DNA from: Escherichia phage IrisVonRoten
DNA length: 64,000 nucleotides
Sequence record: MZ501075
Direction: 5' to 3' (one strand)
Part shown: positions 1 to 64,000 of the stretch, piece after piece
Layout: every line of letters begins with the position of its first letter
How positions within the stretch are numbered: the stretch's first letter is position 1
Notes under the pieces: generated by a model
Told to the model about the DNA's origin: nothing
The model's database searches: none
The model's input: only the letters and a program-made list of their open reading frames with translations
Position numbers and translations under genes: made by a program

Positions 1-689
1 TGCTTTGAGGAAAATCTTTTAGCAAAAAGATAATCTTCTGCTTTAACTTCTCGCCAATTGCCTGTGGCTAAATCGCGATGAAATCCTGCATGACCTTGTA
101 GGATTGAAAACACAACAATACTCCTGTGTTGGAAATGAAATAAGTTTTCTTTAGGACTATTCAGAAAGAATAGAACAACTGTTACTGTCAATTTCTCAAC
201 AAATTAATTGCAAATACTGAAGTGGGGTGGCAACTTCCACTTTCACGCTGCGCTGCTGCCTCATTATATCGCACAAATCCTTGAGGATGGCCGCTAAGCC
301 AGATTTGCTCACCTAATGCTTCATATACTAGCTCATACTAGATGCAATATAACTTACAGAATCACGTCTCGGTAGTTTTTCACTCCTCCCATCTCACTTC
401 ACAACCACCTCATACTAGGTTGCTTCGAGGCCTTACCAGGGTTCCTATGGGACGCAGATCGCTAAGTATTCTATTAACTATTTGTTTAAAAACTAACACG
501 TAACAGTTAAAACAACCCTTAATGGGGCAGCCTAACTGTTCCGTATCGCGGATTGTAAACAAGAAAAATTAGTAAAACCAATTTTTACTAATGTCTCTCA
601 ATTCAATATAAATATTATATCAAGATTTTGAGTATCATGCAAGTAAAATTTTCCGGATGGTGCTATCAGTGTCTTTGAGTACAGAGAAA

Positions 690-715
690 ACCGAGCCAAA
701 ATGACTCGGTTATAC
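690..715 (-). terminator. Rho-independent terminator (minus strand) ending the minus-strand operon
   Basis: Hairpin aaccgagccaaaatgactcggtt; on minus strand followed by TTTTCTCT. Confidence 0.5.
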
Positions 716-718
716 GGA

Positions 719-913
719 TTAATCATAAAAAAGACCACGAATAGTATTAGCAAATTTAAGTATAATAGCGCGGTTTGAGCTACTTAACTTTTTAATATCG
801 AAAGTGGGATCAGTCAAATATCTCGCCATAAATTTTACTTGTTTAGCGGAAAGTTGACCCTTATTCCACTTTTTAATTTTACCATAACATACCCAATATT
901 CTTTATTCATCAT
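719..913 (-). CDS. hypothetical protein (64 aa)
   Basis: ORF track; start overlaps stop of upstream gene (operon-like packing). Confidence 0.35.
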   Translation of the reverse strand: MMNKEYWVCYGKIKKWNKGQLSAKQVKFMARYLTDPTFDIKKLSSSNRAIILKFANTIRGLFYD

Positions 914-1295
914 TTAGTCCCGGAACATAGATTCCAACACGATTTAATTGTTCTTTAGCTTCTTTGAGAATACCTGGAGTGTACTCCCAAATATCATCTT
1001 CCACCTGTAAAAGATGGGGCGAACAACCGTCACCAGGCACACGACATATGGCCAAACCACGTGGATGGAACAAAGAGAAATTTAGTGCAACAATTAAACC
1101 CATAGCAGACAATTCATTCCAATCCAATTCCCATTCCCTAGCGTAGCCTGATAGGAAAACACCAACACAGGGATCATCTATTTGCTGCTCTGGAAAAGTG
1201 AAGGAGGCTTGTCTTACCCCCAACCAACGTTGTAGCAGCTTCTCCGCACGCTTCACCAAACTAGGATCAATCTGACGCCAATATACTTGTTTCAT
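903..1295 (-). CDS. hypothetical protein, paralog of 1304..1732
   Basis: ORF track; shared motifs with neighbour (MGL[IV]xALN, W-Y-PG, C-terminal PGL). Confidence 0.5.
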   Translation of the reverse strand: MKQVYWRQIDPSLVKRAEKLLQRWLGVRQASFTFPEQQIDDPCVGVFLSGYAREWELDWNELSAMGLIVALNFSLFHPRGLAICRVPGDGCSPHLLQVEDDIWEYTPGILKEAKEQLNRVGIYVPGLNDE

Positions 1296-1303
1296 TGTGC
1301 CCC

Positions 1304-1732
1304 TTAGGCAGTTAAACCCGGAATTTGATAACCAAAACGACGAAGTTTTTGGATACCATCATTTACTTCTTCCGGTGAGTAAGACCAACCGTAATGTTCA
1401 TTAATTTGAAAGCCTGGAGATTCACTGGTTTTATAATTAACAACAATACGGTGTTTATTGGGCATAAATAGCTTATAGTTTAATGCAAAAACCAAGCCCA
1501 TTTCATCTAACTCTTTCCAGCCGACAATCTCTTCAAGACCATCCTCTACCTGCACAATTAAACCAATACAGGGAGCTTCTTCAATCTCACCTTTAAAAGC
1601 AAAGGAGATTTCATTATTCTCACACCATATTTTCAGAGCATTAATAGCCTCATTGTACAGGTTGTCTGGAAGAGTACGCCAAAAATTAACCAATATTGGG
1701 TTAGCTTCTTTAGAGAATACATTATTGAACAT
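1304..1732 (-). CDS. hypothetical protein, paralog of 903..1295
   Basis: ORF track; tandem paralog pair. Confidence 0.5.
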   Translation of the reverse strand: MFNNVFSKEANPILVNFWRTLPDNLYNEAINALKIWCENNEISFAFKGEIEEAPCIGLIVQVEDGLEEIVGWKELDEMGLVFALNYKLFMPNKHRIVVNYKTSESPGFQINEHYGWSYSPEEVNDGIQKLRRFGYQIPGLTA

Positions 1733-1734
1733 AT

Positions 1735-2241
1735 TTACACCTTAAATTGTTGTAGGGCTTTACACATTTCAAGATCTGGACTAAATTCTAACATATAGCT
1801 AACAGCTTTTAAATCTTGAAGATTTATTCCAGTTCTACCGTTGACTATAACCGTTGGATACTGGTACATCATAGCACCAGCGTCATCCAGCACACACCAA
1901 TGTTTGAGCTTATGCTTTTCAACAAAGCGAAGAACAGAATTACCCCTAGATAGCCCACCACCAGTAAAATCCGTTGTACCAAGAAAACGATCGATAAGAT
2001 CTAATCCGGTCATAATCTGAACGTTCTCCATCTCATTCCTAACAGAGAACCATGAAGATACCCCAACAATCATTATTGGAGAAGGACTAATAAAGTCCTG
2101 AAAAGCCTTGAGAAGCGGTTTAAAAACCCAGTCACTTCCAAAGAAAATCTTTTCATCATCAGGTGCATGGTGATGGGAGATGCTCGAGTTGAGCACCCCA
2201 TCAATATCTAGAAAAATAATTGGAGTATTACTTATTTCCAT
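1735..2241 (-). CDS. HAD-superfamily phosphatase-like protein
   Basis: N-terminal IFLDIDGVLN (DxDG motif) and later VLDD; manual motif reading only. Confidence 0.45.
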   Translation of the reverse strand: MEISNTPIIFLDIDGVLNSSISHHHAPDDEKIFFGSDWVFKPLLKAFQDFISPSPIMIVGVSSWFSVRNEMENVQIMTGLDLIDRFLGTTDFTGGGLSRGNSVLRFVEKHKLKHWCVLDDAGAMMYQYPTVIVNGRTGINLQDLKAVSYMLEFSPDLEMCKALQQFKV

Positions 2242-2410
2242 TTTTGTTCCTTTCTAAGAACGTATCATACTCAACTGTATCAACATATATGACACCATAG
2301 TCATCGGATTTATAGTCCATTTCCCATAGCTCACATCGATAGCACCAACTACCATCCGCCCATACAAATATATCATCGGGATGTGTATATACAGATTTAA
2401 CTATGGACAT
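2228..2410 (-). CDS. hypothetical protein (60 aa)
   Basis: ORF track; overlaps neighbours by few codons. Confidence 0.3.
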   Translation of the reverse strand: MSIVKSVYTHPDDIFVWADGSWCYRCELWEMDYKSDDYGVIYVDTVEYDTFLERNKNGNK

Positions 2411-3225
2411 ATCTGTTTCCCCGGCATATAAGGTCTACCCTCTAGATGAGCTTCCACACGAGCAATAAAACCAGGGTCACTGAAAGCATCTACCGCACCT
2501 TTACTCCAGTAAGGAATACCACGATCTTCCAGTTGGTACATATCACTACGAGTCATACCTTGATAGCCTGGTTCCGCCGCTAAGGCACTATCGTAGTAGT
2601 TAACTACCATAAGTTTCGCAGCAGTCCGATTAAGAACAGGGAATAATTCCCAGTAGAAGTTAATTACTTGGTTAGAGCAACCAACCACCACAATCATATC
2701 TTGACTGGTAATACCATCAAAAACATTGTACATCTCAGCGTATGCTGGAGCACACTCCCCAAAGAAGATTACATTAGGTTTAACCCATTTATAATCATCA
2801 GGGTCAATAGAGCTATACCCAACATCAATAACTCGTTTATTACTACTATTGTAGCTATCAGCTACAACAACCTCTTTTAAATACCCGTGAATGTGCAGAA
2901 TGTCACTATGTGGAACGCCAGCACGCTCAATAAGGTCATCAACGTTGGTAGTTAAGTTTACTACTTGACCCGGATATTTCTTATACCATTCACCAATACG
3001 CAGGTGTGCAAGATTGGGCTCAACAGTTTCTAACTCTTCACGACGTTTGTTGTAAAACATGTGGGTTTTATGATAAAAGTTACCACGAAAGGCATGAATA
3101 TTACATACCTCTTCTAAGTCATAATCATCCCACAATGCTTTACCACTAGCAGTATCAGTACGAAAAGCTCGTACACCACTTTCAACACTCAAACCCGCAC
3201 CGCTAATAATAATTAATCTACGCAC
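2401..3225 (-). CDS. Sir2-like (sirtuin family) NAD-dependent protein
   Basis: ISGAGLSVESGVRAFR...LW, NVDDLIERAG and HIHG motifs typical of SIR2 family. Confidence 0.7.
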   Translation of the reverse strand: MRRLIIISGAGLSVESGVRAFRTDTASGKALWDDYDLEEVCNIHAFRGNFYHKTHMFYNKRREELETVEPNLAHLRIGEWYKKYPGQVVNLTTNVDDLIERAGVPHSDILHIHGYLKEVVVADSYNSSNKRVIDVGYSSIDPDDYKWVKPNVIFFGECAPAYAEMYNVFDGITSQDMIVVVGCSNQVINFYWELFPVLNRTAAKLMVVNYYDSALAAEPGYQGMTRSDMYQLEDRGIPYWSKGAVDAFSDPGFIARVEAHLEGRPYMPGKQICP

Positions 3226-3419
3226 TATACGATTCCTTGCTTAAATCCTTCGATAATATTTCGGAGTAAAATTGCTTCCTCCGGGCGTACCTTTTCTTGT
3301 TTAATAAGCATATCCAATCTAGCAATACAAGTAGCTACACCAGCATTATAACCAAAGTTCCACTGCTCAATAAGCATGTTTTCTGGATTACTTTTTAGAT
3401 TCTGATTCAAGAAGTCCAT
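3225..3419 (-). CDS. hypothetical protein (64 aa)
   Basis: ORF track. Confidence 0.3.
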   Translation of the reverse strand: MDFLNQNLKSNPENMLIEQWNFGYNAGVATCIARLDMLIKQEKVRPEEAILLRNIIEGFKQGIV

Positions 3420-3591
3420 AAAGTTTCTCCTCTAGTTCCATAACACGATTTTCATAAGAAGCACGCAACTTTTCAATTGCCAGTGCACGCACTGTAACCT
3501 CATTAGAATTAATAGCTAGTTGGGCCAGATCTTCTGTTTCCATACGTCCGTTGTAAATTAAGCGATATTTAAGATGTTTTACGTTTTTCAT
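3388..3591 (-). CDS. hypothetical protein (67 aa)
   Basis: ORF track. Confidence 0.3.
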   Translation of the reverse strand: MKNVKHLKYRLIYNGRMETEDLAQLAINSNEVTVRALAIEKLRASYENRVMELEEKLYGLLESESKK

Positions 3592-3899
3592 TCTTGTTCC
3601 TCAAACATTTCAATTTCTGCATTAGCAATAGAAAGGGCGGGCTCAGATAAGCACAATCACGCCCTAAGATCAATCTTCTCTTCGTCCATCCAAGTATTTA
3701 CTAAACATAATTTAGTTATACCCTCACGGAGAATGGAACCATATGCCCCAGAATCCATAATAAAATAGATACGTTCTTTATCTACCTTGTGAACTCTCAT
3801 ATCTTTCTCCTCTCAAATTTATAAATCTATTATATATAAATTTTTGGCTGAAAGCAAATAAAATAAAAGCCAGGTCGACTAGCAACCCGGCTGATTAGC

Positions 3900-5774
3900 T
3901 TATTTAGCTCGAATATCCTGATGTTTCACCCTGCCCATAACCTCGTGCTGTTTGCCGGGGTTAAATGGACGAGCACCTGGATTTCCAAGATACCCACAAA
4001 CTCGACGAGTTACTTCAAGAGTTTCGGGGTCATGATTACCACAGATAGGGCACTTAAACCCATCTTCGGATGCTACTGTTTCACCTAAGAATCCACATTT
4101 ACCGCAAGAATCCACTGGAGTATTAATACCGAAGTAATGAACTTTACTAGCAGCATAATTAATAACCCATTCCAGTGCATCTGGGAATCGTTTCATATCT
4201 GGTAGTTCTACATAGGAAATACACCCACCAGAAGCAATAGGAGTAAAGTTAGATTCATAATCAAATTTCACGTTAGGAGCAACTTTACGTTCCACATCAA
4301 GGTGGTGAGAGTTGGTGTAGTATCCTTTGGACAGAATATCTTCATGCTCCGGGAAATATTCACGGTCTAGACGACAAAAGCGATCACATAGGGACTCTGA
4401 TGGTGTAGCATACAGGCTATAACCTAACTTAGTCTCTTCCTTCTTCTGATCGACCCTATCCCGCATGTACTGCAATACACGCTGAACAAACTTGATGCAG
4501 GTCTCAGACATTGTATCTACATCTTTGCCAAACATGAACTGTAGCATTTCATGGCAACCAATATACCCCAGAGATACAGAAGCACGGTTATAGAAATGAT
4601 CGAATACATATTCATCCGGCCCTAAGCGTAGTCCAAAGGCTCCTGACATATAGAGGATGGGTGCGGCTTTAGCTTGAATGTACTTTAAGCGATCAACTCT
4701 CCACTCCAATGCTTTTAACGCTGTATCCACACGTAGCTCGAGCAAATCAAAGAATAGATCAATATTCCCTTCAGCTTCGATAGCAATTCTAGGCAGGTTT
4801 ACAGAAACAACACCTAAGTTATTACGACCTGCAGTTTCACCATCTTCTGTAGCAGCCAGGAATGAACGGCAGCCCATAGAAACTTTATAGTCACCAGTAA
4901 CTTCCACAACCTTATCGTAGCTGATATAGTCGGGATACATACGTTCAGCAGTACATTTCATAGCTAACTTCTTGACGTCATAATTAACATCTCCTGGCTT
5001 CATATTTACGCCATCACGCAGAACAAACACCAGTTTCGGGAAGATAGCTGTACGTTTATTGATACCTAAACCATCCATGCGTACTTTCAGTATTGCTTTC
5101 TGTACTAGACGTGCTTCCCAAGAAGTTCCTAGACCAAAACCAAAGGTAATAAATGGACTCTGACCATTAGAGTTGAACATGGTATTGATTTCATATTCTA
5201 AACCCTGACAAGCGTCATAGACTTCTTTTTCAGTCATCTCCGTAGCCATTACGGATGCTTTGGCTTCATCCTTAGTCCAACGTTTTGCAAACGCATGATT
5301 TTTGTCATAGGATTTACGAACATAAGGGGCTAATACTTCATCAAGGCGATCTACAGAAGTACCACCATACTGATGGGAGCTAACCTGAGTGATAATCTGA
5401 GCAGTAATAGCCGCCGCAGTAGTGATAGAGTTTGGAGTGCTAATTTCAGCATTACCAACCTTCATACCATTCTTCAACATATCTTCCAAAGCTACCAGAC
5501 AACAGTTAGTCATACCTAATGCAGCATAATCAGCATCATGGAAATGAATATCTCCAATCATATGAGCATTTCGAATCTGAATTGGCATTTCTTCTAGAAT
5601 CAGATATTTACTTAACTCCCCTGCAAGCATATCCCTTTGTGTAGGGAAACGCTCAGAGGGTTTATTCGCATTATTAAAGAGAAGCTCTTCATCAGCAGAA
5701 CCCTCAATAATTTCTTTGCAGTTTCTAATCAAGGACTGCATTTCCTTGTATTTTAGTTCATCATTGCGATTCAT
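3900..5774 (-). CDS. nrdD: anaerobic ribonucleoside-triphosphate reductase (class III RNR)
   Basis: 624 aa; C-terminal Cys cluster CGKCGF...CPICG and glycyl-radical motif RRVCGYLG. Confidence 0.9.
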   Translation of the reverse strand: MNRNDELKYKEMQSLIRNCKEIIEGSADEELLFNNANKPSERFPTQRDMLAGELSKYLILEEMPIQIRNAHMIGDIHFHDADYAALGMTNCCLVALEDMLKNGMKVGNAEISTPNSITTAAAITAQIITQVSSHQYGGTSVDRLDEVLAPYVRKSYDKNHAFAKRWTKDEAKASVMATEMTEKEVYDACQGLEYEINTMFNSNGQSPFITFGFGLGTSWEARLVQKAILKVRMDGLGINKRTAIFPKLVFVLRDGVNMKPGDVNYDVKKLAMKCTAERMYPDYISYDKVVEVTGDYKVSMGCRSFLAATEDGETAGRNNLGVVSVNLPRIAIEAEGNIDLFFDLLELRVDTALKALEWRVDRLKYIQAKAAPILYMSGAFGLRLGPDEYVFDHFYNRASVSLGYIGCHEMLQFMFGKDVDTMSETCIKFVQRVLQYMRDRVDQKKEETKLGYSLYATPSESLCDRFCRLDREYFPEHEDILSKGYYTNSHHLDVERKVAPNVKFDYESNFTPIASGGCISYVELPDMKRFPDALEWVINYAASKVHYFGINTPVDSCGKCGFLGETVASEDGFKCPICGNHDPETLEVTRRVCGYLGNPGARPFNPGKQHEVMGRVKHQDIRAK

Positions 5775-5803
5775 TATACTCTCCTTCTCTAACTAAGACT
5801 ACT

Positions 5804-5832
5804 ATTATAGCTTATTCAAGGGCAAATGTCAA
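5804..5832 (-). promoter_or_regulatory. consensus sigma70 promoter for nrdD (TTGACA-17-TATAAT on minus strand)
   Basis: Minus-strand reading ttgacatttgcccttgaataagctataat just upstream of nrdD start. Confidence 0.6.
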
Positions 5833-5901
5833 TATAATTTTTCTCTTAGATATTGTATTTTGATCTGTGCTAAAAGGTTAGCAAATTGTTAAAAAATTTA
5901 T

Positions 5902-5930
5902 TTGCTATTTTGTACTTAAAATAGTATAAT
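5902..5930 (+). promoter_or_regulatory. T5-type early promoter (TTGCTA-17-TATAAT)
   Basis: tttgctattttgtacttaaaatagtataat. Confidence 0.55.
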
Positions 5931-6042
5931 CACGCGCCTATGTACGCGGTATAAAATGATTATCTAATACCATACATTTCCCATTAAAAGCAAGCAAATT
6001 TTTTATTTAAATGCAATATCATAGGCTTATTTAAAATTGTAG

Positions 6043-6071
6043 TTGCTTTTTACTGTATATACTGGTATAAT
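6043..6071 (+). promoter_or_regulatory. T5-type early promoter upstream of phoH-like gene
   Basis: ttgctttttactgtatatactggtataat then ATTTGTAAGTTGATAAAC. Confidence 0.55.
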
Positions 6072-6144
6072 ATATTTGTAAGTTGATAAACAAGATCTTT
6101 TTGTTGATCCTCTGTTAGCGAAGTACACTATAGGAGTGTTATTT

Positions 6145-6897
6145 ATGGGAAAAGCACGTCAAAAAAGAGAGAACCGCAATGGTTCAAGAAAGCGTGGCAA
6201 CAAATATGAGAATAACGTAATTCAGGCTGATTTTTCTAATGATTACGCTAACCCAGTTGCTAAATCCCTAGTAGGTAAAAACCGAGAGCAAAAATCATAT
6301 ATCAATATGATCAAGAACAACACAGTGACTGTGGGTATCGGTGAGCCAGGTACTGGTAAAACCTTTATCCCGTCTGTTCTTGCAGCTCAGGAACTCGTAG
6401 ACATTCACTCAGATATTGAGCAAGTGATCCTCGTACGTCCTAACGAACCTCTAGGTAAGTCTCTTGGTATGCTTCCTGGTGACCTAGCAGAAAAGCTAGA
6501 GCCTTGGTTAGAGCCAATAGCTGATGGTATGAAATGGGCCATCGGTGATCATGCCTATAAGGGATATGTCGAACGTCAGAAAATTAAATTTTTGGCTATA
6601 GAACATGCTCGTGGCAGAACTTTCAACAACTCCTATGTAATTGTCGATGAAGCTCAGAATATTTCCGTTGAGGCAATGGTTTGTCTCCTAACTCGTGTAG
6701 GACAAGACTGCCGTTTAATTATCTGCGGGGATATAGCTCAAAAAGACATTAAAGGTGACTCAGGTCTAGCACTTCTTATGGAAGTTTATGAGAAATATGA
6801 AAATGCTCCATTCTCAATGATCGAATTAATTGATAACGTTCGTTCTGCTGAGTCTAAAGCATTCTACGATATTTTTAAAGACATGGGGAAGGTGTAA
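6145..6897 (+). CDS. phoH: PhoH-like ATPase
   Basis: Walker A GEPGTGKT, Walker B-like VIVDEAQN; start chosen at ATG after RBS taggag. Confidence 0.8.
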   Translation: MGKARQKRENRNGSRKRGNKYENNVIQADFSNDYANPVAKSLVGKNREQKSYINMIKNNTVTVGIGEPGTGKTFIPSVLAAQELVDIHSDIEQVILVRPNEPLGKSLGMLPGDLAEKLEPWLEPIADGMKWAIGDHAYKGYVERQKIKFLAIEHARGRTFNNSYVIVDEAQNISVEAMVCLLTRVGQDCRLIICGDIAQKDIKGDSGLALLMEVYEKYENAPFSMIELIDNVRSAESKAFYDIFKDMGKV

Positions 6898-6898
6898 T

Positions 6899-7096
6899 AT
6901 GGGAGACGTTGTACATCTACACCGAAAAACTAAAATACATCGTACTTCACTGAGTGCTGCTAATATGATTACACGTAAGGAAGGGGAAGAAAGTCCTAAG
7001 ACTACCCTAGCGTGGAAAATTGTAACCTCAAATCCAAATCGGCCCTTCAATTATAATGAACTAAGTACCTCAATAGATATTCTGCTGAGAACTTAA
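6899..7096 (+). CDS. hypothetical protein (65 aa)
   Basis: ATG 1 nt after phoH stop; in ORF track frame 6830..7096. Confidence 0.3.
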   Translation: MGDVVHLHRKTKIHRTSLSAANMITRKEGEESPKTTLAWKIVTSNPNRPFNYNELSTSIDILLRT

Positions 7097-7240
7097 GTGG
7101 CCAAAAACTAGACTGACAACACAGAAGGCCTGGGTATGAAAATACTCGGGCCTTTTCTATCAGAAAATTTTATTTGCCAAATGACTGAGAATAAAGTAGA
7201 ATATTCCTTAAATCCTGATAACTATAAAAAGGAAAACCAA

Positions 7241-9571
7241 ATGAGCCATCGCATTGAAAAAGTAATTAAACGTGACGGTACTGTAGAAGACTTTGCTCCT
7301 GAAAAACTCAATGGTTGGGCAGAGTATGGTTGCAAAACAGTTGATGTAAGTTGGTCAGCCATTACTATGGCTGCTCAAAAAACTCTGCCTAAAGGGGTTG
7401 TAGATTCCGACACTCTGATGGATGCTTTAATTAAGGCTGCTGAAAGTCTTATCAAAGATAATCCAGCATACGACGTGCCAGCAAAGGAATTACGTCTTGC
7501 GCAAATGCGTAAACGCCTTTATGATTCCTTCGAACCACCTTCTCTGCGCTTTTTCCACGATCATATGGTTAGTGTAGGTGCATGGGAAGACATGAGTGCA
7601 TGGATTACCAATGAGCAATTTGAAGCTCTGAATCAGGTTATCGACCATGATCGCGACCGTCTTTTCACTAGCGGAGGATTGAAACAATTCTTTGATAAGT
7701 ATTCTCGTCGTAATATCGCAACTGGCGAAATTTACGAAACCCCGCAATTTGCCTATATGGGTATGGCAATGGCGATGTTATCTCAACCTAATTGGACAAT
7801 TCTAGATGCAATCGACCTCTACAACGCAATGTCGCTACACAAAATCAACGTTCCTACGCCGCCATTGGTTGGCTTGCGCTCTAGTGACCGTGGATTTGCT
7901 AGTTGCTGCCTCGTGGATTCCACTGACACGTTGGATTCAATCGACACAGCCGAGCACATCGTCTTCAAAATGGTCGCAGCCAGAGCGGGAATCGGGTATC
8001 ATCTTGAAAGCCGATCAATTGCTGATCCGGTGCGAAATGGGGCATTCCCGCATTCCGGAAAACTGCCATATTATCGACACATTGACCGATCAGTAAAGGC
8101 TAATACTCAGCAAACTCGTGGCGGTTCTGCTACAGTGTCTTATCCTTACTTTGACCCTGAAATCATTCAGTTGATGCAGGTTAAGCAACAACGTGCTACA
8201 GATGAGAATAAAATCGATAAGATGGATTATTCTCTGAGCTTCAACAATCTTTTGTTAAAACGTTATCTGAAAAATGAAGATATTACGCTAATGTCATACT
8301 TCTATGCTCCAGAAGTTCATGAAGCGTTTTATAGTGATGACGAGGCTAAATTTGAAGAAATCTATGTGGCAGCGGAGAAACGTGTGGCATCTCTTACAAA
8401 GATCGACCACGAAGGAAAAACAGTTCCAGCAGCTCCTAAAGTCTCTGCAAAAGAAATCCTAGATACTTGGCTACGTATCCGAATGGAAACAGGACGTATG
8501 TATGCTCACCACATCGGGGAATCTAATCGTCATGGTAACTTCCTTGATCCGATCCGTATGACAAACCTTTGTGTTGAAATTACTCAGCCTACACGCCCAT
8601 TCCACCACATTACAGAGCTGTATAAAACAAAAGAACAACTTGATCAAATGAAGCCGGAGGATATTGGGGAAGTATCTCTGTGTAACTTAGGTGGTGTTGT
8701 ACTAGGACGCATGGAATCTCTGGCTGAGTGGGAAAAGACTTGCTATATTCTTCTGAAATTCGTTGATACCATCATTGAAATTCAGGACTATCCGTTCCCA
8801 ACTATGGAATATACAGCTAAGAAACGTCGTAACGTTGGTATTGGCCTTATGAACGCAGCAGGTGCAATGGCAGCAGAAGGTCTGGCTTATGAAGGCGTTG
8901 AAGCACGTAACTGGATCCATCGTGAAGCTGAAAAACTGTCCTACTTCCTGCATAAAGCTTCTGTACGTCTGGCTAAAGAACAAGGTGCATGTGAATGGTT
9001 TAATCGTACTAAACCATCTAAAGGAACTCTGGTAATCGATACGTATAAGAAAACTGTTGATGAGCTGGTATCAGTAGGCCTAGAAATGGATTGGGAATCT
9101 CTGCGTGCAGATATTCTGAAATACGGTATGCGTAACTCTGTTCTGACGGCACAGATGCCGGGAGAAAGTTCTTCCGTTCTGTTAGGGGTTACTAACTCTA
9201 TTGAACCACCTCGTAAGATTGTATCTATCAAGGGTAGTGCAGTGAATAAAGTAATTGCAATTGCTCCCGGTGCAACCGATTGGGAAACTTTAATGAGCTA
9301 TAAACTGGCTTATGATGTGGATCGTATTGAATGGATCAAATGGGTAGCAACTATGCAGAAATTCTTCAGCCAGTCTATCAGTACTAATATGTACTACGAC
9401 TACACCAAGTTTGAGAATGAAATCATTCCTGGCCCAGTAGTAGTTCGTGATTTCATGACTGCTGTTAAATATGGTTGGAAGACTTGGTACTACGCAAACT
9501 TCAACACTGCGAATGGTGGAGGAGCGGGTGAAGAAGCAGCGGGTTGTGCTTCTGGTGGTTGCCAGTTGTAA
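7241..9571 (+). CDS. nrdA: ribonucleoside-diphosphate reductase alpha subunit (class I)
   Basis: ATP-cone start MSHRIEKVIKRDG; catalytic motifs NLCxEI and PGESSS; start set at ATG after RBS aaggaaaa. Confidence 0.9.
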   Translation: MSHRIEKVIKRDGTVEDFAPEKLNGWAEYGCKTVDVSWSAITMAAQKTLPKGVVDSDTLMDALIKAAESLIKDNPAYDVPAKELRLAQMRKRLYDSFEPPSLRFFHDHMVSVGAWEDMSAWITNEQFEALNQVIDHDRDRLFTSGGLKQFFDKYSRRNIATGEIYETPQFAYMGMAMAMLSQPNWTILDAIDLYNAMSLHKINVPTPPLVGLRSSDRGFASCCLVDSTDTLDSIDTAEHIVFKMVAARAGIGYHLESRSIADPVRNGAFPHSGKLPYYRHIDRSVKANTQQTRGGSATVSYPYFDPEIIQLMQVKQQRATDENKIDKMDYSLSFNNLLLKRYLKNEDITLMSYFYAPEVHEAFYSDDEAKFEEIYVAAEKRVASLTKIDHEGKTVPAAPKVSAKEILDTWLRIRMETGRMYAHHIGESNRHGNFLDPIRMTNLCVEITQPTRPFHHITELYKTKEQLDQMKPEDIGEVSLCNLGGVVLGRMESLAEWEKTCYILLKFVDTIIEIQDYPFPTMEYTAKKRRNVGIGLMNAAGAMAAEGLAYEGVEARNWIHREAEKLSYFLHKASVRLAKEQGACEWFNRTKPSKGTLVIDTYKKTVDELVSVGLEMDWESLRADILKYGMRNSVLTAQMPGESSSVLLGVTNSIEPPRKIVSIKGSAVNKVIAIAPGATDWETLMSYKLAYDVDRIEWIKWVATMQKFFSQSISTNMYYDYTKFENEIIPGPVVVRDFMTAVKYGWKTWYYANFNTANGGGAGEEAAGCASGGCQL

Positions 9572-9580
9572 TAAAAGACA

Positions 9581-9606
9581 AGGAGATCTTCGGGTCTCCT
9601 TTTTCT
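9581..9606 (+). terminator. Rho-independent terminator after nrdA
   Basis: aggagatcttcgggtctcct followed by TTTTCTTT. Confidence 0.6.
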
Positions 9607-9618
9607 TTGAAATTTTAC

Positions 9619-9647
9619 TTGCTAATCGCTACCTGATTTGCTATAAT
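9619..9647 (+). promoter_or_regulatory. T5-type early promoter upstream of nrdB
   Basis: ttgctaatcgctacctgatttgctataat. Confidence 0.6.
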
Positions 9648-9678
9648 ATTCCTGAAATAGTGAGAAAGAGGAAAATCA

Positions 9679-10824
9679 ATGACTACTTTACTAAACCTGA
9701 ATTGGGATCATACTAACGCTGATCTTTTCCTGGGCGATTCTCTAGGTATCGCAGATTATGTACGTGTAGCACATCCAGAACTAGAACGTCTGGCACTTCT
9801 GCAACGCTCTCAATTTTGGACTGAGACAGAAATCAGTTTAGAAGCTGATAAGAAACAATGGCCTAACCTCCCACGTGAAATTCAGGAAATTACACTTCTG
9901 AATTTAGCATGGCAGACTCAAACTGATTCCTTTATCAGTCGAGCGCCTGAAGCAGCTATTATGCCACTTGTAAGTCGTCCAGAACTAGAGGGTATGCTCA
10001 AGCAGTGGAGCTACTTTGAAGACCTGCATAGTCGTGCTTATAGTAATATTATTCGTAATGTGCTGACTGATCCAGCAGAATTTATTGATTCTGTAACTAA
10101 AAACCAAGAAGCATTTGCACGTATTGCAGATTCTGTTGAACTGTTCGATGAACTGTACCAGTTAGGTCAGTATTTCATCGCAGTACGTGATCATCGTGGT
10201 GACAATACATATCCAGAAACTGAGTTCCCTGAAGTTAAGCGTGAAACTCAGGCTAAACTGTTAGATGCTTATTTTGCAATCTACGGTCTGGAAGCAATGC
10301 AGTTCTACGCATCCTTTGCGTGTACTTTTGCTCTAGCAGAGAACGATATTCTGCAGGGTATTGCTAAAAATCTGCAATTAATCGCTAAAGATGAGGCTCT
10401 GCACACCCAGATGTCTAAAGCAATCATCCAGATTATGTTCCAGCAGTTTGACAAAGATCTGGTAGATGAAGCAGTGGCTAAAGCACCAGCACAGCTCCTG
10501 AAAACTCTGAAAACTGAAATTGAATGGGGTCATTTCATCTTCAAAGGTCGTAGTCTAATCGGTTTGAATGCAGAACTTCTAGAAGAATACTTGTACTTTG
10601 TGGGGCGTAATGCATTTATGCACATTGGTGTAGAATGGCCTAGTCACTTACCAGTAATCACTAAAAACCCTATTCCGTGGATCATGAACTGGTTGGATAC
10701 TACTTCTCTACAGCCTGCTCCACAAGAAATCCAGATTGGCGCAGCCTACCGTGTAGGTCAGGTAACTGAGACCTCTACTGATACTCTGAAAGATCTGGGC
10801 AATGAATTTGGAGATTTCCTATGA
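9679..10824 (+). CDS. nrdB: ribonucleoside-diphosphate reductase beta subunit (class I)
   Basis: 381 aa; di-iron ligand motifs DEALH and FYASFA..FALAE typical of R2. Confidence 0.9.
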   Translation: MTTLLNLNWDHTNADLFLGDSLGIADYVRVAHPELERLALLQRSQFWTETEISLEADKKQWPNLPREIQEITLLNLAWQTQTDSFISRAPEAAIMPLVSRPELEGMLKQWSYFEDLHSRAYSNIIRNVLTDPAEFIDSVTKNQEAFARIADSVELFDELYQLGQYFIAVRDHRGDNTYPETEFPEVKRETQAKLLDAYFAIYGLEAMQFYASFACTFALAENDILQGIAKNLQLIAKDEALHTQMSKAIIQIMFQQFDKDLVDEAVAKAPAQLLKTLKTEIEWGHFIFKGRSLIGLNAELLEEYLYFVGRNAFMHIGVEWPSHLPVITKNPIPWIMNWLDTTSLQPAPQEIQIGAAYRVGQVTETSTDTLKDLGNEFGDFL

Positions 10825-11354
10825 TTACAGCAATGTATGCAGTTGGGCCGAATGGGGAGTTCGGCCTCCGAGGTAAGCTTCCCTGGGGTTCTTTTAAAGA
10901 AGAACTAGATGCTTTTTATTCACAATTAGATGTACTAAATCCTGATAATATTATTATTGGGGCGGGTACTTATTTAGCTCTTCCATATGCCGTTAGGGAA
11001 CGTATGATTGGAGCTTCTGACCTATTTATTCGTGCTGATCGTCCATTGCCAGACGATATTACACATGATATTTACACTCCCATATCAATGATAGGTGATA
11101 CACTACCTACTTTTCTAAAAGATCAGCAAACAGTAGTTCTAGGTGGAGCTAATCTTCTTCTAGAAATGTACCAACATGGACATATTGAAAGTGCTTTTGT
11201 ATCTACAATTTTTAGCGAGCAGAAGCTAGAGGCAGATACACACCTAGATAGTATGATACTGGATTATAACTATGAATCCACTCGATTAGTCTATGCAGTT
11301 GGCGCAAACAGTGATAACAGCCTGCGATTTGTACAGGAATTGGTTACTTATTAA
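10821..11354 (+). CDS. dihydrofolate reductase
   Basis: 177 aa; position between nrdB and thymidylate synthase; overlapping ATGA junctions; weak motif support. Confidence 0.65.
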   Translation: MITAMYAVGPNGEFGLRGKLPWGSFKEELDAFYSQLDVLNPDNIIIGAGTYLALPYAVRERMIGASDLFIRADRPLPDDITHDIYTPISMIGDTLPTFLKDQQTVVLGGANLLLEMYQHGHIESAFVSTIFSEQKLEADTHLDSMILDYNYESTRLVYAVGANSDNSLRFVQELVTY

Positions 11355-12193
11355 TGCAACAATACTTAAAAATTTTGACAGATGTAATTTTACTAGGTGA
11401 ACCCCGTAATGACCGTACAGGAACAGGCACAGTTTCAATTTTTGATTCCTATGCTAAGTTTGACCTACGTGAAGGGTTCCCGGCTGTAACTACTAAACGC
11501 CTGGCCTGGAAATCAGTAGTAGGAGAACTTTTATGGTTCTTGTCTGGCTCCACAAATCTTCATGATCTACGTGTATTCACATTTGGGCGTGACGAAGGAC
11601 AGTGGACCATCTGGACTCCAAATTATGAAGACCAAGCTATAAGTATGGGGTATGATAAGGGTAATCTAGGACCAGTATATGGTAAACAGTGGCGTAACTT
11701 TGGTGGGCGAGATCAGATTCTAGAACTTATTGAAGGACTCAAGAATAATCCTCATGGCCGCAGACATCTAGTTTCTGCGTGGAACGTAGCTGAACTTGAT
11801 AAAATGGCATTACCACCTTGTCACTACGGCTTCCAGTGTTATGTAAGTAACGATGGATACCTAGATCTTAAATGGACACAACGCTCTGTGGATTGTTTCC
11901 TCGGTTTACCTTTCAATATTGCTAGTTATGCTTTATTAACGCATATATTAGCAAAACTGACAGGATTAAAACCTCGTTATCTTATCTTTAGTGGCGGTGA
12001 TACTCATATCTATAATGACCACATGGAACAGGTAGAAGAACAGGTAAAACGCAAGCCACGCCCTCTACCAACTCTAGTAATGCCAGAGTTTGTAGATCTT
12101 TACGATTTATTAGAAAACAATACAGCAGCTTGGTCATTCCATTTAGAGGGGTACGATCCTCATCCAGCTCTTAAAGCTAAAATGTCCTCTTAA
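11354..12193 (+). CDS. thyA: thymidylate synthase
   Basis: ThyA-type motifs RxxxSAWN and PPCH..FQCYV (active-site Cys). Confidence 0.9.
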   Translation: MQQYLKILTDVILLGEPRNDRTGTGTVSIFDSYAKFDLREGFPAVTTKRLAWKSVVGELLWFLSGSTNLHDLRVFTFGRDEGQWTIWTPNYEDQAISMGYDKGNLGPVYGKQWRNFGGRDQILELIEGLKNNPHGRRHLVSAWNVAELDKMALPPCHYGFQCYVSNDGYLDLKWTQRSVDCFLGLPFNIASYALLTHILAKLTGLKPRYLIFSGGDTHIYNDHMEQVEEQVKRKPRPLPTLVMPEFVDLYDLLENNTAAWSFHLEGYDPHPALKAKMSS

Positions 12194-12199
12194 CTTAAA

Positions 12200-12222
12200 T
12201 AGCCCTTCGGGGCTATTATATT
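12200..12222 (+). terminator. putative terminator hairpin after thyA
   Basis: tagcccttcggggcta then T-rich. Confidence 0.45.
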
Positions 12223-12232
12223 TAAATTTCAT

Positions 12233-12261
12233 TTGCTTATTTAGTGAAATTTAAATATAAT
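12233..12261 (+). promoter_or_regulatory. T5-type early promoter
   Basis: ttgcttatttagtgaaatttaaatataat. Confidence 0.55.
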
Positions 12262-12286
12262 ATATTTTATAAATTGGAGGTATACA

Positions 12287-12568
12287 ATGATTTCAGCCAA
12301 AGAAGCCCAAGAACTTGCAGGATTAACAGAAGTACCTGCATTTCTAAAGTTTATAGAAGAAAAGATTGTAGAAGCTGCTAAGTCTGGAAATACAGAAGTA
12401 ATTATTCGAGATAATCCTTACGCTAGGTGGCTATATAATCCTAGAGAAATGCCAGGAGCCGCTAAATCGGTACTAAAAACCTTATCGGATAAGGGGTATC
12501 ATCTCTCACAATACTACCGAGAAGCCACCTTTGTAGACATGGGTCTTAAAATTAGTTGGGAGGTATAA
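12287..12568 (+). CDS. hypothetical protein (93 aa)
   Basis: ORF with RBS ggagg upstream. Confidence 0.45.
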   Translation: MISAKEAQELAGLTEVPAFLKFIEEKIVEAAKSGNTEVIIRDNPYARWLYNPREMPGAAKSVLKTLSDKGYHLSQYYREATFVDMGLKISWEV

Positions 12569-13044
12569 TGTCGGTTTTCCACATTTATACAGATGGTGCT
12601 TGTAAGTCTAACCCAGGTCCAGGCGCTTGGGGTTTTATTGTCTATGATGATAACGACGATCGTTTAGGTTCTAAATCTGGTTATAACCCTAAAACTACAA
12701 ATAATGAGATGGAACTCACAGCTATCGTAGAAGCCCTACGTTGGTCTGTTAAAAAAGATAATAGACCAATTGCTATCTATACTGACTCTGCTTATTGCAA
12801 AAATGGCATGGAAAGTTGGATGTTTTCTTGGCAAAGGAAAGGCTGGAAGAAAGCAGATGGTGAAGTTCCTCTTAATCTAGAACTTTGGCAGGAAGCATTT
12901 AAATTAACACAGCAGTATATCAACTTTCATAATACTAACCCTACTTTTATTAAGGTTAAAGGACATTCTGGTATTAGTGGTAATGAAGCTGTAGACGCCT
13001 TATGTAACACAGTTATTACTGAAGCTGAAATGGCTGAGATGTGA
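12568..13044 (+). CDS. rnhA: ribonuclease H
   Basis: YTDGACKSNPGPGAWG...NNEMEL...YTDS motifs of RNase HI; start at ATG after gggagg. Confidence 0.8.
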   Translation: MSVFHIYTDGACKSNPGPGAWGFIVYDDNDDRLGSKSGYNPKTTNNEMELTAIVEALRWSVKKDNRPIAIYTDSAYCKNGMESWMFSWQRKGWKKADGEVPLNLELWQEAFKLTQQYINFHNTNPTFIKVKGHSGISGNEAVDALCNTVITEAEMAEM

Positions 13045-13064
13045 TAAATAAGTTAAAAATCTTC

Positions 13065-13093
13065 TTGCTTAAAGCCCTCTAATTTAGTATAAT
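13065..13093 (+). promoter_or_regulatory. T5-type early promoter
   Basis: ttgcttaaagccctctaatttagtataat. Confidence 0.55.
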
Positions 13094-13120
13094 ATTCGTA
13101 TTGAAAGTGAGGAGGGCTTT

Positions 13121-13405
13121 ATGCGAATTTATAACTCAAATTCATTAGGATTTAAACCGTTGAGAAAACGTGCACAATCACCTCGTCAAATAAGAAAGGC
13201 TAATATTGGTGAGCCAGAAACACGTCTTCCACCTCCTCCAGAACAACGTTTAGTTTATCTGGATGAAGAATTAGCTGAACGCGAAGGAAAAGCTCAAGAA
13301 GAGATTGAGCGTAAGAAAATGTGTACTGCTCCAGCCTACTCCAAAGGGGCTTATCAGTATATCTATACAGCCGAAGAGGCTAAAGATGCGGGGCGTAAAA
13401 AATGA
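13121..13405 (+). CDS. hypothetical protein (94 aa)
   Basis: ORF after RBS gaggaggg. Confidence 0.45.
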   Translation: MRIYNSNSLGFKPLRKRAQSPRQIRKANIGEPETRLPPPPEQRLVYLDEELAEREGKAQEEIERKKMCTAPAYSKGAYQYIYTAEEAKDAGRKK

Positions 13406-13851
13406 AGATTACTGAATTTAAAGGTGCTTATAGTTTCTTATCTAACTTTTATTTATCACCAATTACTTTCGAATATCTAAATGAAATATGGCATGCTGAT
13501 ACTGTAGAACATGCTTTTCAGGCTATGAAATCCGACCAAAAAGATGATGTAGCTCATGTACTACGCTCCCTAAATGCAGGAGTTGCTAAACGTAGAGGAC
13601 GTAAATTAACTCTACGCTCTGACTGGGATAAGGTAAAAGATGATGTAATGCTAGAGCTTTTACGGTTAAAGTTTGCAATCCCTGATTTGAGAGATAAACT
13701 GTTAGCAACAGAAAATGCAACTTTGATTGAAGGAAATACCTGGGGAGATACATATTGGGGTGTTTGCCGAGGCATCGGGGATAATACTTTAGGAGTTCTT
13801 TTGATGCAGGTAAGGTCTGAAATTAAAAGAAGCTTACAGTTAATAAATTAA
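13402..13851 (+). CDS. NADAR / YbiA-like (DUF1768) domain protein
   Basis: FLSNFY, EHAFQAMK and GNTWGDTYWG motifs characteristic of the NADAR (YbiA) fold. Confidence 0.65.
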   Translation: MKITEFKGAYSFLSNFYLSPITFEYLNEIWHADTVEHAFQAMKSDQKDDVAHVLRSLNAGVAKRRGRKLTLRSDWDKVKDDVMLELLRLKFAIPDLRDKLLATENATLIEGNTWGDTYWGVCRGIGDNTLGVLLMQVRSEIKRSLQLIN

Positions 13852-13859
13852 AAATTCAT

Positions 13860-13889
13860 TTGCTAAACGCTTCAAATTCTCGTATAATA
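13860..13889 (+). promoter_or_regulatory. T5-type early promoter
   Basis: ttgctaaacgcttcaaattctcgtataat. Confidence 0.55.
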
Positions 13890-13926
13890 TACTTCATAAA
13901 TTGATAAACAAAAAGGAAAACAAATA

Positions 13927-14442
13927 ATGGCTAAGCAGAAAAACGCAAAAACTCAAGCAGCTACTACAGTTAAAACTTTCCCGCAGACTGAGGCTAACCG
14001 CAAAGCTCGTCTGGAACGCCATCTGCGCAAGCACCCTACTGATGCTCAAGCTGCACAGGCACTGAATCGTCCGGCTCCGATTCGTCAAAAGCCGAAGGCT
14101 AAGAATGCTACTCGTTCTGTAGCCCGCCTTGTGACCTATGTACAGGGTTATGGCCACAAATCTGTTCCAGTAACACTGAGTTTCAATGCTGGAGCTGAAT
14201 TGTTCTCTCGTAATGGCATGGCCATGAAAGATTATGAGAAAGCAGTTAACCAGAAGCGTAAACCAACGGCAGATGTACTGCGTGATACTCGCGGACAGTT
14301 CGGTTCTGTTAAACCAAATATCTTTGGTGTAGAATATAGCAAAGATAACGTTCGTGCTCTGTGTTATGGTGTGGGGATTAAATTCACAGGCGATTCTGCT
14401 CGTAAATCTGCTAAACCAGCTCGCAAGCGTAAAGCGAAGTAA
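13927..14442 (+). CDS. basic (Lys/Arg-rich) protein, possible nucleic-acid binding
   Basis: 171 aa; highly basic N- and C-termini. Confidence 0.45.
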   Translation: MAKQKNAKTQAATTVKTFPQTEANRKARLERHLRKHPTDAQAAQALNRPAPIRQKPKAKNATRSVARLVTYVQGYGHKSVPVTLSFNAGAELFSRNGMAMKDYEKAVNQKRKPTADVLRDTRGQFGSVKPNIFGVEYSKDNVRALCYGVGIKFTGDSARKSAKPARKRKAK

Positions 14443-14501
14443 TAGATAGGGGCGAAAGCCCCTACAGTCAACTAATTCTCTAACCAATCCAGGATATTTT
14501 T

Positions 14502-14717
14502 ATGTTCTCTAAGAAACCACGTTCCGTTACTGAAATCGTTGCTTCCTTTACTACTATTACTGATGAACTTCAAGCTCGTATTGAGGCTGATCAGAAAATT
14601 GCTGCTGATATTCAGAAACAGCAGGAAGAACTCGCTCTGAAGTTGGCTGAAACCAACAAGAGCGAAAAATCTGCCCAAACTATTATGGAAAATATCCTTA
14701 AACTGCTTGGCAAGTAA
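14502..14717 (+). CDS. hypothetical coiled-coil protein (71 aa)
   Basis: ORF track. Confidence 0.4.
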   Translation: MFSKKPRSVTEIVASFTTITDELQARIEADQKIAADIQKQQEELALKLAETNKSEKSAQTIMENILKLLGK

Positions 14718-14724
14718 TTTAAAT

Positions 14725-14750
14725 CAGGGGGCGAAAGCCCCTCTTATTTG
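14725..14750 (+). terminator. putative terminator hairpin
   Basis: gggggcgaaagcccctc followed by TTATTT. Confidence 0.45.
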
Positions 14751-14758
14751 GAGAAATT

Positions 14759-14995
14759 ATGCGTAATTTTGTAGCAAAGAATGATTTTAACCGTGCTAGC
14801 ACTCATAAGTCCGCTAGAGATTATACACGACTTTCTAGTCATGAGGTAATGGATACCTGTTATGAAGAGCTGGAAGGTAGTTGGAATGAATGGCCTGACT
14901 TCTCTATGGAAGAGAACTGGGATGTCAGTGAGGATATGCTTCCTGGTTTCAAAGACCCCAAGAAGTGGGAGTCTATTAAAGAGACAGCTCTTTAA
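14759..14995 (+). CDS. hypothetical acidic protein (78 aa)
   Basis: ORF track. Confidence 0.4.
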   Translation: MRNFVAKNDFNRASTHKSARDYTRLSSHEVMDTCYEELEGSWNEWPDFSMEENWDVSEDMLPGFKDPKKWESIKETAL

Positions 14996-15023
14996 TAGTT
15001 TTCTACACAATAAAGGATAAGTT

Positions 15024-15725
15024 ATGAAAGTAAAACCATTTGGTATGCTAGATATTGAATCTCTAGGAACTCCAGGAGATTGTGGTACTACTCATATCGC
15101 AATGCCTTCTTTCGCTTTTGTGGCTATGCACGGAATTGATAAAGACCCTGATCTAGTGTTTGTTACTTTGGATGTACAAGATCAGCTTAACTCTGGAGCT
15201 AAAGTTACGGCATCTACTCTAGCATTCTGGATGGATCAAGCTAAGAATAGCCCATCAGCTCTACATATTATGGAAGCTATGAAGGAATGCAATCCAAAGC
15301 TGATTGCTTTTCAAGATGGTAAACATCACTGTACTAATAAGCTAGGCTCTAACTATGCAGCTTATTCTATGGCTAAAAACATTATGGAGTTGGCTCTAGG
15401 TGAGAATGCTTTGTATTATGGCAATGGCCCAGAGTTTGATATGACTATCTACTCTGCAAACACTTTCCATGCTGGAACCAATGAAGAAATAGTTCCGTGG
15501 AAATTCTGGAACTTAGGCAATGTTCGATCTCTCCGCAATCTCTGGATGCAGGCTGGTTATAGTTACAAAGACCTAGAAGCAGAGGGAATTAGCTGGGCAA
15601 AAGCTAAGATGGAGAAGATGGACACTATTCGTTATGGGATCTATCCGGTTAAGCATGATCCAGCATTCGATGCCTTAGTTGAGAGCTATTGTGTTGCAGC
15701 TATGGTCGAAAAAATCAAAATTTGA
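15024..15725 (+). CDS. putative DEDDh-type 3'-5' exonuclease
   Basis: N-terminal MLDIESLG (Exo I DxE-like) and C-terminal HDPAFDA (Exo III H-x4-D-like); motif reading only. Confidence 0.4.
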   Translation: MKVKPFGMLDIESLGTPGDCGTTHIAMPSFAFVAMHGIDKDPDLVFVTLDVQDQLNSGAKVTASTLAFWMDQAKNSPSALHIMEAMKECNPKLIAFQDGKHHCTNKLGSNYAAYSMAKNIMELALGENALYYGNGPEFDMTIYSANTFHAGTNEEIVPWKFWNLGNVRSLRNLWMQAGYSYKDLEAEGISWAKAKMEKMDTIRYGIYPVKHDPAFDALVESYCVAAMVEKIKI

Positions 15726-15754
15726 TTTGCTTCCAGCTTCAAAATTCTGTATAA
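15726..15754 (+). promoter_or_regulatory. T5-type early promoter
   Basis: ttgcttccagcttcaaaattctgtataat. Confidence 0.55.
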
Positions 15755-15795
15755 TATACTCATAAATTTGAGAAAACAACAAAAGGAAAACAAAT

Positions 15796-15978
15796 ATGCC
15801 AGTATCTAAAAATGTTCGTAAAAATGGTAAGAAAGCTACTCGTAATCTGGGTATTCGTCGTATGGCTGAACGTCAATCAGGTGTCCAGAAAATCTTTGAT
15901 ATGCTAAATCGTGCTAATCCTAAAATTGATAACAGTAAAGATACTGTTCTGCGTACCTTACTGGCAATGGGTCTGTAA
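15796..15978 (+). CDS. hypothetical protein (60 aa)
   Basis: ORF after RBS aaaggaaaa. Confidence 0.4.
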   Translation: MPVSKNVRKNGKKATRNLGIRRMAERQSGVQKIFDMLNRANPKIDNSKDTVLRTLLAMGL

Positions 15979-16030
15979 TAGACCAACTTTAAACAAATTC
16001 AAATCTTAAACTTCATATAAGGAAGAAACA

Positions 16031-16669
16031 ATGACCACTCGTATTTCTAAAACTCGTGCTCTAGCAACTATCAAATCTCTGGAAGCTAAAATCCGTAAAG
16101 CTACTGAACAGCAGCTTCTGATCGCTGTTGGTGAAGGTAAGGATAAAAACCAGGTTGTAGTTGGCGCTGCAATCGAAGTAGCTGATCTGTCTACTCGTAT
16201 TAAGACTGATTTCCAGTCTCTGCTGGATATGATGTCCCAGCGTGATCGTATCAAAGCTGCTCTGATTAAGAGCAATGCGGAAACAATCGTTGAGATTGGC
16301 TCTCGTAAGATGACTGTTGCGGAAGCAATTGAAGCTAAGCGTTCTATGGAGCTTAAAGCTCAGCTGCTGGCTAACATGCGTAAGCAGTTCCATGCCGCTA
16401 CGGTTAAGTTTAATACGCAGAAAGCACAGTTTGATGCTAAATATGAGCGTTTGCAGGATAGCATGGCTACCCGCGATAAGAAAACTTCCGAAGATGAAGT
16501 TAAAATGCAGCTCAACCTGCTGGAACTCAAGAATACTCCATTCTTGATTGATCCGCTGGAACTGGAAAAGCTGATTAAGCAGCATGACGAGGAATATCAG
16601 GACTTTGCAACAAATGTTGACTTTGTTCTGTCCGAGTCTAACGCCTCTACCTTCATTGAAGTAGAGTAA
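16031..16669 (+). CDS. hypothetical coiled-coil protein (212 aa)
   Basis: ORF after RBS aaggaag; large antisense ORF 16061..16810 judged spurious. Confidence 0.5.
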   Translation: MTTRISKTRALATIKSLEAKIRKATEQQLLIAVGEGKDKNQVVVGAAIEVADLSTRIKTDFQSLLDMMSQRDRIKAALIKSNAETIVEIGSRKMTVAEAIEAKRSMELKAQLLANMRKQFHAATVKFNTQKAQFDAKYERLQDSMATRDKKTSEDEVKMQLNLLELKNTPFLIDPLELEKLIKQHDEEYQDFATNVDFVLSESNASTFIEVE

Positions 16670-17052
16670 TAATTTAAAAGCTAGTAAATCGGTAGACGAA
16701 AGCCCAAGCATCTTACCTCGCAGCAGCGGTTGAAATACGAGGTTAAATAAGACCGCTGACCATACTATAAAGTATAATCTATTGGAGATTATGTTTATTA
16801 CATCAGACATTTAATCTGACACGTAAAAACAAAGCGTCGTTGATATTACCGACACAACTTCAAAGATCAACATTTAAGTATGAAAGCTGAAAAGTTTAAA
16901 GAACTCAAACTTCTAAACTTCTAAAGCTAAAAGATGCAAAGTATTCGTTGATGATTCAAACCCTAGATCAAAGGTACATGGCTCATAAGATATGGCCTGT
17001 GGCGCCTCTAGGCTGTTTATCGGTTTACTAGTTTCACAATTTAAAAATGTAT

Positions 17053-17081
17053 TTGCTAATTTATTAAGTTATCTGTATAAT
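17053..17081 (+). promoter_or_regulatory. T5-type early promoter
   Basis: ttgctaatttattaagttatctgtataat. Confidence 0.55.
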
Positions 17082-17111
17082 ATATTTTTAAATTGATGAA
17101 ACGAGGCTATT

Positions 17112-17429
17112 ATGACTTTTCATATTTTGATTGATGATGTGCGTAATCTTCACGGAATGGACATTATCATTCGAACCCCAGAAGCCGCTGTAGAGTTTCT
17201 GAATAAAACTGATACCACAGGCCACTTCGTTTATATGGATAATGACTTGGCTGTAGATGGTATGGAAGGTTATCAAATTCTTCGTTTACTCTTAGAATTT
17301 GGGCAGAGACCAAAGAAAGTGGTACTAGTAACCTCGAACCCAGTAGCTAAGCAAAATATGCGTAATGATTTGCTTGACTTAGGGTATAAAGAAAATCCCA
17401 ATCGTGTTGAATATGATTGGCAGGAGTAA
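17112..17429 (+). CDS. stand-alone receiver (CheY/REC-like) domain protein
   Basis: ILIDDV...YMDNDL..DGMEG...VVLVTSNP pattern resembling a receiver domain; motif reading only. Confidence 0.4.
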   Translation: MTFHILIDDVRNLHGMDIIIRTPEAAVEFLNKTDTTGHFVYMDNDLAVDGMEGYQILRLLLEFGQRPKKVVLVTSNPVAKQNMRNDLLDLGYKENPNRVEYDWQE

Positions 17430-17434
17430 AAAGA

Positions 17435-17884
17435 ATGAAGGCAGCGTTGCTTTTAGTAGCTGCCCTTACCTTCAGCTTTAGTAGTCAGGCATCGCACGAT
17501 GCAAAAGAAATAGATTGCATTGCTAAAAATATCTATTTCGAAAGTCGTGGTGAGGGCATAAAGGGAATGACGGCGATTGCACATGTTACTAAAAACCGTG
17601 TAAACTCCGGTAAATTCCCAGATTCCTACTGTAAAGTAGTATATCAGTCTAACCAGTTCTCTTGGGTATCTAAGAGACCAAAAGTTGATAAAACTGATGA
17701 GGCTTGGCAAACCGCTAAGAATTTAGCTAGAGTGATATACTACGTTGATTTACCACAAGATCCTACATATGGAGCACTTTACTTCCATAGTGGTAAAGAT
17801 AAACCTTACTGGACAAAGAAGTTTAAGAAAACAACTAAGATTAAGGGACATACGTTTTATAAACCTGTTGTCACTAAAACTTAA
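17435..17884 (+). CDS. secreted cell-wall hydrolase (SleB/Hydrolase_2-like)
   Basis: Signal peptide MKAALLLVAALTFSFSSQA; NIYFESRGEG...AIAHVTKNR...YCKVVYQSNQFSW motifs. Confidence 0.55.
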   Translation: MKAALLLVAALTFSFSSQASHDAKEIDCIAKNIYFESRGEGIKGMTAIAHVTKNRVNSGKFPDSYCKVVYQSNQFSWVSKRPKVDKTDEAWQTAKNLARVIYYVDLPQDPTYGALYFHSGKDKPYWTKKFKKTTKIKGHTFYKPVVTKT

Positions 17885-17892
17885 AAATTTAC

Positions 17893-17921
17893 TTGCTTAA
17901 ATACTTAAACTTCTGTATAAT
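17893..17921 (+). promoter_or_regulatory. T5-type early promoter
   Basis: ttgcttaaatacttaaacttctgtataat. Confidence 0.55.
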
Positions 17922-17952
17922 ACTTTCATAAATTAATGAGAGGAAGCGAAAT

Positions 17953-18123
17953 ATGAAATCAGTTGTAATTATTGGTGTTAATACTCGCGGTATTCGTACT
18001 ACGAAAACTGTTAAAACTTCCAACGTTGCTGAGATCACTACGAACCCTAAAAAGTTTGATTTCGCCAAAGTCTCAGCAGTTATGACAGAACAATCTTTTA
18101 ACCAAGCGTTAGGAATGAAATAA
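17953..18123 (+). CDS. hypothetical small protein (56 aa)
   Basis: ATG after RBS gagaggaagcg; below ORF-track length cutoff. Confidence 0.4.
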   Translation: MKSVVIIGVNTRGIRTTKTVKTSNVAEITTNPKKFDFAKVSAVMTEQSFNQALGMK

Positions 18124-18566
18124 TGGAAGAGAATATTTTAGATGTTTTGCGTAGAGCTTTGCAGGATTCTAAGTTTAATGGTTCTGATAAAGAAGTCGCT
18201 AAAAGCTACCAGACCATAATCGGGGATCTTCAGCGTATTGATAAAGATTTCATCACTTCTGAACAATTTGTGTCTTATCTCAAAGCTCAACTAAAAAGCA
18301 TTAACCAGATGAAAGCTAAACTTCATGGTCAAGATCTTGATAGTTATAGCTTGCAGTCCGCTCAGTATGAATACATTCTAAATAAGTGGTTGCAGGAGTA
18401 TCTGCCTCCTCAGTTATCTGATACTGAGATTCGTAAATACTTTGCAGAATTAGTTAAGCTAAACCCTGGAATTACAAAAGGTATGCTGATGAAAGCGATT
18501 AAGGAAGAATTTCCTGGGCGTTATGATGGTGGTACTGCTGCTCAGATTGCTGGCGAATTTAATTAA
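18123..18566 (+). CDS. GatB/YqeY-domain protein
   Basis: C-terminal KYFAELVKLNPGITKGMLMKAIKEEFPGRYDGG resembles YqeY family. Confidence 0.5.
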   Translation: MEENILDVLRRALQDSKFNGSDKEVAKSYQTIIGDLQRIDKDFITSEQFVSYLKAQLKSINQMKAKLHGQDLDSYSLQSAQYEYILNKWLQEYLPPQLSDTEIRKYFAELVKLNPGITKGMLMKAIKEEFPGRYDGGTAAQIAGEFN

Positions 18567-18574
18567 AAATTTAT

Positions 18575-18603
18575 TTGCTAAATGCCTATAAATTCTGTAT
18601 AAT
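18575..18603 (+). promoter_or_regulatory. T5-type early promoter driving an ORF-less RNA region
   Basis: ttgctaaatgcctataaattctgtataat; no ORF for about 900 bp downstream. Confidence 0.55.
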
Positions 18604-18826
18604 ATATTCATAAATTAGAGAACAGCGAGCCGATTACGCTGAGTGCAGAATCCCAACCGGAGCGCATTGAATAGAGTCGGTGGGTTAGTTGGAAAACTAG
18701 TACACAGGGGGCGGCAATCCCGGTTAGTGGCTAGAACGTGTAAAATGGGGCGTCTGAAACCTCTCCCCTAAACTCTTCTTTAATTTACTGATAGTGGGGT
18801 GTGGAAATCACTTATGTAGTAACACT

Positions 18827-18899
18827 GCCGATCTAGTATAAAACGGTATTATCAAGCCGTAACTGGTGGAAGATGTAGGTTCGAATCCTACGGTCGGTA
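18827..18899 (+). tRNA. tRNA-like gene; canonical acceptor and T-arm, anticodon arm unresolved
   Basis: Acceptor gccgatc/ggtcggt; T-arm gtagg-ttcgaat-cctac. Confidence 0.45.
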
Positions 18900-19401
18900 A
18901 GAACTGGATAACTGGTGCTTTTAATGTAAAAGCTTCCGAGGTTAGTTGCGCACTGCCTAAACCACGCGGTAGTTGGTTCCAGACTAACCAACCAGTCTGC
19001 TGAATAGTTTTATTACGATTTAACTATGTCCAGGCTAAAGAAGAACTTTAGAAGGTATTCTAGGATAGTGAAGTTCTTTCTCCATATCGGAGTAGTTTTT
19101 CAAACTATCCACAAAGTGGGAAATGCTGGCATGAGAGATGCCACTAATGGTGCACAATAGCACAGGTAATTCGCGATAACTCCTGTTGAGTAGCAGCAAA
19201 AAGGTGGGGAGTCATGACCCTAACCTAACCGAGTCCTCAGTATACCGCAGGACATAACCACTAAGTCACCTTGACTTAAACTGGAAAATAATAGACGTTA
19301 CTGTATTTTGTCTTGAAATACTTAATGAGTGAGACTTATGACTCTCCCGGTATCGTCTGTATTTTTAAGAGTTTTTACGAGAGTTCTTAAAAATACTTAA
19401 A

Positions 19402-19473
19402 CGGGGTGTAGTCTAAGGGAGAGGCAGGAGTCTTCTAAATTCCTTTATGCAGGTTCGAATCCTGTCACCTCGG
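19402..19473 (+). tRNA. tRNA-Arg (anticodon TCT)
   Basis: Acceptor cggggtg/cacctcg, T-arm gcagg-ttcgaat-cctgt, anticodon loop cttctaa, encoded CCA. Confidence 0.65.
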
Positions 19474-19510
19474 CCAATTTTATTAACTGTAACTAAAACA
19501 AAGGAAATAT

Positions 19511-20458
19511 ATGTCTAATACTAAAAATATGAAAGAACTGACTTCTGAGCAAAAAGTAATTCGCACTATTAAACGTTGGAGTATTGGTGCTGTAGTTGGT
19601 TTAGCAGGTTTAATCCTAGCTTTTAATTCATATACTATTGTTTCTGATGGTACGGTTAAAACCCAAACATTTCTAGGTAAAGTAGATCCTAACCCAGTAT
19701 TACCTGGTTTCCATCTTGTAAACCCATTTGCATCTTTCGATACTTTTAGTACAAAAGATATTGCTGTAAAATTAGATAAACTTCAGGTTCCTAGCCAGGA
19801 TAAGTTTAAATCCACTGTTGACCTGACTGTTATGTTGCAGTTTGATGGTTCTAAGGCACCGATCAACCGTATTAATGCGGGTACTCAAGATCAGGCTCTA
19901 GATAAGTATGTAACTGAAAAATTACTGTCTACTATTCGTGAGTTTGGTAAGTCTGTACCTAAAGCACAAGATTTGTTTGATGCTAAAATTCAAGCACAAT
20001 TGCAAACTGCAATTCAACAGGAAGTTGAAGAGTATGCACGCCCCTATGGTTACACAGTTAAGCAAGTGTTCCTTCAGGATATTACATTGCCACCGGTAAT
20101 TATGGAACAGGTACAGAATACCAAAGTTCGCGAAGAACAAGTTAATGCTGCGAAAGCTGAATTAGCTCGCGTTGAACAAGAAGCACAGCAGAAGGTTAAA
20201 CAAGCAGAAGCAGATCGTGAAGCTCGTAACAACCAAGCTATTGCAAACGAACGTGATGCAGATGCTAAACTGTATGCAGCTAAGAAAGAAGCTGAAGCTA
20301 ACGCTGCTCTGCAACGTACCATTACTCCTGAGATGATTCGCTGGAAGCAACTAGAAGTTGAAATGATTCGTGCTCAGAAGTATCAAGGTGGTGTACCGCA
20401 GACTGTGGTTGGCACTGGTTATGATGGCCAGATGATTATGGATATGCGTAACAAGTAA
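19511..20458 (+). CDS. SPFH/band-7 (prohibitin/HflC-like) membrane protein
   Basis: N-terminal TM helix then SPFH-like core; C-terminal coiled-coil. Confidence 0.6.
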   Translation: MSNTKNMKELTSEQKVIRTIKRWSIGAVVGLAGLILAFNSYTIVSDGTVKTQTFLGKVDPNPVLPGFHLVNPFASFDTFSTKDIAVKLDKLQVPSQDKFKSTVDLTVMLQFDGSKAPINRINAGTQDQALDKYVTEKLLSTIREFGKSVPKAQDLFDAKIQAQLQTAIQQEVEEYARPYGYTVKQVFLQDITLPPVIMEQVQNTKVREEQVNAAKAELARVEQEAQQKVKQAEADREARNNQAIANERDADAKLYAAKKEAEANAALQRTITPEMIRWKQLEVEMIRAQKYQGGVPQTVVGTGYDGQMIMDMRNK

Positions 20459-20482
20459 TACCCACACGTAATATTCGAAGTA

Positions 20483-20518
20483 AGCCCTGCGTTCCCTGGA
20501 GAGCGCAGGGCTTTTCTG
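20483..20518 (+). terminator. Rho-independent terminator
   Basis: gccctgcg..cgcagggc hairpin then TTTTCTG. Confidence 0.6.
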
Positions 20519-20534
20519 TATTTAAGATAAGAGA

Positions 20535-20572
20535 AAAGCCCCTAAGTCTTTCGACTAGGGGCTTTTTATTAT
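20535..20572. terminator. bidirectional terminator hairpin
   Basis: agcccctag..ctaggggct flanked by T-tracts on both strands. Confidence 0.6.
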
Positions 20573-20579
20573 TGGTTCT

Positions 20580-20774
20580 TTAGAACCATATACTCTTGTT
20601 ACAGCAACCACCCATACGGGAGGCCAATCTTGACTGAAAATCTACTCTAGGGGGCAGGATAAGAGTAGGCTTAAAGGCAAAGGGATTGAACGCCGGTATT
20701 TGTGTAAACATTGCTGGAGAGCAACAACGTGCTACAGGCATTGGGCAGCACGAAACAGATTTTCTGCAACACAT
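20580..20774 (-). CDS. Cys-rich small protein (64 aa, 9 Cys)
   Basis: Strong RBS taaggagg upstream on minus strand. Confidence 0.45.
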   Translation of the reverse strand: MCCRKSVSCCPMPVARCCSPAMFTQIPAFNPFAFKPTLILPPRVDFQSRLASRMGGCCNKSIWF

Positions 20775-20783
20775 AATTCCTCC

Positions 20784-21200
20784 TTAGGAGTTATTACCAC
20801 CATTTTGAGCTTTTGCAACTTGGCTTTGGCAGAAGCTATTAAACTTACCCATAAGTGATACAAGCTGCTTCCCATCCTCTGTCTTTGCGAAGTCTTCGAA
20901 AAGGGCTAGTACTGCTTGTCCTTCCGTAGAAACCTGCGGTTGTTGGGTTTGCTGCTGAACTTGCTGCTGAGGCACCTGTTGCTGCATTTGTTGAGGCATT
21001 TGCGACTGCCCGCTCATTTGCTGCATCATTTGCATAGGACTCACACTTCCAGGGTTTTGCTGGAAGTGTTGCTGCATCTGTTGCGCTTCTGCTAAACGCT
21101 GTTGCAACTGTTGTAGGTAAGGATTATCCAGACCCGGAACGGGCTGCTGGGAGCCCATTGGTTGATTAAATCCGTTGTTTACAAAACCATATTTACTCAT
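20784..21200 (-). CDS. Gln-rich low-complexity protein
   Basis: 138 aa, long Q/M-rich repeats. Confidence 0.5.
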   Translation of the reverse strand: MSKYGFVNNGFNQPMGSQQPVPGLDNPYLQQLQQRLAEAQQMQQHFQQNPGSVSPMQMMQQMSGQSQMPQQMQQQVPQQQVQQQTQQPQVSTEGQAVLALFEDFAKTEDGKQLVSLMGKFNSFCQSQVAKAQNGGNNS

Positions 21201-21221
21201 AATGGGCTCCTCCCCTTAATT

Positions 21222-22202
21222 TTAAGCCGGCAGTTTAGCCTGCAGACCAGCCAGAGTCTGAGTGATAGCACCAAGACTTACAGCGATTTGATTAATTACC
21301 TGACCGTTAGCACCACTACCTGCAGCGATTGCTTCGCGCAGACGGCATTCATTCAGTTCGTCCTGGATACGTGCAGTAGTTACACCAGCGATTGCAGTCT
21401 GAAGCTCACAGCAACATTCAGCAAGCTGACGTTCGATAGCGTTCTGGTTAGCACACATCTGAGCCTGAACAGCGGCAAACTGGTTGTTGGTCTGAATAGA
21501 CTGCTGGAAAGCAATCTGAGCAGAGTCAAACTTATCTTGAGCACGTGCGATCTGGTTAGCAGCGAAAGATTGATCCATCTGACGAGAAAGATCGAATTGA
21601 CCCTGAATAACGTTACGAGTTTCAGCACAGATCTGGTTTGACAGATTAGCACCTGTACCATAGATAGTAGTCAGAACTTGCTGAGTGCTAGCAGCTTGAG
21701 CAGCTCCCACACCGTTTACTGCGCTTAGAACAGCCCCAGTGCCCTGGTTAGCTTCTGTACGAGTAGTATTGATTGCAGCTAGAATACTTGCAGTATCTTG
21801 GTTAGAAAGGATCGCGTCCACAGCAGTCCCTTCAGCGGCAACGCCAGCACCACGGCCAAAACCACCAAAACCACCAAATCCGCCCGTTAATAGAGCACCG
21901 ATTAGGATAGCTCCGAATAGACCCATACCTTCTCCACCGAAAGCACTTGCGTTAGCTGGGAATGCACCCATGCCAGGGAAGCCGTTAGTAAATACGTTTA
22001 CTGGTTCTTGCATTTTATGTTTTCCATATTTATGACAATGTTCATCATAGTCATCTTCTTCATCTTTATCATCGTGTTCACGATGTTCTTCTTCGTAGGC
22101 TTTGACTTTCTCCCACTTTTTCTTATCTGATTCCTCGTGACGGTGCAGTTCTGCTGCTACGCTAGCGACGGTTTCAGGACTCTTAGCTACTTCTTCTGTC
22201 AT
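21222..22202 (-). CDS. Gly-rich membrane-associated protein with acidic/His-rich N-terminus
   Basis: Start set at MTEEV after RBS aggaggtg; GGFGGFGGFGRG segment and TM stretch. Confidence 0.5.
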   Translation of the reverse strand: MTEEVAKSPETVASVAAELHRHEESDKKKWEKVKAYEEEHREHDDKDEEDDYDEHCHKYGKHKMQEPVNVFTNGFPGMGAFPANASAFGGEGMGLFGAILIGALLTGGFGGFGGFGRGAGVAAEGTAVDAILSNQDTASILAAINTTRTEANQGTGAVLSAVNGVGAAQAASTQQVLTTIYGTGANLSNQICAETRNVIQGQFDLSRQMDQSFAANQIARAQDKFDSAQIAFQQSIQTNNQFAAVQAQMCANQNAIERQLAECCCELQTAIAGVTTARIQDELNECRLREAIAAGSGANGQVINQIAVSLGAITQTLAGLQAKLPA

Positions 22203-22409
22203 TTTTTGACACCTCCTAGTATATAGAAAATGTGTGTCTCTTTGATCACTCATCCATAACATATACTTTACACTACCCTGGCAAAAATGTCAAGGGGTCT
22301 TTAAAAATTGCCCCCAGATTTTTAGTGGGGTCACAAATTTCGGTCCTGACCACTTACCTGCTACCCTTAAGCACCCTGTGATTTTCCTCTAAAAAGTTAA
22401 AAAATTCAA

Positions 22410-22438
22410 TTGCTTGAATGCTAAATTCTCTGTATAAT
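22410..22438 (+). promoter_or_regulatory. T5-type early promoter
   Basis: ttgcttgaatgctaaattctctgtataat. Confidence 0.55.
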
Positions 22439-22468
22439 ATATTTATAAATTTGAGAGAGGAATCTAGT

Positions 22469-22987
22469 ATGACTGTTGATGAACTAACAGAACACCTCTT
22501 ATCTAGAGGGTTTGATGCAGATAAATATCATTGCTGGTTAAGCCCGGAAGGATGGCTAACAGTACCATTGTATGACTTCTCTGGGATGTTGAGAGGCTAT
22601 CAGACGTATAATCCTTCTGCTCCAAAAGGTCATGGTAAATCTCCTTTTGAAGCTAAGTATTTTACTTATTCTACTACACAGTGTGTATGGGGGCTGGAAA
22701 CTCTCAATGGGGATGAAAAAGTAGTATTGGTTGCGGAATCTGTATTTAAGGCTGTAGCATTACATAACGCTGGTTATCCAGCCCTGGCAATGTTGGGTTC
22801 TTCTCCAGGAAAAGCGTTGTTAAAGCAATTGAAATTACTACCTTTTAAATTGGTAGCTGTTGGGGATAATGATCCTGCTGGTGAAAAATTTGCTAGACAA
22901 TTAAATGGATTTGTTTCTCCTGTAGATGTGGATGAGATGTCTACCGAAAACTTGAAAAATTTTCTTGCTATGAAGCTAAATTTCTAA
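22469..22987 (+). CDS. Toprim-domain-like protein
   Basis: VVLVAESVFKA...VAVGDNDPAG (E ... DxD Toprim-like); start at ATG after RBS gagagagg. Confidence 0.45.
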   Translation: MTVDELTEHLLSRGFDADKYHCWLSPEGWLTVPLYDFSGMLRGYQTYNPSAPKGHGKSPFEAKYFTYSTTQCVWGLETLNGDEKVVLVAESVFKAVALHNAGYPALAMLGSSPGKALLKQLKLLPFKLVAVGDNDPAGEKFARQLNGFVSPVDVDEMSTENLKNFLAMKLNF

Positions 22988-22993
22988 TATAAT
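22965..22993 (+). promoter_or_regulatory. T5-type promoter embedded in 3' end of preceding CDS, driving tRNAs
   Basis: ttgctatgaagctaaatttctaatataat. Confidence 0.5.
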
Positions 22994-23008
22994 ATATCTT
23001 ATAAATTC

Positions 23009-23094
23009 GGAAGAATAGCATAACGGTATTGCAGCAGATTGCTAATCTGTCGGTTTGAAATATAGCCTTGTGGGTTCGATTCCCACTTCTTCCG
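23009..23094 (+). tRNA. tRNA-Ser (anticodon GCT), long variable arm
   Basis: Acceptor ggaagaa/ttcttcc, T-arm gtggg-ttcgatt-cccac, anticodon loop ttgctaa, encoded CCA. Confidence 0.65.
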
Positions 23095-23103
23095 CCAAAT
23101 TCT

Positions 23104-23178
23104 GGTTCTCAAGCTCATATGGTATGAGCACCCGGCTCATAACCGGAAGGTACGTAGGTTCGAATCCTCGGGGAGCCA
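23104..23178 (+). tRNA. tRNA (anticodon CAT; Met or Ile2)
   Basis: Acceptor ggttctc/gggagcc, D-arm gctc..gagc, anticodon loop ctcataa; T-stem imperfect. Confidence 0.55.
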
Positions 23179-23202
23179 CCATCTTGATTAGAGAGGTTAC
23201 AA

Positions 23203-23391
23203 GTGGAACTATACCTAGTTTGTGTTGTGTTTATTCCAGATAGGGAATACCCGGATGAATATAAAAAAGGATATAGGTTAGCTAGGGCTACCTCTGAAGC
23301 TCAGGCTATGGATAAAGTGGCAGATTATATGATTACGGTAGAAAACGTACACTATATCGACTCCCTTGAAGCCTCAAAAGTAATTGAATAA
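23203..23391 (+). CDS. hypothetical protein (62 aa)
   Basis: ORF track. Confidence 0.3.
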   Translation: MELYLVCVVFIPDREYPDEYKKGYRLARATSEAQAMDKVADYMITVENVHYIDSLEASKVIE

Positions 23392-23400
23392 GGAAACTAT

Positions 23401-23586
23401 ATGTCTAAGTTTCAAGAACTCAAGCAAGAGCTAGAAGAATGTGCCTGCCCTGAATGTCGGGGGATTGGAGAAAGTTCTGATGCAGAAGCAGGGGATACTT
23501 TTTGCAATATCTGGGTTTGCCCTACATGCAAAGGCACAGGCATTAATCCTACCTGTGGTATTTCTCTAGATATTGAACGAGGTTGA
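23401..23586 (+). CDS. zinc-ribbon small protein (CPECRG..CPTCKG)
   Basis: Two CxxC pairs. Confidence 0.4.
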   Translation: MSKFQELKQELEECACPECRGIGESSDAEAGDTFCNIWVCPTCKGTGINPTCGISLDIERG

Positions 23587-23688
23587 TACCCGTGAAACTA
23601 AAAGATTATTATATTGGTTGGTTTGTAGGATTAGTAGTAGGGTTTTCTCTAGGCTATAATATGTATCAACTAATAAACTGATTACATG

Positions 23689-23762
23689 GGGGGTGTAATC
23701 GAATTGGCATAGGTACTGGACTTAAAATTCAGGTTTTGTGGGTTCGAATCCCACCACCCCTA
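23689..23762 (+). tRNA. tRNA, anticodon tentatively TAA (Leu) but class-I length
   Basis: Acceptor gggggtg/cacccct, T-arm gtggg-ttcgaat-cccac, anticodon loop cttaaaa. Confidence 0.5.
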
Positions 23763-23940
23763 CCAACTTAAGGAAATAAGATGTATAGACATCCACCTCC
23801 GCCAACACGTCGTTCTAGGGAAGTCATCCTCATGGAATTGACGAAAAACTTCAAGGCGACCCTTGAGGATAGAGACTTAGGCACAGATGAAGACGTTGAT
23901 TTCATCTGTAAACTATTAAAAATGAAACTGGAGAAACAAC

Positions 23941-24147
23941 ATGGCTAATCCTGAAATTACCATGCAACGATTCATGGCTAAAGGCATGATAGCCGAGGCA
24001 GGCATTGAACAAGAAGTAAAAAGTTATTACGAACAGATTAAGGATATTATAGACTCTGCTAAAAACACCGGAGAAAAAGAACACGGTGCGGCAATTATGG
24101 CTATAACTCTTATTAGTCTAGACTTGGCCGAAGAATCCGGAGTTTAG
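23941..24147 (+). CDS. hypothetical protein (68 aa)
   Basis: ORF track. Confidence 0.4.
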   Translation: MANPEITMQRFMAKGMIAEAGIEQEVKSYYEQIKDIIDSAKNTGEKEHGAAIMAITLISLDLAEESGV

Positions 24148-24177
24148 CTCCTCCAAACAGAATTTTTAAAAATGTAC

Positions 24178-24207
24178 TTGCCTTTTGCTTTAAATCTCTG
24201 ATATAAT
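24178..24207 (+). promoter_or_regulatory. T5-type early promoter
   Basis: ttgccttttgctttaaatctctgatataat. Confidence 0.5.
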
Positions 24208-24237
24208 AGTTATATAAATTGATGAAGGAGTTAACTA

Positions 24238-24513
24238 ATGCAAAATCGTGTTGTAGCAACTGGTATTGAAAGTGCAATCTGTAAATCCTGGGAAGACTGG
24301 GAAGGTGAGATTGAGTGGCTCTATCTCTATAACGTAGAACTCCTGCCGGAAGTTAAAGCTAAATGTGTTGAAGCTGGCATGGCTCCAGATGCAAAAGCTG
24401 ATATTGATATTTCAATGCCTGAACTTAAAGGTCGTGTAGTTACCGTTAGTAATGAGGGCGAAGAAGTTTTTGAACTTCCGTTCTCCTTAACTGTCACTCC
24501 TAAGTTCGACTAA
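24238..24513 (+). CDS. hypothetical protein (91 aa)
   Basis: ORF after RBS aaggag. Confidence 0.45.
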   Translation: MQNRVVATGIESAICKSWEDWEGEIEWLYLYNVELLPEVKAKCVEAGMAPDAKADIDISMPELKGRVVTVSNEGEEVFELPFSLTVTPKFD

Positions 24514-24549
24514 CTAATACAGCACTGAGCAAGTTCTTCAAAATCTGAC

Positions 24550-24578
24550 TTGCTCAGTGCCTTAAAACTTGATATAAT
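24550..24578 (+). promoter_or_regulatory. T5-type promoter driving tRNA cluster
   Basis: ttgctcagtgccttaaaacttgatataat. Confidence 0.5.
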
Positions 24579-24641
24579 AGTTATCTAATTTGGAAACATA
24601 TTTAAAAGTGTTTAAACAAGTATTTGAATGCTTCTAAATAT

Positions 24642-24726
24642 GGGCGTTTATTCCGTAAGTGGTAGCGGAGGGGATTGTAAATCCCCGGTCATTGCGACTC
24701 GAGTGGTTCGACTCCATTAACGCCCA
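24642..24726 (+). tRNA. tRNA-Tyr (anticodon GTA), long variable arm
   Basis: Acceptor gggcgtt/aacgccc, anticodon arm gggga-ttgtaaa-tcccc, encoded CCA. Confidence 0.65.
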
Positions 24727-24737
24727 CCAAATTTAAT

Positions 24738-24809
24738 ACACCTATCGTCTAAAGGCTAGGACATCAGGATTTCAATCTGAGAATCGGAGTTCAATTCTCC
24801 GTGGGTGTA
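24738..24809 (+). tRNA. tRNA-Glu (anticodon TTC)
   Basis: Acceptor acaccta/tgggtgt, T-arm cggag-ttcaatt-ctccg, anticodon loop atttcaa. Confidence 0.65.
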
Positions 24810-24820
24810 CCAATTTCTGC

Positions 24821-24894
24821 ATTCCTAGAGTGTTACTGGACAGCATGTCGGTCTCCAAAACCGTACGGTCTAGGTTCGAGTCCTAGTAGGTTTG
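24821..24894 (+). tRNA. tRNA-Trp-like (anticodon CCA) with mismatched acceptor stem
   Basis: T-arm ctagg-ttcgagt-cctag; anticodon loop ctccaaa; acceptor has two U-U mismatches. Confidence 0.4.
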
Positions 24895-24903
24895 CCAAAA
24901 TTT

Positions 24904-24975
24904 GCACCTTTAGCTGAGATGGATTAGCGCTTGCCTGAAGAGCTTGAGAGGTTCGTTCGATACGAACAGGGTGCA
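24904..24975 (+). tRNA. tRNA (tentatively Phe, GAA)
   Basis: Acceptor gcacctt/agggtgc, T-arm gttcg-ttcgata-cgaac; anticodon stem imperfect. Confidence 0.45.
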
Positions 24976-24980
24976 CCAAA

Positions 24981-25259
24981 TTGAAGGAGATGCTGATGCA
25001 TCCTGAAAACTTCTTTATTTACTGCGCGGATAAGTCGCTGAAACGTAGAATTAACAAAGTCTATCATTATCGTGCTAGTCAACAGCCTTATGTATACGCT
25101 TTTGACGGCGATCACATTCCACTAGAACAATTATCCTGTGATTACATGATATTGAAGAACTTTGACGAGACAAAGATCTCAAGCGTTTATAATCGACAAA
25201 ATCCATTAACGTGGAAATATAAGAAGAAAAAGAAAGGCATCAAATCCTTAAAAATGTAG
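24981..25259 (+). CDS. hypothetical protein (92 aa)
   Basis: ORF track. Confidence 0.35.
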   Translation: MKEMLMHPENFFIYCADKSLKRRINKVYHYRASQQPYVYAFDGDHIPLEQLSCDYMILKNFDETKISSVYNRQNPLTWKYKKKKKGIKSLKM

Positions 25260-25288
25260 TTGCTTAGTTTCCAAAAGTTCTATATAAT
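25260..25288 (+). promoter_or_regulatory. T5-type promoter
   Basis: ttgcttagtttccaaaagttctatataat. Confidence 0.5.
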
Positions 25289-25336
25289 AATTACATAAAT
25301 TGAACTGGAGAAGCAACATGACAGAACAAGATAAAC

Positions 25337-25409
25337 CGACCGTTGGCTGAATGGCTTAGGCGAAGGATTGCAAATCCTTTTTATGTGAGTTCAAATCTCA
25401 TGCGGTCGT
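25337..25409 (+). tRNA. tRNA-Cys (anticodon GCA)
   Basis: Acceptor cgaccgt/gcggtcg, anticodon arm aagga-ttgcaaa-tcctt, T-loop ttcaaat. Confidence 0.65.
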
Positions 25410-25414
25410 CCAAT

Positions 25415-25555
25415 TTGCTGAAAGAATTGTTAAATCAATTCAGGCACGCGTAGGAACACTGTCTCCGTAATTGAAAGATGAGGCACGGTTTGGAGAGGTA
25501 TGCCGCTACACGCTACGGTGCTAACTCCGTCTAGGTGAAAATCCTAGTCAGCAAT
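25415..25555 (+). ncRNA. approx. 140-nt tRNA-like structured RNA (possible tRNA with insertion)
   Basis: 5' ttgctga pairs with 3' tcagcaa; T-arm-like ctagg-tgaaaat-cctag adjacent to 3' end. Confidence 0.3.
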
Positions 25556-25564
25556 ATAAATTTA

Positions 25565-25644
25565 GGGTCGTTAGCCAAGCGGTTTGGCGGCGGATTGTTA
25601 ATCCGTGTCGAAAGACAACGTAGGTTCGAATCCTACACGGCCCG
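25565..25644 (+). tRNA. tRNA-Asn (anticodon GTT) with unusually long variable region
   Basis: Acceptor gggtcgt/acggccc, anticodon loop ttgttaa, T-arm gtagg-ttcgaat-cctac. Confidence 0.5.
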
Positions 25645-25749
25645 CCAAATTCTGTGTAGAGTTAAGTAAACCGGTAGCCAACCAGCTATCATTGCTGACA
25701 TCGAATTCAGCCACAGATACCATTTTCATTAATAACTGAGGAAACAAGC

Positions 25750-25935
25750 ATGTCCAAGAATGTGATTGCGCAGCTAGAAGTTCATCGTGATAGTACTATC
25801 AACAATATTGAAGTTGAGAAGAAATACATCGAAGAACTTAAACATGATATACTAGTAAGTCTCAATCGTCTTAATGTACGAAAAGAGTTTCTTAAAGAAC
25901 TTAATGCAGCTATTGAAAAACTCAAAGCTGAGTAA
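25750..25935 (+). CDS. hypothetical protein (61 aa)
   Basis: ORF after RBS tgaggaaa. Confidence 0.4.
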   Translation: MSKNVIAQLEVHRDSTINNIEVEKKYIEELKHDILVSLNRLNVRKEFLKELNAAIEKLKAE

Positions 25936-25944
25936 ATAAATTAT

Positions 25945-26018
25945 GCGACCGGGGCTGGCTTGGTAATGGTACTCCCCTGTCACGGGAGGGAATGTGGGTT
26001 CAAATCCCATCGGTCGCG
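25945..26018 (+). tRNA. tRNA-Asp (anticodon GTC)
   Basis: Acceptor gcgaccg/cggtcgc, anticodon arm ctccc-ctgtcac-gggag, T-loop ttcaaat. Confidence 0.65.
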
Positions 26019-26039
26019 CCAAATAAGGTAGGTTAGCTA

Positions 26040-26198
26040 TGGAACGTAGGGAGTTTACTCCAGAAGAGATAGAGCAGATAAAAGAATCTGCTATGAAAAA
26101 TGCTAGAATATCTCTGTCACTGGAAGGTATCATTATTAGTGATGTAAACTTTGAAAAAATCAAAGCCATAGCTGATGAACTGGAAAAAGTAATTTAAT
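26040..26198 (+). CDS. hypothetical small protein (52 aa)
   Basis: Manual ORF MERREFTPEE...; below track cutoff. Confidence 0.35.
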
Positions 26199-26271
26199 AC
26201 ATCCATAGCTCAATGGTTAGAGCTACCGCCTCTTAAGCGGAGGGTTCTAGGTTCAAGTCCTAGTGGGTGTA
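26199..26271 (+). tRNA. tRNA-Lys (anticodon CTT)
   Basis: Acceptor acatcca/tgggtgt, T-arm ctagg-ttcaagt-cctag, anticodon loop ctcttaa. Confidence 0.6.
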
Positions 26272-26300
26272 CCAAATTAAACTAGCACGAGAAATATGCT

Positions 26301-26648
26301 ATGATTAATGCTAAAGAAGAGTTGTTACTTGCCCTAAAGAATACTAAGTCTGAAGTTAAGTGTATTAAGATAGAATTCGGTTATTATGGGGACAAAGAAG
26401 TTTGGGTATTACCAGTAGGTTATACAGAAAAAGATATTGAAGATTTTCTAAATAACCTAGACTTTAAATATGATTCTGGTTTTGGTGGACAATTGCTTTA
26501 TGGTAACGTATGGTTTACTGATGGAACTTGGTTAGAACGTGGTGAATATGATGGTTCTGAATGGTGGGAGTATAAGACTACGCCAGCAATCCCAGAAGAA
26601 TGCCGAACAATTAATGGTGAAGTAGATAATACTTTACGGTTAAACTAA
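26301..26648 (+). CDS. hypothetical protein (115 aa)
   Basis: ORF track. Confidence 0.45.
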   Translation: MINAKEELLLALKNTKSEVKCIKIEFGYYGDKEVWVLPVGYTEKDIEDFLNNLDFKYDSGFGGQLLYGNVWFTDGTWLERGEYDGSEWWEYKTTPAIPEECRTINGEVDNTLRLN

Positions 26649-26770
26649 TAAAATTTCAGTGCAGAACACGGAGCTAGCAATTCGGAAGTGCTGACTCATG
26701 ATAAGCTGCCTATGTACTTGCTAAGCGGTCGTGTCCAAGACTCGGACTCTTGCACTGAAAACAATCAAAC

Positions 26771-26891
26771 ATTCTAGCGTGGTTGATGGGGAAACCAGCT
26801 TGGCGAGGGCAGAAGCTCGTTCGATTCGAGTGAAAGAATGGTTCTCGTAAGTCCGCACAAGTGATAACAGGTTCGAGTCCTGTCTAGAATG
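26771..26891 (+). ncRNA. approx. 120-nt tRNA-like element (acceptor and T-arm canonical, large internal insertion)
   Basis: 5' attctag pairs 3' ctagaat; T-arm acagg-ttcgagt-cctgt; internal about 50 nt extra. Confidence 0.3.
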
Positions 26892-27040
26892 ACACTATAA
26901 AGTTTACTTATTATGTAGGTTCCGATAGATCGGCGGGTCTATTCTGGCATTTAAGAGAGGTCTCGCAAACTTCTTTGTCAGCCGTGGGGTTGGTAGCCTC
27001 CAGGTGGCCTACACAATAAGTAAATTTATTAAAAATTCAT

Positions 27041-27069
27041 TTGCTATTTTGCTTAATTCTCTGTATAAT
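27041..27069 (+). promoter_or_regulatory. T5-type early promoter
   Basis: ttgctattttgcttaattctctgtataat. Confidence 0.55.
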
Positions 27070-27101
27070 ATATCTTATAAAGTGAAGAGAAGGAAAGCTA
27101 A

Positions 27102-27260
27102 ATGAAGTATAAAATTGCATCAGTATTCATGTGTACTTGGGTTATTCCTATAGTAATAGTAGGGTTTAACATAGATAACTTTTCTATCATAGAAAAGTTA
27201 TTAGGACTAAGTACAGGCTTTACAATGCTAGGATTAAGCATGTTGTGGCTGAAGAAATAA
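27102..27260 (+). CDS. small membrane protein (52 aa)
   Basis: ATG after RBS aaggaaag; hydrophobic. Confidence 0.4.
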   Translation: MKYKIASVFMCTWVIPIVIVGFNIDNFSIIEKLLGLSTGFTMLGLSMLWLKK

Positions 27261-27264
27261 TTTT

Positions 27265-27338
27265 CTCCGATTAGCTCAATTGGCTAGAGTACACCGTTTG
27301 GGGCGGTGGGGTTGAAGGTTCGAGTCCTTCATTGGAGA
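27265..27338 (+). tRNA. tRNA-Pro (anticodon TGG)
   Basis: Acceptor ctccgat/attggag, anticodon arm caccg-tttgggg-cggtg, T-arm gaagg-ttcgagt-ccttc. Confidence 0.65.
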
Positions 27339-27348
27339 CCAAACAATT

Positions 27349-27420
27349 GCGGGTGGGAGGCATAGAGTTCTTCTTAGTCTCATAAGCTAAGTAAGTCCAG
27401 GGCAGTACTGGAACCCGCTA
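27349..27420 (+). ncRNA. tRNA-sized tRNA-like element with non-canonical T-loop and 9-nt anticodon-like loop
   Basis: Acceptor gcgggt/acccgc; loop ggcagta in T position. Confidence 0.3.
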
Positions 27421-27444
27421 CCATTTTAATAGGGGATTTCGAAA

Positions 27445-27609
27445 TGAAAGTATTTCGATTAGTAGTAAGTGATCGACGTTCTAGCAAAGATCGTTCGAAG
27501 TATACCTTAGCCCATTATGGTAAAGATGAAAATGAAGTAATGGCTGAATTTGGTATTAACCATCCTTACTTAAAAGTCTACTCTATTAAGGAAGTTTATG
27601 CTTATTAAC
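27445..27609 (+). CDS. hypothetical small protein (54 aa)
   Basis: Manual ORF after RBS aggggatttcgaaATG. Confidence 0.3.
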
Positions 27610-28071
27610 AGGGTACTTCAAGCCCTGGATCTTCCAAGGCACTTTACTATTACTGACTCCTTAATACGTAGGTATATGGAGAAGTATAACGAAATATCTG
27701 GTAAAGAAGGTAAACTAAAGTCCTCGGAGTTTAAGTTCTGTTATAGAATGGCAGCGTTAAACCTGCTGAAGTATAAAAGGGAGCATAAAATCCCTATAAC
27801 AGAAGGGTTTGTATATGTAATAGGTAATCCAGCATGGCCTGGACTCTATAAGATAGGTATGACAGTAGACGTAAATGAAAGACTGTCTAGTTATCAAACA
27901 TATTCTCCCTATCGTGATTACAAGTTATACCATTTTAGATTCTCCTCGGACAAGAGAAGAACTGAAAAAGCATTACATAGTCTTCTGAAAGACTACAAAG
28001 TATCAGGAGAATGGTTTGAAGTACCTCTGTTAGACGCTTTCAAACTATTAGTAGAGAATTTGGATTGCTAG
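27598..28071 (+). CDS. T5orf172 (MUG113-like) domain protein
   Basis: GFVYVIGNPAWPGLYKIGMT...SGEWFEV pattern. Confidence 0.55.
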   Translation: MLINRVLQALDLPRHFTITDSLIRRYMEKYNEISGKEGKLKSSEFKFCYRMAALNLLKYKREHKIPITEGFVYVIGNPAWPGLYKIGMTVDVNERLSSYQTYSPYRDYKLYHFRFSSDKRRTEKALHSLLKDYKVSGEWFEVPLLDAFKLLVENLDC

Positions 28072-28146
28072 CTCAACTGGATAAGAGTAGCGGACCTTTA
28101 ATCCGTCAGTTCTGGGTTCGAATCCCAGGCAATCCACCAAATTTTT
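28072..28146 (+). tRNA. tRNA-Lys (anticodon TTT)
   Basis: Acceptor ggattgc/gcaatcc, anticodon loop cctttaa, T-arm ctggg-ttcgaat-cccag. Confidence 0.65.
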
Positions 28147-28156
28147 GCTCGGTTAG

Positions 28157-28227
28157 TTTAATGGGAGAACCCCGTCTTTACACGGCGGTTGCGATAGTTC
28201 GATTCTATCACCGAGTACCAAGTACAA
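28157..28227 (+). tRNA. tRNA-Val (anticodon TAC)
   Basis: Acceptor gctcggt/accgagt, anticodon stem ccgtc/ggcgg, loop tttacac. Confidence 0.6.
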
Positions 28228-28245
28228 GAAATTTCAAAAACTCAT

Positions 28246-28274
28246 TTGCTTAATGCTTAATTTCTTGTTATAAT
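28246..28274 (+). promoter_or_regulatory. T5-type promoter driving structured RNA and tRNAs
   Basis: ttgcttaatgcttaatttcttgttataat. Confidence 0.55.
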
Positions 28275-28289
28275 ATTTATATAAATTGA

Positions 28290-28510
28290 TGAGGAGAAAT
28301 CCTCATCATAGTTCACTAAGGTATTAGCTCGACCTAGGACTGGCTGCCAAAAAGCACGATCCCTACGATTTGGGAGAAGTTCTAGATTAGTCCACTAGAT
28401 TCAGCGGCAACTGAATAGTGTATCGGGTTTGCGAGATGACGTAGTTCCTTCCGCTCGAAGCGAAGGTGCTGTAGTTACGCCGAGCTAATAGCCTTAGTAA
28501 ACTAAAGAAT
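28290..28510 (+). ncRNA. ORF-free structured transcript (leader or small RNA)
   Basis: Hairpin gatgaggagaaatcctcatc; long-range pairing attagctcg (28323) with cgagctaat (28480). Confidence 0.3.
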
Positions 28511-28512
28511 TT

Positions 28513-28588
28513 GGGGAATGGGTCTGCATGGAGTGGACACCTCGCTTGCACCGAGGACATCAGAACGGTTCGATTCCGTTATTCTCCA
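28513..28588 (+). tRNA. tRNA-Ala (anticodon TGC)
   Basis: Acceptor ggggaat/attctcc, anticodon arm cctcg-cttgcac-cgagg, T-arm aacgg-ttcgatt-ccgtt. Confidence 0.6.
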
Positions 28589-28596
28589 CCAAATAC

Positions 28597-28670
28597 GCGT
28601 GATTGATGGAATGGGCATACATACCGTCCTTAGAAGTCGGGTTTTGAGGGTTCGAATCCCTTGTCACGCA
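28597..28670 (+). tRNA. tRNA, anticodon tentatively TAG (Leu) but class-I length
   Basis: Acceptor gcgtgat/gtcacgc, T-arm gaggg-ttcgaat-ccctt, anticodon loop cttagaa. Confidence 0.5.
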
Positions 28671-28785
28671 CCAAATTTGATGGTCAGAGTAAATTAAACC
28701 TACTATCTCGGTTGAGCTGTTTTAATGGGTTCGAATCCCAGCGAGGCGTAACTGCCTGGTGTGATAGAGGCATCATCTTATTATT

Positions 28786-28873
28786 GGAAGAGCAAATCGA
28801 ATTGGCGACGAAAACCGCTTGGAAAGCGGCTGACTGGTAAAACGGCTTGAGAGTTCAAATCTCTCCTCTTCCG
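28786..28873 (+). tRNA. tRNA-Ser (anticodon GGA), long variable arm
   Basis: Acceptor ggaagag/ctcttcc, anticodon loop ttggaaa, T-arm gagag-ttcaaat-ctctc. Confidence 0.6.
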
Positions 28874-28895
28874 CCAAACAATTGAGGTAATAATA

Positions 28896-29243
28896 ATGCT
28901 AGCAAAAGATAAAGCTCTAGAGTTTTTAGCATCTTTAGATGAAGATAAGATTATAGATGCAGCTGAAAAAGCTGGAATGCCTGATTTAACATATCTGGAA
29001 CGTGCTATTATTGCTCGTGATAAACTACAGAAAGAATTTGCTATTGCTCAGGAGGAGTTTTATACTCGCTATAACGCTCTTACTAAGCAAATTGAAAATG
29101 AGTGTTCTCATACTTGGGGAGTAACAGAAAACCTAGGTAATGATCACGATGGCTGGTCTAAAGTAAAAATTACCTATTATCATCGTAGGACTTGTAAAAT
29201 CTGTGGAAAAGTAGAAAACTTCACTAGTACGAGTGACTATTAG
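28896..29243 (+). CDS. hypothetical protein with C-terminal CxxC pairs
   Basis: ORF track. Confidence 0.4.
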   Translation: MLAKDKALEFLASLDEDKIIDAAEKAGMPDLTYLERAIIARDKLQKEFAIAQEEFYTRYNALTKQIENECSHTWGVTENLGNDHDGWSKVKITYYHRRTCKICGKVENFTSTSDY

Positions 29244-29256
29244 TATAATAAATACT

Positions 29257-29343
29257 AGAAGATAGGACGTAGTGGTACGTAACTGGTCTTGAAAACCAGC
29301 CCGCTGTAGTGATACGGTGATGGTTCGACTCCATTATCTTCTG
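29257..29343 (+). tRNA. tRNA-Ser (anticodon TGA), long variable arm
   Basis: Acceptor agaagat/atcttct, anticodon arm ctggt-cttgaaa-accag, T-arm gatgg-ttcgact-ccatt. Confidence 0.65.
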
Positions 29344-29362
29344 CCAACTTATAGGGTAATAT

Positions 29363-29545
29363 ATGTCTTTAACGAAAACTGTGAAGGTTACACTAACTGA
29401 TGGCACAGAGTTTAGTGCACAAATAACCTTACTAGAAGACGGTTATTGGGAAGTATATCTTCCACACGTTAATTCTACTGGTAGAGGATGGACTCAACAA
29501 CAGGCTATTGTTGATGCTTTAAATGAGGCTTCCGCTGGTTTATAA
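29363..29545 (+). CDS. hypothetical protein (60 aa)
   Basis: ORF track. Confidence 0.35.
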   Translation: MSLTKTVKVTLTDGTEFSAQITLLEDGYWEVYLPHVNSTGRGWTQQQAIVDALNEASAGL

Positions 29546-29552
29546 AAATTCT

Positions 29553-29683
29553 TGGAATATGCCGGAATTGGTAGACGGGACTGCCCAATAGGTTTACTAG
29601 GAACATCCACTCCTAGAAATATACCTTAAAAGCGGTTGAGTTAAATGGTCTAACTCATGAAGGTTCAAGTCCTTCTATTCCTT
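29553..29683 (+). ncRNA. approx. 130-nt tRNA-like element with Leu-like D-arm and internal insertions
   Basis: D-arm ccggaattggtagacgg; T-arm gaagg-ttcaagt-ccttc; hairpin ctaggaacatccactcctag. Confidence 0.3.
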
Positions 29684-29922
29684 GATACATCAATGGCTCA
29701 AAGTGTAACGGTGCTATTTGATGCGCTTGGAAAGACTTTCCCGACATGCGTTCGGGGGTAAGCTTCTGAGGCTAGAATAGAAGAGTTTCTGAGAGCCGCC
29801 ACAATTGAAAATTCGTACTCGTCTTGAGCTGCGTGCAATAGGAGATAACTTGATTAGTATTCTAGAACATGCTAATTGAGGATGGTTTCGCTAACCCTGC
29901 GAGTTTTCAATTGTGGCTATAT

Positions 29923-29996
29923 CATAATTGGTTAATGATCCTGATTGTGAATCAGGCCTATGTGGATTCGAATTCCACTAGCCACCCCAAATTAAC
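29923..29996 (+). tRNA. tRNA-His (anticodon GTG)
   Basis: Acceptor gtggcta/tagccac, anticodon arm cctga-ttgtgaa-tcagg, T-arm gtgga-ttcgaat-tccac. Confidence 0.65.
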
Positions 29997-30014
29997 TTAA
30001 ATAGGAAATAAAAT

Positions 30015-30215
30015 ATGGCTGATTTCTGCAAACAATGCTCCATTGATATGTGGGGCAGAGATACTGGTGACTTAGCTGGTCTGATTACAGAAGCCGAAGT
30101 CAAAGAAGGTTATGGTGCAGTTGTGGTTTGCGAAGGATGCGGAGTCATTCGAGTAGACCATGAAGGTAAGCGCCTTGAAGAACCTGAGCCAATCGCAACG
30201 GTTCCTGTAGAGTGA
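30015..30215 (+). CDS. hypothetical protein with CxxC pairs (66 aa)
   Basis: ORF track. Confidence 0.35.
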   Translation: MADFCKQCSIDMWGRDTGDLAGLITEAEVKEGYGAVVVCEGCGVIRVDHEGKRLEEPEPIATVPVE

Positions 30216-30216
30216 A

Positions 30217-30798
30217 ATGAAATTAGAGAATTTTAAAGTAATCCCAGAATATCCAGAATACTTAATCTCTCCATACGGAGAGGTTTACTCTACCAAGAGT
30301 AATAAATTACTTACACATCATTTAGGCAGTGCAGGATACCCGTTTGTAACGTTCTATGAACAGGGTAAAAATGTTTCTGTTGTACTGCATAGATTATTGG
30401 CTAGAGTATTTAAAGATTTACCTTCGCTAGAATCTGAACTAGAGGTGGATCACAAAGATAGGAATAAATTGAACTTTGCCCTGGATAATCTAGTTGTCAT
30501 GACCAAGGAAGATCACAGAGTAAAAACTACACTTGAAAGAGGACATATAATAGGTGGTAACAAGTGCCCTTATTGTAGTAAACAAATAAATTCTTCAGCT
30601 AAAACTTGTTTTAATTGTAAACCTAAGAGTAACCCTGCTATTACAGCAGAGCAAATAGAATATTGGGTAATAAATTATTCGTGGGTTAAAGCATCAAAAG
30701 AGCTGGGACTATCTGATAATGGTCTACGTAAACGTTATAAATCCTTAACAGGTAAAGATCCAAAAAGTATTAAGAAGAAGGTTAGCCAAGTCGGTTAA
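30217..30798 (+). CDS. HNH homing-endonuclease-like protein
   Basis: EVDHKDRNKLNFALDNLVVMTKEDH (HNH core) plus zinc-finger CPYC..CFNC. Confidence 0.55.
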   Translation: MKLENFKVIPEYPEYLISPYGEVYSTKSNKLLTHHLGSAGYPFVTFYEQGKNVSVVLHRLLARVFKDLPSLESELEVDHKDRNKLNFALDNLVVMTKEDHRVKTTLERGHIIGGNKCPYCSKQINSSAKTCFNCKPKSNPAITAEQIEYWVINYSWVKASKELGLSDNGLRKRYKSLTGKDPKSIKKKVSQVG

Positions 30799-30848
30799 GG
30801 CTGGGGTCTCTGAAATCCTGATCAGTGGTTCAAATCCACTACCTTCTG
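30776..30848 (+). tRNA. tRNA-Gln (anticodon CTG), overlapping 3' end of HNH gene
   Basis: Acceptor agaaggt/accttct, anticodon loop ctctgaa, T-arm agtgg-ttcaaat-ccact. Confidence 0.55.
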
Positions 30849-30857
30849 CCAAACAAT

Positions 30858-30932
30858 TGGGGATTAGCTTAGCTTGGCCTAAAGCTTCGGCCTTTGAAGT
30901 CGAGATCATTGGTTCAAATCCAATATCCCCTG
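30858..30932 (+). tRNA. tRNA (anticodon unresolved, possibly CCT)
   Basis: Acceptor ggggat/atcccc, T-arm attgg-ttcaaat-ccaat; anticodon loop non-canonical. Confidence 0.45.
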
Positions 30933-30946
30933 CCAGCCAAATTAAT

Positions 30947-31018
30947 GCGTGATTAGTTCAGTGGCTAGAATAACTGGCTTCCAACCAGTAGACACGAGTT
31001 CGACTCTCGTATCCCGCA
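30947..31018 (+). tRNA. tRNA-Gly (anticodon TCC)
   Basis: Anticodon arm actgg-cttccaa-ccagt, T-arm acgag-ttcgact-ctcgt, one acceptor mismatch. Confidence 0.6.
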
Positions 31019-31035
31019 CCAAATAAGGAATCTCT

Positions 31036-31287
31036 ATGCACGTTTTTGAGTTTCGTAATAAAAGTACCGATAAACGAGTTATCATTATTGGGGAAACATA
31101 CCGAGCTTATGAACAAACTGACGGCTCTGTTATCTTGAATGATGAAAAAGGAGGTTTTAGCTTTTATCCAGAAGAACCTTACGAAGAGTTTCGAAAACAA
31201 TTTAACCTAGACTGGAGAAAGCATTTAAACACTGTTGCTTCATCTGTAGTATTGCCAACTACCAGTACTGTACTCTCTAATGGCTGA
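31036..31287 (+). CDS. hypothetical protein (83 aa)
   Basis: ORF track. Confidence 0.35.
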   Translation: MHVFEFRNKSTDKRVIIIGETYRAYEQTDGSVILNDEKGGFSFYPEEPYEEFRKQFNLDWRKHLNTVASSVVLPTTSTVLSNG

Positions 31288-31454
31288 CAACCTAAAAGTA
31301 AAGATTGATAAACAAAAGAAACGTGTAGAAGTAGAGATTGGTGAAGAACGTGTTGCCTTTACTTTTGAATTTCTACAGCAAATGGCAATGACAGTTATGA
31401 CTGATAAGTCCCCTGTTATTGAAAAAGAAATCCCGTTGAAATAACGGGATTATC

Positions 31455-31526
31455 GCTCCTAAAGCATTGCTGGCGATGCAGTTGCCTTGTAAGCATCTGA
31501 ACCGGGTTCGATTCCTGGTGGGAGCA
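31455..31526 (+). tRNA. tRNA-Thr (anticodon TGT)
   Basis: Acceptor gctccta/tgggagc, D-stem gcat/atgc, anticodon loop cttgtaa, T-arm ccggg-ttcgatt-cctgg. Confidence 0.6.
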
Positions 31527-31544
31527 CCAAATTTAAAAATTCAT

Positions 31545-31573
31545 TTGCTTTCTCTCTTATTTATCGCTATAAT
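31545..31573 (+). promoter_or_regulatory. T5-type early promoter
   Basis: ttgctttctctcttatttatcgctataat. Confidence 0.55.
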
Positions 31574-31603
31574 ATTTATATAAATTAATGAGAGGGAAAC
31601 CAA

Positions 31604-31897
31604 ATGAAACGTTATCTTTCTGTAGTATTCCAAACTGGTGGCCAAAGATACACCTATGAATTTCCATCTTCTTGGAAAATCAAAGAGGGTGATCAAGTAG
31701 TAGTGCTAACACCGCGTGAAGAGTATAAAGTAGTAACGGTTAAACAAGTATTTCCAAAAGATCATGAACCAGCTAAAGGCATCCGCTATAAGATGATTCA
31801 TGGTGTGGTTCGTCAAGTACCACGAACTGAGGTAGAAGTAGATAAGACTGGAGAAGCTAAATTTCATTATACTTCTTACCTAAACGAGAGGCGATAA
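31604..31897 (+). CDS. hypothetical protein (97 aa)
   Basis: ORF after RBS gagagggaaacc. Confidence 0.45.
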   Translation: MKRYLSVVFQTGGQRYTYEFPSSWKIKEGDQVVVLTPREEYKVVTVKQVFPKDHEPAKGIRYKMIHGVVRQVPRTEVEVDKTGEAKFHYTSYLNERR

Positions 31898-32103
31898 TGA
31901 GAATTTCTTTTACAGAAAAGATCATGAGTAATGGTGTTATGATCATTACCGCGTGGGATGGTAATCAGTGGTGCAGTATTTCAGGTATTAAGCCTGCAGA
32001 TCAAACACCTGAAAACATCCGTAAAGTAAAACGAAAGATGGCGGAATGTGCCCGACTTCCCGGTGCGCCTAGAAATGGTAAACGTTCTACAATTAAATGT
32101 TAA
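31897..32103 (+). CDS. hypothetical protein (68 aa)
   Basis: ORF track; ATGA overlap. Confidence 0.35.
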   Translation: MRISFTEKIMSNGVMIITAWDGNQWCSISGIKPADQTPENIRKVKRKMAECARLPGAPRNGKRSTIKC

Positions 32104-32104
32104 T

Positions 32105-32178
32105 GCTTCGGTAGCTTAGCGATCTAAAGCACTCGGCCGATAACCGAGAGATCGGGGGTTTAAATCCCTCCCGGAGTA
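32105..32178 (+). tRNA. tRNA-Ile (anticodon GAT)
   Basis: Acceptor gcttcgg/ccggagt, anticodon arm ctcgg-ccgataa-ccgag; T-loop tttaaat atypical. Confidence 0.55.
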
Positions 32179-32277
32179 CCAAATTTAGGAATTAAGACTA
32201 TGCGTCCAGGAAAGTTTAAAAAAGCTAATTGGTCTATAGAGTATAAAGAATACTTACTTAGTCTAATAAAACATAAT

Positions 32278-32350
32278 AGTTAGTTGGCAGAGTGGTTATG
32301 CACCTCCTTCATACGGAGCGACTACAGTGGTTCAAATCCACTACTAACTA
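32278..32350 (+). tRNA. tRNA (anticodon CAT; Met or Ile2)
   Basis: Acceptor agttagt/actaact, anticodon loop ttcatac, T-arm agtgg-ttcaaat-ccact. Confidence 0.55.
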
Positions 32351-32390
32351 CCATTAACAGAGCTAGAGATAGCTAAATATAGGAGCAATT

Positions 32391-32585
32391 ATGTTAACAG
32401 TTAAAATAATGTCCACTGATGGTGGTGAGCAGATTCATGTTGGTAAAAGCGTAGGGTTTAATCCCAGAAATAAAAGCATAGCTATTTCTGGAATAGATCA
32501 AGCAATCTTCTTAAAAGAAGATGAAGTAGCATACGTTATGAACCAAACTGGTAAGACAGTTTCTGTATATCGTGGTAAACTATAA
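32391..32585 (+). CDS. hypothetical protein (64 aa)
   Basis: ORF after RBS taggag. Confidence 0.4.
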   Translation: MLTVKIMSTDGGEQIHVGKSVGFNPRNKSIAISGIDQAIFLKEDEVAYVMNQTGKTVSVYRGKL

Positions 32586-32627
32586 AGAATAAAGAGCTGA
32601 GCCAATTTCTAACATCGGGGAGAGCTA

Positions 32628-32996
32628 ATGAAAGCATATCAAAATCTTAAGTCTGGCGTAATTAATCTTGTTCATGATAATCAGATTATTCAACTATACT
32701 CTAAAGATGGTGAACTTAAACAAAAAGTTCTGGTTGAGGATCTAGAAGGTATCACACCACATTTTGACCCCGAATCCTTCCGTGAAGTCAAGGTGGAAGT
32801 AGTTCCTCAAATCGAGGGAGGTCAGCACCTAAATGTCAATGTGTTAAGTCGTGATCAGCTTTTGGATGCACAGAAACATCCTGAAAAATACCCTCAATTA
32901 ACTATCCGTGTTTCAGGGTATGCTGTACGTTTTAACTCACTGACGCGTGAACAGCAGAACGACGTTATTAGTCGTACATTTACTCAGGCGATGTAA
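32628..32996 (+). CDS. grcA: autonomous glycyl-radical cofactor (GrcA/YfiD-like)
   Basis: C-terminal half [38 protein letters not shown] closely matches GrcA/PFL C-terminal glycyl-radical domain. Confidence 0.8.
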
Positions 32997-33077
32997 TGGG
33001 GCTTGGATACGGTTTCTACGAACTACGTAAGGTAGTCGAGCAAACTCCATTTATCTCCCAAGTTTTAGGAGAAATGT

Positions 33078-33392
33078 GTGGATCGAGCATTAAGACGTCA
33101 TCACCGGCAACGTGTAAAGAATAACCGCAAGAAGTATTGGACAGTCTTCCCACATGAAGAAAGCCCTAAACGGTTAGGTATTATCACTACTACTCCTTGT
33201 ATCTGTTCTTGTTGGATGTGCGGGAATCCTCGCAAACACTTTAAGAATAGTAAAGCAGGGATGAAAACCTCGGAGATTAGGAAAATGGAAGCAATGATTA
33301 CGGATATTTCAAATGATGAATTTGATGGCTTCGTAGGATTCGGAGAAGGAATTAGCTCAGGCTGTTTCGAAGATGACCACCCCGATCTGTAA
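33078..33392 (+). CDS. hypothetical Cys-containing protein (104 aa)
   Basis: ORF track; CICSCWMCGNP. Confidence 0.4.
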   Translation: MDRALRRHHRQRVKNNRKKYWTVFPHEESPKRLGIITTTPCICSCWMCGNPRKHFKNSKAGMKTSEIRKMEAMITDISNDEFDGFVGFGEGISSGCFEDDHPDL

Positions 33393-33401
33393 TTAATAAC
33401 A

Positions 33402-33438
33402 AACCCCAGCTATTGAATAAGTAGTCTGGGGTTTTTCT
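33402..33438 (+). terminator. Rho-independent terminator
   Basis: aaccccag..ctggggtt hairpin + TTTTTCT. Confidence 0.6.
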
Positions 33439-33513
33439 ATATACAGGTAAATAATTTATGTATAATAAAATTCATCCACATTAGGTTAATTTAAAAGACT
33501 TAATGGAGGTAAT

Positions 33514-33861
33514 ATGAGCCGTACTTATCGTAAACAATCTGGTGATCAGTGGTGGAAGTCTAAAGAACAATTCTCTCAAGAATATTCTTTCCTCAAAGAA
33601 AATGGCTACTGGATTCGTGTTACTTATGCTAAATCCTGGGACGACATCAAAAAAGAAATGAAGGAAGCAACCATTCGTAATGAGAAAAAGGATGGTTATA
33701 GCTGGAATTCTGTTAGTAAGAATGTTAAGTGGCATTCTAATAAAATGGTTCGTCAAGGAAATCGTCAAGAACTCCACCGCGTGATGAAAGATCCAGAAAA
33801 TTACGACTATAATCGCGATCATGACATGCGTAAGCGTGGATTATGGTGGTGCTATGACTAA
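33514..33861 (+). CDS. hypothetical protein (115 aa)
   Basis: ORF after RBS ggaggtaat. Confidence 0.45.
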   Translation: MSRTYRKQSGDQWWKSKEQFSQEYSFLKENGYWIRVTYAKSWDDIKKEMKEATIRNEKKDGYSWNSVSKNVKWHSNKMVRQGNRQELHRVMKDPENYDYNRDHDMRKRGLWWCYD

Positions 33862-33878
33862 ATTCTGAAATAATTCAT

Positions 33879-33907
33879 TTGCTAAACCTCTCTTTTCTTG
33901 CTATAAT
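33879..33907 (+). promoter_or_regulatory. T5-type early promoter
   Basis: ttgctaaacctctcttttcttgctataat. Confidence 0.55.
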
Positions 33908-33937
33908 ATATTTATAAATTGATGAGAGAGGTTTGAA

Positions 33938-34219
33938 ATGAAAACTCGTCTAGACTGTGCCATTCATGTTCTTGAACATGATGTTGCGGGAACCTGTATG
34001 TCTTACCACGAAGCAGGTCGTTTAATTAAAGAACGTGTGGCAGATGTGTGCGGATTGAAGATTACTGCTGAGGAAGCTGATGATCTTTTAGGTCAAGCAC
34101 TGGAGAAAACCGAAATGTTTCTCTGCGATTCTTGTTCTTGGTGGTGTGAAGCTCACGAACATTCTTTCAACGATTATGATGTATGTCGTGATTGTAGTGG
34201 GGAGGATGAAGATGAATAA
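33938..34219 (+). CDS. Cys-rich small protein (93 aa)
   Basis: ORF after RBS gagagagg; CDSCSWWC..CRDCSG. Confidence 0.45.
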   Translation: MKTRLDCAIHVLEHDVAGTCMSYHEAGRLIKERVADVCGLKITAEEADDLLGQALEKTEMFLCDSCSWWCEAHEHSFNDYDVCRDCSGEDEDE

Positions 34220-34508
34220 GTTTATTATTGCACTGATGATCTCCGCAGTTAGTTTCGGTTCTCTGGCATCTACCAAAGTTTCTATGAAAAATGGTAATGT
34301 TAAAGTCCAACAGAACGGCATTATTACCGAGTATGGTAAAGTTCGTGATGTTAAAGAACGTAATGGTAAAGTAGAGGTATACACTAACAAAAATTTCTCT
34401 ACACCAGCAGTAACTATTCACCGTAATGGTAATATTACTACCCAGCGTTCGAACAATTCAGACTCCTTCACTTGCCGTTACGACTGTGATATTGAGATGG
34501 AAGAATGA
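34212..34508 (+). CDS. secreted small protein (signal peptide)
   Basis: MNKFIIALMISAVSFGSLAS signal-like N-terminus; start after RBS ggagg. Confidence 0.45.
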   Translation: MNKFIIALMISAVSFGSLASTKVSMKNGNVKVQQNGIITEYGKVRDVKERNGKVEVYTNKNFSTPAVTIHRNGNITTQRSNNSDSFTCRYDCDIEMEE

Positions 34509-35014
34509 TTACACAAGAAAGGTTAAAAGAACTGCTGATATATGATCCAGAAACAGGATTATTTTCTAGACGTCTAAAAAGTGGTAGAATAAAACCTATA
34601 AATAATAAGCCTAATAACTATGGGTATATTCAGATTAGAGTTGGAGATGGACACAGGGAACTAGCGCATAGATTAGCCTTCTTGTTTATGGAAGGGTATA
34701 TTCCTGAATTTGTTGATCATATCAATAGAATTAGGGATGATAATAGGTGGAGTAATCTCAGAGATAGTTCTAGGCAGGAAAATAATAGAAATAGGACTGC
34801 TACTAGCAATTCGGGATACTTAGGAGTATCTTGGGATACTCATCTCCAGAAAGGGAGAGTTTATACTAATAATAACGAAGGTATTAGAGTTTACGGTGGT
34901 CTATTCGATTATGAAGACTTAGAATCTGCAGTATACAAAGCTAATGGATTACGATTAGAATTGCACGGAACTCTAGCAGTCATCGAAGAGTTTAATGGGT
35001 TTCCTAAAGAATAA
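34505..35014 (+). CDS. HNH homing-endonuclease-like protein (paralog family, copy 1)
   Basis: MITQERLKELL..HRLAFLFMEGYIPEFVDHINRIRDDNRWSNLR; paralogous to 41913 and 45863 ORFs. Confidence 0.6.
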   Translation: MITQERLKELLIYDPETGLFSRRLKSGRIKPINNKPNNYGYIQIRVGDGHRELAHRLAFLFMEGYIPEFVDHINRIRDDNRWSNLRDSSRQENNRNRTATSNSGYLGVSWDTHLQKGRVYTNNNEGIRVYGGLFDYEDLESAVYKANGLRLELHGTLAVIEEFNGFPKE

Positions 35015-35324
35015 CAGAGAGAAGAACGTGAAAAGACTAAACATCAATAGCACAGTGCAGATTCCAGCAACTAAGGATGTTTTAACATTCCTACGTAGTG
35101 AAAACGCTCAGTTTTGGCATGACTATATTCAGGAAAATAAAAATAATCCAGGTGTAGTTGCCTTTGCCAAAAAACGTATCGAAGAATATAAAGATCCAGA
35201 GATTAAAGATGGGATGATTACTATGCAATTGTGGGTAGCCATGAATACGTTTGGACCCACTATGAGTCTAGGAGTTACTCCACTGTTTACTAATATTCTA
35301 ATTAATGAAAAGGATCTGAAATGA
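34995..35324 (+). CDS. hypothetical protein (109 aa)
   Basis: ORF track. Confidence 0.35.
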   Translation: MGFLKNNREKNVKRLNINSTVQIPATKDVLTFLRSENAQFWHDYIQENKNNPGVVAFAKKRIEEYKDPEIKDGMITMQLWVAMNTFGPTMSLGVTPLFTNILINEKDLK

Positions 35325-35605
35325 TTATTTCTCCGTTTGCTCTTTGGTTCGTCATTGGCTCTGTGGTTGCTATTTACAGCTGTGTTGACGATGTGTTCTT
35401 CTCGAAAAACAAGGCTGTATTATTAGAGCATCTGTGGCGAACTTCCCCAGATACTTTAATCTTCTTTGGTGCGGAAAAGGGATACAAGATCGCCCTAGTG
35501 ATGTTTATTATAATTGACACATTATTAGGGCCAGTAGCTCTCTACGGATTCTATCGTAAAACCCGCAAGATGAAACAACTCGAAGCTAAATACTTTGGGA
35601 AGTAA
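35321..35605 (+). CDS. small membrane protein (94 aa)
   Basis: Hydrophobic segments; ATGA overlap. Confidence 0.4.
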   Translation: MIISPFALWFVIGSVVAIYSCVDDVFFSKNKAVLLEHLWRTSPDTLIFFGAEKGYKIALVMFIIIDTLLGPVALYGFYRKTRKMKQLEAKYFGK

Positions 35606-35715
35606 AGAACTCGCGTAGGACCGAGTTGCGTCACCTGCAACTGTTACGGATAAGGGAGTCGTGCCCCTTAGTGCGGTAAGTGGTGAGGTTGCTGCTAGCA
35701 CTAACTGGAGATAAT

Positions 35716-36060
35716 ATGAGCTTTATTTTATTCATTGTAGCAGCATGGTTTATTATTGGTTTAGGCTATGCTATTGCAGTTATTCGTCATCTGGATGAAT
35801 ATTCTGCTGAATGGTTTATTAAGTACCTACGTTTAGACGATCAAGAATACGAGTTCGACAGTGATGAGGAAAGGCAGGCTGTCCAGTCAATGACTCCCAA
35901 AGAATGCTTGCTCTACATGCGTGTAATTGGTTTCTTTGGACTGTTGGTAGCAGGACCGCTAGGTCTTACTATTGCTCCTTACAAAGAAGTTATTGACGAC
36001 ATTAAACTATGGAGAACCGCTGGATCGCTACGCAAAGCTAGAGAAACTAATATTACATAA
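35716..36060 (+). CDS. membrane protein (about 114 aa)
   Basis: Start at ATG after RBS ctggag; two hydrophobic helices. Confidence 0.4.
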   Translation: MSFILFIVAAWFIIGLGYAIAVIRHLDEYSAEWFIKYLRLDDQEYEFDSDEERQAVQSMTPKECLLYMRVIGFFGLLVAGPLGLTIAPYKEVIDDIKLWRTAGSLRKARETNIT

Positions 36061-36104
36061 GATTGACACTAAGTCAACTTACTAGCAAAAGCAAATAATG
36101 ACAA

Positions 36105-36140
36105 AGCCCAGCCTGCACTTTTGCGACTGGGCTATTTTTA
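36105..36140 (+). terminator. Rho-independent terminator
   Basis: agcccag..ctgggct hairpin + TATTTTTAT. Confidence 0.55.
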
Positions 36141-36154
36141 TAATAAAATTTTAG

Positions 36155-36183
36155 TTGCTTAGATGCCCAAACTTTTGTATAAT
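36155..36183 (+). promoter_or_regulatory. T5-type early promoter
   Basis: ttgcttagatgcccaaacttttgtataat. Confidence 0.55.
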
Positions 36184-36214
36184 ATGTTTATAGATTGAGG
36201 CAAGAGGATTAAAT

Positions 36215-36913
36215 ATGAGGATTATTTCTAAGTTCTCCGATGTGTATGATTTGCAGAACAGTTTGTTTGACCCCGATCGTGTTTGGGAGCGTAAAACTGA
36301 AGAGTTACTGGTTAAGGTAACTGATGATGCAGAAAAGAACATTGTGCATACTCGCCAAGTATTTCGTGAAGGTTCACTATCTTTCCGTGGCGACTTCGAA
36401 TACTTTGTAAACCCACTGTTTGTTGCAGGTGAAGTTTACTGGTTACACGAGTTGTACTGCTGGCATCCAGCGTTTAGCTTTAAAACGTTCGACCTCGACA
36501 CTATGTTCGATAAAATGAAAGAGATGGGATTGCATGCTCGCTCTTACTTAATGGATAAGAGTCGCGGAGATGTTCGTGAAACAATGCGTGATCTGCTAGC
36601 TGAAGCAAAACCTAAAGCAGAACGTATCTTATCCGAACTACGTGTACCGATTGCATATGTGAAAGGTATTAAGAAGAACGATAACGATGATGTTCGTAAC
36701 TTCGTGATTCAGACTAACATTCGTTTTCATCAGTCAGGTATTCCGTGGCAGGAAATTGAAAGTAACTTATACCGTTTACACCAGATGATCGAGCAATATA
36801 TCTGGGGCGTGTTAGGAACCGGTGAACCAAATACCATTACGATTTCCGATAAGGATCGCTTAGCTGCACATGGATTTGATACTGTTACTTCTTTTAGGAA
36901 TATGAAAAGATGA
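36215..36913 (+). CDS. hypothetical protein (232 aa)
   Basis: ORF after RBS aagaggatt. Confidence 0.45.
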   Translation: MRIISKFSDVYDLQNSLFDPDRVWERKTEELLVKVTDDAEKNIVHTRQVFREGSLSFRGDFEYFVNPLFVAGEVYWLHELYCWHPAFSFKTFDLDTMFDKMKEMGLHARSYLMDKSRGDVRETMRDLLAEAKPKAERILSELRVPIAYVKGIKKNDNDDVRNFVIQTNIRFHQSGIPWQEIESNLYRLHQMIEQYIWGVLGTGEPNTITISDKDRLAAHGFDTVTSFRNMKR

Positions 36914-37335
36914 TAAAAAACTTTATTAGTTCTCTATGGCAAGGTAAATGGTATATCCTGGGAGCAGGTCTAGCGATAGGCATCGGGTTCGGTGCTTATC
37001 ACTTAGTAAATAAAGTGGAGACTTTGGCGGGAGATCTTGCGGTAGCTACTAAAAAGATTTCTTCTCTAGAGACTTCCCTTAATAAGGTGAAAGCTGAAAG
37101 CGAGCTTCGTGAGACTAGAATGAATCAGTATTTCACTATGAATAATATTTCGCAAGCAGATCTAGACAAAAAGATTAAGCAGTTAGATAAAGCTCTTAGT
37201 CGACAAGATATTATAGCTGCAAAGCCTGGATTGGTAACATTAATTGCTAAAAAGCAGAGTAAAGAGTTCGAGGAAAGATTAGCATGTCTTTCTGGTAGCC
37301 TGGAATACTGTGGGAATGAGCATAAAAATAAATAA
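36910..37335 (+). CDS. type-II membrane coiled-coil protein (i-spanin-like candidate)
   Basis: N-terminal TM helix then coiled-coil. Confidence 0.4.
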   Translation: MIKNFISSLWQGKWYILGAGLAIGIGFGAYHLVNKVETLAGDLAVATKKISSLETSLNKVKAESELRETRMNQYFTMNNISQADLDKKIKQLDKALSRQDIIAAKPGLVTLIAKKQSKEFEERLACLSGSLEYCGNEHKNK

Positions 37336-38014
37336 AGAAATCTTTAATAATGATTTAGAAGCTCAGGGCAGAACAGTAAGATTAGTTGGAGAGTATAAGC
37401 ATAATAAGACAAAAGCACAATTTAAGTGCCTTATATGTTCTAATATATGGTTAACAGCCCCTACAAATGTTAGGAATAAGGGTAGAGGGTGTCCAAAGTG
37501 TGCTGGCAATGAAAAATTAACCAAAGATAAGATTAACTTACTTCTTAGTCCTAGAAAAATCACATTACTAAGTGAATATACTAATTCTGCTTCTAAGTTA
37601 AAATTTTTATGTAATACGTGCTCCCATCAATGGGAGACAACTACCAACCATGTTTTACATGGTAGTGGTTGCCCAAATTGTGCTAAAACAGCTTGGGATA
37701 CTCAAGGATTTTTATACATATTTATATCTGATAAAGGTATAAAAATAGGAATAAGTAAGAATGTACAAAAGAGACTTTTAGAAGTTAGGTCTTGCAGTGG
37801 ATTTAAAGACTTGAGAATACTATCTTACTATCTTTGTGGTAATGGTTCAAAAGAAGAAACAGCTAAAATAGAAGCTGACCTACATAGTATCTATAAAGCT
37901 AAAAGATGCAATTATACAGGGTTTAGTGGTAGTACAGAGTTTTTCAATGTTCCCCCAAAAGAAGTAGAACAGTATATAGAAGCACATTATGAGGTGCGTA
38001 AATGCGCAAAATAA
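37310..38014 (+). CDS. zinc-ribbon repeat plus T5orf172-like domain protein
   Basis: Repeated CxxC..CPKC/CPNC units; C-terminal GFLYIFISDKGIKIGISKN..EFF. Confidence 0.5.
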   Translation: MGMSIKINKEIFNNDLEAQGRTVRLVGEYKHNKTKAQFKCLICSNIWLTAPTNVRNKGRGCPKCAGNEKLTKDKINLLLSPRKITLLSEYTNSASKLKFLCNTCSHQWETTTNHVLHGSGCPNCAKTAWDTQGFLYIFISDKGIKIGISKNVQKRLLEVRSCSGFKDLRILSYYLCGNGSKEETAKIEADLHSIYKAKRCNYTGFSGSTEFFNVPPKEVEQYIEAHYEVRKCAK

Positions 38015-38355
38015 AACTTGGAATACTGCTCGCAGCCGCAATCACAATCACAGGCTGTGCACAAGAAATAAAGCCAGAACCTACACATGAGCTACCAACA
38101 GCCCATGTGGATTGGCCTAAAGGACTTCAGCCTTGTAGCTTTGATTTCAAATTCGAAAAGAAATTAGCTACAAATGGCGAAGATGGCGTAGTAGTTGTTG
38201 TACCATATAAAGATTGGAATATGTTGGCAAAATGCCGGGAGGCAGAATATTCATATATCTCACGATTGACTAGTATGGTTTGCTTCTATCGCCAAGATTT
38301 ACAAGAAAAACGTTGCTTAGTTTACTATCCACCCATTAACAATAGGAAAGATTAA
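38002..38355 (+). CDS. lipoprotein (o-spanin-like candidate)
   Basis: Signal peptide with lipobox ITGC. Confidence 0.45.
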   Translation: MRKIKLGILLAAAITITGCAQEIKPEPTHELPTAHVDWPKGLQPCSFDFKFEKKLATNGEDGVVVVVPYKDWNMLAKCREAEYSYISRLTSMVCFYRQDLQEKRCLVYYPPINNRKD

Positions 38356-39107
38356 TGTCAGTATTAGTAGGTCTGCATGGTGAAGCTGGTTCGGGAAAAG
38401 ATACCGTTGCAAAATTAATTATCGATTGGTGTAATTACACGTATCCAACGTGTTTACCCCGTCGTTATAGTTTTGCTAAGCCCGTTTATGAACTTGCATC
38501 CGTAATCCTCGGTGTAACTCCAGAGTTTCTAGGAGAGCGCAGGGGAAAAGAGATTAACCAATGGTTTACGGTCACACAATCTCAATTGGAGCGAGCTAGA
38601 GACGTATGGTTTAAATACGGTATCGATAAGTTTGAAGACTTCTCGTACGTTTGGCCAATTTTTGAGGAAAAATATCTTAATCCTCAACAACTTATCTCAG
38701 AGAATAAAGAAGACGGACTTTATAGTTTATTTATTTCTACGAGAAAAATGTTACAGCTCGTAGGAACAGAGCTAGGAAGGCAGCTGGTACATGAACGCAT
38801 TTGGCTCATAATTCTGGAGCAATCCATCGCTAAAGACGACCCAGATGTCGCCGTAATAACAGATGTGAGATTCCCCAATGAAGGAGAGTTACTCAGAGAA
38901 ACGAACCATTTAGATATGGATTCTTTACTAGTAAATGTAGTGCCCGCTGAGCAGAAGTTCACTATTAAATCAGATCATCCATCTGAAAGTGGTATTCCTG
39001 CAAAATATATCACTCACGAATTAGTTAATAAATTCGATGGTATCAATAACCTTAAACTAGAAGTGTATAACTTCTGTGACTTAGAGCTAGAACCACTAGT
39101 TGGATAA
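38355..39107 (+). CDS. deoxynucleoside monophosphate kinase-like P-loop protein
   Basis: Walker A GLHGEAGSGKDT at N-terminus; 250 aa. Confidence 0.6.
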   Translation: MSVLVGLHGEAGSGKDTVAKLIIDWCNYTYPTCLPRRYSFAKPVYELASVILGVTPEFLGERRGKEINQWFTVTQSQLERARDVWFKYGIDKFEDFSYVWPIFEEKYLNPQQLISENKEDGLYSLFISTRKMLQLVGTELGRQLVHERIWLIILEQSIAKDDPDVAVITDVRFPNEGELLRETNHLDMDSLLVNVVPAEQKFTIKSDHPSESGIPAKYITHELVNKFDGINNLKLEVYNFCDLELEPLVG

Positions 39108-39119
39108 TCAAGGATCGCT

Positions 39120-39719
39120 ATGACTAATAAAAAAGAAGAAAAGACTAACCTGTTCCACTCCATTCGCCAATCTAATGAGTATACCTTCTTCTTTGATGAA
39201 GAACTTGGTCCGCCGGATGAATACCGTGATTTATCAATGGTACTTATGCAGGCAAATGAGGACGATGAAATTAATCTGATGATTAATGGCCCTGGTGGTT
39301 ATGTTGATACTGCTGCACAGTTATCTAACTTAATTGCTAATTGCCGTGGAACAGTTATAGGACACCTGATTGGCCCTAGTGCTTCTGCTTACTGCACAAT
39401 TTTTCTATCTTGTCATGGATGGGTAGTACATCCACATGCTACGCTAATGGGACACACGTTCTCTGGCGGGTTCTGTGAGAAAGGTCAAGAAATCAAGAAA
39501 GCCTATGAATCTTACAACAAGTTCGTAGAAGATATGATGCTAGATGTCTACTATCCGTTCTTCTCAATAGATGAAATCGACGAGATGGTAAAAGACAACA
39601 AAAATATCTATCTAGATAGCAAGGAAATCCATAAGCGTATTGAAATCTTGGCAAAATATCGATCTGAGCAATATAATAAAGCCCAGTTACCTCAATCCGA
39701 GGAGCATAACGAAGAGTAA
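39120..39719 (+). CDS. ClpP-like serine peptidase family protein
   Basis: INGPGGYVDTAAQ and GPSASAYCTIF resemble ClpP NSPGG / active-site Ser region. Confidence 0.45.
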   Translation: MTNKKEEKTNLFHSIRQSNEYTFFFDEELGPPDEYRDLSMVLMQANEDDEINLMINGPGGYVDTAAQLSNLIANCRGTVIGHLIGPSASAYCTIFLSCHGWVVHPHATLMGHTFSGGFCEKGQEIKKAYESYNKFVEDMMLDVYYPFFSIDEIDEMVKDNKNIYLDSKEIHKRIEILAKYRSEQYNKAQLPQSEEHNEE

Positions 39720-39728
39720 GTAATTTTA

Positions 39729-39758
39729 AGCCAGGGTTAAGTACCCTGGCTTTTCTTT
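39729..39758 (+). terminator. Rho-independent terminator
   Basis: gccagggttaagtaccctggc + TTTTCTTTT. Confidence 0.6.
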
Positions 39759-39821
39759 TATCTAAAATTCTTCTTGACAACGACAAAATTTTGTGCTCCA
39801 AAGAAAATCTTTAAAAACACA

Positions 39822-39850
39822 TTGTAATTTTCCTCCAAAATTAGTATAAT
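39822..39850 (+). promoter_or_regulatory. promoter upstream of holin gene (TTGTAA-17-TATAAT)
   Basis: ttgtaattttcctccaaaattagtataat. Confidence 0.5.
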
Positions 39851-39875
39851 GGTACTGGTTAGAGGAGGTTACAAA

Positions 39876-40532
39876 TTGGAAAAGTTCTTACAATTATTAA
39901 CAGTACTGCTCCAAGAAGCGAAAGACCCAGCATCGCTTCTTAAACGTCTGCTAACTATCTTAGTTGCTGTCATTATTTTCTTATTTGTTAGTAATACTAG
40001 TGAAGTGATGTCATTCTTAAAGACTTTTTCCACGTCTGCAGTTTTACAAGATTTACAAACCCAGAGGATAGATAACTTCCCTAATGTGGCGAGGGAAAAG
40101 AGCATGGTTCTCTTCTCTCAGACGGGTGCAGATGCTGTTTTTGTAGTCAAGTATAAACCAGATGCTATCAATGATTATTCCAATATTATTGCATGGGAAA
40201 GTAATGCGCAATTAGATAGGGCTGACTTGGCCGATAAAGCGGTAAATAAAACGTCTGAATTATACAGACGTCATTTAGAGGGCTTTAACTACGCATCGGA
40301 TTTAAGTGTAAGAGTAAATAAATATATGGGGTTAAATATACCTGCGTTTAAGAACGTTACTTTTAATTACATATACACTTGTCCGTACTTCAATCTAAAC
40401 AATATCTATGCTGGATATATTGGTATTGCTTGGAAAGATAATCCTGTAGATGCAGCCGATTCTGAGAAATTTAACGAGTATTTAACAAAGCTCTGTTCCC
40501 CACAACAGAGATCTTTAGGTAGATCAATATGA
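39876..40532 (+). CDS. holin (T5-type), likely TTG start
   Basis: 218 aa from TTG after RBS agaggagg; N-terminal TM helix; immediately upstream of endolysin with overlapping stop/start. Confidence 0.55.
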   Translation: MEKFLQLLTVLLQEAKDPASLLKRLLTILVAVIIFLFVSNTSEVMSFLKTFSTSAVLQDLQTQRIDNFPNVAREKSMVLFSQTGADAVFVVKYKPDAINDYSNIIAWESNAQLDRADLADKAVNKTSELYRRHLEGFNYASDLSVRVNKYMGLNIPAFKNVTFNYIYTCPYFNLNNIYAGYIGIAWKDNPVDAADSEKFNEYLTKLCSPQQRSLGRSI

Positions 40533-40942
40533 GTTTTAAATTTGGTAAAAATAGCGAAAAACAATTAGCTACCGTTAAGCCAGAGCTACAAAAAGTAGCT
40601 CGTAGAGCTTTAGAATTATCTCCTTATGATTTCACGATCGTACAGGGTATTCGTACAGTAGCACAAAGTGCCCAGAATATTGCTAATGGTACTTCATTCT
40701 TAAAAGATCCTAGTAAAAGCAAGCATATTACTGGGGATGCTCTTGATTTTGCTCCATACATTAATGGTAAGATTGATTGGAATGATTTAGAAGCATTTTG
40801 GGCAGTTAAAAAGGCTTTTGAACAAGCAGGTAAAGAACTAGGCATTAAACTTCGTTTTGGTGCTGATTGGAATGCTTCGGGAGATTATCACGATGAAATA
40901 AAACGTGGTACCTATGATGGCGGTCATGTCGAACTAGTTTAA
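40529..40942 (+). CDS. endolysin, L-alanyl-D-glutamate peptidase type
   Basis: 137 aa; matches T5 endolysin size; H..D..H zinc-peptidase-like residues. Confidence 0.75.
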   Translation: MSFKFGKNSEKQLATVKPELQKVARRALELSPYDFTIVQGIRTVAQSAQNIANGTSFLKDPSKSKHITGDALDFAPYINGKIDWNDLEAFWAVKKAFEQAGKELGIKLRFGADWNASGDYHDEIKRGTYDGGHVELV

Positions 40943-40953
40943 TTAATAACTTA

Positions 40954-40978
40954 GGCGGGAATATTCCCGCCTTTTTAG
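40954..40978 (+). terminator. Rho-independent terminator after lysis genes
   Basis: ggcgggaatattcccgcc + TTTTT. Confidence 0.65.
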
Positions 40979-41019
40979 GCAAAGGGGGCTTTAATAACTT
41001 TTGAAGATAGGAGAAAGCC

Positions 41020-41436
41020 ATGTTTGCAGAACTATTCACTATGATGCTACTAGGTATCTGGAAAATAAGTCTAGTAGTATTCGTTTTAATGATAGTCTTT
41101 ACTATCGTTGCATTAACTACCCGAAATAGCTTATTAATAAAGGTTATTCACGGACTAGAGTATATAATTATGGGTTCATTCGGCGTTTGTAAATGCAATT
41201 GCCATAGAGATACGAAATATTGTTGGTTATGGATGGAACTAGAGAATCCTATATCCATAGCTTTGGCTGTTTCATTCGGTATGATTCTTATGGCCCTTAC
41301 TCTAGCATTAATACCTTTGATGTTAGCTGGGGGAGTTACAGCGTATTTCACCCTTTTCTCCCCGATACTTATGTACTCAATTTATCCAATAACTATGTAT
41401 CTAGTTAGGAAAAGATTTATACATGCAGTAGATTAA
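41020..41436 (+). CDS. multi-pass membrane protein (138 aa)
   Basis: Several hydrophobic helices. Confidence 0.4.
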   Translation: MFAELFTMMLLGIWKISLVVFVLMIVFTIVALTTRNSLLIKVIHGLEYIIMGSFGVCKCNCHRDTKYCWLWMELENPISIALAVSFGMILMALTLALIPLMLAGGVTAYFTLFSPILMYSIYPITMYLVRKRFIHAVD

Positions 41437-41449
41437 GATAAAAAAGTAG

Positions 41450-41478
41450 TTGACTTTTAGCCCTAGTTATTATATAAT
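41450..41478 (+). promoter_or_regulatory. promoter (TTGACT-17-TATAAT)
   Basis: ttgacttttagccctagttattatataat. Confidence 0.55.
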
Positions 41479-41511
41479 ATATACATAAATTAGTTAAGAA
41501 AGGTATATATT

Positions 41512-41916
41512 ATGTCTGATCGTTTCTACACTCAAATGGCGGAACATTATAACATGGCCCCATATGAGTTGAACATCGCATTACGTGACCTCAATTCACC
41601 AGAGCGTAAAAAACTTGAGAAGAGGGCAGGAACTACTATGTCTAAAGGCAAGAAACTTACTCGTATTGATCTTAATAACATGCTGACCGAAATGCTTGGT
41701 GTGAATATTGAGGGTGCGAAGTTGCCTCTCAATGTTCTTGAAGCTATGTTGGATAAAGTAAAGAATAAAACCTACAAAAAGGTAGAAGTCCCTGAAGGGC
41801 GTTTAAAAGCGCCTTACCAGGCAGCATTAACAGAATGTTTAGGAACTACTCTAGATCTCAGCACTGCAACTGTTAGGTGCATGAAAAACTTCTTGGAGGC
41901 CATTAATAAATTGTGA
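41512..41916 (+). CDS. hypothetical protein (134 aa)
   Basis: ORF after RBS aaaggtat. Confidence 0.45.
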   Translation: MSDRFYTQMAEHYNMAPYELNIALRDLNSPERKKLEKRAGTTMSKGKKLTRIDLNNMLTEMLGVNIEGAKLPLNVLEAMLDKVKNKTYKKVEVPEGRLKAPYQAALTECLGTTLDLSTATVRCMKNFLEAINKL

Positions 41917-42452
41917 TAACACAAGAAAGATTAAAGGAATTACTAGATTATAACCCGGAAACGGGTGTGTTTACCCGGTTAATAAGTGTTGGAGGCCAAA
42001 AAGTAGGTAGTATTGCTGGTACTCTAAGGAAAGATGGATATATACAAATCCGAGTTGATAGAAATCGTTATTATGCCCATCAGCTAGCTTTTCTTTTTAT
42101 GGAAGGTTATTTACCAGAAATAGTAGATCATATAAATCGTATACGAAATGATAATAGGTGGGTCAATCTTAGGGAATCCAATAGTCAGAAGAACAACAGA
42201 AATAGGAACACTAAAAGTAAATCTGGCTACTTGGGGGTCTTCTGGGATACCCAAAAACAAAAGTGGAGAATAACTATTAGAGATTCTACAGGTAAAAATA
42301 TTCATGGTGGTTATTTTAACTACTTAGACCTAAGATTAGCAGTCCAAAGAGCTAACGAACTCAGATTAAAATTACACGGACCCGATGCTATTCTAGAAAC
42401 TTTCAACCCTACCAAGCTATTACCAACTTTAGAGGATTTAAATAATGAGTAA
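41913..42452 (+). CDS. HNH homing-endonuclease-like protein (paralog family, copy 2)
   Basis: MITQERLKELLDYNPETG..HQLAFLFMEGYLPEIVDHINRIRNDNRW. Confidence 0.6.
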   Translation: MITQERLKELLDYNPETGVFTRLISVGGQKVGSIAGTLRKDGYIQIRVDRNRYYAHQLAFLFMEGYLPEIVDHINRIRNDNRWVNLRESNSQKNNRNRNTKSKSGYLGVFWDTQKQKWRITIRDSTGKNIHGGYFNYLDLRLAVQRANELRLKLHGPDAILETFNPTKLLPTLEDLNNE

Positions 42453-42738
42453 TAAATTAGTCTATCTATTAAAAGGTTCCACGTGTCGTCCTTGTGCTCT
42501 TTTTGAGCCAGTATTTGATAAAGTAGTCAATGAATATAATTTGGAAGTCCATAAAGAGACTGATAATACAGAATTAATGCAGAAGTTCGGAGTAAGAGCT
42601 GTTCCTGTAGTAGTTCTGGCGGATCGCTTACCTAATGGTCGAGTAGAAGCTAATCATATTTTGATTGGACGTCAGCTTCGTAAAGAAACTATGCACGAAG
42701 CTATTAAAAATTTCCTGGACGATAATCCAGAGGATTAA
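42445..42738 (+). CDS. thioredoxin/glutaredoxin-fold protein
   Basis: CRPC redox-like motif near N-terminus; 97 aa. Confidence 0.45.
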   Translation: MSNKLVYLLKGSTCRPCALFEPVFDKVVNEYNLEVHKETDNTELMQKFGVRAVPVVVLADRLPNGRVEANHILIGRQLRKETMHEAIKNFLDDNPED

Positions 42739-42745
42739 TAAACCA

Positions 42746-42778
42746 AGCCTGATCTTAGCGGATCAGGCTTTTATTTTA
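42746..42778 (+). terminator. Rho-independent terminator
   Basis: agcctgatcttagcggatcaggct + TTTTATTTT. Confidence 0.65.
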
Positions 42779-42779
42779 C

Positions 42780-42808
42780 TTGCTTTTTGCTAAAAATTTT
42801 GGTACAAT
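42780..42808 (+). promoter_or_regulatory. promoter (TTGCTT-17-TACAAT)
   Basis: ttgctttttgctaaaaattttggtacaat. Confidence 0.5.
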
Positions 42809-42898
42809 ACTTATATAAATTGATGAGAAGGCTATCTTCGTATGGGTTCTAGTCATACTAAGGGCTATCTACGCACTACAAGAAATAGGAGTATTCCA

Positions 42899-43276
42899 AT
42901 GAACTATGCATATCTTATTATTAATAATAACGTAGTTTGTGGTACTCGCGCTGTTGAGATGGGTATTACAGAAGAAAAGTATAAGTCACTTCCAGAAAAG
43001 GAACAACAATATTATGTTGAAGAAGCTGCTTGGGAGTATGCTGAGGTTTATCCCGAAGAACGTGAAGATCGTCTTACTCTTGTTGTGTCTCTGGGTTTGG
43101 TTGGCTATGATACCGAAGTTGATACAGACCTAGAGACTTTGGAGGAGTGGGAAGAGTTAGATATCTCAGCTAAAAACTCCTTAATCCGTGAAGCCTTTTG
43201 GGAAGCTGTAGATTGCCACGTAGTATTTGAGCCTAATGATGAAGAGGCTGAAAAACATACCAACCATTGGAGATAA
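42899..43276 (+). CDS. acidic hypothetical protein
   Basis: Start at ATG after RBS aataggag. Confidence 0.4.
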   Translation: MNYAYLIINNNVVCGTRAVEMGITEEKYKSLPEKEQQYYVEEAAWEYAEVYPEEREDRLTLVVSLGLVGYDTEVDTDLETLEEWEELDISAKNSLIREAFWEAVDCHVVFEPNDEEAEKHTNHWR

Positions 43277-43280
43277 TTAA

Positions 43281-43526
43281 ATGTTAGCAGAGCAAGCAAA
43301 ACATTTAGCTAGGGTTAATAGAGCTGCTCTTCTCAAGAGCAGAAAGAAACCGTATAGATACGTTAAAAGACGGATTATATCTTCTGTAGAATGTGGTGGT
43401 TCTTATGTGCAGTTTAACCGTGATGAAATTAGTTATGAGGCCATAAAAGCCATTTATAAAGAGGGTTATACTCTCAAACTATCTAATAACTATGGTACAA
43501 CTATTTTAAATGTTATTTGGGAATAA
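43281..43526 (+). CDS. hypothetical protein (81 aa)
   Basis: ORF track. Confidence 0.35.
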   Translation: MLAEQAKHLARVNRAALLKSRKKPYRYVKRRIISSVECGGSYVQFNRDEISYEAIKAIYKEGYTLKLSNNYGTTILNVIWE

Positions 43527-43528
43527 TT

Positions 43529-44392
43529 ATGAAAAAAGAATTTAATGTGCATAAAACACTAGTAGTACCTGATGATGTTAACTTATTTTTTGTTGGTGAT
43601 ATTCATGGATGTAACGATTTACTAGAAGATGCACTACAATTAGCTGGCTATAACGGCAAGAAAGATTGCGTTGTATGCGTGGGAGATTTAATTGATCGAG
43701 GCACGCAGAACCTACAAGTTCTAGCTAAATTCTTATATAATCCACGTTTCTGTAGTGTTCGTGGAAATCATGACCAGTTTATGATTGTAGGAGATTGGGC
43801 TAACTGGATGTATAATGGTGGTATGTGGGCTATGAATGAGCTGGACGCAGATACCATTAAAAATATTGCCGAAGACATGGCTGAAAAACTTCCAGTATTT
43901 CTGACTGTGCTGCATCGTGGCAAGAAGTATGGTGTTGTTCATGGTGGTGTACCTTTTACATACAAAGAATGTGGTAACGAAGTAGAAACTCCAGTATGGG
44001 ATAACCTTATTGCACAAGTAGAAGCAGCTAAGGAAGACCCACATGACCATCCTGGATACCATGTTGAACCATATTTATGGGATCGAGATGTAATACAAGA
44101 AATAGGCTTCCATTTGTCCAAAAATGGTGAGGAACACCCCTACTTCCAGCGTTATGCAGGATTTAAAGAAAAATACATGGTAGAAGTACCTTCAGTTAGT
44201 GGGGTAGACTTTGTGTTTCATGGACATACTGGAGTACCTTACCCTATTTTACACCAAAATCGTGTTTACCTAGATACTGGCGGTGTCTTCAACGGGCAGT
44301 TGACGGTTGCGCAAGTTAATGATGAAACTGGGAAAATCACAACATTTACCACGCTTCGAGAAGATAGCTGTGGCATACAGAGGATTCTTTAA
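43529..44392 (+). CDS. Ser/Thr protein phosphatase (calcineurin-like metallophosphatase)
   Basis: GDIHG..GDLIDRG..RGNHD motifs. Confidence 0.75.
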   Translation: MKKEFNVHKTLVVPDDVNLFFVGDIHGCNDLLEDALQLAGYNGKKDCVVCVGDLIDRGTQNLQVLAKFLYNPRFCSVRGNHDQFMIVGDWANWMYNGGMWAMNELDADTIKNIAEDMAEKLPVFLTVLHRGKKYGVVHGGVPFTYKECGNEVETPVWDNLIAQVEAAKEDPHDHPGYHVEPYLWDRDVIQEIGFHLSKNGEEHPYFQRYAGFKEKYMVEVPSVSGVDFVFHGHTGVPYPILHQNRVYLDTGGVFNGQLTVAQVNDETGKITTFTTLREDSCGIQRIL

Positions 44393-44913
44393 TGAAAGTC
44401 TGCTTTTGGAGTGATCTACACTTAGGACATGCAAATATTACTAAATTCAGGCCAATCTTTTCTAGTATGGAAGAGCATGACGAATTTATTATGGATACCA
44501 TTACATCCATGAAGGATAAGCGTACAGTATTCTATATTTTAGGGGATGCATTTGTATCTAGAGATGGTTTGGAGAAGTTTGGGAAACTCTTCAGCAATGT
44601 TAGAACTACATTAGTTTTGGGGAACCACGACTTAGAACGAGAGGGGTTATCTTTCAAAGACTTAGTAGGAGTAGTAGATAGTGTACAATCCCTAGTTAAG
44701 TATAAAAACTTTTGGCTTTCCCATGCTCCAGTACATCCAGAAGAGTTAAGAGGCAAGAAGAACTTACACGGACATACTCACTTTGAGTTAATGGGAGACC
44801 CTCGTTATATTAACGTTTGTGTAGAGTATGCAAAATCACCGGTACGCCTGGAAGACATCATGAATGGTAAGTACACTTCTCATGATAAAACTAGCTGGAT
44901 GTTAAATGTCTAA
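44392..44913 (+). CDS. metallophosphoesterase (second, smaller)
   Basis: SDLHLGH..GD..GNHD..GHTH motifs. Confidence 0.55.
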   Translation: MKVCFWSDLHLGHANITKFRPIFSSMEEHDEFIMDTITSMKDKRTVFYILGDAFVSRDGLEKFGKLFSNVRTTLVLGNHDLEREGLSFKDLVGVVDSVQSLVKYKNFWLSHAPVHPEELRGKKNLHGHTHFELMGDPRYINVCVEYAKSPVRLEDIMNGKYTSHDKTSWMLNV

Positions 44914-45021
44914 GTATATAGCTGAGGCTATCATTAAACGAGTCATACAAGCAGTAGCAATACTTATAATCATTTGTATTGCTATTGGTACAGGATTAGG
45001 CATTTTAATTAAAAGTTTTAT

Positions 45022-45050
45022 TTGCTAAAATGCTTAAGTTTCTGTATAAT
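45022..45050 (+). promoter_or_regulatory. T5-type early promoter
   Basis: ttgctaaaatgcttaagtttctgtataat. Confidence 0.55.
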
Positions 45051-45080
45051 TACTTTATAAATTGATGAGAAGGAAACAAA

Positions 45081-45512
45081 ATGAACAAAGTTGATAAAGC
45101 TCTAGTTTTCGCAGCAGCAGATAAGTTTGAACAAGTTAAGGCAACTTTCCGAACCTTGTTTCAGTCTTACGTTCAGGATAAGTCTAACCCTATCTCTGAA
45201 CGATTAATGGTCTGGGAATGTCATGCTTGCAATGCCCTGCTAATTGCTGATTACCGTAGTGATATAGATAAAGATCTTTGTGAAATCCTTATCCCCGAGG
45301 AAGCAGAACGTTATCAGCTAATCTCTTTCCAAGATTTGGCAGAGCAGATCATCCCTGATGATCTTTGGGACAAATATTACGGTGATCCTGAAGACGAAGG
45401 AATGGCTCCAGAAGCATGTATTGAGTTAATCTGTAAAGATTATCCTGAAATTGCGGAAAAATTTGAAAAAGTTTTTGCTTCTGAGTTCTCTGGTGTTGTT
45501 AACGATTGGTAA
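45081..45512 (+). CDS. hypothetical acidic protein (143 aa)
   Basis: ORF after RBS gagaaggaaac. Confidence 0.45.
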   Translation: MNKVDKALVFAAADKFEQVKATFRTLFQSYVQDKSNPISERLMVWECHACNALLIADYRSDIDKDLCEILIPEEAERYQLISFQDLAEQIIPDDLWDKYYGDPEDEGMAPEACIELICKDYPEIAEKFEKVFASEFSGVVNDW

Positions 45513-45529
45513 GTAATTAAAAAATTCAG

Positions 45530-45558
45530 TTGCTTTAAGCCTTAAAATTCTGTATAAT
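45530..45558 (+). promoter_or_regulatory. T5-type early promoter
   Basis: ttgctttaagccttaaaattctgtataat. Confidence 0.55.
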
Positions 45559-45590
45559 AAGTTCATAAATTAATGAGAGAGGAAATTCTA

Positions 45591-45869
45591 ATGGAAAACA
45601 TGACTAAAGACTTCGACGCCTCTAACCTTACCAAGACTGAAATGGCCAATGTATTAGCAATTCTCCTCGACATGCAAGGATTTGAGGGGCAACTGATGAA
45701 AATGTCTATTCCGGCGATGAAGAAGATGTACGATTCTCTTAACAAGAACGCTATGGCCTTTAATTTAGCAAAACAAGAGGCACGCTTTGCTAAGGAGCAT
45801 CAAGCAGTGGCAGAACGCCGAGCAGCTAGCTTTGAGCGTGAAGTCAAGCAATTAAAGAAAAAATGTTAA
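45591..45869 (+). CDS. hypothetical protein (about 92 aa)
   Basis: Start after RBS gagagagg. Confidence 0.4.
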   Translation: MENMTKDFDASNLTKTEMANVLAILLDMQGFEGQLMKMSIPAMKKMYDSLNKNAMAFNLAKQEARFAKEHQAVAERRAASFEREVKQLKKKC

Positions 45870-46399
45870 CACAAGAAAGATTAAAAGAGTTATTTGAATA
45901 CCGCCCGGAAACGGGCGAGTTTATTAGATTAGTAAGTATAGGTAATCAAAAAGCTGGTAGTATTGCTGGCTGTCTAAGAAAGACTGGGTATATAGAAATA
46001 AGAGTAGATAAAGTAGGCTACAAAGCACATCGACTAGCCTTCCTCTATATGGAAGGTTATATTCCCAAAGTAATAGACCACGTAAATCGTATACGGAGTG
46101 ATAATAGGTGGTCTAACCTTAGAGAATCTAATAACCAAGAAAATTCTAGAAATAGAACAGCAAGAAGCAAATCAGGGTATTTGGGAATCTTTTGGCATAA
46201 ACAAAAGCAAAAATGGGAAGTAAGGGTTGTAGATTCATACAAAAAGTTAGTACATGGCGGGTATTTTGATTTCCTAGATCTAGAATTAGCGGTTCAAAGA
46301 GCTAATGAACTACGTTTAGAACTACAGGGGGCTAACGCTGTTATAGAAACTTTTGACCATACAAAACCCTTACCTACTTTAGAGGAATTAAATAAATGA
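45863..46399 (+). CDS. HNH homing-endonuclease-like protein (paralog family, copy 3)
   Basis: MLTQERLKELFEYRPETG..HRLAFLYMEGYIPKVIDHVNRIRSDNRW. Confidence 0.6.
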   Translation: MLTQERLKELFEYRPETGEFIRLVSIGNQKAGSIAGCLRKTGYIEIRVDKVGYKAHRLAFLYMEGYIPKVIDHVNRIRSDNRWSNLRESNNQENSRNRTARSKSGYLGIFWHKQKQKWEVRVVDSYKKLVHGGYFDFLDLELAVQRANELRLELQGANAVIETFDHTKPLPTLEELNK

Positions 46400-46677
46400 T
46401 TACAGAAATTCTTATTGGGTTACTAATTCTTACTACGCTAGTAGCGATTGGTGGAATTATTGGGATTGTAAACGCGCGAAAAAACATGGAAAGTATGCTT
46501 ATTACTAATGATGGACTACACCACCGTTTGCTAGAGCAAGAGCAAGATATTGAAATAGCCCAAAGACGCTCGGATATTCTTAAGGAAAAACTAAGTAATA
46601 TAGAAGCAATAGTTGGGAATAATAAATTACCTGCTAAAGTAATGCGTACACAGATAATCATGGAGATTAAAAAATGA
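46396..46677 (+). CDS. small membrane/coiled-coil protein (93 aa)
   Basis: ORF track; ATGA overlaps. Confidence 0.35.
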   Translation: MITEILIGLLILTTLVAIGGIIGIVNARKNMESMLITNDGLHHRLLEQEQDIEIAQRRSDILKEKLSNIEAIVGNNKLPAKVMRTQIIMEIKK

Positions 46678-46919
46678 TGATGTTTATTCTAGCATTTTAT
46701 TTGGTTGTGGTAGGGGTTCTAGTTACTAAGTACCATACATGGGCACCAAAGAATATAGCTAAGGTAGCATTATTTGTTATTCCAGTCCCACTTATTATAC
46801 TTTCTATGTTACTGGTGATGTTAATCGGTAAAGTGACGAAGACCGATACTAAGCGCATTGCTGACGAATTGCAACAGTCCTGTGATATGATTGAGGATAT
46901 TCTTAAAGATGAAACTTAA
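46674..46919 (+). CDS. small membrane protein (81 aa)
   Basis: Two hydrophobic helices. Confidence 0.4.
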   Translation: MMMFILAFYLVVVGVLVTKYHTWAPKNIAKVALFVIPVPLIILSMLLVMLIGKVTKTDTKRIADELQQSCDMIEDILKDET

Positions 46920-47235
46920 TTTTAACGAATTAAATACTTTGCATGAGCTGTTACAGTTTGTAAATAATAATATTAGTATTCCAGATGACACACTAGAAGT
47001 TCTCATGGTAATCGAGAAAAAGGTAGGAATTGCAATTGAGGACTCTTGGAAACCGCTCTCTGAACTGACACCTCTCAAAATGAAGGTGGTTGTTAAAAAT
47101 ATTGAAACTGGAGAAGAACGTGAGATGGTTCGTACAGAACTGGCGAATAGTTACTCTCCAACGTCTGTAGTAATGCAACATGATGATGTTTCCGAAGTTC
47201 TACAGACAGCTAATTACGTATGGCGTCTCCCATGA
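46909..47235 (+). CDS. hypothetical protein
   Basis: ORF track frame 46891..47235, start at overlapping ATG. Confidence 0.35.
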   Translation: MKLNFNELNTLHELLQFVNNNISIPDDTLEVLMVIEKKVGIAIEDSWKPLSELTPLKMKVVVKNIETGEEREMVRTELANSYSPTSVVMQHDDVSEVLQTANYVWRLP

Positions 47236-47334
47236 TTGATTTAGTACCAATTACTGCAGGGCTAATAGCACTATTAGTGCTCGCAGTTTTCATTATTGTG
47301 GAGCAGGCCAAAGTAATAAGGAGACTTAAAAACA

Positions 47335-47535
47335 ATGATAAAACGTCTTGTTTATCAGGCACCAAAGATTGTAACTGAGTATTTTGTATTACTTCCCCAG
47401 ATTGTATTTCTAACAGCATTATTTAATATACTTTTTCGACATCTAGGAATAACGGAAAATATATTCTACACTTCTGGGTTACTTCCTTTTATGTACGAAG
47501 GCATCATTATGGCAATTAACGGGGTTCGTAAATGA
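47335..47535 (+). CDS. small membrane protein (66 aa)
   Basis: ORF track. Confidence 0.35.
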   Translation: MIKRLVYQAPKIVTEYFVLLPQIVFLTALFNILFRHLGITENIFYTSGLLPFMYEGIIMAINGVRK

Positions 47536-47993
47536 CAGCACTACAACAACTACAGAATTATTGGTTTGATAACCAATTTAACGATCTCTTCATCCAGTTA
47601 TTTGTCGAAACGAATGGACGCTTCAATTACCGATTCTTTAATAAGTTTCATGAAACAAAGTTCTCACATACAGAAATTAATGCAGCGATTCAAGACCTAA
47701 CTGGTTCTAAAGTAATTCAATATCGCGAAGTAGACTTTACACCAGATTGTTTTGGATTTGAATTGTTTAAGAAAGCGTATAAATTTGGTAAGTTTGAAGA
47801 TGCTCGTCAATGGGTTCACGATTTTTGGTATAACACCGATATTGTTCCTAGTCGCGTGCTGATTCTTAACTGGATTGCTAAACAACATCCTCCTAAGACA
47901 CAATCATCCTTCTTACCCACAGATACAGGAAACCTCTACCATGACAGAAAAGAAAAATCCATTGCTGGAACAGATGAAGGAGTGGGAGAGTAA
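47532..47993 (+). CDS. hypothetical protein (153 aa)
   Basis: ORF track. Confidence 0.4.
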   Translation: MTALQQLQNYWFDNQFNDLFIQLFVETNGRFNYRFFNKFHETKFSHTEINAAIQDLTGSKVIQYREVDFTPDCFGFELFKKAYKFGKFEDARQWVHDFWYNTDIVPSRVLILNWIAKQHPPKTQSSFLPTDTGNLYHDRKEKSIAGTDEGVGE

Positions 47994-48312
47994 TATTGAA
48001 TTTGGTCTAATAGACGGTGAAGATATTGTTAACTCCATGCTAGAAGTAACAGTAGATAATATTAATCCTATTTTGGCTGGAGAAACCTCAGATCTTATAG
48101 GACTCTCTAGCACATTTGATTCTTTGGCTAAATTAGCTTTAGACGATGAAGAGATAACCAAAGAAGATCTCGCTACAGCTATGAATATGGCTATTAATGC
48201 TTACATCAGTAAACGTACTGATGAACTTGGTAAACAGATCAATAAGCGTGATACTACGCTAGGTCTTATGGAAACGGCCACTATGTTAAGAAGTGGTAAA
48301 CAACTTCATTAA
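47941..48312 (+). CDS. hypothetical acidic protein
   Basis: ORF track frame 47875..48312, start at internal ATG; overlaps previous CDS. Confidence 0.35.
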   Translation: MTEKKNPLLEQMKEWESNIEFGLIDGEDIVNSMLEVTVDNINPILAGETSDLIGLSSTFDSLAKLALDDEEITKEDLATAMNMAINAYISKRTDELGKQINKRDTTLGLMETATMLRSGKQLH

Positions 48313-48320
48313 TTTTAGGA

Positions 48321-48350
48321 GGCCAGGACTTAATTGTTCTGGCCTTTTAT
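48321..48350 (+). terminator. Rho-independent terminator
   Basis: ggccaggacttaattgttctggcc + TTTTATGTTTT. Confidence 0.6.
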
Positions 48351-48368
48351 GTTTTCAAGGAACTTCAA

Positions 48369-48572
48369 ATGCAAGTATATGTCCTTACTAGAGATATAAA
48401 TGAGTATAATCAGGATGGCGAGTATTTTGTAAAAGTATTCGCTGAAAAGCCAAGTAAACAACAATTATTAGATGCTGGAGTACCGGAAGACCAGGCTAAG
48501 TGTTTACTACAAGATAAAGAGTTTACTGGGGATGCTTACGAATGTTTCCACCTTAGTTGTGAGAGTATCTAA
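48369..48572 (+). CDS. hypothetical protein (67 aa)
   Basis: ORF track. Confidence 0.4.
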   Translation: MQVYVLTRDINEYNQDGEYFVKVFAEKPSKQQLLDAGVPEDQAKCLLQDKEFTGDAYECFHLSCESI

Positions 48573-48573
48573 T

Positions 48574-49020
48574 ATGAGAGAGAAAGTAAATGAATTATTA
48601 ATCGAGGAAGCTAACAACTTCCCAATAAATAGGTTCATCAAATCGGATGGATCTATTAATAGAACTAAGATTAAGCAGCTACACCCCGACTTTCAACAAG
48701 AAGCACTAAACCTTATATTTATCAAGAAAGCCGTTGCAGCTCATGGGGCTTTCTTCGGGTATGAGCGTGTAAATTATAAGACAATGCAACAGCAAGTCGA
48801 GATCTATTGTCCCGACCATGATGGTTATTACTGGCAAACTGCTAGATCTCATTTAGAAGGGCATGGTTGTCGACTGTGTGCACACAAGGTTGTGCAGCGT
48901 GTCACAGATTATGGAACTTATACCGTACCAGCATGTTACCATAAATTTGTAATTGACGATAATCATATAGTTTGGTATAATAAGTTTTCAAAGTTAAGAA
49001 TGGAGATAAATAGTGAGTAG
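48574..49020 (+). CDS. hypothetical protein with His/Cys cluster
   Basis: Internal start of track ORF 48472..49020; CPDHDG..HGCRLCAHK. Confidence 0.4.
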   Translation: MREKVNELLIEEANNFPINRFIKSDGSINRTKIKQLHPDFQQEALNLIFIKKAVAAHGAFFGYERVNYKTMQQQVEIYCPDHDGYYWQTARSHLEGHGCRLCAHKVVQRVTDYGTYTVPACYHKFVIDDNHIVWYNKFSKLRMEINSE

Positions 49021-49303
49021 CTATATTGTATGGTCAAACCCACTAGCAGCACTTAGTAACAAACTATTTAAAACAACGTGGGGATATAATGAAATAGACT
49101 TAGGTAGTCGCCCAATACCAAACAAACACCCCTTAGTTCCAGAGCTGTATAGGGTAGTGATAAATGGCACGGAGTATTTGGTTGATAAATTTGACAGAAA
49201 ACGTTTACTAGAGGGTATCTACGATAATTCTACATCGATAAATGAATTAGTAGAACATGCCCAAATATACGATAAGAGCTGGATGTTAATATGGAGATCA
49301 TAG
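49013..49303 (+). CDS. hypothetical protein (96 aa)
   Basis: ORF track. Confidence 0.4.
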   Translation: MSSYIVWSNPLAALSNKLFKTTWGYNEIDLGSRPIPNKHPLVPELYRVVINGTEYLVDKFDRKRLLEGIYDNSTSINELVEHAQIYDKSWMLIWRS

Positions 49304-49524
49304 TAATTATTTTAGCAGTTATGTTATTTATTGTAACATTTGTATCATTTGCTATTATGCGCAGAGCTAGAGAACTAGCGGAAGATATAACAAAATTACG
49401 TGGTGAGTTAGCTGCTCTTAAATTACAGCGTGAGGCTTTAAAGTTGTTTGTAGCTCAAGGTAGTGTGGAGCATACAGCAGAAGACTTCGTCATATATCTC
49501 AAACGTTACATGGGAATTAAATAA
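49291..49524 (+). CDS. small membrane protein (77 aa)
   Basis: ORF track. Confidence 0.4.
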   Translation: MEIIVIILAVMLFIVTFVSFAIMRRARELAEDITKLRGELAALKLQREALKLFVAQGSVEHTAEDFVIYLKRYMGIK

Positions 49525-49709
49525 TGGAAACTCTTTTTCTTTTAATGCTCGTAGGTTCCCTACTAGTTATACTAGCACTTCTACTAATCTGCAATATTCT
49601 TAATAATAAGAATTTAGAGTTAAAGTGTGAGAACCAAATCCTTAACCGTGAGGTTAAACAATATAATCTAGCAGCTCATAAGCTGTTAGACAAACTGGAG
49701 AATAAATAA
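49524..49709 (+). CDS. small membrane protein (61 aa)
   Basis: ORF track. Confidence 0.4.
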   Translation: METLFLLMLVGSLLVILALLLICNILNNKNLELKCENQILNREVKQYNLAAHKLLDKLENK

Positions 49710-50326
49710 TGACTTTATATACACAACAACCTATTCAAGTAGTACCAGACCATGAACTGAACACATGGGATTATAGCTTTAAAGATTTAACTGCTACTGT
49801 ACAATTCAAATCTATGAAGCTAACATTTGCACACACTGACCTTAGAGCATGTAAAGATCTTGAAGGTAAGCTCGAAGATGCTCGTAAGATTTTTGGCACG
49901 GCTCGCATCCCGGCTGATAACCTGATTAATGCACTGATCGATGCAGGATACAAACTCGTGAAGGCTGAGGTGAACCGCCCTAGTACTCCAGTGACTATTA
50001 GAGATCCGTGGCAGTCAGGGACAATCTCAATGCTGAATAACTCCGATAAAAGATTAATGTCGGATTTGCACAATGTTCCTTGTGGGGGTGTGGTAAGTAG
50101 TACGAAGTCATATAAGTTTGGTGAAGATTACGGCCCTTCTGTACAGTTGCAACATACTCAAGAAGCTTTTGAATCTGATATGCGAAGCGTAGCACCTGCG
50201 GATACTGAAGGTTTTAGAAGCCCCATCTATGTTACTCACTTTAATAATCTTAGACCTGGAGGTATAAATGATGCAATTATGGAAGCACTAGGGGCTGCTC
50301 TTAGCGAAGATAAGAGAGGTAGTTAA
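49709..50326 (+). CDS. hypothetical protein (205 aa)
   Basis: ORF track. Confidence 0.45.
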   Translation: MTLYTQQPIQVVPDHELNTWDYSFKDLTATVQFKSMKLTFAHTDLRACKDLEGKLEDARKIFGTARIPADNLINALIDAGYKLVKAEVNRPSTPVTIRDPWQSGTISMLNNSDKRLMSDLHNVPCGGVVSSTKSYKFGEDYGPSVQLQHTQEAFESDMRSVAPADTEGFRSPIYVTHFNNLRPGGINDAIMEALGAALSEDKRGS

Positions 50327-50814
50327 TGAAAGAAGCATTTAAATTTGCTAATATACTGTTTGAACCGACAGAGGATTCGTCGGTTTACTTTCTACAAATA
50401 ACCGATGGTTCTAATGTACGGCGTTATCTAACTGTACTAACTTTTGAAGCTATTAACCTTATTGAAGCTATCAGAAAAATCTCCTATGATTCAGAAGATG
50501 TCCAAACTATCGGATTCCTGAATTTCTTGAAAGAACAGAAATGTGCTGTGATCCCTATGAAAGAACATATTCCTATTGATAGTACGGGAATACTAGAGTC
50601 TTTCCCACTTACTAAATATACTCAATTACATTTGAAAGAGTATACTATATGTCTTGGGGAGGAAGAGTTTGAGGTTCCTAACCCAAGATTCTTATTTGAC
50701 CTAATAAAGAAAACAGCCAAAAATAAATCTGATGCAAAAGATATTATTAATAATATCTTGAGACGTGAAAAAAGATTAGCAGCAACAGCTAGTGGACAGG
50801 CGGATGATATATGA
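50326..50814 (+). CDS. hypothetical protein (162 aa)
   Basis: ORF track. Confidence 0.45.
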   Translation: MKEAFKFANILFEPTEDSSVYFLQITDGSNVRRYLTVLTFEAINLIEAIRKISYDSEDVQTIGFLNFLKEQKCAVIPMKEHIPIDSTGILESFPLTKYTQLHLKEYTICLGEEEFEVPNPRFLFDLIKKTAKNKSDAKDIINNILRREKRLAATASGQADDI

Positions 50815-51536
50815 GTATTAAAAAGAATTTAGCAGAGATTATTAAATTAGCTAGAGCTTGTAATGGAAAATGTGTTTCTCAGCTTAATGAACTAGAAGCA
50901 CATGCAGTAGCGTTTTGTGCAGAGTTTTATCCTGCATACCTTAATGCTAGTGGACAGCCCAAATATAATAAAGATGCAGAAGAAGTTACTTTAGCACCTT
51001 CTTATATTAGTTTACGTCGTTTAATTCAAACCGTTGATCCTACTATTAAAGGGTTCTCAGCAGATTCATTCCATGTCTTTGCGGATAAAGAACTCCCACA
51101 TTTTAAAGAAGGAAATGCAAAGGCTTGTCTAGAATGTTATCCTAATATTTTGATGGTTCCACCTAAGCAATGTAAGTATGATCATCTCCCTAGGCTCACT
51201 AAGAAAGTAGCACCACCTTATTCTTCTCTATCTGAATTAAAGCTAGGAATTGTATCTACACTTGCGCAGATTCATCTAAGTATAGTTGACGACTCAACAA
51301 CATCTAACCCTATTCTAGATGCTGCACATTATGAAATCTTACGTGATCCTGAGCAGGCTAGAAAAGTTGCGAAGTCTGTTAAGTTTGACATCTCAACAAT
51401 TCTTGATACGATGCAAGATACGAGACCTAGGGGAAGTGTAGATTATTCTGCGCTTAATTCTGAGTCATCTTACCTAGCAACATTCCTTTTCATGGCATCG
51501 AAGGGAATCATACTCAAAGTCAATCACGATGTATAA
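50811..51536 (+). CDS. hypothetical protein (241 aa)
   Basis: ORF track. Confidence 0.45.
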   Translation: MSIKKNLAEIIKLARACNGKCVSQLNELEAHAVAFCAEFYPAYLNASGQPKYNKDAEEVTLAPSYISLRRLIQTVDPTIKGFSADSFHVFADKELPHFKEGNAKACLECYPNILMVPPKQCKYDHLPRLTKKVAPPYSSLSELKLGIVSTLAQIHLSIVDDSTTSNPILDAAHYEILRDPEQARKVAKSVKFDISTILDTMQDTRPRGSVDYSALNSESSYLATFLFMASKGIILKVNHDV

Positions 51537-51553
51537 ACGTTAACGAAAAATTC

Positions 51554-51582
51554 TTGACATTATTTGAGCTGCATGTTATAAT
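51554..51582 (+). promoter_or_regulatory. perfect-consensus sigma70 promoter (TTGACA-17-TATAAT) with no downstream ORF
   Basis: ttgacattatttgagctgcatgttataat. Confidence 0.55.
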
Positions 51583-51936
51583 AATCTCATAGATTAAAAA
51601 CATCAACTTGTTTTTACCTCTAGGCCGTAGATTTACATCATTCCTCGTAGGAAAACACTTGATGACGGTTCTGTTCGCAGGTTCTCGTCAATTGTTCTTC
51701 CACACCGAGACTTAGGAGGATGTATCAAATCGCACGCGCCTAGAGGGGCTAACTCTCATGAAATGGGGGTATATTAACTTTTAAATAACTGATAAATATT
51801 TAAAGGCAATATCTGTGTTCAAGATGATACACTTGTTGCCGCTCATCTGCTAGGATGGCATAACACTTTCTTCTAGACTCCTAAGTTTCTAGGAAATTGA
51901 TAAGCACAAATTCTAGAGATCACATAAAAATATTCA

Positions 51937-52674
51937 TCGGATTTGCACATATTCTAGGGCAGTTTTCATGTTCCTAGAAACTCCAGCAATAGGCGGTTTA
52001 ATACAGGGCGGTTATAGGGAGGGCGGTTATTTCTAGGAGACATTTTTCGAAAACACATTTCTGGATTTTACTGTCGGATTTGCACATTGATATTCTAGAA
52101 ATTTATGGTCGGATTTGCACAAATGCCTAAGTTTTTAGGAACTCATACTCTCTTGAGAATAGCAGCATTATTTCGGGCCGAAGGCCCATGATTGCCTGAG
52201 TTTTTAGAGCCACAAGAATTTTCACTTGTCAAGCTATTTTGCCCCATTTTGCTAATAAAATTTTACTTTTTCTGCACCTATCTCAAATTTCCCCAAATTA
52301 TCTCAACTCTTCCCCAAAATCCCCGCAAATCAGGTGCTCCGCACCAATCCTGCGCCCCCACCATTCTAGCCCCCAAATTTCTCTCGCTCTCTCATCTTCT
52401 CCTCAAACCTATACAATCACACACCCTCCAATCGAAGTCACAAAAATCTTGTCGGATTCGCACATCTTAATCCTAGAAAAACCGTGTCGGATTTGCACAT
52501 ATCCCATAGGATTCGAACGCAGTTCGTGATTGCTGGAGTTTTTGGGAAAATTCGTCGTCGGATTCGCACATTACAAAAGTTTTTGGGGTCGGATTTGCAC
52601 ACTACCAAAAATTGTCGGATTCGCACATACATGCCCGCACGTAACACCCGTGGAGCAATGTCGGATTTGCACAA
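51937..52674. repeat. array of nine dispersed copies of a 14-bp motif GTCGGATT(T/C)GCACA
   Basis: Copies near 51937, 52073, 52108, 52451, 52486, 52557, 52588, 52614, 52660. Confidence 0.75.
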
Positions 52675-52731
52675 AAGCGCAGGGCAATTGCCCTGCTCGC
52701 CTGAATGCGAATGATAATGAGAATCAATCTT

Positions 52732-52890
52732 ATTTAAAAAGCGGAATGAGAATGATAATGATTCGCATTTAAAAAGCGGAATGAGAATCAATCTCATTTA
52801 AAAAGCGGAATGATTCTCATTTAAGAAGTGGAAGGATTCTCATTTAAAAAGCGGAATGAGAATCAATCTCATTTAAGAACGGAAGTGAGA
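52732..52890. repeat. iteron-like tandem repeats (about 6 copies of CATTTAARAAGCGGAATGA-like unit)
   Basis: Direct repeats with variable spacers; degenerate copies at 52820 and 52870. Confidence 0.7.
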
Positions 52891-52892
52891 AA

Positions 52893-53010
52893 CACTGTTA
52901 TTTAAGTTATCCACAGACTTATCAACAGCACGATTTGCCTTGACAGAATTCTAGCCATTTTGAGGCGTTATCAACAGACTTATCAACAGCTTATCCTACT
53001 GTATAAATAT
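52893..53010. repeat. left arm of approx. 120-bp imperfect inverted repeat (contains DnaA-box-like TTATCCACA)
   Basis: Reverse complement of 55215-55345 aligns (atttaagttatccaca ... ttatcctactgtataaatatacag). Confidence 0.65.
52907..52915 (+). promoter_or_regulatory. DnaA box consensus TTATCCACA
   Basis: Exact 9-mer. Confidence 0.5.
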
Positions 53011-53162
53011 ACAGTATTCCTATGCAGTGAATAATTCTAATATAGGCTTAAAACGTCCTGAATCGCATTCTAACGCGTTTTATTTTGGAGGAGGTATTTT
53101 AATAAGGGGAAATTTGTTTGCAGGCAGAAAAGGCGGGGCCAGATAGTTGCGCCCCGTTATTA

Positions 53163-53357
53163 TTAGTCCGGTATTTGATGGGAGAACTCTACGCTTTCAC
53201 CGTAGGAATCTACTAGATTAGTGTAGTAACCATACTCATCATATATAAGTTTGTCATACTCTTGATTCTCACAAATTGCGCGGTTTTCTTTTGTATCTTC
53301 TACATAGAATGTATCCACGGTAACACTAGTTTTACTAATAACAATTTTATCACTCAT
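53163..53357 (-). CDS. hypothetical protein (64 aa)
   Basis: ORF track; motif aacggggcgttact immediately upstream of ATG. Confidence 0.4.
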   Translation of the reverse strand: MSDKIVISKTSVTVDTFYVEDTKENRAICENQEYDKLIYDEYGYYTNLVDSYGESVEFSHQIPD

Positions 53358-53598
53358 AGTAACGCCCCGTTATTAATAGATGTATTGTTGAAAATAGCGG
53401 CGGATATTGTCGCCACCGTTGGGATCATTAGCAGGCTTAATATTACCCACGAAAATATATAGTCTCATAACGCCATCGCTCCTAGAATGAGAATGATTAT
53501 CAATATCATTGTAAAGCCATTACCAAATCGTAAACGCTGGGAATGTTTCCCAGCGGTATTATTAGATTTGTGACTTTGCGTTTTACGCCACCAGCTAT

Positions 53599-53811
53599 TC
53601 ACGGTTTTAAATTCTCTATAGTTAATTTTGCGCGAATAGTGATTCCATATAATTCGCCTCCCTTGTTTCTTACATCAGGTAGCCAGTCCCACAATTCAGG
53701 GTATCCGCTTAAAATTCCTAGCGATGCAAGATTAGCAATAAAACCGGCTATAGTAACCGCTTCCAGTGAAATAGTTACACGATTATTAATAACTAAAGTA
53801 AACTTTTTCAT
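53599..53811 (-). CDS. hypothetical protein (70 aa)
   Basis: ORF track. Confidence 0.4.
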   Translation of the reverse strand: MKKFTLVINNRVTISLEAVTIAGFIANLASLGILSGYPELWDWLPDVRNKGGELYGITIRAKLTIENLKP

Positions 53812-54167
53812 TGCGCCACCTTTCGAAACGCTGTTTCGATACTTTCAGCGGTTGATTGAATATACGCGCCTTTCATAATTAGACGCTCCGTACATACTTT
53901 GCGGAAAATGTCAATAAATTCATTTTCATTTTCCGCTATTAACGCTTCCCCCATAACCTGAACGTCACAAGACCCAAAAGTTAAAAATTGAAACGCTAGT
54001 TCACGGGCGACAACGGCATTAATTTTATAGTGCGCCTTGCCCTCATAAATATTAATAACGCCCTTATATGCTGGTGAAAGCTGATTTAAATAGTTTGCTA
54101 ATAATGCCGGACGGCAATTAGTAATAAAGCGATTGCCTTCATAAATAACCATTTTATAACCTCCCAA
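53808..54167 (-). CDS. hypothetical protein (119 aa)
   Basis: ORF track. Confidence 0.45.
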   Translation of the reverse strand: MGGYKMVIYEGNRFITNCRPALLANYLNQLSPAYKGVINIYEGKAHYKINAVVARELAFQFLTFGSCDVQVMGEALIAENENEFIDIFRKVCTERLIMKGAYIQSTAESIETAFRKVAQ

Positions 54168-54275
54168 TCAGGTATCCAGATAAAAGCATAAAAATCCCCA
54201 GTAAAAGGGGATCATTCTTAAATAAGGTGGCGGTAAAACCGCCAACCATTGCAAGGAGAATAACAATAACGCTTT

Positions 54276-54488
54276 TCATAGTACCCCACGAAAGGCCGCG
54301 TAAAAGGTGGCAAAATATTTAACCGTTTCAGCTATCACGTTGCCGCGCTTATCAAATTTCTTTTCTGTAACACGAAAGGCGTTTTTATTCCGTGCTACAT
54401 ATTCGATTTTACAATCCTCCCGCTCGAACGTGTTAACGTCCACCAGCTTAAAACCTTTTGAACGGGCAAGAGAAACGTTGCGGATCAT
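54276..54488 (-). CDS. hypothetical protein (70 aa)
   Basis: ORF track. Confidence 0.4.
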   Translation of the reverse strand: MIRNVSLARSKGFKLVDVNTFEREDCKIEYVARNKNAFRVTEKKFDKRGNVIAETVKYFATFYAAFRGVL

Positions 54489-54683
54489 TTTTATTCTCCT
54501 TTACTCATGCAGCCCAGCAAGTAAGAAAAAACAGCGATACCCGCGCCAATAATAACCGCGTGAACGTCGAAAGCTATTGCAAACAACGATAAAATAGCGC
54601 CCAAGATACCCGCTAGAATAGCTCGAAAAATAACCATTTTTATTCCCCTAGTTAGTGGGGCGAAAGTAACGCCCCGTTATTAA

Positions 54684-54947
54684 TTACATTAAAACGATTT
54701 TGGCGGCTTGTTTTTTGGTGCAATGTTCCGCCTTCAGGGTATCCAGCAAAAAGCCAGCCGTTTGCTGATCGATTTGATCATTATCATAAAGCGCCTGAAT
54801 GGTAGTGTATGTTTTAGCAATGCCGTATTCTTGCACCATTTCTTGAATGATCCAGCGATTTGATACCCAACCTTTTCCAGTGAAAAGAGCGTCAGAAGAA
54901 GAATAAGCAACCATTTTAAGCCTCCAATTTTTTGGGAAAATTTTCAA
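54684..54947 (-). CDS. hypothetical protein (87 aa)
   Basis: ORF track. Confidence 0.4.
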   Translation of the reverse strand: MKIFPKNWRLKMVAYSSSDALFTGKGWVSNRWIIQEMVQEYGIAKTYTTIQALYDNDQIDQQTAGFLLDTLKAEHCTKKQAAKIVLM

Positions 54948-55214
54948 CCGTCCTCGAACGGTGTAAAGGCATTATAACAAAAAAGGCCGCTATAAAAGGC
55001 GACCTTTACAAAACTTTACATTAGGTTAGTTATTACTCTCTTTCTCTTTCTAGTTACTTGGGGCATATTGGTCAACCGCGCAGCGGTACAGTAAAGAGCA
55101 AAACACGGTGAAGCCACCAGGGCGACGGGTGAAGGCTTCACTTTAATATTACCCCACCGCATTTAGCTCGTTAGAAAGCGTTTTAGGCCGCCTAAAATTG
55201 ATTGCAGTTGTTAA

Positions 55215-55345
55215 CACTACCCATTTACCCTGTATATTTATACAGTAGGATAACATGTGGATAAGTCTGTGGATAAGTCCTTATATCGCCGCCTATCGTG
55301 TCAAATCATTTTGTGCTGTTAATAACATTGTGGATAACTTAAATG
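55215..55345. repeat. right arm of approx. 120-bp imperfect inverted repeat with three DnaA boxes
   Basis: tgtggataag x2 and tgtggataa (reverse-complement TTATCCACA). Confidence 0.65.
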
Positions 55346-55371
55346 ATAGTGGTTCTCACTTAGGACGATAG

Positions 55372-55424
55372 TTTCTTATAGTTATTATTTCTATCGGTTA
55401 CGATTTCTTATAATTATTATTTCT
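55372..55424. repeat. 21-bp direct repeat pair (TTTCTTATARTTATTATTTCT)
   Basis: Two near-identical copies 11 bp apart. Confidence 0.6.
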
Positions 55425-55620
55425 CATTAATTTATAAGTATATTATATATCATGAAATAGTTAGTTGGCTAATGAGATTTTCCGTGATTAATAGTCTGCT
55501 AATAGTTCCGGCTGTTACAATCCACCAGCATGATTATCATCCTAGCAACTATTAGTCTGCTATCTTTCCGATGCATACTAACAAATAAAAGTCAATTAAT
55601 TTATTTCATAAAATAAGTAG

Positions 55621-55653
55621 TTATCCACTGGAAAATAAAAGTCAAGTGGATAA
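55621..55653. promoter_or_regulatory. pair of convergent DnaA-box-like sites (TTATCCACT / AGTGGATAA)
   Basis: 8/9 matches to TTATCCACA in inverted orientation. Confidence 0.4.
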
Positions 55654-56109
55654 CTAGGAAAATTTCATTTTTGCTTTTGGGGATAAGTTATCAACAAGGC
55701 TAGAATGCGCCTAAAACGCCCTAGAACGCGATGAAAGTTTTAGCCATGCCATTGCATTGCCTACCCTCGTTTATCGCTACCACGAGCTTTTTAGTTTTTG
55801 TCAAGTAGGGCAAGGCAAATATAAATGAAAAAATTACTTGCCAACCTGCTCGGTTTTATGGTATTCGCGCGCCCGTTTCCTTTAATTTTAGTGCGCCGCG
55901 CCCAGGTCGCCGCACGGTGTCCGGTGGCATTTTGTCTTTACGTTTCTTTACAAAAATAAGGTTGCGCCATTTTTACTATTTGCTATTATTTATCTCGTAG
56001 GGCGGCAATGACGAACTACACGGCGGGAAGTTTACCGCCGCGCTCTTTAAAAATTGGGTACATCTTAAAGTCTATCGGCGGTAAACTTATATTATAAGGA
56101 ATCGCAGAT

Positions 56110-56313
56110 ATGAAACAAACTTTATTGATCACTGGTAAACCAGCTAAAAAATTAGATGGTACTACTAAAAAATTGTTGACAATAGCCCAGCAATCCGTAA
56201 AATACCGATTTGCTCAGTACAAGAAAGGCCGCCAGCAGGGTTTAGAAATGATCTGGCGTAATATTATGATCGACCTGAAAGAAAATCATAAAAAACTGCA
56301 AAAAACAGTTTGA
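56110..56313 (+). CDS. hypothetical basic protein (67 aa)
   Basis: ORF after RBS taaggaatcgcagatATG. Confidence 0.4.
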   Translation: MKQTLLITGKPAKKLDGTTKKLLTIAQQSVKYRFAQYKKGRQQGLEMIWRNIMIDLKENHKKLQKTV

Positions 56314-56542
56314 CACTCTAGCCGATAGGCTTTAAGATGTACCCAGTTCGATGAGAGCGATAACTTGATACAATTTGACGGCCGGTACTTGCCATAATGT
56401 GCCCCGCCCCCCTAACTGGGATATAGCGGCCCGCGTGGAGTTCCTTAAATTGATTATAATGGCGAGTGGATTTTTTCTTATTATCTGCTAGAAAGTAGCA
56501 GATAATGCGGAACAATCCGTTTAATAAACTGGAGTTTATACC

Positions 56543-56794
56543 ATGAAAAACGTTATTAATACGCCTAAAATTGGTCAATCCGTTTTCATCCCTTTCGTTA
56601 CTAAAACGGATGAACTAACCGGAAAAGCCGAACGTATTAAAGGTGCGGCGCTTATGCCGTTTGATACAATCGACGCGGTATACGCTGAAAATGAACGTAG
56701 TAACAACGGCAAAACCGTTTTTAGCGTTCGCGTTAAATCCGGCGACGTTGTAAAGGTTGTACAGCGTAACGAAAAATGGGAAGCTGTAGCGTAA
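56543..56794 (+). CDS. hypothetical protein (83 aa)
   Basis: ORF after RBS ctggagttt. Confidence 0.45.
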   Translation: MKNVINTPKIGQSVFIPFVTKTDELTGKAERIKGAALMPFDTIDAVYAENERSNNGKTVFSVRVKSGDVVKVVQRNEKWEAVA

Positions 56795-56890
56795 TAGTGT
56801 TACTTTTATATCCCCCAGTAGTTCGGGGGATATAACGATTAACATTATGTTAATCTTATCCCTTAAATTAAACTAATAGGAGTTTTTACC

Positions 56891-57298
56891 ATGACTAACG
56901 TTAAAACCGCAAAATTTGCTTGGAATGAAGAAAACACTCAAAAAGCTGTTTCTATGTACCAGCAGTTAATTAATGAAAACGGTTTAGATTTCGCAAATAG
57001 CGACGGTTTAAAAGAGATTGCAAAAGCAGTGGGCGCGTCTTCTCCCGTGTCTGTTCGCTCAAAATTGACCAGCGCAAAAGCGTATCAGAAAAGCGATAAG
57101 CCTCGCAAAGTTGGCGGCGGTAGCTCAATCCGCAAAGCTCACTATGTACGCGTTATCGCTAAACATGCTATTGATTCCGGCATTATTAAAGACGCCGACG
57201 ATCTGGCAAGTCTGGAAAGTGCAAAACTTGAAACGCTGGACGCCGTAGCGCAACTGTTAGGCGTTGCCGATGAAGTAAAACAGGCCGCAGGTGAATAA
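56891..57298 (+). CDS. A2: A2-like pre-early protein (candidate)
   Basis: 135 aa protein just upstream of A1-like gene; identification by size/position only. Confidence 0.4.
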   Translation: MTNVKTAKFAWNEENTQKAVSMYQQLINENGLDFANSDGLKEIAKAVGASSPVSVRSKLTSAKAYQKSDKPRKVGGGSSIRKAHYVRVIAKHAIDSGIIKDADDLASLESAKLETLDAVAQLLGVADEVKQAAGE

Positions 57299-57306
57299 AT
57301 TTAATT

Positions 57307-57332
57307 AGTGGGGAATATTCCCCACTATAATT
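57307..57332 (+). terminator. terminator-like hairpin
   Basis: agtggggaatattccccact. Confidence 0.45.
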
Positions 57333-57354
57333 TCCCTTTGACTGGAGTTTTAAA

Positions 57355-57552
57355 ATGATCTTTTACCCCACTGAATCGTTAATTCTAGGCTTATTTATTA
57401 TGGCGGCCTCGTTATTATTCGCTTATTTTCAAAATGATTTAGACTCATATTATTTTAAACGTAAGTCTAAATTGGCAAAGCGTTTAGGTCTGATTTGTTT
57501 TATTGCCGCCATTGCTTGTGGTGTTAGTTCTAGCCTAGTGCCTTTAAATTAA
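57355..57552 (+). CDS. small membrane protein (65 aa)
   Basis: Two hydrophobic helices. Confidence 0.4.
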   Translation: MIFYPTESLILGLFIMAASLLFAYFQNDLDSYYFKRKSKLAKRLGLICFIAAIACGVSSSLVPLN

Positions 57553-57642
57553 TGTTGCAAATTATAACGCCTATTGTTCGAGGCGTTATATTTGGCAATA
57601 TTGCCGTTATTAACCTAATCCCTTTAATGGAGTTTTATTACT

Positions 57643-59313
57643 ATGATTATTTCCGCAGAAAAACAAACCGTTATCCTGAAAATGGCCGCTGACTTTAACT
57701 TCTACGGTAAACGCCTGCGCGCCACTAAATTGGAAGTTTGTGACGATATTTCGAAAGCGGTATACGATACTACTAAACACTCCACCGCCATTTGTGATTG
57801 GTTGGAAGCAAATAAACCAGCGAAACCAAAAGCGGCAAAAGTAGCAAAAGCCATTAAAAATGATGAGCGCCCAGAAGCGGCTGGGATTGTTTCTAGTACG
57901 GTGGAGCAATGGGAAGTAAAACAAGGTAAACGCTTTATTATTACATCGATTCAGAATAATACTTTCCCGCATAAAAACTTTTTAGCCTCACTGGAGCAAT
58001 TTGCTAAATATATCGGTGCTGATTTGCTTGTTTCTAAGTATATTTATAATAAAAACGGTTTTCAAAATGGGGAAGGTGCGGATGGAATCAAATATGATTC
58101 CGCGTTCGATAAATATATTTGCAGCAAAAACGTGTTTTTAAATAACCGCCGCTTTGCTTTCATGGCTGAAATTAATGTTTTGCCAACCGCAGATTATCCG
58201 CTTTCTGGATTCGCCGAGACTGCAACGGCTTTAAATATTGAGGGGCTGGCAATTGGTCACGCTAAAATTACCGCTGAAAGCGTGCCAGCTTTAAAAGGTG
58301 AAGTAGTGCGCCGTATGTATTCAACCGGAACGGCAACGTTAAAAAACTACATTCAGCAGAAAGCAGGACAAAAGGCCGAGGCGCTGCATAACTTCGGTGC
58401 GCTAATTGTCGAGTTCGACGAGGACGGGGAATTTTTTGTTCGCCAGCTTGAAACAATGGACGAAAGCGGGGTGTTTTATGATCTGAACGTTTGCGCTACT
58501 CCTGCCGGATGCTATGAGACATCGGGGCATGTTTTAGGCTTGCAGTATGGCGATATTCACGCCGAAAAATTAGATGAGGAGTGCGCCGCCGCATCTTGGG
58601 GGCATGGTGATACTTATGGGCTAGTAGATATTCTTAAACCAAAATATCAGTTTGTGCATGACGTTCACGATTTTACATCCCGCAATCATCATAACCGCGC
58701 ATCCGGTGTATTCCTAGCTAAACAATACGCCGCCGGACGTGATAAAGTTCTGGATGATCTTATCGATACGGGGCGCGTGCTGGAATCAATGGAACGTGAT
58801 TTTAGTCAAACAATCATTGTTGAATCTAATCACGATTTGGCGCTATCCCGTTGGCTTGATGATCGTAATGCTAACATCAAAGACGATCCAGCAAACGCCG
58901 AGTTATATCACCGCCTGAATGCTGCAATTTACGCGGCAATCGGTGAACACGACGAAACGTTTAACGTGCTAGATTATGCGTTGCGCAAGGTTGCAGGTTG
59001 TGAATTTAACGCCATTTTCCTGACCACTGATCAATCTTTCAAGATTGCAGGCATTGAATGCGGCGTACACGGTCACAATGGCATTAACGGCAGTCGTGGC
59101 AATCCTAAACAATTTAAAAAATTGGGCAAGTTAAACACGGGGCATACCCATACCGCCAGCATTTATGGCGGCGTATATACCGCTGGCGTTGCTGGTAGTC
59201 TGGATATGGGTTACAACGTTGGCGCGTCAAGCTGGACGCAAACGCATTTAATTACCTATGCAAATGGTCAACGCACTTTGATTGACTTTAAAAACGGTAA
59301 ATTCTTTGCATAA
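57643..59313 (+). CDS. A1: A1-like pre-early protein with metallophosphoesterase motifs
   Basis: 556 aa; GDIHAEKLD, GHGDTYG, HDVHDF, GHTHT phosphoesterase-like motifs. Confidence 0.55.
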   Translation: MIISAEKQTVILKMAADFNFYGKRLRATKLEVCDDISKAVYDTTKHSTAICDWLEANKPAKPKAAKVAKAIKNDERPEAAGIVSSTVEQWEVKQGKRFIITSIQNNTFPHKNFLASLEQFAKYIGADLLVSKYIYNKNGFQNGEGADGIKYDSAFDKYICSKNVFLNNRRFAFMAEINVLPTADYPLSGFAETATALNIEGLAIGHAKITAESVPALKGEVVRRMYSTGTATLKNYIQQKAGQKAEALHNFGALIVEFDEDGEFFVRQLETMDESGVFYDLNVCATPAGCYETSGHVLGLQYGDIHAEKLDEECAAASWGHGDTYGLVDILKPKYQFVHDVHDFTSRNHHNRASGVFLAKQYAAGRDKVLDDLIDTGRVLESMERDFSQTIIVESNHDLALSRWLDDRNANIKDDPANAELYHRLNAAIYAAIGEHDETFNVLDYALRKVAGCEFNAIFLTTDQSFKIAGIECGVHGHNGINGSRGNPKQFKKLGKLNTGHTHTASIYGGVYTAGVAGSLDMGYNVGASSWTQTHLITYANGQRTLIDFKNGKFFA

Positions 59314-59369
59314 TTAAATTATTCCCCTAGCGGCTTGAAATATAGCCGCTATTACAGGAGTCACAAAAA

Positions 59370-59627
59370 ATGAAAGTTACATTACCCAAAACATTGGACG
59401 AAAAAGTATTCATTTCACCGGATGAAATGGAATCTGATAAAGTTTACAGCTTCGGGCCTATCCTAGCCGCTAAAACTAACACTGATGGTATTATTTCCGT
59501 CGATTCCCGTGATAATGATGTTGTTCCTTTTGATGACGATGGCGCTTTTTATGAGTGGCTGAGCGATAATAATTTACCCGTAAACGGTGAATTAACGCCG
59601 TACCAGATGCAGATTATTATCAAATAA
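59370..59627 (+). CDS. hypothetical acidic protein (85 aa)
   Basis: ORF track. Confidence 0.4.
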   Translation: MKVTLPKTLDEKVFISPDEMESDKVYSFGPILAAKTNTDGIISVDSRDNDVVPFDDDGAFYEWLSDNNLPVNGELTPYQMQIIIK

Positions 59628-59665
59628 ATTAAATCAATTATTAAACTAATTGGAGTTTTATAAAC

Positions 59666-60064
59666 ATGAAAAAGCAAAATATTCCATTTGACCGCGCTCA
59701 GTCTTCCATTGTTCTGGTTTATTCTAATGGCGAACGTTACCACGTCGAGGCGGGGCACGTTATTGATGAATTACTAGACTTTAATGACGCTTTGCAGGTT
59801 ACAACATTTGCATATACGCAGGGCAAACTAACCAGCCATATTAAAGCAAAAGGCGTTTATGTTGACACGGTGAAACAAGAAACGACCATTATTGACGCCG
59901 TAAAATCCGGCCTAGCCTTTGCAGTTGTAGCGCCTTGCCTCGCTTGCCTCGATGATCAATTGATCAGCGCAAAGGTATACACCTGCGCGGGTATTCGTTC
60001 CAGCGTATCCGGTGAGGATGTTAGTTTTATCGCTGATGCGTTGGCTTTTGGTCTGGCGTTCTAA
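59666..60064 (+). CDS. hypothetical protein (132 aa)
   Basis: ORF track. Confidence 0.4.
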   Translation: MKKQNIPFDRAQSSIVLVYSNGERYHVEAGHVIDELLDFNDALQVTTFAYTQGKLTSHIKAKGVYVDTVKQETTIIDAVKSGLAFAVVAPCLACLDDQLISAKVYTCAGIRSSVSGEDVSFIADALAFGLAF

Positions 60065-60144
60065 TAGTTAATTTATTATTACCCGCTATCTATAAGCGGG
60101 TAATGCTGAATTAATCTAATCCCTTAAATGGAGAACGTAACAAA

Positions 60145-60879
60145 ATGAATCAAGTTAAGACGAATATTACCCGTAATTTCCCGCATATTTCCCGCGTCAT
60201 GATTTGGGATCTGGACGGCACTATCATTAACTCTTTCCATCGTGTAGCGCCTTGCTTTGATAGCGAGGGCAATTTAGATTTAAATAAGTATAAAAATGAA
60301 GCCTGCAAACATGATTTAATAATGCAAGATACACTATTGCCCCTTGTTACATATATGCGCCAGTGCATGAATGACGCAAATACTTTAAACATTATTTGCA
60401 CCGCTCGACTAATGAGCAAGTCGGACTATTATTATTTGCGTAAACAAGGGTTGCGCGGTCGTGGTGATAGTAATATCCGTGTATTTTCCCGCGATACACT
60501 ACACAAATATTTTGAAGCTGATAAAGTTAGCGAGATATACCACAGCAAAGACGCAGTTTATAAAAGTTACTATTTTGGGCTATTCAAACAATTATATCCG
60601 AACGCTGATTTTACAATGATTGATGATCATAAAGGCGTGCTATCAGCGGCAGCGTCATACGGATTTAAAACGCTGGACGCACAAGCCGTTAACGATATTC
60701 TATCAATCGGCGTGACATTGATAGGTGAAACCTTTATTGATGAATCTCTTGAGGATGATAATGATTATCAGTTCCTAGCCGACCGCCTGCAATTATGTTG
60801 GGAAGGTATGACCGAAGAAGAACGCGCAGAATATAGTTGCAGCCCGCAACAATATATTGAGAAATTAAAAGTTGCGTAA
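60145..60879 (+). CDS. dmp: deoxyribonucleoside-5'-monophosphatase-like HAD protein (Dmp-like)
   Basis: 244 aa; HAD motif I MIWDLDGTIINS; location next to A1-like gene. Confidence 0.55.
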   Translation: MNQVKTNITRNFPHISRVMIWDLDGTIINSFHRVAPCFDSEGNLDLNKYKNEACKHDLIMQDTLLPLVTYMRQCMNDANTLNIICTARLMSKSDYYYLRKQGLRGRGDSNIRVFSRDTLHKYFEADKVSEIYHSKDAVYKSYYFGLFKQLYPNADFTMIDDHKGVLSAAASYGFKTLDAQAVNDILSIGVTLIGETFIDESLEDDNDYQFLADRLQLCWEGMTEEERAEYSCSPQQYIEKLKVA

Positions 60880-61039
60880 TAATTAAAGTTGAAATTGTTT
60901 CACCTTGCAATTAAAATGGTTGCAGGGTGAAACAGTTAGCATGGTAATAGTAACGGGCGGTAATGAGACTCATTCTCATCTGAGAGGCCACTGGACACAC
61001 CCACGCGTACGTAATCCAAAGAAATTGGCAAAAGTCAAA

Positions 61040-61285
61040 TTAGCGCATAGAAGGGTCATCAAACCTGTGCTCTGGTCTGAACTCACGGAATCTCTTCCGC
61101 GACGCCCGAGATCCATCCGACCACTCCCGCTCAAACTCCGCACGTTTCTCGTCAAACTTCCGCTCCCTTTCCGCAATCTCCCGCGATACTTCCGCAGTAT
61201 ACTTACGATGCTTGTTAATAGCCGCAGTCATTCCGAAAATTCCCGCAAGTACCCCGATAATAAAAGCAATTATAATACTAAACAT
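61040..61285 (-). CDS. small membrane protein (81 aa)
   Basis: N-terminal TM helix, charged C-terminus. Confidence 0.4.
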   Translation of the reverse strand: MFSIIIAFIIGVLAGIFGMTAAINKHRKYTAEVSREIAERERKFDEKRAEFEREWSDGSRASRKRFREFRPEHRFDDPSMR

Positions 61286-61472
61286 CTAATTCCCTCTCAA
61301 TTTGCAGAATACGGGTACTATCACAACGTTGGAGTTCTACTAATTTTTCTATAGCAAATTGTTGCTGTTTTACCCGAGCCTCTAGAGTTTTTAGGCGAAC
61401 GTATACGGTGCAAGAAGCAATGAAAATTGTCCAGACTAGTATTACTGTTACTATAGCTACTACTTCCATCAT
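61278..61472 (-). CDS. small membrane protein (64 aa)
   Basis: N-terminal TM helix; overlapping start/stop with neighbours. Confidence 0.4.
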   Translation of the reverse strand: MMEVVAIVTVILVWTIFIASCTVYVRLKTLEARVKQQQFAIEKLVELQRCDSTRILQIERELDV

Positions 61473-61880
61473 TTACGTTTCTCCGTTAATAAAGTTTCAA
61501 TTCTAGCTAAGTGATTATCTAAAATACATTGCCCGATAATCACAACCCCTAGTAGTGCAATAATTATCCATTCCATTAAATCCACCCCGCCATAGCGGCT
61601 AACCAAAAACCTACGAAAATAAAGAATAGGATAGTTCCGAACCCAAAACTATTTATCCAACTCTCATACACTTCTCCACGCCTGCTCTTTCTTTTGTTTG
61701 ACATATCTTTCATGCTCCTATAAATGTGGTATTTAAAATATTTTATAATTTGGGCATAACCAACCGTGCCTGTGAACTCCTAGAAGGACTCCTATTTTTC
61801 TTACCTAGTGGTTTCTGCCAATATACCATCCAAGAAATAAAAAATTTAGTTTACTTGGATGTCTTTTTGTTTTATACTAA

Positions 61881-62147
61881 TTACAGGTAATTAGATTGCT
61901 CTAGTTTAAATTTACAATCACCATATTTAAGGTCAAACTGACTGAGATCCCACCACCCAAATTTAGTACGGAGCTGTACTACTGGGAAGCGATCTCCCTT
62001 AATACGAACTTTTTGAACCTTGAGGCCGTAATGTTCTTCTCCCGCACCACCAAAAGATTTTACAAATCCAGTACAAAATGGTTTGGGAGCAGGTGCACAA
62101 CCAGATAACATAACTGTGGCAACTAGTGCAATTACAAACTTTTTCAT
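61881..62147 (-). CDS. llp: lipoprotein, Llp-like (candidate superinfection-exclusion lipoprotein)
   Basis: Signal peptide + lipobox LSGC; divergent from adjacent receptor-binding-protein candidate. Confidence 0.5.
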   Translation of the reverse strand: MKKFVIALVATVMLSGCAPAPKPFCTGFVKSFGGAGEEHYGLKVQKVRIKGDRFPVVQLRTKFGWWDLSQFDLKYGDCKFKLEQSNYL

Positions 62148-62232
62148 ATTTATCTCTCCATTTCTAATTTATGAATTTATTATAGCAAAATAGAGGGATG
62201 AAAGCAAATACATTTTTATAATAGGAGATTAT

Positions 62233-63990
62233 ATGGGTTTTTTCGCTGGAAAGTATAGCGATGGTAAGACCGTACTATCCTTAAATACTGAATCTGGTGG
62301 TGACATTAATCGTCACTATAGTCCAAATGCCAATAGTATTTTTCATAGTGATATGCCATTTGTCCTAGTTGATGGTACTTACGAGGCTGGGCTAGGTAAT
62401 GCCGGAAATGGGTTTTTTGTATGTCAGATGCCTTCTGACATAATAAATATTAAATCCAATGACCCAGGTAGAGTTATACTAACTGCTATTGAAATTAATG
62501 GTACTCACAGAGCTTTTCTTAATGGTACTCAGAGTAAAGTTGGTCAAACTATAGTTGCCACTCAGGCAGATCCCTTTAGATCTTTTGCTAGTGTTTCTCA
62601 AACCAGTGGGTTTGCATTTGGTAATAGTCTAGCATCTGGCACTTATAATTATAATCCCTCGATAGGGCATGAAGAATCTATCTCTAGGAGTGGTACAGGG
62701 GGTACTACGTTACATAGTACCTATCATGGGATAGTTAGGCCCGGTGCGGGAGCTCCTGTAGGTGTTACTGTTGCAGAAGCCTTTGCACAATTAGGTTTTC
62801 CTACTAATAGTAGCACAGTACCTGTAGATGGCAATAACCCGTACTATTGGGATCCTGGATGGATGTCGCCTCTAGGAGCAGCGCATAGAGGGCATGATTG
62901 GTTTTATGTCTGCAATTCTAATATACGTGGATATGGTGGGGTTAGACAAGGGCTCCCAGGTAATGTAAATACTATGTACCACGACGGTGGGAACAGATTT
63001 GTTTGTAGGGGATCTACTACTAATTTAGCTAACCAGTCGGGTGACTCTACAATACTACAGGATTGGTATAATATAACTCCTACTAAGGTTATTTGGTATG
63101 TTCTTAATTTAAGGTACTCTAATGGTGGAATGAGTATTTCAGGCAACCCCTTTACTGGTTCCGATATTCTTATATCTCCTTCTAATTTCATAATTAAAGG
63201 GGTAAGTCTCCCCAATACCGGGTATAAATTTATAAATCAGAATGCTTTTGGTAACCTAGGTTACCGTCCTGATATGGAGTATATAGGGAATAACGCAGCG
63301 TATACTGGGGTTTTTGGGGATACTACTGCAAGGTGTGAACTTGTAGGGTCTAGTAATGGAGGATTATGGTCTCCTGTAGACTATGGTGGAGCTAAATCAC
63401 AGATTAGCATTTATAAGTTCGGAGTAGGTAAACAGTGGTATGTAAACTCAAATAATAATACTATTGGTAATGAACATGGGGTTGTTTGGGGGCCCTCAGC
63501 AGTTCCACTGCGACTTTTTGGTGGAAATGTAGGTAGTTCTTATATGGGAGATGATATTACACCCCACTATCCAGGAACTGGGGATAGATACGTTGGTTTA
63601 TCAACTATTGGGCTGGGTATACCAGGCGGAAATGCTACAGTAATTCTTACTACTGAAGTTATATCAGGTAATCTTAATTGTGCAGGTGTTCCCGCTAATA
63701 CATGGAATAATGGTGTGTTTCAGGTGCAAGGAAGAAGAGCATATAGCTATAGCGGCGGGGATGCAATATTCCACCAGATTTTAACGCTACCTGTGGGCTA
63801 TCTAGTACCTTTTCATACTACATCTGCTTTTAGATACACGCCTAACAATGCTCTTAGTAGAAACAGTTTTATATATACCGTTAAAAATCTAGGAAATGGA
63901 AATGTAGAGTTAGGAGTAGTTATGCACGTGAGTTTGGGTAGCGCAGTTTTCCTACCTAGATTAAGAGTAACAGTTCAACGCCTTACCTAA
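62233..63990 (+). CDS. candidate receptor-binding tail protein (pb5/Oad-like)
   Basis: 585 aa Gly/Asn/Ser-rich protein adjacent to Llp-like gene; assignment by context. Confidence 0.45.
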   Translation: MGFFAGKYSDGKTVLSLNTESGGDINRHYSPNANSIFHSDMPFVLVDGTYEAGLGNAGNGFFVCQMPSDIINIKSNDPGRVILTAIEINGTHRAFLNGTQSKVGQTIVATQADPFRSFASVSQTSGFAFGNSLASGTYNYNPSIGHEESISRSGTGGTTLHSTYHGIVRPGAGAPVGVTVAEAFAQLGFPTNSSTVPVDGNNPYYWDPGWMSPLGAAHRGHDWFYVCNSNIRGYGGVRQGLPGNVNTMYHDGGNRFVCRGSTTNLANQSGDSTILQDWYNITPTKVIWYVLNLRYSNGGMSISGNPFTGSDILISPSNFIIKGVSLPNTGYKFINQNAFGNLGYRPDMEYIGNNAAYTGVFGDTTARCELVGSSNGGLWSPVDYGGAKSQISIYKFGVGKQWYVNSNNNTIGNEHGVVWGPSAVPLRLFGGNVGSSYMGDDITPHYPGTGDRYVGLSTIGLGIPGGNATVILTTEVISGNLNCAGVPANTWNNGVFQVQGRRAYSYSGGDAIFHQILTLPVGYLVPFHTTSAFRYTPNNALSRNSFIYTVKNLGNGNVELGVVMHVSLGSAVFLPRLRVTVQRLT

Positions 63991-64000
63991 AGGAGGAAAT

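What the first reader, a model, noticed from the sequence alone, without database searches (positions are those of the whole stretch)
903..3225. Minus-strand operon: Sir2-like protein, HAD-like phosphatase and tandem paralogs
A sirtuin-family protein (GAGxSxxSG..FR and HG motifs) is co-transcribed with a DxDG HAD-like hydrolase and two paralogous small proteins, all tightly packed with overlapping stops and starts. Sir2 domains are NADases or ADP-ribosyltransferases in bacterial immune systems. A phage-borne version with a phosphatase partner could manipulate NAD or ADP-ribose pools.
Basis: partly seen in the sequence, partly recalled or inferred. Interest (0 to 1): 0.6.

Follow-up and report, generated by a model that had tools for sequence, protein, structure and literature searches.

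The report
T5 phage sirtuin–phosphatase accessory gene cluster
This is the long-annotated Sir2-like/HAD phosphatase early gene cluster (T5.100–T5.107) of a T5-like phage. The domain calls are right, the pairing was already described and predicted to heal broken RNA ends using NAD+, and nobody has yet tested what it does.

Summary
On the minus strand, 903-3225 encodes a Sir2-family protein (PF02146, E 3.8e-24), a HAD_SAK_2 phosphatase (PF18143, E 2e-20) and two paralogous DUF7415 proteins (31% identical).

The window is a T5-like phage, and the cluster is T5.100-T5.107, annotated in the T5 reference record and present in about 445 phage records. Iyer et al. 2022 (PMC9503650) already described this sirtuin plus "Swiss-army-knife" HAD neighbourhood and predicted Tpt1/KptA-like, NAD+-dependent RNA 2'-phosphate removal.

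The sirtuin keeps every NAD+-pocket and catalytic residue but lacks the zinc tetrad. It resembles CobB/Sirt5, not defence-type Sir2 NADases.

- HAD occurs next to Sir2 only in Markadamsvirinae.
- Sir2 plus two DUF7415 proteins is the unit conserved across divergent T5-like phages.
- Sir2 and the small ORF are exchanged together as a cassette.
- HAD_SAK_2 and DUF7415 homologs flank an Rnl1-type RNA ligase in Aeromonas phages.
- DUF7415 has no informative fold match.
- In a published T5 knockdown screen, Sir2 and HAD are dispensable, while T5.107 (paralog B) scores as fitness-relevant.

The RNA-repair model is favoured but unproven, and a protein deacylase role remains a strong rival. The cluster is already known, so interest is modest.

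The parts
3868..3892 (-). Terminator-like hairpin (10-bp stem plus T-run) just after the nrdD stop. It marks the upstream boundary of the cluster.
   Evidence: T5 annotates a terminator and then a promoter at the equivalent place.
3757..3784 (-). Weak sigma-70-like promoter match (9/12), a candidate promoter for the cluster.
   Evidence: consensus scan only. T5 annotates a promoter between nrdD and T5.100.
3388..3591 (-). 67-aa ORF, ortholog of T5.101 (phrog_5236), function unknown.
3225..3419 (-). 64-aa ORF (phrog_5827), function unknown. Its stop overlaps the Sir2 GTG start by 1 nt.
2401..3225 (-). Zinc-less, class-III-like sirtuin (T5.102 ortholog, 95% identical). It has an intact NAD+ pocket and catalytic His113.
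   Evidence: Pfam SIR2 E 3.8e-24. Best PDB match is E. coli CobB, by sequence at 9e-18 and by fold at TM 0.70/0.84. Invariant motifs, and 0-1 Cys in the small domain of 32 homologs.
2228..2410 (-). 60-aa acidic protein (phrog_5116, T5.103/T5.104 family). It is exchanged together with Sir2 between phages.
1735..2241 (-). HAD_SAK_2-type phosphatase (T5.105 ortholog, 98% identical) with motif I DIDGV and motif IV VLDD.
   Evidence: Pfam PF18143 E 2.1e-20 over profile positions 1-138 of 139. LDIDGVLNS is identical in the Aeromonas phage homologs.
1304..1732 (-). DUF7415 protein, A-type (T5.106 ortholog, two Pfam DUF7415 matches). Its C-terminal core has lost the conserved HP and R residues.
903..1295 (-). 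DUF7415 protein, B-type (T5.107 ortholog, two Pfam DUF7415 matches). It keeps the canonical core motif DWNELS..GL..LN...HP.GLA..R...G.SP. The AF2 model is confident but has no informative fold match.
   Evidence: The T5 ortholog scores 'Fit' in the CRISPRi-ART screen.
719..913 (-). 64-aa basic ORF (phrog_29527) overlapping paralog B by 11 nt. It is absent from T5 itself.
689..711 (-). Terminator-like hairpin (10-bp stem), the downstream boundary of the cluster.
   Evidence: T5 annotates a terminator after T5.107.

Best explanation
This is the early accessory cluster T5.100-T5.107 of a T5-like phage.

Shown:
- It encodes a sirtuin with a complete NAD+-binding and catalytic apparatus, but with no zinc-binding tetrad.
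- A small acidic partner is inherited together with the sirtuin.
- It encodes a HAD phosphatase of the RNA-repair-associated HAD_SAK_2 type.
- It encodes two DUF7415 proteins, each with two Pfam DUF7415 matches.

Inferred:
- The sirtuin spends NAD+ to ADP-ribosylate an anionic group, most likely a phosphate. The favoured model is a Tpt1/KptA-like attack of an RNA 2'-phosphate on NAD+, which releases nicotinamide and clears the phosphate.
- The HAD enzyme removes terminal 2'/3' phosphates from RNA ends, or the phosphate of the ADP-ribose by-product.
- Together they would heal tRNA or mRNA ends cut by host anticodon-type nucleases, so that a ligase (host-encoded in this phage) can reseal them.
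- The DUF7415 pair and the small ORFs are accessory. At least paralog B probably has a role of its own.
For: 1. The HAD matches Pfam 'HAD domain in Swiss Army Knife RNA repair proteins' end to end.
2. Sir2 orthologs sit beside RNA-end enzymes in other phage lineages. At 58% identity (DrSchubert, Vequintavirus) and 49% (Erwinia phage Hena1, Henunavirus; both Vequintavirinae), the sirtuin lies next to RNA ligase, polynucleotide kinase and a phosphoesterase. In jumbo phage CBB it sits between a small gene annotated 'RNA ligase' (148 aa, read here as 2H-like from its size) and a Nudix hydrolase.
3. Independently, HAD_SAK_2 and DUF7415 homologs flank a T4 Rnl1-type RNA ligase and lie near a PolyA_pol-head-domain (CCA-adding-type) nucleotidyltransferase in Aeh1-like Aeromonas phages. 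The T5 record's own notes point to the same Aeh1 ORFs.
4. The phage sirtuin clade keeps invariant GAG-S, FR, N-V-D, H-G, FFGE, G-S and N. It also keeps the class-III Y-x-x-R pair, which in Sirt5/CobB binds an anionic acyl group (role taken from established knowledge).
5. Sir2 and HAD are 'Not Fit' (dispensable) in a T5 knockdown screen on a laboratory host, as expected of conditional counter-defence genes.
6. The phage carries 25 tRNA genes.
7. The same model was proposed from comparative genomics in PMC9503650, section 3.7.3.
Against: - No sirtuin has been shown to act on RNA. The literature searches found no biochemical test of any phage sirtuin.
- The nearest characterised relatives are protein deacylases.
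- No RNA ligase, polynucleotide kinase, 2H or Nudix homolog is present in the 64-kb window. The pathway would therefore depend on host enzymes, and nothing in the window would generate a 2'-phosphate.
- The Sir2-HAD adjacency is confined to one lineage. HAD is missing next to Sir2 in Klebsiella phage Sugarland and in two divergent T5-like contigs.
- Single-domain DUF7415 proteins occur in unrelated contexts: after the P2 gpA-like replication initiator in 44 of 80 loci, and between nrdD and nrdG.
- T5.107 is 'Fit' while Sir2 is not, so the genes need not form one functional unit.
Confidence: 0.4

Rival explanations
1. The sirtuin is a conventional NAD+-dependent protein lysine deacylase of the CobB/Sirt5 type (deacetylase or desuccinylase). 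It would reprogramme host or phage proteins early in infection. The HAD phosphatase and the DUF7415 proteins would be unrelated neighbours.
For: - The best sequence and fold matches are E. coli CobB, Sir2Af1 and SIRT5.
- NCBIfam CobB-type deacylase models are the only hits.
- The catalytic His, FGE loop and class-III Y-x-x-R are invariant.
- This is the standard database annotation and the reading given for Vibrio phage sirtuins (PMC5107563).
- The neighbourhood linkage to HAD is lineage-restricted.
Against: - Scores of about 100 bits are far below the CobB family cutoffs of 221-395 bits.
- The zinc tetrad, which shapes the peptide-binding cleft in canonical sirtuins, is absent in all 32 clade members.
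- An invariant Q-to-T change sits in the NID motif.
- The clade recurs next to RNA-end-processing enzymes in at least three phage lineages. A protein deacylase does not explain that.
Confidence: 0.3
2. The sirtuin and the phosphatase act on small NAD+/ADP-ribose-derived molecules, for example by consuming NAD+, destroying or sequestering immune signals, or clearing toxic ADPR-phosphates. That would tune NAD metabolism or blunt NAD-based defences such as Thoeris, DSR or Sir2-HerA.
For: - Sir2 orthologs lie within about 5 kb of NAD+ salvage genes: NadV and PrsA in Hena1, and NadM-like plus NadV and a Nudix in CBB.
- T5-like phages are reported to carry the NARP3 NAD+-rebuilding pathway (PMC13464706), and the T5 reference and the T5-like phage HildyBeyeler encode an NAD-dependent DNA ligase.
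- DUF7415 proteins are small, acidic and widespread in phages, with no enzyme-like fold match. That would suit a binder or inhibitor.
Against: - There is no similarity to defence-type NADase Sir2 domains.
- A phage that depends on NAD+ and rebuilds it gains little from a free NADase.
- The HAD belongs to a family named for RNA-end repair.
- No Macro, NADAR or Nudix partner is in the cluster.
- No experimental link was found.
Confidence: 0.15
3. The cluster is not one system. It is a mosaic of independent early accessory genes kept adjacent by descent. Sir2 plus the 60-aa ORF form one unit, the HAD is a separate insertion, and the DUF7415 pair serves another process such as replication or host takeover.
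For: - Sir2 and the small ORF are swapped together (52% and 57% identity) between flanks that stay 90-98% identical.
- HAD is present or absent independently.
- Single-domain DUF7415 sits after the P2 gpA-like initiator in 44 of 80 loci.
- T5.107 is 'Fit' while T5.100-T5.106 are 'Not Fit'.
- Gene overlaps are ordinary in this genome.
Against: - HAD_SAK_2 and DUF7415 co-occur again around an RNA ligase in an unrelated phage family.
- Sir2 followed by two DUF7415 genes is kept in the same order across T5-like phages whose Sir2 is only 41-56% identical.
Confidence: 0.15

Closest known systems
Sirtuin-centred predicted RNA-repair neighbourhood, type 3 (Escherichia phage SP15 group), Iyer, Burroughs, Anantharaman and Aravind 2022 (PMC9503650, section 3.7.3)
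   Same: It is the same gene pair in the same phage group. SP15 proteins are 96-98% identical to the window's paralog A and HAD. [quoted passage not shown]
   Different: Nothing of substance differs. This window is another instance. The passages read from the paper do not mention the DUF7415 pair, the 60-aa partner, or the absence of HAD in other Demerecviridae.
E. coli CobB / human SIRT5 (class III sirtuin protein deacylases)
   Same: Same fold (TM 0.70/0.84 to 1s5p). It shares GAGxS, the FR loop, N-x-D, the catalytic His-Gly, FGE, and the Y-x-x-R pair.
   Different: Only about 24% identity. Scores fall far below the CobB equivalog cutoffs. All four zinc-ligand cysteines are missing and the small domain is shortened to 39-57 residues. 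The Q of the QNxD motif is an invariant T. There is a C-terminal extension of about 50 residues.
Tpt1/KptA RNA 2'-phosphotransferase
   Same: The proposed chemistry is the same: NAD+ is used as an ADP-ribose donor to remove an RNA 2'-phosphate, releasing nicotinamide. The contexts with RNA ligase and kinase in related phages are analogous.
   Different: The fold and family are unrelated, so any resemblance is functional only. The activity has not been demonstrated for any sirtuin.
Defence-associated Sir2 NADases (ThsA, DSR1/2, Sir2-HerA)
   Same: They share the Sir2 superfamily Rossmann fold and use of NAD+.
   Different: There is no PADLOC hit. The protein matches Pfam SIR2 (PF02146), the canonical sirtuin model. 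It has no sensor or partner domains, and it is phage-encoded in an early metabolic region.
T4 Pnkp 3'-phosphatase domain (HAD) and the T4 Pnkp-Rnl1 tRNA repair pathway
   Same: It has a DxDG(T/V) HAD phosphatase motif. HAD_SAK_2 homologs sit two genes upstream of an Rnl1-type ligase in Aeh1-like phages.
   Different: It is a stand-alone 168-aa protein without a kinase domain. It has no detectable sequence match to any solved structure. No RNA ligase is found in this window.

Membership tests
Sirtuin / Sir2 family (Pfam PF02146) | Profile match above the curated threshold | tested here: met
   86 bits against a cutoff of 24, E 3.8e-24, covering profile positions 1-178 of 180.
Sirtuin / Sir2 family (Pfam PF02146) | NAD+-binding motifs (GAGxS, FR loop, N-x-D, G-S, N) and the catalytic His | tested here: met
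   G9-A10-G11-S13, F21-R22, N94-V95-D96, H113-G114, F154-F155-E157, G182-S184 and N209 are invariant in 32 homologs. The Q before N is an invariant T.
Sirtuin / Sir2 family (Pfam PF02146) | Cys4 zinc-binding module in the small domain | tested here: not met
   0-1 Cys between the catalytic His and FGE in all 32 clade members. The CobB cysteines align to non-Cys residues or gaps.
Sirtuin / Sir2 family (Pfam PF02146) | Sirtuin fold | tested here: met
   AF2 model with pLDDT 86.7. Foldseek gives E 1.4e-16 and TM 0.70/0.84 to CobB 1s5p.
CobB-type protein deacylase (NCBIfam equivalogs) | Score above the curated equivalog or subfamily cutoff | tested here: not met
   Best score is 100.6 bits against a cutoff of 243. 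Other models score 43-90 bits against cutoffs of 221-395.
CobB-type protein deacylase (NCBIfam equivalogs) | NAD+-dependent removal of acyl groups from lysine | not testable with these tools
   Needs an enzyme assay.
Defence-associated Sir2 NADases (PADLOC models) | Match to any defence-system Sir2 model | tested here: not met
   No family at E <= 0.01.
HAD superfamily, HAD_SAK_2 (PF18143) | Profile match above threshold, together with motif I DxDx(T/V) and the motif IV acidic pair | tested here: met
   73.9 bits against a cutoff of 27.5, covering profile positions 1-138 of 139. D12-I-D14-G-V and V-L-D-D are in the sequence. LDIDGVLNS is conserved in the Aeromonas phage homologs.
HAD superfamily, HAD_SAK_2 (PF18143) | Phosphatase activity on RNA 2'/3' terminal phosphates | not testable with these tools
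   This is only a family-name prediction. No solved or characterised relative was found.
Sirtuin-HAD predicted RNA-repair neighbourhood (PMC9503650, type 3) | A phage-clade sirtuin adjacent to a SAK-like HAD, with no Macro domain gene | tested here: met
   Sir2 and HAD are separated only by a 60-aa ORF. No Macro, NADAR or Nudix hit appears among the cluster ORFs. SP15 orthologs are 96-98% identical.
Sirtuin-HAD predicted RNA-repair neighbourhood (PMC9503650, type 3) | Actual RNA 2'-phosphate removal or RNA repair | not testable with these tools
   No experimental report was found.
Tpt1/KptA family | Tpt1 fold and sequence family | tested here: not met
   No cluster protein matches it. The sirtuin is a Rossmann-fold protein. 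The resemblance is only a functional analogy.
DUF7415 (PF24187) | Profile match above threshold | tested here: met
   112.6 and 106.8 bits against a cutoff of 27, with two matched stretches in each paralog.

The most novel reading that the evidence does not exclude
The zinc-less phage sirtuin is a nucleic-acid enzyme. It would be a convergent analogue of Tpt1 that uses NAD+ to strip 2'-phosphates (or otherwise ADP-ribosylate phosphorylated ends) from nuclease-damaged tRNA. It would work with the HAD end-phosphatase as a counter-defence that matters only on hosts armed with anticodon-type nucleases. The DUF7415 fold, which has no known relative and whose B paralog is needed for T5 fitness, would be a new partner or regulator class.
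Probability: 0.3. Interest if true: 0.7.

Novelty: already known. Interest (0 to 1): 0.3.

Why it matters
This sirtuin clade is found in about 1,000 sequenced phage genomes: T5-like, rV5-like, Phapecoctavirus, KVP40-like and jumbo phages. Databases uniformly label it 'NAD-dependent deacetylase', yet no function has been tested.

If it really acts on RNA phosphates, it would add a new chemistry to the sirtuin superfamily. It would also add a new arm to phage tRNA-repair counter-defence. If it is a protein deacylase, it would be a phage tool for rewriting host acylation.

Either way, the present finding adds no new system. Its value lies in sharper experimental targets:
- the Sir2 plus 60-aa ORF cassette;
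- the fact that HAD is optional;
- the DUF7415 pair, whose T5.107 member has a fitness phenotype.

Tried and rejected
- **Defence-type Sir2 NADase.** Rejected: no PADLOC hit.
- **CobB equivalog.** Rejected as a membership claim: scores are far below the cutoffs.
- **DUF7415 as a 2H phosphoesterase.** Considered because each paralog has two Pfam DUF7415 matches. Rejected: no HxT/S motifs appear in the sequence.
- **DUF7415 as an nrdD partner.** It lies between nrdD and nrdG in a Klebsiella T4-like phage. This is not general: none of the 80 viral loci had NrdD nearby.
- **DUF7415 as RNA-repair-specific.** Only 3 of 80 single-domain loci sit by an RNA ligase, while 44 of 80 follow a P2 gpA-like replication initiator.
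- **afdb50 fold search.** The library was unavailable.
- **Phage RNA ligase, kinase, 2H, Nudix, NadV or CCA-adding homologs in the window.** None found.
- **Homologs of the 60-aa ORF downstream of Sir2 in Hena1 and nieznany.** None found.
- **The primary HAD_SAK paper (PMC5062991).** Not held in the library.
- **Literature on DUF7415 or T5.102-T5.107 by name in main texts.** Nothing found. Only the CRISPRi-ART supplements carry data.
Full report
**What is there**

The minus strand of window 689-3892 carries a tightly packed run of nine ORFs downstream of an anaerobic ribonucleotide reductase gene (nrdD, 3900-5774). In transcription order they are:

| Coordinates | Size | Identity |
|---|---|---|
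| 3657-3800 | 47 aa | unknown |
| 3388-3591 | 67 aa | phrog_5236 |
| 3225-3419 | 64 aa | phrog_5827 |
| 2401-3225 | 274 aa | Sir2-family protein |
| 2228-2410 | 60 aa | phrog_5116 |
| 1735-2241 | 168 aa | HAD phosphatase |
| 1304-1732 | 142 aa | DUF7415 paralog A |
| 903-1295 | 130 aa | DUF7415 paralog B |
| 719-913 | 64 aa | phrog_29527 |

- Pfam SIR2: E 3.8e-24, 86 bits against a cutoff of 24.
- Pfam HAD_SAK_2: E 2.1e-20, covering the profile end to end.
- DUF7415: E 1e-32 and 6e-31, with two matched stretches in each paralog.

The two paralogs are 31% identical (E 2e-18). From the 64-aa ORF (3225-3419) onward, junctions are overlaps of 1-14 nt or gaps of 2-8 nt, and each gene is preceded by a purine-rich candidate ribosome-binding sequence. 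The two small upstream junctions are looser, with a 65-nt gap and a 32-nt overlap. Terminator-like hairpins lie at 3892-3868 and 711-689.

**Where it comes from**

The window is a T5-like phage (Demerecviridae, Markadamsvirinae). Region 600-3700 matches 445 phage records at 60-100% identity (384 of them at 80% or more), mostly Salmonella and Escherichia T5-like phages. The window also holds the typical cluster of 25 tRNA genes.

In the T5 reference genome the cluster is T5.100-T5.107:
- T5.102 is annotated 'Sir2'.
- T5.105 is the HAD, with a note 'similar to AEH1ORF303C'.
- An annotated promoter precedes T5.100, and an annotated terminator follows T5.107.

Identity of the window proteins to T5 is 93-98%. 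Gene overlaps are ordinary throughout this region, so packing alone is not evidence of functional linkage.

**Prior knowledge**

Iyer, Burroughs, Anantharaman and Aravind (2022; PMC9503650, section 3.7.3) described a distinct clade of phage sirtuins in three conserved neighbourhoods. [quoted passage not shown] They proposed that these sirtuins act like KptA/Tpt1, removing RNA 2'-phosphates with NAD+. SP15 proteins are 96-98% identical to the window's.

The finding is therefore an instance of an already described, computationally predicted system. I found no biochemical or genetic study of any phage sirtuin.

**The sirtuin**

By sequence, the best solved relatives are E. coli CobB (9e-18), archaeal Sir2Af1 (4e-15) and SIRT5. 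An AlphaFold model (pLDDT 86.7) superposes best on CobB, with TM 0.70/0.84.

Across 32 phage homologs at 55-93% identity, these residues are invariant:
- G9-A10-G11-S13, S16-G17 and F21-R22;
- T93-N94-V95-D96;
- H113-G114;
- F154-F155-E157;
- G182-S184 and N209.

The class-III pair Y58/R61 is also invariant. In Sirt5 and CobB that pair binds an anionic acyl group (role taken from established knowledge).

Two departures from canonical sirtuins are clade-wide:
- The Q of the Q-N-x-D motif is always T.
- The stretch between the catalytic His and the FGE motif has 0-1 cysteines in all 32 sequences, so the Cys4 zinc module is absent. PMC5107563 reports the same for Vibrio phage sirtuins.

NCBIfam CobB-type models hit at about 100 bits against cutoffs of 221-395, so the protein is not a CobB equivalog. 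No PADLOC defence model matches, so it is not a ThsA, DSR or Sir2-HerA-type NADase. The enzyme is almost certainly NAD+-dependent and active. Its acceptor is undetermined.

**Context of the sirtuin clade elsewhere**

tblastn finds this clade in 992 phage records. The neighbourhoods I inspected were:
- **rV5-like phage DrSchubert (58% identity).** The sirtuin lies beside RNA ligase, polynucleotide kinase, a phosphoesterase and six tRNA genes.
- **Erwinia phage Hena1 (49%).** The order is metallophosphatase, RNA ligase, kinase, then Sir2 and DNA ligase. NadV and PrsA lie about 5 kb away. Its ligase, kinase and phosphoesterase are homologous to those of DrSchubert.
- **Jumbo phage CBB.** NadM-like and NadV genes are followed by a 148-aa gene annotated 'RNA ligase' (read here as 2H-like from its size), then Sir2, Nudix and PhoH/PIN.
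- **Phapecoctavirus nieznany and a Vibrio schizoT4 phage.** No informative annotated neighbours.

Two associations therefore recur: RNA-end-processing enzymes and NAD+ salvage enzymes.

**The HAD and the DUF7415 proteins**

The HAD carries motif I (LDIDGV) and motif IV (VLDD). It has no detectable relative among solved structures.

Next to Sir2, the HAD is restricted to Markadamsvirinae. Klebsiella phage Sugarland and two divergent T5-like metagenomic contigs have the order nrdD, small ORF(s), Sir2, (small ORF), DUF7415-A, DUF7415-B, origin-binding helicase, with no HAD. Independently, a HAD_SAK_2 homolog with an identical LDIDGVLNS motif lies two genes upstream of a T4 Rnl1-type RNA ligase in Aeh1-like Aeromonas phages. 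There a single-domain DUF7415 gene overlaps the ligase stop codon, and a gene with a PolyA_pol head domain (CCA-adding-type nucleotidyltransferase) follows.

DUF7415 is a small family. Only 59 cluster representatives reach E <= 1e-3 among 1.84 billion proteins. Its core is about 55 aa: DWNE.S..GL...IN...LHP.GLA..R.P..G.SP..LV.DDG.WEY. Paralog B keeps this core. The A-type has lost the HP and R residues.

The paralog B model is confident (pLDDT 93), but it has no informative fold match:
- Among viral models, only other DUF7415 proteins match.

Most members are acidic.

Single-domain forms are promiscuous in context:
- 44 of 80 viral loci place it directly after a P2 gpA-like replication initiator.
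- In a Klebsiella T4-like phage it lies between nrdD and nrdG.
- Only three loci place it by an RNA ligase.

**Mosaic structure and genetics**

Salmonella phage PMBT22 compares with the window as follows:

| Protein | Identity to window |
|---|---|
| NrdD | 97.6% |
| The two upstream small ORFs (67 aa, 64 aa) | 96% and 92% |
| Sir2 | 51.8% |
| 60-aa ORF | 57% |
| HAD | 90% |
| DUF7415 paralogs | 71% |

Sir2 and the small ORF have therefore been exchanged as a cassette, which marks them as a co-inherited pair.

In the CRISPRi-ART transcriptome-wide knockdown screen of T5 (PMC11879866, supplementary files 1 and 16), T5.100-T5.106, including Sir2 and HAD, are 'Not Fit'. T5.107, the paralog B ortholog, is one of only 17 'Fit' genes (score -2.90, 0.0215). 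The screen is insensitive: even the origin-binding protein scores 'Not Fit'. Still, it indicates two things. Sir2 and HAD are dispensable on a laboratory host, and paralog B has a role not explained by simply assisting Sir2.

**Interpretation**

*Favoured model (about 0.4).* This is the published one: an NAD+-consuming sirtuin acting on phosphorylated RNA ends, with the HAD as an end-phosphatase, forming a conditional counter-defence against RNA-cleaving host systems.

Support comes from four lines:
- the HAD family assignment;
- the recurrence of orthologous sirtuins beside ligase, kinase, 2H-like or phosphoesterase genes in other lineages;
- the independent HAD_SAK_2, DUF7415 and Rnl1 arrangement in Aeromonas phages;
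- dispensability in the laboratory.

Four points count against it:
- The window has no ligase, kinase or 2H gene.
- The Sir2-HAD link is lineage-restricted.
- All characterised relatives are protein deacylases.
- No such activity has been shown for a sirtuin.

*Rivals.* A CobB/Sirt5-like deacylase role is a strong rival (about 0.3). It remains possible that the cluster is a mosaic of independent genes (about 0.15).

**Verdict**

The feature is real and the domains were read correctly. It is already known: it is in the T5 reference annotation, and the neighbourhood was interpreted in 2022. It remains experimentally open. Interest is 0.3.

Noticed in passing
window 1735-2241; also T5.105 in L091 3589-4095: The HAD phosphatase is widely mis-annotated as 'Sir2 (NAD-dependent deacetylase)'. 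PHROG phrog_18062, labelled Sir2, matches the C-terminal 92 residues of the HAD at E 2.4e-58 and the true Sir2 only at 1.7e-6. RefSeq T5.105 and many T5-like records therefore list two 'Sir2' genes.
   Followed up: partly
L094 (Salmonella phage PMBT22) 4001-4985, against window 2228-3225: Sir2 and the adjacent small ORF are only 52% and 57% identical to the window's copies. The flanking genes stay 90-98% identical. This is a cassette-like allelic replacement of Sir2 together with its small partner.
   Followed up: partly
L091 (phage T5) 3244-3602, against window 2228-2410: T5 carries two tandem copies of the small phrog_5116 gene (T5.103 and T5.104) between Sir2 and HAD. This window has one.
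   Followed up: no
T5.107, the ortholog of window 903-1295: In the published CRISPRi-ART T5 screen, this DUF7415 protein is one of only 17 'Fit' genes. Sir2, HAD and paralog A are 'Not Fit' (PMC11879866 supplements).
   Followed up: partly
IMG/VR loci L015-L090 (for example L064 3155-5791, with the DUF7415 gene at about 6001): Single-domain DUF7415 genes directly follow, often overlapping, a P2 gpA-like rolling-circle replication initiator in 44 of 80 viral loci. A TraR/DksA-type zinc-finger gene and a Dam-like methylase are frequently nearby. These calls come from reading the sequences, not from profile searches. This matches the T5 record's note that T5.106 is 'similar to ORF91'.
   Followed up: partly
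L009 (Klebsiella phage Lion_ER11) 4980-5213: A 77-aa single-domain DUF7415 gene sits between nrdD and nrdG. In T5-like phages the DUF7415 pair is also only a few genes from nrdD.
   Followed up: no
L010 (Aeromonas phage AsFcp_1) 3781-9049; also L011-L013: The gene run is thymidylate synthase, HAD_SAK_2, DUF4326, a GIY-YIG protein, T4 Rnl1-type RNA ligase and DUF7415, followed by a PolyA_pol-head (CCA-adding-type) nucleotidyltransferase gene. The AsFcp_1 HAD appears frameshifted at its N-terminus, whereas L012 and L013 keep LDIDGVLNS.
   Followed up: partly
window 20784-22262: This interval has the highest G+C in the window (0.467 against 0.36-0.43 elsewhere). It holds two minus-strand ORFs (346 aa, phrog_8119; 138 aa, phrog_7894) inside an otherwise plus-strand tRNA/early region. 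Neither has a Pfam hit, and the pair is conserved in 422 T5-like records.
   Followed up: partly
window 5804-5832 (minus strand): A perfect 12/12 sigma-70 consensus promoter (TTGACA, 17 nt, TATAAT) lies just upstream of nrdD.
   Followed up: no
window 18826-32353: 25 tRNA genes lie on the plus strand. They include an ARAGORN call of tRNA-Ser with anticodon ACT, which is unusual and may be a miscall or a suppressor-like gene.
   Followed up: no
L002 (phage HildyBeyeler), against window 3900-5774: NrdD is only 60% identical between HildyBeyeler and the window, while the adjacent Sir2 cluster is 93-98% identical. A second mosaic breakpoint therefore lies between nrdD and the cluster.
   Followed up: no
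window 15024-15725, 19511-20458, 43517-44392: Other accessory enzymes were seen in the window: an Rv2179c-like 3'-5' exoribonuclease, an SPFH/Band-7 protein and a calcineurin-like phosphoesterase.
   Followed up: no

What the first reader, a model, noticed from the sequence alone, without database searches (positions are those of the whole stretch)
13402..13851. NADAR/YbiA-like protein in the early nucleotide-metabolism cluster
The motifs FLSNFY, EHAFQAMK and GNTWGDTYWG match the NADAR fold. NADAR enzymes have been linked to removal of ADP-ribose from guanine bases, so a phage copy could counter DNA ADP-ribosylating defence toxins (DarT-like) or process NAD-derived metabolites. That role is inference.
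Basis: partly seen in the sequence, partly recalled or inferred. Interest (0 to 1): 0.6.

Follow-up and report, generated by a model that had tools for sequence, protein, structure and literature searches.

The report
Known phage anti-DarT1 NADAR enzyme (AdfN)
This T5-like phage gene encodes a small enzyme that strips ADP-ribose off guanine in DNA to defeat the bacterial DarTG1 defence, and a 98.7% identical copy was already shown to do this in 2025, so the finding is correct but not new.

Summary
The ORF at 13402-13851 (+, 149 aa) is real and is a NADAR-domain protein. Pfam PF08719 scores 78.7 bits against a cut-off of 35.1. The AlphaFold model (pLDDT 97.9) superposes on E. coli YbiA (TM 0.82) and on Phytophthora NADAR bound to ADP-ribose (TM 0.76). 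All active-site residues are present and invariant in 44 homologs.

The window is a T5-like phage (Tequintavirus). The protein is 147/149 identical to bas33_0070 of phage HildyBeyeler (Bas33), at the same locus. Johannesman et al. (Nat Commun 2025) tested the NADAR of Bas32/Bas33 as AdfN^Bas32. It neutralised the DarT1 toxin in E. coli and rescued RB69, T5 and Bas25 from DarTG1. It had no effect on thymidine-specific DarTG2.

New details from this work:
- The gene is an accessory 450-bp cassette, absent from T5 and present in about 94 of roughly 440-540 T5-like records.
- It is co-transcribed from a T5-type promoter and translationally coupled to the T5.090 homolog.
- It carries Glu, not Asp or His, at the specificity-linked catalytic position, which predicts possible extra activity on ADP-ribosyl-cytidine. 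That prediction is untested.

The parts
13402..13851 (+). CDS for a 149-aa NADAR-domain protein, the ortholog of AdfN^Bas32 (anti-DarT factor NADAR). Predicted active-site residues are S14, E36, K43, R67, W75, K79, E110, D116 and W119.
   Evidence: ORF. Pfam NADAR 78.7 bits. 147/149 identical to bas33_0070. Model pLDDT 97.9. Foldseek TM 0.82 to YbiA and 0.76 to 8bau. Residue conservation.
13121..13405 (+). Upstream 94-aa ORF, the homolog of T5.090, function unknown. Its TGA stop overlaps the NADAR ATG (ATGA at 13402-13405), so the two are probably translationally coupled. Its last ~12 codons differ from T5.
   Evidence: translations compared. No Pfam family.
13065..13093 (+). Sigma-70-type promoter TTGCTT-17 nt-TATAAT, the likely start of the two-gene unit (T5.090 homolog plus NADAR). 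The sequence is identical to the stretch annotated as a promoter upstream of T5.090 in T5.
   Evidence: Sequence read, identical T5 sequence, T5 annotation. The consensus scanner did not list it because the -35 hexamer matches only 3 of 6.
13369..13849 (+). Segment with no counterpart in phage T5: the 3' tail of the upstream ORF plus the whole NADAR gene. Homology to T5 is 94% up to about 13368 and resumes at 13850 at 97.8%.
   Evidence: Pairwise global alignment, three-way alignment, T5 gene table showing T5.090 - promoter P-H207 - T5.089 with nothing between.
13860..13888 (+). Promoter TTGCTA-17 nt-TATAAT, the homolog of T5 promoter P-H207. It starts the next unit (DUF7022 gene, 13927-14442) and marks the downstream boundary of the NADAR cassette.
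   Evidence: Promoter scan, identical sequence in T5, T5 annotation 'promoter P-H 207', DUF7022.

Best explanation
The gene encodes a stand-alone NADAR-family ADP-ribosylglycohydrolase, the ortholog of AdfN^Bas32. It is transcribed early, by the host polymerase, from a T5-type promoter together with the T5.090 homolog. When the phage infects a cell carrying the DarTG1 toxin-antitoxin defence, DarT1 ADP-ribosylates guanines in phage DNA and blocks replication. This enzyme hydrolyses the N-glycosidic bond between the guanine N2 and ADP-ribose, restores the DNA and lets replication proceed. It acts as an orphan antitoxin carried by the phage. Shown here: the ORF, family, fold, active-site residues, near-identity and synteny with the tested protein, and accessory-gene status. 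Shown by others on a 98.7% identical protein: DarT1 neutralisation, rescue of phages from DarTG1, and no effect on DarTG2. Inferred: that this allele (T9A and K104E relative to the Bas33 protein) behaves the same, that it matters in this phage's natural hosts, and the early timing.
For: 1. Family: Pfam NADAR at 78.7 bits against a 35.1 cut-off. The A2 profile hits YbiA at 4e-39 and PnNADAR at 1.5e-19.
2. Fold: pLDDT 97.9 and pTM 0.91. TM 0.82 to 2b3w and 0.76 to the 8bau ADP-ribose complex.
3. Active site: E36, K43, E110, D116 and W119 align to PnNADAR E43, K50, E125, D130 and W133 (residue roles from PMC11543638). They are 44/44 invariant in homologs of 47-60% identity.
4. Orthology: 147/149 identity to bas33_0070 in the same gene order, thy - hyp - rnh - hyp - NADAR - DUF7022. 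There is one match in the Bas33 record and one NADAR in the window.
5. Experiments on AdfN^Bas32: PMC11825919.
6. T5, which lacks the gene, is DarTG1-sensitive and is rescued by supplying AdfN^Bas32 in trans.
7. The two substituted positions, 9 and 104, are variable columns.
Against: 1. The paper's accession table was not available, so equating AdfN^Bas32 with bas33_0070 rests on it being the only NADAR detectable in Bas33.
2. The text I read reports only ectopic expression for AdfN^Bas32. I saw no knockout in Bas32/33 and no purified-enzyme assay described explicitly.
3. NADAR in-vivo specificity is not predictable from fold alone. E. coli YbiA and T4 gp30.3 hydrolyse G-ADPr in vitro yet failed to rescue DarT1 toxicity in one study (PMC11125620).
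4. Among solved structures the protein is closest to YbiA, whose described role is in riboflavin metabolism.
5. It is unknown whether this phage's hosts carry DarTG1.
Confidence: 0.88

Rival explanations
1. Metabolite-repair enzyme like E. coli YbiA or plant COG3236: an N-glycosidase that destroys reactive riboflavin-pathway intermediates (or another small N-ribosyl metabolite) during infection, in keeping with its position next to nucleotide-metabolism genes.
For: Its closest solved relative by sequence and fold is YbiA. It hits TIGR02464 'riboflavin biosynthesis intermediates N-glycosidase' at E=3.6e-18. Several homologs are named 'ribA/ribD-fused uncharacterized protein' by JGI. It carries the YbiA-type Glu at position 110 (definition).
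Against: TIGR02464 scores 66.3 bits, below its curated 73.7 cut-off. I saw no riboflavin genes among the neighbours examined. The 98.7% identical protein has demonstrated anti-DarT1 activity. YbiA itself hydrolyses G-ADPr in vitro, so resemblance to YbiA does not argue against a nucleic-acid substrate. The gene is dispensable: T5 and most relatives lack it.
Confidence: 0.04
2. Broader-spectrum de-ADP-ribosylase: its main natural targets are other base-ADP-ribosylating toxins or defences (cytidine- or guanosine-ADPr on DNA or RNA, from pierisin/ScARP-like, YarT-like or undiscovered systems), and DarT1 reversal is only one of its activities.
For: NADARs with Glu at the PnE125 position (the NADAR and YbiA families) remove both C-ADPr and G-ADPr from DNA and RNA, while the Asp (DarG1) and His (T4) types remove only G-ADPr (PMC12945103). 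The window protein has Glu110, invariant in its clade. NADARs also reverse G-ADPr on RNA (PMC11833690). Johannesman et al. raise the same possibility.
Against: No C-ADPr or RNA assay has been reported for this clade in the papers I read. No cytidine-ADP-ribosylating phage-defence system is described in them. The Glu-to-C-ADPr link is a correlation: the E167D mutant of SCO5665 lost all activity rather than switching specificity.
Confidence: 0.07
3. Functionally decayed or neutral passenger gene with no role in this particular phage.
For: It is accessory: absent from T5 and from about three quarters or more of T5-like records.
Against: The ORF is intact and every catalytic residue is retained. 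All 94 copies are at least 95% identical at the nucleotide level and full length. The gene is tightly embedded in an expressed unit through the ATGA overlap.
Confidence: 0.01

Closest known systems
AdfN^Bas32 (NADAR of Escherichia phages Bas32 and Bas33/HildyBeyeler; Johannesman et al., Nat Commun 2025, PMC11825919)
   Same: 147/149 identical protein and the same length. Same position between the T5.090 and T5.089 homologs downstream of thy and rnh. Same phage genus, Tequintavirus.
   Different: Two substitutions, A9 in place of T and E104 in place of K, both at variable positions. The host genome differs: the closest relative is Salmonella phage MET_P1_179_112, which encodes a 100% identical protein.
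E. coli YbiA (PDB 2b3w), YbiA family of the NADAR superfamily
   Same: A bare core fold with no large extension (TM 0.82, 37% identity). Glu at the last-strand catalytic position, and the E-x6-K and D-x-x-W-G motifs.
   Different: YbiA is a chromosomal housekeeping or SOS-operon gene with riboflavin-intermediate N-glycosidase activity, and it did not rescue DarT1 toxicity in vivo. The phage protein misses the TIGR02464 cut-off, and its near-identical ortholog does rescue.
DarG1 (DarT1-linked NADAR antitoxin, BC4488 family; G. lovleyi 8bat, E. coli C7 NADAR)
   Same: The same biochemical job, removal of DarT1-made guanine-ADPr, and the same superfamily.
   Different: DarG1 has an Asp at the catalytic position, a basic N-terminal beta-beta-alpha extension and an adjacent darT1 gene. 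The phage protein has Glu110, starts directly at the core, has no ART gene beside it and superposes poorly (TM 0.52, E=0.85).
AdfN^T4 (T4 gp30.3, the 'phage NADAR' family)
   Same: A phage-encoded orphan NADAR that counters DarTG1.
   Different: The T4 type has His at the catalytic position, needs the T-even context to work and does not remove C-ADPr. The T5-like type has Glu and works without other phage factors. The authors infer an independent acquisition.

Membership tests
NADAR superfamily (Pfam PF08719 / DUF1768) | Profile match above the curated gathering score over the full domain | tested here: met
   78.7 bits against 35.1; profile positions 9-163 of 163.
NADAR superfamily (Pfam PF08719 / DUF1768) | YbiA-like alpha-helical core fold flanked by small beta sheets | tested here: met
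   AF2 pLDDT 97.9. Foldseek: 2b3w TM 0.82 with E=8.7e-10, and 8bau TM 0.76 with E=1.5e-6.
NADAR superfamily (Pfam PF08719 / DUF1768) | Conserved Ser, Glu and Lys of the substrate channel, plus the last-strand acidic or His residue and the D..W pyrophosphate/ribose contacts (PnNADAR E43, K50, E125, D130, W133) | tested here: met
   S14, E36, K43, E110, D116 and W119 are present and 44/44 invariant in homologs.
NADAR superfamily (Pfam PF08719 / DUF1768) | Hydrolysis of guanine-N2-ADP-ribose | not testable with these tools
   Needs a biochemical assay. Activity is implied for the 98.7% identical AdfN^Bas32 by in-vivo DarT1 neutralisation.
AdfN^Bas32 orthologous group (T5-like phage anti-DarT1 NADAR) | Near-identical sequence to the tested protein | tested here: met
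   147/149 identity to bas33_0070 with no gaps. That is the single NADAR match in the Bas33 record.
AdfN^Bas32 orthologous group (T5-like phage anti-DarT1 NADAR) | Same genomic position in a Markadamsvirinae genome | tested here: met
   The order thy - hyp - rnh - hyp - NADAR - DUF7022 gene is seen in both the window and Bas33.
AdfN^Bas32 orthologous group (T5-like phage anti-DarT1 NADAR) | Neutralises DarT1 and restores plaquing on DarTG1 hosts | not testable with these tools
   Published for AdfN^Bas32 but not for this exact allele.
YbiA family sensu de Souza & Aravind (as cited in PMC11125620 and PMC11543638) | Glutamate, not Asp or His, at the catalytic position in the last beta strand | tested here: met
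   E110 aligns to YbiA 'LVE' and to PnNADAR E125. The definition is quoted. Johannesman et al. nevertheless place AdfN^Bas32 nearest two archaeal NADARs and outside the YbiA-like group in their tree, so family placement depends on the criterion used.
Riboflavin-intermediate N-glycosidase equivalog (NCBIfam TIGR02464) | Score at or above the curated cut-off | tested here: not met
   66.3 bits against a 73.7 cut-off.
DarG1 / BC4488 family (DarT1-linked antitoxin NADAR) | Asp at the catalytic position, an N-terminal basic extension, and a gene adjacent to darT1 | tested here: not met
   Glu110. The core starts at about residue 2-10, so there is no extension. TM is only 0.52 to 8bat. The neighbours are the T5.090 homolog and a DUF7022 gene, with no ART.
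T4-type phage NADAR (AdfN^T4 / gp30.3) | His at the catalytic position and clustering with T4-superfamily NADARs | tested here: not met
   Glu110. The authors state that AdfN^Bas32 does not cluster with AdfN^T4.
NADAR anti-phage defence proteins (NCBIfam NF053876 DS32_2; PADLOC PDC-M42C) | Profile score at family level | tested here: not met
   NF053876 scores 44.8 bits against a 240 cut-off. PDC-M42C scores 28 bits at E=5e-7. Both are only superfamily-level resemblance.

The most novel reading that the evidence does not exclude
The T5-like AdfN carries the Glu-type active site (E110). In other NADARs this type goes with removal of ADP-ribose from cytidine as well as guanosine, on both DNA and RNA. 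If that holds here, this 149-aa enzyme would be a broader counter-defence than T4 AdfN or DarG1, protecting against base-ADP-ribosylating systems beyond DarTG1, some still undiscovered. Its patchy spread as a clean 450-bp cassette among Tequintaviruses would then track exposure to such systems.
Probability: 0.2. Interest if true: 0.45.

Novelty: already known. Interest (0 to 1): 0.15.

Why it matters
As a discovery it adds little. The family, the fold, the activity and the anti-DarTG1 role of this exact protein lineage were published in 2023-2025, and one 2025 GenBank record already labels the gene 'antitoxin-like enzyme'.

It has practical value in three ways:
- It corrects widespread mis-annotation. 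Relatives call this gene 'swarming motility protein YbiA', 'GTP cyclohydrolase II' or 'hypothetical'.
- It predicts that this phage, unlike T5, should plate on DarTG1-bearing E. coli or Salmonella, which is relevant to choosing therapeutic T5-like phages.
- The clean presence/absence polymorphism gives a natural isogenic-like series for testing the cost and benefit of an anti-defence gene.

Tried and rejected
1. Riboflavin N-glycosidase assignment: TIGR02464 falls below its cut-off, so I rejected it as a membership claim.
2. Bacterial NADAR defence-protein families: NF053876 and PADLOC PDC-M42C gave only weak, sub-threshold resemblance.
3. A second NADAR in the window: an HMM built from 44 homologs, run against all six-frame ORFs of 40 aa or more, found only this ORF at E<=10.
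4. An alternative cassette in the same slot in other T5-like phages: a 60-row spread sample of 536 records showed only two states, spans of about 1400 bp and about 950 bp.
5. Retrieving the paper's Table S3 to confirm the AdfN^Bas32 accession: no supplementary files are held.
6. The three-way MAFFT alignment misplaced the T5 upstream segment. I redid it as a pairwise global alignment (after two failed script calls, 37 and 39, caused by a file-name assumption).
7. The consensus promoter scan did not report the upstream promoter. I found it by comparison with T5's annotated promoter.
8. Pfam gave no family for the co-transcribed 94-aa ORF or for the 93-aa ORF upstream of rnh.

Full report
**Observation.** The window has an ATG-to-TAA ORF at 13402-13851 on the + strand, encoding 149 aa. 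The Pfam NADAR model (PF08719) matches at E=8e-22 and 78.7 bits, against a gathering score of 35.1, over essentially the whole profile. PHROG 1017, a family of unknown function, matches at 1.2e-44. Among solved structures, E. coli YbiA (2b3w) matches at 3.7e-15 and the Phytophthora nicotianae NADAR (8bau) at 7e-7. With a profile built from 44 homologs these improve to 4e-39 and 1.5e-19.

**What genome this is.** The 2.5 kb around the gene matches 444 phage records, the best being Salmonella phage MET_P1_179_112 at 97%. These are Tequintavirus phages of the Demerecviridae, Markadamsvirinae, that is, T5 relatives. Pfam run directly on the window's ORFs gives the following upstream genes: NrdD (3903-5774, minus strand), PhoH (6136-6897), NrdA (7136-9571), NrdB (9679-10824), a 177-aa ORF annotated as dihydrofolate reductase in T5 and Bas33, thymidylate synthase (11354-12193) and RNase H (12556-13044). 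Downstream lie a DUF7022 gene and an Rv2179c-like exoribonuclease-domain gene.

**Anatomy of the unit.**
- The NADAR ATG overlaps the TGA stop of a 94-aa upstream ORF (13121-13405, the homolog of T5.090) in the sequence ATGA. This suggests translational coupling.
- Upstream of that ORF lies TTGCTT-17 nt-TATAAT at 13065-13093, followed by a strong GAGGAGG ribosome-binding site.
- That stretch is identical in T5, where it is annotated as a promoter.
- Directly after the NADAR stop comes TTGCTA-17 nt-TATAAT at 13860-13888. It is identical to T5 promoter P-H207.
- The likely transcription unit is therefore promoter, T5.090 homolog, NADAR, with no terminator detected before the next promoter.
- That these promoters belong to T5's early class is my own background knowledge. 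I did not test it here.

**Structure and active site.**
- An AlphaFold2 model built with the 44-sequence alignment is very confident: mean pLDDT 97.9, pTM 0.91.
- Foldseek against the PDB finds YbiA (TM 0.82, 37% identity) and the PnNADAR-ADP-ribose complex (TM 0.76). The DarT1-linked G. lovleyi NADAR is only a weak match (TM 0.52, E=0.85).
- The protein is thus a bare YbiA-type core, without the N-terminal basic extension that Schuller et al. describe for DarG1-type NADARs.
- Window residues E36, K43, R67, W75, K79, E110, D116 and W119 correspond to PnNADAR E43, K50, R79, W89, R93, E125, D130 and W133, the residues that contact ADP-ribose.
- S14, E36, K43, E110, D116 and W119 are invariant in all 44 homologs, which are only 47-60% identical overall.
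- Position 110 is Glu. The literature uses this position to separate subfamilies: Glu in the YbiA and general NADAR families, Asp in DarG1/BC4488, His in T4-type phage NADARs.

**The decisive comparison.**
- A tblastn search of phage genomes shows the protein is 98.7% identical to a single locus in Escherichia phage HildyBeyeler, MZ501074.
- The locus tags there read bas33_xxxx, so this is BASEL phage Bas33. The gene is bas33_0070, annotated 'hypothetical protein', in the same gene order as the window.
- Direct comparison gives 147/149 identities and no gaps. The differences are A9 in place of T and E104 in place of K, both at variable alignment columns.
- Johannesman et al. (Nat Commun 2025, PMC11825919) state that Bas32 and Bas33, 'Markadamsvirinae closely related to T5', encode identical NADAR proteins, which they name AdfN^Bas32.
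- They report that this protein neutralises DarT1 toxicity in E. coli without any phage. Ectopic expression restores replication of RB69, T5 and Bas25 on DarTG1 hosts. It does not help T5 against the thymidine-specific DarTG2.
- One GenBank record (Salmonella phage WP85, PV844355) already annotates the gene as 'antitoxin-like enzyme'. Others say 'swarming motility protein YbiA', 'GTP cyclohydrolase II', 'N-glycosidase', 'DUF1768' or 'hypothetical'.

**Caveats on that link.**
- The paper's accession table is not held. I therefore equate AdfN^Bas32 with bas33_0070 because it is the only NADAR match in the Bas33 record, and because a family HMM finds only one NADAR in the window's six reading frames.
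- The text I read describes ectopic-expression assays for AdfN^Bas32. I saw no knockout in the native phage.
- Cihlova et al. show that in-vitro activity does not guarantee in-vivo rescue: YbiA and T4 gp30.3 failed against DarT1 in their assay. Function cannot be carried over from fold alone, so it is the 98.7% identity that supports the inference here.

**Accessory status (new detail, modest interest).**
- T5 itself has nothing between T5.090 and promoter P-H207.
- Pairwise alignment shows 94% identity up to about window 13368, then divergence over the last ~12 codons of the upstream ORF plus the whole NADAR gene, then 97.8% identity from 13850 on.
- This fits the paper's use of T5 as a DarTG1-sensitive phage.
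- The gene occurs in 94 phage records, all full length and at least 95% identical in nucleotide sequence. By comparison, 444 records match the surrounding 2.5 kb by megablast and 536 match the 1.4 kb locus by blastn.
- In a spread sample of 60 of those 536 records, the slot is either about 1400 bp (with the gene) or about 950 bp (without it), and no other cassette appears.
- All the ~82%-identical records in the sample, which include phage Eps7, lack the gene.
- Among closer relatives, presence does not follow flank similarity. T5 lacks the gene although the downstream DUF7022 segment is 97.8% identical, and SelmaRatti lacks it with flanks at 96.9%. slur09 carries it at 93.9% identity over the locus. 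This suggests gain or loss by recombination.
- More distant homologs (33-60% identity) occur in many unrelated phages of Streptomyces, Vibrio, Bacillus, Stenotrophomonas and others.

**Rivals.**
- A YbiA-like metabolite-repair role is the obvious alternative, because YbiA is the nearest solved relative. However, the riboflavin N-glycosidase equivalog TIGR02464 is missed (66.3 bits against 73.7), the neighbours examined include no riboflavin genes, and YbiA itself hydrolyses G-ADPr.
- A broader-substrate reading is not excluded. Mikolcevic et al. 2026 find that Glu-type NADARs also remove cytidine-ADPr from DNA and RNA, while Asp-type (DarG1) and His-type (T4) enzymes do not. NADARs also reverse G-ADPr on RNA. 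The window protein is Glu-type, so dual G/C activity is a reasonable, untested prediction. This is the most novel reading my evidence leaves open.

**Verdict.** The gene is an ortholog of a published, experimentally characterised phage counter-defence enzyme (AdfN^Bas32), so the finding is already known and interest is low. The residual value lies in correcting the annotation, in the clean cassette polymorphism among T5-like phages, and in the testable Glu-type specificity prediction.

Noticed in passing
window 13369-13849, compared with L003 (T5) 6051-6106 and hits H126-H173: The NADAR gene is a clean two-state presence/absence cassette among T5-like phages, with locus spans of about 1400 bp or about 950 bp. 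Presence does not track flank similarity: T5 and SelmaRatti lack it at 97-98% flank identity, while slur09 has it at 94%. The last ~12 codons of the upstream ORF travel with the cassette.
   Followed up: partly
window 2404-3225 (-), 1738-2241 (-), 906-1732 (-): A Sir2-family protein (PF02146, 86 bits) lies next to a HAD_SAK_2 'Swiss Army Knife RNA repair' HAD-domain protein and two tandem DUF7415 proteins, downstream of nrdD. These are the equivalents of T5.102-T5.107. This is another NAD-linked enzyme family in the same phage, with no role assigned here.
   Followed up: no
window 18826-32353 (+): A cluster of 25 tRNA genes, typical of T5-like phages. The first call, 'tRNA-Ser' with anticodon ACT at position 37 (18826-18900), looks atypical and may be a mis-call or a tRNA-like element.
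   Followed up: no
window 9571-9679, compared with T5 49536-50060: T5 has an HNH homing endonuclease (hegH, T5.095) between nrdA and nrdB. The window has only a 107-bp gap there, so this phage lacks that endonuclease.
   Followed up: no
records H1-H15 and H76-H115 (relatives), corresponding to window 12287-16669: The deposited annotations of this early region are inconsistent and partly implausible. The NADAR is called 'swarming motility protein' or 'GTP cyclohydrolase II'. Small neighbouring ORFs are called 'baseplate wedge subunit', 'tail tape measure protein', 'tail fiber protein' or 'virion structural protein'. The 233-aa ORF at 15024-15725 is called 'exonuclease' or 'putative metallopeptidase', but Pfam gives an Rv2179c-like 3'-5' exoribonuclease domain at 34 bits.
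   Followed up: partly
hits H92 (OR847649, 'Listeria phage LM 4-11-1', 2093 bp) and H108 (Klebsiella phage KPP2018); organism counts: Near-identical T5-like sequence (97-98%) is deposited under Listeria, Campylobacter and Klebsiella phage names. For the short Listeria record, mislabelling or contamination seems more likely than a real host range.
   Followed up: no
L002 6438-6447 (Bas33 bas33_0076): Bas33 is annotated with an intein-containing hypothetical protein about 3 kb downstream of the NADAR. I did not check whether the window has the same intein.
   Followed up: no

What the first reader, a model, noticed from the sequence alone, without database searches (positions are those of the whole stretch)
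20580..22202. Minus-strand trio of low-complexity proteins (Cys-rich, Gln-rich, Gly-rich)
Three consecutive minus-strand genes in an otherwise plus-strand region encode a 9-Cys small protein, a poly-Q/M-rich protein, and a GGFGGFGGF-containing protein with an acidic His-rich N-terminus and a TM segment. The compositions are unusual for phage early genes. They are flanked by a bidirectional terminator and a possible promoter near 22290-22320.
Basis: seen in the sequence. Interest (0 to 1): 0.5.

Follow-up and report, generated by a model that had tools for sequence, protein, structure and literature searches.

The report
Mobile three-gene accessory cassette in T5
The three odd-looking minus-strand genes are real: they form a self-contained, dispensable accessory operon (T5 genes T5.077-079) that has been swapped among unrelated phages, and it encodes a probably membrane-anchored stalk protein with an invariant triple-cysteine motif plus two small partner proteins whose function nobody has tested.

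Summary
The window is a T5-like phage (Tequintavirus), in the tRNA region. Three minus-strand genes lie in a plus-strand region: C 21222-22202 (326 aa), B 20784-21200 (138 aa) and A 20580-20774 (64 aa, 8 Cys, not 9). Each has a strong ribosome-binding site. A consensus sigma-70 promoter precedes them and a bidirectional hairpin terminator follows. They equal T5.077/078/079, annotated as hypothetical, with promoter P12 and terminator ter1.

All three are under purifying selection. The same promoter-C-B-A-terminator cassette, antisense to its neighbours, also occurs in distant Demerecviridae-sized contigs, lambdoid phages (between Q and the lysis genes), an N4-like coliphage and Pseudomonas phage RSP. 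It is cleanly deleted in DT57C, and a published CRISPRi-ART screen of T5 scored all three genes "Not Fit".

C belongs to a large phage-only superfamily (429 clusters) with a Gly-zipper hydrophobic segment, a helix of about 190 residues and an invariant CCC motif. It matches no Pfam, PDB, NCBIfam or PADLOC family. The Q-, M- and His-rich stretches are variable linkers, and the conserved parts are not low-complexity.

Best reading: a moron-type accessory operon encoding an envelope-associated complex, probably used in phage-phage or phage-host conflict. The function is inferred, not shown.

The parts
22265..22293 (-). Sigma-70-type promoter (= T5/BF23 'P12'): -35 TTGACA at 22293-22288, 17-bp spacer, -10 TAAAGT at 22270-22265. 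An A/T-rich stretch lies upstream, to about 22315.
   Evidence: The consensus scan gives 10 of 12 matches. The T5 and BF23 records annotate it as promoter P12. A near-identical sequence (TTTTAAAGACCCCTTGACATTTTTGC...GTAAAGTATA) lies upstream of a cassette whose C protein is only 36% identical (L035).
21222..22202 (-). Gene C (T5.077 homologue, 326 aa). In order: an N-terminal helix (aa 12-41); an acidic His-rich variable linker; the EPVNVFTNG motif; a Gly-zipper hydrophobic segment; and helices of about 190 aa carrying the CCC motif.
   Evidence: PHROG 8119, E = 5.6e-197. dN/dS = 0.16. AlphaFold2 with 86 sequences predicts helices at 12-41 (pLDDT 92-97), 137-273 and 276-323.
21855..21926 (-). 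Gly-zipper hydrophobic (putative transmembrane) segment of C, aa 93-116: MGLFGAILIGALLTGGFGGFGGFG.
   Evidence: It is the best hydrophobic window across the family, and G/L positions are invariant or nearly so. No membrane insertion experiment exists.
21408..21416 (-). Codons for the invariant Cys263-Cys264-Cys265 (CCC) motif of C.
   Evidence: These are the only invariant columns in the 86-sequence alignment. The motif is present in 108 of the 145 best profile hits. The plus strand reads ACAGCAACA.
20784..21200 (-). Gene B (T5.078 homologue, 138 aa). It has a conserved helix (NPYLQQLQQRLAEAQ), a variable Gln/Met/Pro-rich linker and a conserved C-terminal domain with one invariant Cys.
   Evidence: PHROG 7894, E = 6e-79. 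dN/dS = 0.14. Homologues follow C in lambdoid, N4-like, RSP-like and distant T5-like contigs.
20580..20774 (-). Gene A (T5.079 homologue, 64 aa). It is a small Cys- and Pro-rich protein that starts MCC, has four CC pairs, and has no signal peptide or lipobox.
   Evidence: dN/dS = 0.35 in frame against about 1 in shifted frames. Small ORFs that start MCC or MC and carry CC pairs occupy the third position of the cassette in L009, L029, L030, L031, L032, L034 and L035. The gene is annotated in T5 and BF23.
20530..20572 (.). Bidirectional intrinsic terminator (= 'ter1'): a G+C-rich hairpin flanked by A and T runs. It ends the cassette and also faces the convergent SPFH gene.
   Evidence: Folding energies are -21.3 and -23.5 kcal/mol on the two strands, with z = -4.7 and -4.1. 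It is annotated as an efficient bidirectional rho-independent terminator in T5 and BF23. Equivalent hairpins follow the cassette in L034 and L035.

Best explanation
The trio is a real, self-contained accessory operon of the 'moron' type. A host sigma-70 promoter (P12) drives three translationally close-packed genes (C, then B, then A), and a bidirectional terminator ends the unit.

C is the T5 representative of a large phage-specific protein superfamily. Its defining features are a glycine-zipper hydrophobic anchor, a very long alpha-helical stalk (a putative coiled coil) and an invariant CCC motif. In the enterobacterial branch, C has gained a charged N-terminal domain and travels with two small partner proteins that lack signal peptides. 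B has a helix, a disordered linker and a small domain with one invariant Cys. A has CC pairs.

The cassette is dispensable for lytic growth in the laboratory and has moved horizontally between unrelated virulent and temperate phages. It always sits as an antisense island.

Inferred mechanism:
- C inserts into the inner membrane and oligomerises through its stalk.
- The oligomer is locked or made functional by the CCC cluster, either as interchain disulfides or as a metal site.
- C recruits B and A.
- The complex acts at the cell envelope to give a conditional advantage in phage-phage or phage-host conflict, most plausibly a superinfection-exclusion-like or envelope-protective role. It does not act in replication, virion structure or canonical lysis.

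Shown: gene reality, operon anatomy, mobility, dispensability and family membership. Inferred: membrane insertion, oligomerisation, the C-B-A complex and the biological role.
For: Identity and anatomy
- The region is 98.7% identical to T5-like phage chee24.
- The genes equal T5.077-079, with P12 and ter1 annotated.
- The promoter and terminator are found by scans and folding, and each gene has a strong SD.

Reality of the genes
- dN/dS is 0.14-0.35.
- The three-gene order is conserved where C is 35-45% identical.

Mobility and moron behaviour
- The same cassette lies antisense to its neighbours in several settings: lambdoid contigs, between the Q antiterminator and holin/lysozyme/Rz (L009, L030, L031); a G7C/N4-like coliphage next to the virion RNA polymerase gene (L032); the contig L029 and Pseudomonas phage RSP, next to terminase/portal/Mu-F genes; and distant T5-sized contigs (L034, L035).
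- The P12-like promoter and the terminator are conserved in L034 and L035.
- The cassette is missing from about half of T5-like records.
- DT57C has a precise deletion that leaves a 3' remnant of gene A.
- In Epseptimavirus, other accessory genes occupy the site.

Dispensability
- The CRISPRi-ART T5 screen scored T5.077, T5.078 and T5.079 as 'Not Fit' (PMC11879866, supplementary file 16).

Family
- 429 clusters at E <= 1e-3, and 108 of the best 145 carry CCC.
- CCC forms the only invariant columns in 86 sequences.
- PHROGs 8119, 9288 and 16490 are all of unknown function.

Structure
- AlphaFold2 predicts long helices at 137-273 and 276-323 and a confident N-terminal helix.
Against: - No experiment or homology assigns any function. 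There is no match in Pfam, NCBIfam, PADLOC, PDB sequences, or Foldseek against PDB and BFVD.
- Membrane insertion and topology are unresolved and the indicators conflict.
- The exclusion or conflict role rests only on analogy with other morons and on context.
- No relative was found in 185,579 bacterial species genomes or in 5,426 complete E. coli genomes. The cassette is therefore rare in prophages, which weakens a lysogen-benefit argument.
- The timing of P12 in infection is unknown. Its discriminator (ATATG) only partly matches the ATATT reported for T5 early promoters (PMC7472727).
Confidence: 0.4

Rival explanations
1. Cytoplasmic metal- or redox-centred complex. The stalk of C faces the cytoplasm. 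The CCC motif, the single Cys of B and the CC pairs of A together coordinate a metal or thiolate cluster (Zn, Cu(I) or Fe-S) or sense redox state. The cassette would then alter host metal or redox physiology, or use the cluster as a structural staple.
For: - A and B have no signal peptides, so they should be cytoplasmic.
- Short family members have K/R-free acidic N-tails and one Arg after the hydrophobic segment. This predicts N-out/C-in in 25 cases against 2.
- Cys positions are the most conserved feature.
- Some T5-like C proteins carry HHHHH/acidic runs.
- Ferritin-like genes lie near distant family members.
Against: - The His and Met richness is not conserved outside T5-like phages.
- Adjacent CC and CCC are not classical metal-site spacings, and no metallothionein or metal-binding family matches.
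- The stalk has only about 12% charged residues, which is atypical for a cytoplasmic coiled coil.
- The 90-aa N-domain of T5-type C has 12 K/R and would be hard to export, as N-out requires.
Confidence: 0.15
2. Lysis or membrane-fusion device, like a spanin, holin or fusogen. C would be an i-spanin-like or class-I-fusion-like protein that spans the periplasm, with a fusion-peptide-like GLFGAI segment, a long stalk, a Cys cluster at a helix break and a C-terminal helix. A would be a small Pro- and Cys-rich partner analogous to Rz1.
For: - The architecture resembles Rz: an N-terminal hydrophobic segment, a long helical domain and conserved Cys.
- A is small, Pro-rich and Cys-bearing.
- In lambdoid contigs the cassette abuts the lysis genes.
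- There are repeated but sub-threshold profile hits to the fusion-peptide-plus-helix region of influenza HA2 and HEF2, E = 0.07-0.5.
Against: - The cassette is on the opposite strand with its own sigma-70 promoter.
- The same lambdoid contigs already encode holin, lysozyme and an Rz-family protein (PF03245).
- A has no signal peptide or lipobox.
- C and A match no Pfam holin or spanin family.
- Family members occur in a Clostridium phage, whose host has no outer membrane.
- Knock-down has no fitness effect in T5.
- The HA2 hits are compositional and not significant.
- C lacks the C-terminal membrane anchor of class I fusion proteins.
Confidence: 0.08
3. Virion-associated ejection or pilot protein. 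C would be packaged and, on infection, would insert its Gly-zipper segment into the host membrane. Its long helices would form a conduit, as the H protein of phiX174 does.
For: - The architecture is shared with phiX174 H (from my own knowledge): an N-terminal Gly-zipper segment followed by a long Gln/Asn-rich helix.
- Distant family members lie inside head or tail morphogenesis regions (L005, L039, eiAU).
Against:
- The T5 cassette has its own sigma-70 promoter in the tRNA region, far from the late genes.
- It is dispensable.
- It is deleted in DT57C. A paper abstract describes most DT57C structural proteins as nearly identical to those of T5 (PMC4728585, listed).
- A four-band virion proteome of a T5-like phage did not list it, which is very weak evidence.
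Confidence: 0.04
4. The ORFs, especially the 64-aa one, are not genes but chance or antisense reading frames in low-complexity DNA.
For: - A has no PHROG or Pfam family.
- Several genome records do not annotate A.
- Nucleotide divergence within A among T5-like phages is low (pS = 0.07), so the dN/dS estimate is noisy.
Against: - All three ORFs have strong SDs.
- Purifying selection is specific to the reading frame.
- All three ORFs keep their order, and A keeps its MCC/CC signature, in lambdoid, N4-like, RSP-like and distant T5-like phages whose DNA is no longer alignable.
Confidence: 0.01

Closest known systems
T5.077 / T5.078 / T5.079 of phage T5 (NC_005859). These are T5p075-077 in AY734508 and 'ORF 326aa / 138aa / 64aa' in BF23 (AJ604530).
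   Same: They are orthologues, 96-98% identical in DNA, with the same order, strand, P12 promoter and ter1 terminator, and the same neighbouring nick site.
   Different: Nothing material differs. The window's phage is closer to chee24 (98.7%). In those records all three are 'hypothetical protein' with no function.
Phage 'morons': autonomous promoter-gene-terminator accessory units such as lambda bor and lom, or phi80/N15 cor.
   Same: The cassette has its own sigma-70 promoter and terminator. It is inserted between functional modules, present or absent among close relatives, shared between unrelated phages and dispensable.
   Different: It has three genes rather than one. It is also carried by strictly virulent phages (T5-like, N4-like). 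It is not enriched in sequenced prophages. Its GC3 is close to that of each resident genome, not foreign.
Two-component spanins (lambda Rz/Rz1).
   Same: There is a bitopic protein with a hydrophobic N-proximal segment and a long helical domain with conserved Cys, and an adjacent small Pro-rich, Cys-bearing protein.
   Different: A has no lipobox or signal peptide. The cassette is not in the lysis cassette and not co-oriented with it. There is no PF03245 match. It coexists with genuine Rz genes. Relatives occur in a Gram-positive phage.
Membrane-acting superinfection-exclusion proteins of virulent and temperate phages (T4 Imm and Sp, T5 Llp, P22 SieA, HK97 gp15).
   Same: These are small, non-essential, membrane-associated proteins, expressed from host-type promoters and patchily distributed. 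This is the functional class I consider most likely.
   Different: There is no sequence or fold relationship. No exclusion phenotype has been tested. The very long stalk and CCC motif have no counterpart in those proteins.
phiX174 DNA pilot protein H, and the class I viral fusion subunit influenza HA2.
   Same: The similarity is in gross architecture only: a Gly-rich hydrophobic N-proximal segment (C even contains GLFGAI, as the HA2 fusion peptide does by my own knowledge) followed by a very long helix that must oligomerise.
   Different: There is no significant similarity: hhalign probability 0.1% to H and E >= 0.07 to HA2. C has no C-terminal anchor. It is not known to be in virions.

Membership tests
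PHROG 8119 (C) and PHROG 7894 (B), phage protein families of unknown function | Full-length profile match | tested here: met
   C: E = 5.6e-197 over 1-326 of 332. B: E = 6.3e-79 over 1-138 of 139. A matches no PHROG.
CCC-motif stalk superfamily (defined here; covers PHROGs 8119, 9288 and 16490) | A Gly-zipper hydrophobic segment, a long helix and an invariant CCC about 64 residues from the C-terminus | tested here: met
   A profile of 26 sequences finds 429 clusters at E <= 1e-3, and 108 of the best 145 carry CCC. CCC forms the only invariant columns in 86 sequences. The median distance from CCC to the C-terminus is 64 residues. Distant members match PHROGs 8119, 9288 and 16490.
Moron (autonomous accessory transcription unit) | Own promoter upstream and own terminator downstream | tested here: met
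   TTGACA-17-TAAAGT. The hairpin has z = -4.7 and -4.1 with U runs on both strands. Both are annotated in T5 and BF23 and conserved in L034 and L035. Promoter activity in vivo was not tested here.
Moron (autonomous accessory transcription unit) | Present or absent among close relatives, and shared with unrelated phages | tested here: met
   About half of T5-like records match only the flanks. DT57C carries a deletion scar. The cassette is present in lambdoid, N4-like and RSP-like phages.
Moron (autonomous accessory transcription unit) | Dispensable for lytic growth | tested here: met
   From the literature: the CRISPRi-ART screen scored T5.077-079 as 'Not Fit' (PMC11879866 supplement). DT57C also lacks the cassette naturally.
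Two-component spanin (Rz/Rz1) | An o-spanin with a signal peptide and lipobox Cys | tested here: not met
   A starts MCCRKSVSCCP and has no hydrophobic signal or lipobox. The same is true of all A homologues.
Two-component spanin (Rz/Rz1) | Located in the lysis cassette and co-transcribed with it; Pfam Phage_lysis match | tested here: not met
   It is on the opposite strand to holin/lysozyme/Rz in L009, L030 and L031. C has no Pfam hit.
Holins (including T4 T-type, with one transmembrane domain and a large C-terminal domain) | Match to a holin family; position in a lysis cassette | tested here: not met
   No Pfam, NCBIfam or PHROG holin family matches. The cassette is not in a lysis cassette.
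Known anti-phage defence systems (PADLOC) | Profile match to a defence protein | tested here: not met
   There were 0 families for C, B, A and their homologues at E <= 1.
phiX174 H / Microviridae pilot protein | Sequence-profile similarity | tested here: not met
   hhalign probability 0.1%, E = 0.5.
Class I viral fusion protein (HA2-like) | Significant similarity; a C-terminal membrane anchor | tested here: not met
   The best HA2 hit has E = 0.074 and the alignments are compositional. C ends ...LQAKLPA with no hydrophobic segment.
Superinfection-exclusion membrane proteins | Blocks entry or infection by a second phage when expressed | not testable with these tools
   This needs expression and challenge experiments. 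No homology to Imm, Sp, Llp, Cor or Sie families was detected.
Integral inner-membrane protein | A membrane-spanning segment with a defined topology | tested here: inconclusive
   In 61 of 114 members the hydrophobic window has a Kyte-Doolittle mean of at least 1.3. Positive-inside counts favour N-out/C-in for short members, 25 against 2. The charged N-domain and the low-charge stalk of the T5 type argue the opposite.

The most novel reading that the evidence does not exclude
The CCC-motif proteins may be a widespread, previously unrecognised class of phage-encoded membrane-active stalk proteins. Their architecture is fusogen- or conduit-like: a fusion-peptide-like Gly-zipper segment, a helix of about 28 nm (187 residues at 0.15 nm each) that could span the periplasm, a Cys cluster at a helix break and a return helix. 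They could remodel or bridge host membranes, or gate DNA entry. In enterobacterial phages this stalk has been packaged with two Cys-bearing partner proteins into a portable three-gene cassette.
Probability: 0.1. Interest if true: 0.75.

Novelty: new variant of a known kind. Interest (0 to 1): 0.45.

Why it matters
T5 is a classic model phage. Yet this block, which has its own mapped promoter and terminator, has stayed 'hypothetical' since the genome was annotated.

Three results turn a compositional curiosity into a defined target:
- The block is a portable three-gene unit shared by T5-like, lambdoid, N4-like and RSP-type phages.
- Its largest protein anchors a phage-only superfamily of several hundred clusters with an invariant CCC motif.
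- It matches no curated family.

If the cassette mediates exclusion or envelope protection, it would add a new protein class to phage-phage conflict systems. It would also matter for cocktail design with T5-like therapeutic phages, about half of which carry it. If the stalk is membrane-active, it would be a new kind of phage membrane effector.

The work also corrects a recurrent mis-annotation of B as 'cAMP-dependent protein kinase catalytic subunit'.

Tried and rejected
- **Curated libraries.** Pfam, NCBIfam, PADLOC and PDB sequence searches with single proteins and profiles gave nothing at or near threshold.
- **Structure prediction.** AlphaFold2 with 26 sequences gave pLDDT 48. With 86 sequences it gave pLDDT 67 but only isolated long helices. 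Foldseek against BFVD and PDB gave no usable match.
- **Gln/Met-rich neighbours.** I asked whether the Gln/Met-rich small proteins next to distant CCC genes (Clostridium phage PMQ04, L005) are homologues of B. hhalign probability was below 1%, so I rejected this. The resemblance is compositional.
- **A as a detached tail of C.** I asked whether A is a detached copy of the Cys- and Pro-rich C-terminal tails fused to 14 of 224 CCC proteins. hhalign probability was below 1%, so this is unsupported and only suggestive.
- **phiX174 H and influenza HA2.** Neither relationship is significant.
- **Microviruses.** The small 'Bacteriophage sp.' scaffolds that matched are fragments of tailed phages, not microviruses.
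- **Prophage search.** I found no relative in 185,579 species genomes (pattern scan) and no blastn match of the lambdoid version in complete E. coli genomes.
- **Literature.** No paper text mentions T5.077-079 or T5p075-077. An accession search gave only prefix false hits. A T5 promoter paper does not cover P12.
- **Foreign GC.** The raised GC of the cassette (46-47% against 39%) is mostly an amino-acid effect. GC3 of C is 0.34 and tracks each resident genome.
- **Link to the SPFH gene.** I rejected this because the cassette occurs without an SPFH neighbour in other phages.
Full report
**What the window is.** The 4-kb neighbourhood is 98.7% identical to Escherichia phage chee24 and 96-97% identical to other Tequintavirus genomes. 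The window plus strand is the reverse of the usual T5 orientation. It carries 25 tRNA genes, all on the plus strand. Apart from ORFs that overlap plus-strand ORFs, all other long ORFs between 8 and 36 kb are also on the plus strand.

**Checking the observation.**
- The three minus-strand ORFs exist as described: C at 21222-22202 (326 aa from the ATG with the best ribosome-binding site), B at 20784-21200 (138 aa) and A at 20580-20774 (64 aa).
- Each has a strong Shine-Dalgarno sequence.
- A has 8 Cys in four CC pairs, not 9. B is 27% Gln with 10 Met. C contains GGFGGFGGF inside a hydrophobic Gly-rich segment, and its N-terminal region is acidic and His-rich.
- A consensus-like sigma-70 promoter (TTGACA-17-TAAAGT, 22293-22265) lies upstream of C.
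- A hairpin with flanking A and U runs at about 20533-20567 folds well on both strands, at -21.3 and -23.5 kcal/mol, with no shuffle as good.
- Manually curated GenBank records of T5, BF23 and Salmonella phage 5 annotate the same things: three hypothetical ORFs (T5.077/078/079; 'ORF 326aa/138aa/64aa'), promoter P12, and a bidirectional terminator ter1. The T5 and BF23 records also annotate a DNA single-chain interruption just beyond it.

**Are they genes?** Yes.
- Among 19 T5-like loci, dN/dS is 0.16 for C, 0.14 for B and 0.35 for A. Shifted frames of A give about 1.
- More decisively, the whole unit recurs where the DNA is no longer alignable. C homologues of 35-45% identity are each followed by a B homologue and then a small ORF that starts MCC or MC and carries CC pairs.

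**Where else the cassette occurs.** It always lies on the strand opposite to its neighbours.
- Three lambdoid contigs, between the Q antiterminator and the holin/lysozyme/Rz genes (L009, L030, L031).
- A G7C/N4-like coliphage contig, beside the virion RNA polymerase gene (L032).
- A 62-kb contig, and the deposited Pseudomonas phage RSP, beside terminase, portal and Mu-F genes.
- Two distant T5-sized contigs (L034, L035). In these the P12-like promoter and a terminator hairpin are also conserved.

**Dispensability.**
- About half of T5-like records match only the flanks.
- DT57C joins the SPFH gene to the primase-like gene and keeps about 35 nt of the 3' end of gene A. This is a deletion scar.
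- Epseptimaviruses carry NMN adenylyltransferase and PnuC genes at the site.
- In the published CRISPRi-ART screen of T5, T5.077, T5.078 and T5.079 are all 'Not Fit' and annotated as unknown (PMC11879866, supplementary files 8 and 16).
- GC3 of the cassette follows each resident genome, so it is not a recent foreign import in any of them.

**What the proteins are.**
- None of the three matches Pfam, NCBIfam or PADLOC. C and B match only PHROGs of unknown function.
- A profile of C finds 429 clusters (50% identity) at E <= 1e-3 among 1.84 billion representatives. Most are 240-290 aa, and 108 of the best 145 carry CCC.
- In an 86-sequence alignment, the three Cys are the only invariant columns.
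- These relatives fall in PHROGs 8119, 9288 and 16490. They occur in tailed phages of Gram-negative and Gram-positive hosts, including Edwardsiella phage eiAU, Aeromonas phage phiWae15 and Clostridium phage PMQ04.
- Typical members start almost directly with the Gly-zipper segment. The charged N-terminal domain of C, including a helix predicted at pLDDT 92-97, is specific to the branch that also carries B and A.
- AlphaFold2 predicts helices at 137-273 and 276-323. These are too long to be stable as a monomer, so I infer oligomerisation.
- B has a conserved N-terminal helix, a linker that varies in length and composition, and a conserved C-terminal domain with one invariant Cys.
- The Gln/Met richness of B and the His and acidic richness of C are therefore linker features of the T5 lineage. 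They are not the conserved core.

**Topology is unresolved.**
- Short family members have acidic, K/R-free N-tails and one Arg after the hydrophobic segment. This favours N-out/C-in in 25 cases against 2. It would put the stalk in the cytoplasm with the signal-less B and A.
- The T5-type N-domain has 12 K/R. The stalk has about 12% charged residues and an Ala/Gln/Thr/Asn-rich composition, more like exported proteins. This favours N-in/C-out.
- The CCC motif could therefore be an interchain disulfide lock or a metal site.

**Mechanism.**
- Shown: a separately promoted and terminated three-gene operon that is conserved as a unit, horizontally mobile and non-essential.
- Inferred: C anchors in the inner membrane, oligomerises and binds B and A. 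The complex gives a conditional advantage at the envelope.
- I favour a conflict role, such as superinfection exclusion or envelope protection, for three reasons. That is what small, dispensable, membrane-associated, independently promoted genes of both virulent and temperate phages usually do. In lambdoid phages the antisense placement between Q and the lysis genes implies expression outside the late programme. The T5 site is an accessory hotspot next to a gene that the CRISPRi-ART authors list as anti-retron.
- I put the whole statement at about 0.4: about 0.8 for the operon and moron anatomy, and about 0.25 for the exclusion-type role.

**Rivals.**
- A cytoplasmic metal or redox complex: 0.15.
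- A lysis or fusion device: 0.08. It is contradicted by strand, promoter, coexisting Rz genes, the absence of a lipobox, Gram-positive relatives and the lack of a fitness effect.
- A virion pilot protein: 0.04.
- A non-coding artefact: 0.01.
- Resemblance to phiX174 H and influenza HA2 is architectural only and not significant.

**Novelty.** The ORFs, the promoter and the terminator are already annotated in T5. The following appear to be new:
- recognition of the trio as a portable cassette across unrelated phage groups;
- the CCC-motif superfamily;
- the separation of conserved cores from low-complexity linkers;
- the deletion scar in DT57C.

No paper text in the searchable library mentions these genes.

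Noticed in passing
window 20482-20513 (+): A strong hairpin (-25 kcal/mol, z = -5.0) ends the SPFH/Band-7 gene (19511-20458). It contains GCGC, and it lies at or beside the site that the T5 and BF23 records annotate as a DNA single-chain interruption ('major' in T5), matched to the consensus 5'-NPu pGCGCN-3'. The equivalent T5 coordinate (39,746 of 121,750) is 32.6% of the genome.
   Followed up: partly
window 22469-22987 (+) (mechanical ORF from 22418): This TOPRIM 'primase-like' gene is T5.076. It is transcribed divergently from the cassette, from an early-type promoter with an ATATT discriminator. The CRISPRi-ART re-annotation lists it as anti-defence ('subverts retron-mediated defense') and Semi-Fit.
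   Followed up: partly
window 20784-21200 (-) and GenBank records of ESCO30/40, HMD-P2 and others: Several deposited genomes annotate B as 'cAMP-dependent protein kinase catalytic subunit'. This is a poly-Gln artefact, because no kinase domain is detected.
   Followed up: yes
L043 (DT57C) 2480-2690; L044 (phage fuchur) 2478-4474: The interval between the SPFH gene and the primase-like gene is an accessory-gene hotspot. In T5 it holds the cassette. In DT57C it holds a 211-bp scar containing the last ~35 nt of gene A. In an Epseptimavirus it holds NMN adenylyltransferase and PnuC genes.
   Followed up: yes
L005 7263-9748; L039 (MT837318) 2446-5197; L040 6001-7105: Distant CCC-family genes sit in a recurring module: one or two Gln/Met/Asn-rich small proteins, the CCC protein, a beta-rich protein of 97-142 aa, and a ferritin-like protein of about 190 aa. 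In two unrelated phage contigs the module lies inside head-morphogenesis regions. All its PHROGs are of unknown function.
   Followed up: partly
P0034, P0270, P0293, L038 4788-5396, L039 3195-3890: A minority (14 of 224) of CCC-family proteins carry a Cys-, Pro- and aromatic-rich C-terminal tail, for example PCPTPAYITCNPW...GCGCC. It resembles protein A in composition, but no significant profile similarity was found.
   Followed up: partly
window 16031-16810: Two long overlapping ORFs lie on opposite strands: 16031-16669 (+), 212 aa, and 16061-16810 (-), 249 aa. Different T5-like records annotate different ones: a plus-strand 'tail fiber protein' in ESCO40 and a minus-strand hypothetical protein in FGS029.
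   Followed up: no
window 18826-32353: There are 25 tRNA genes, all on the plus strand. One is a tRNA-Ser called with anticodon ACT, at 18826-18900. A related record labels a tRNA in the corresponding region 'tRNA-OTHER'.
   Followed up: no
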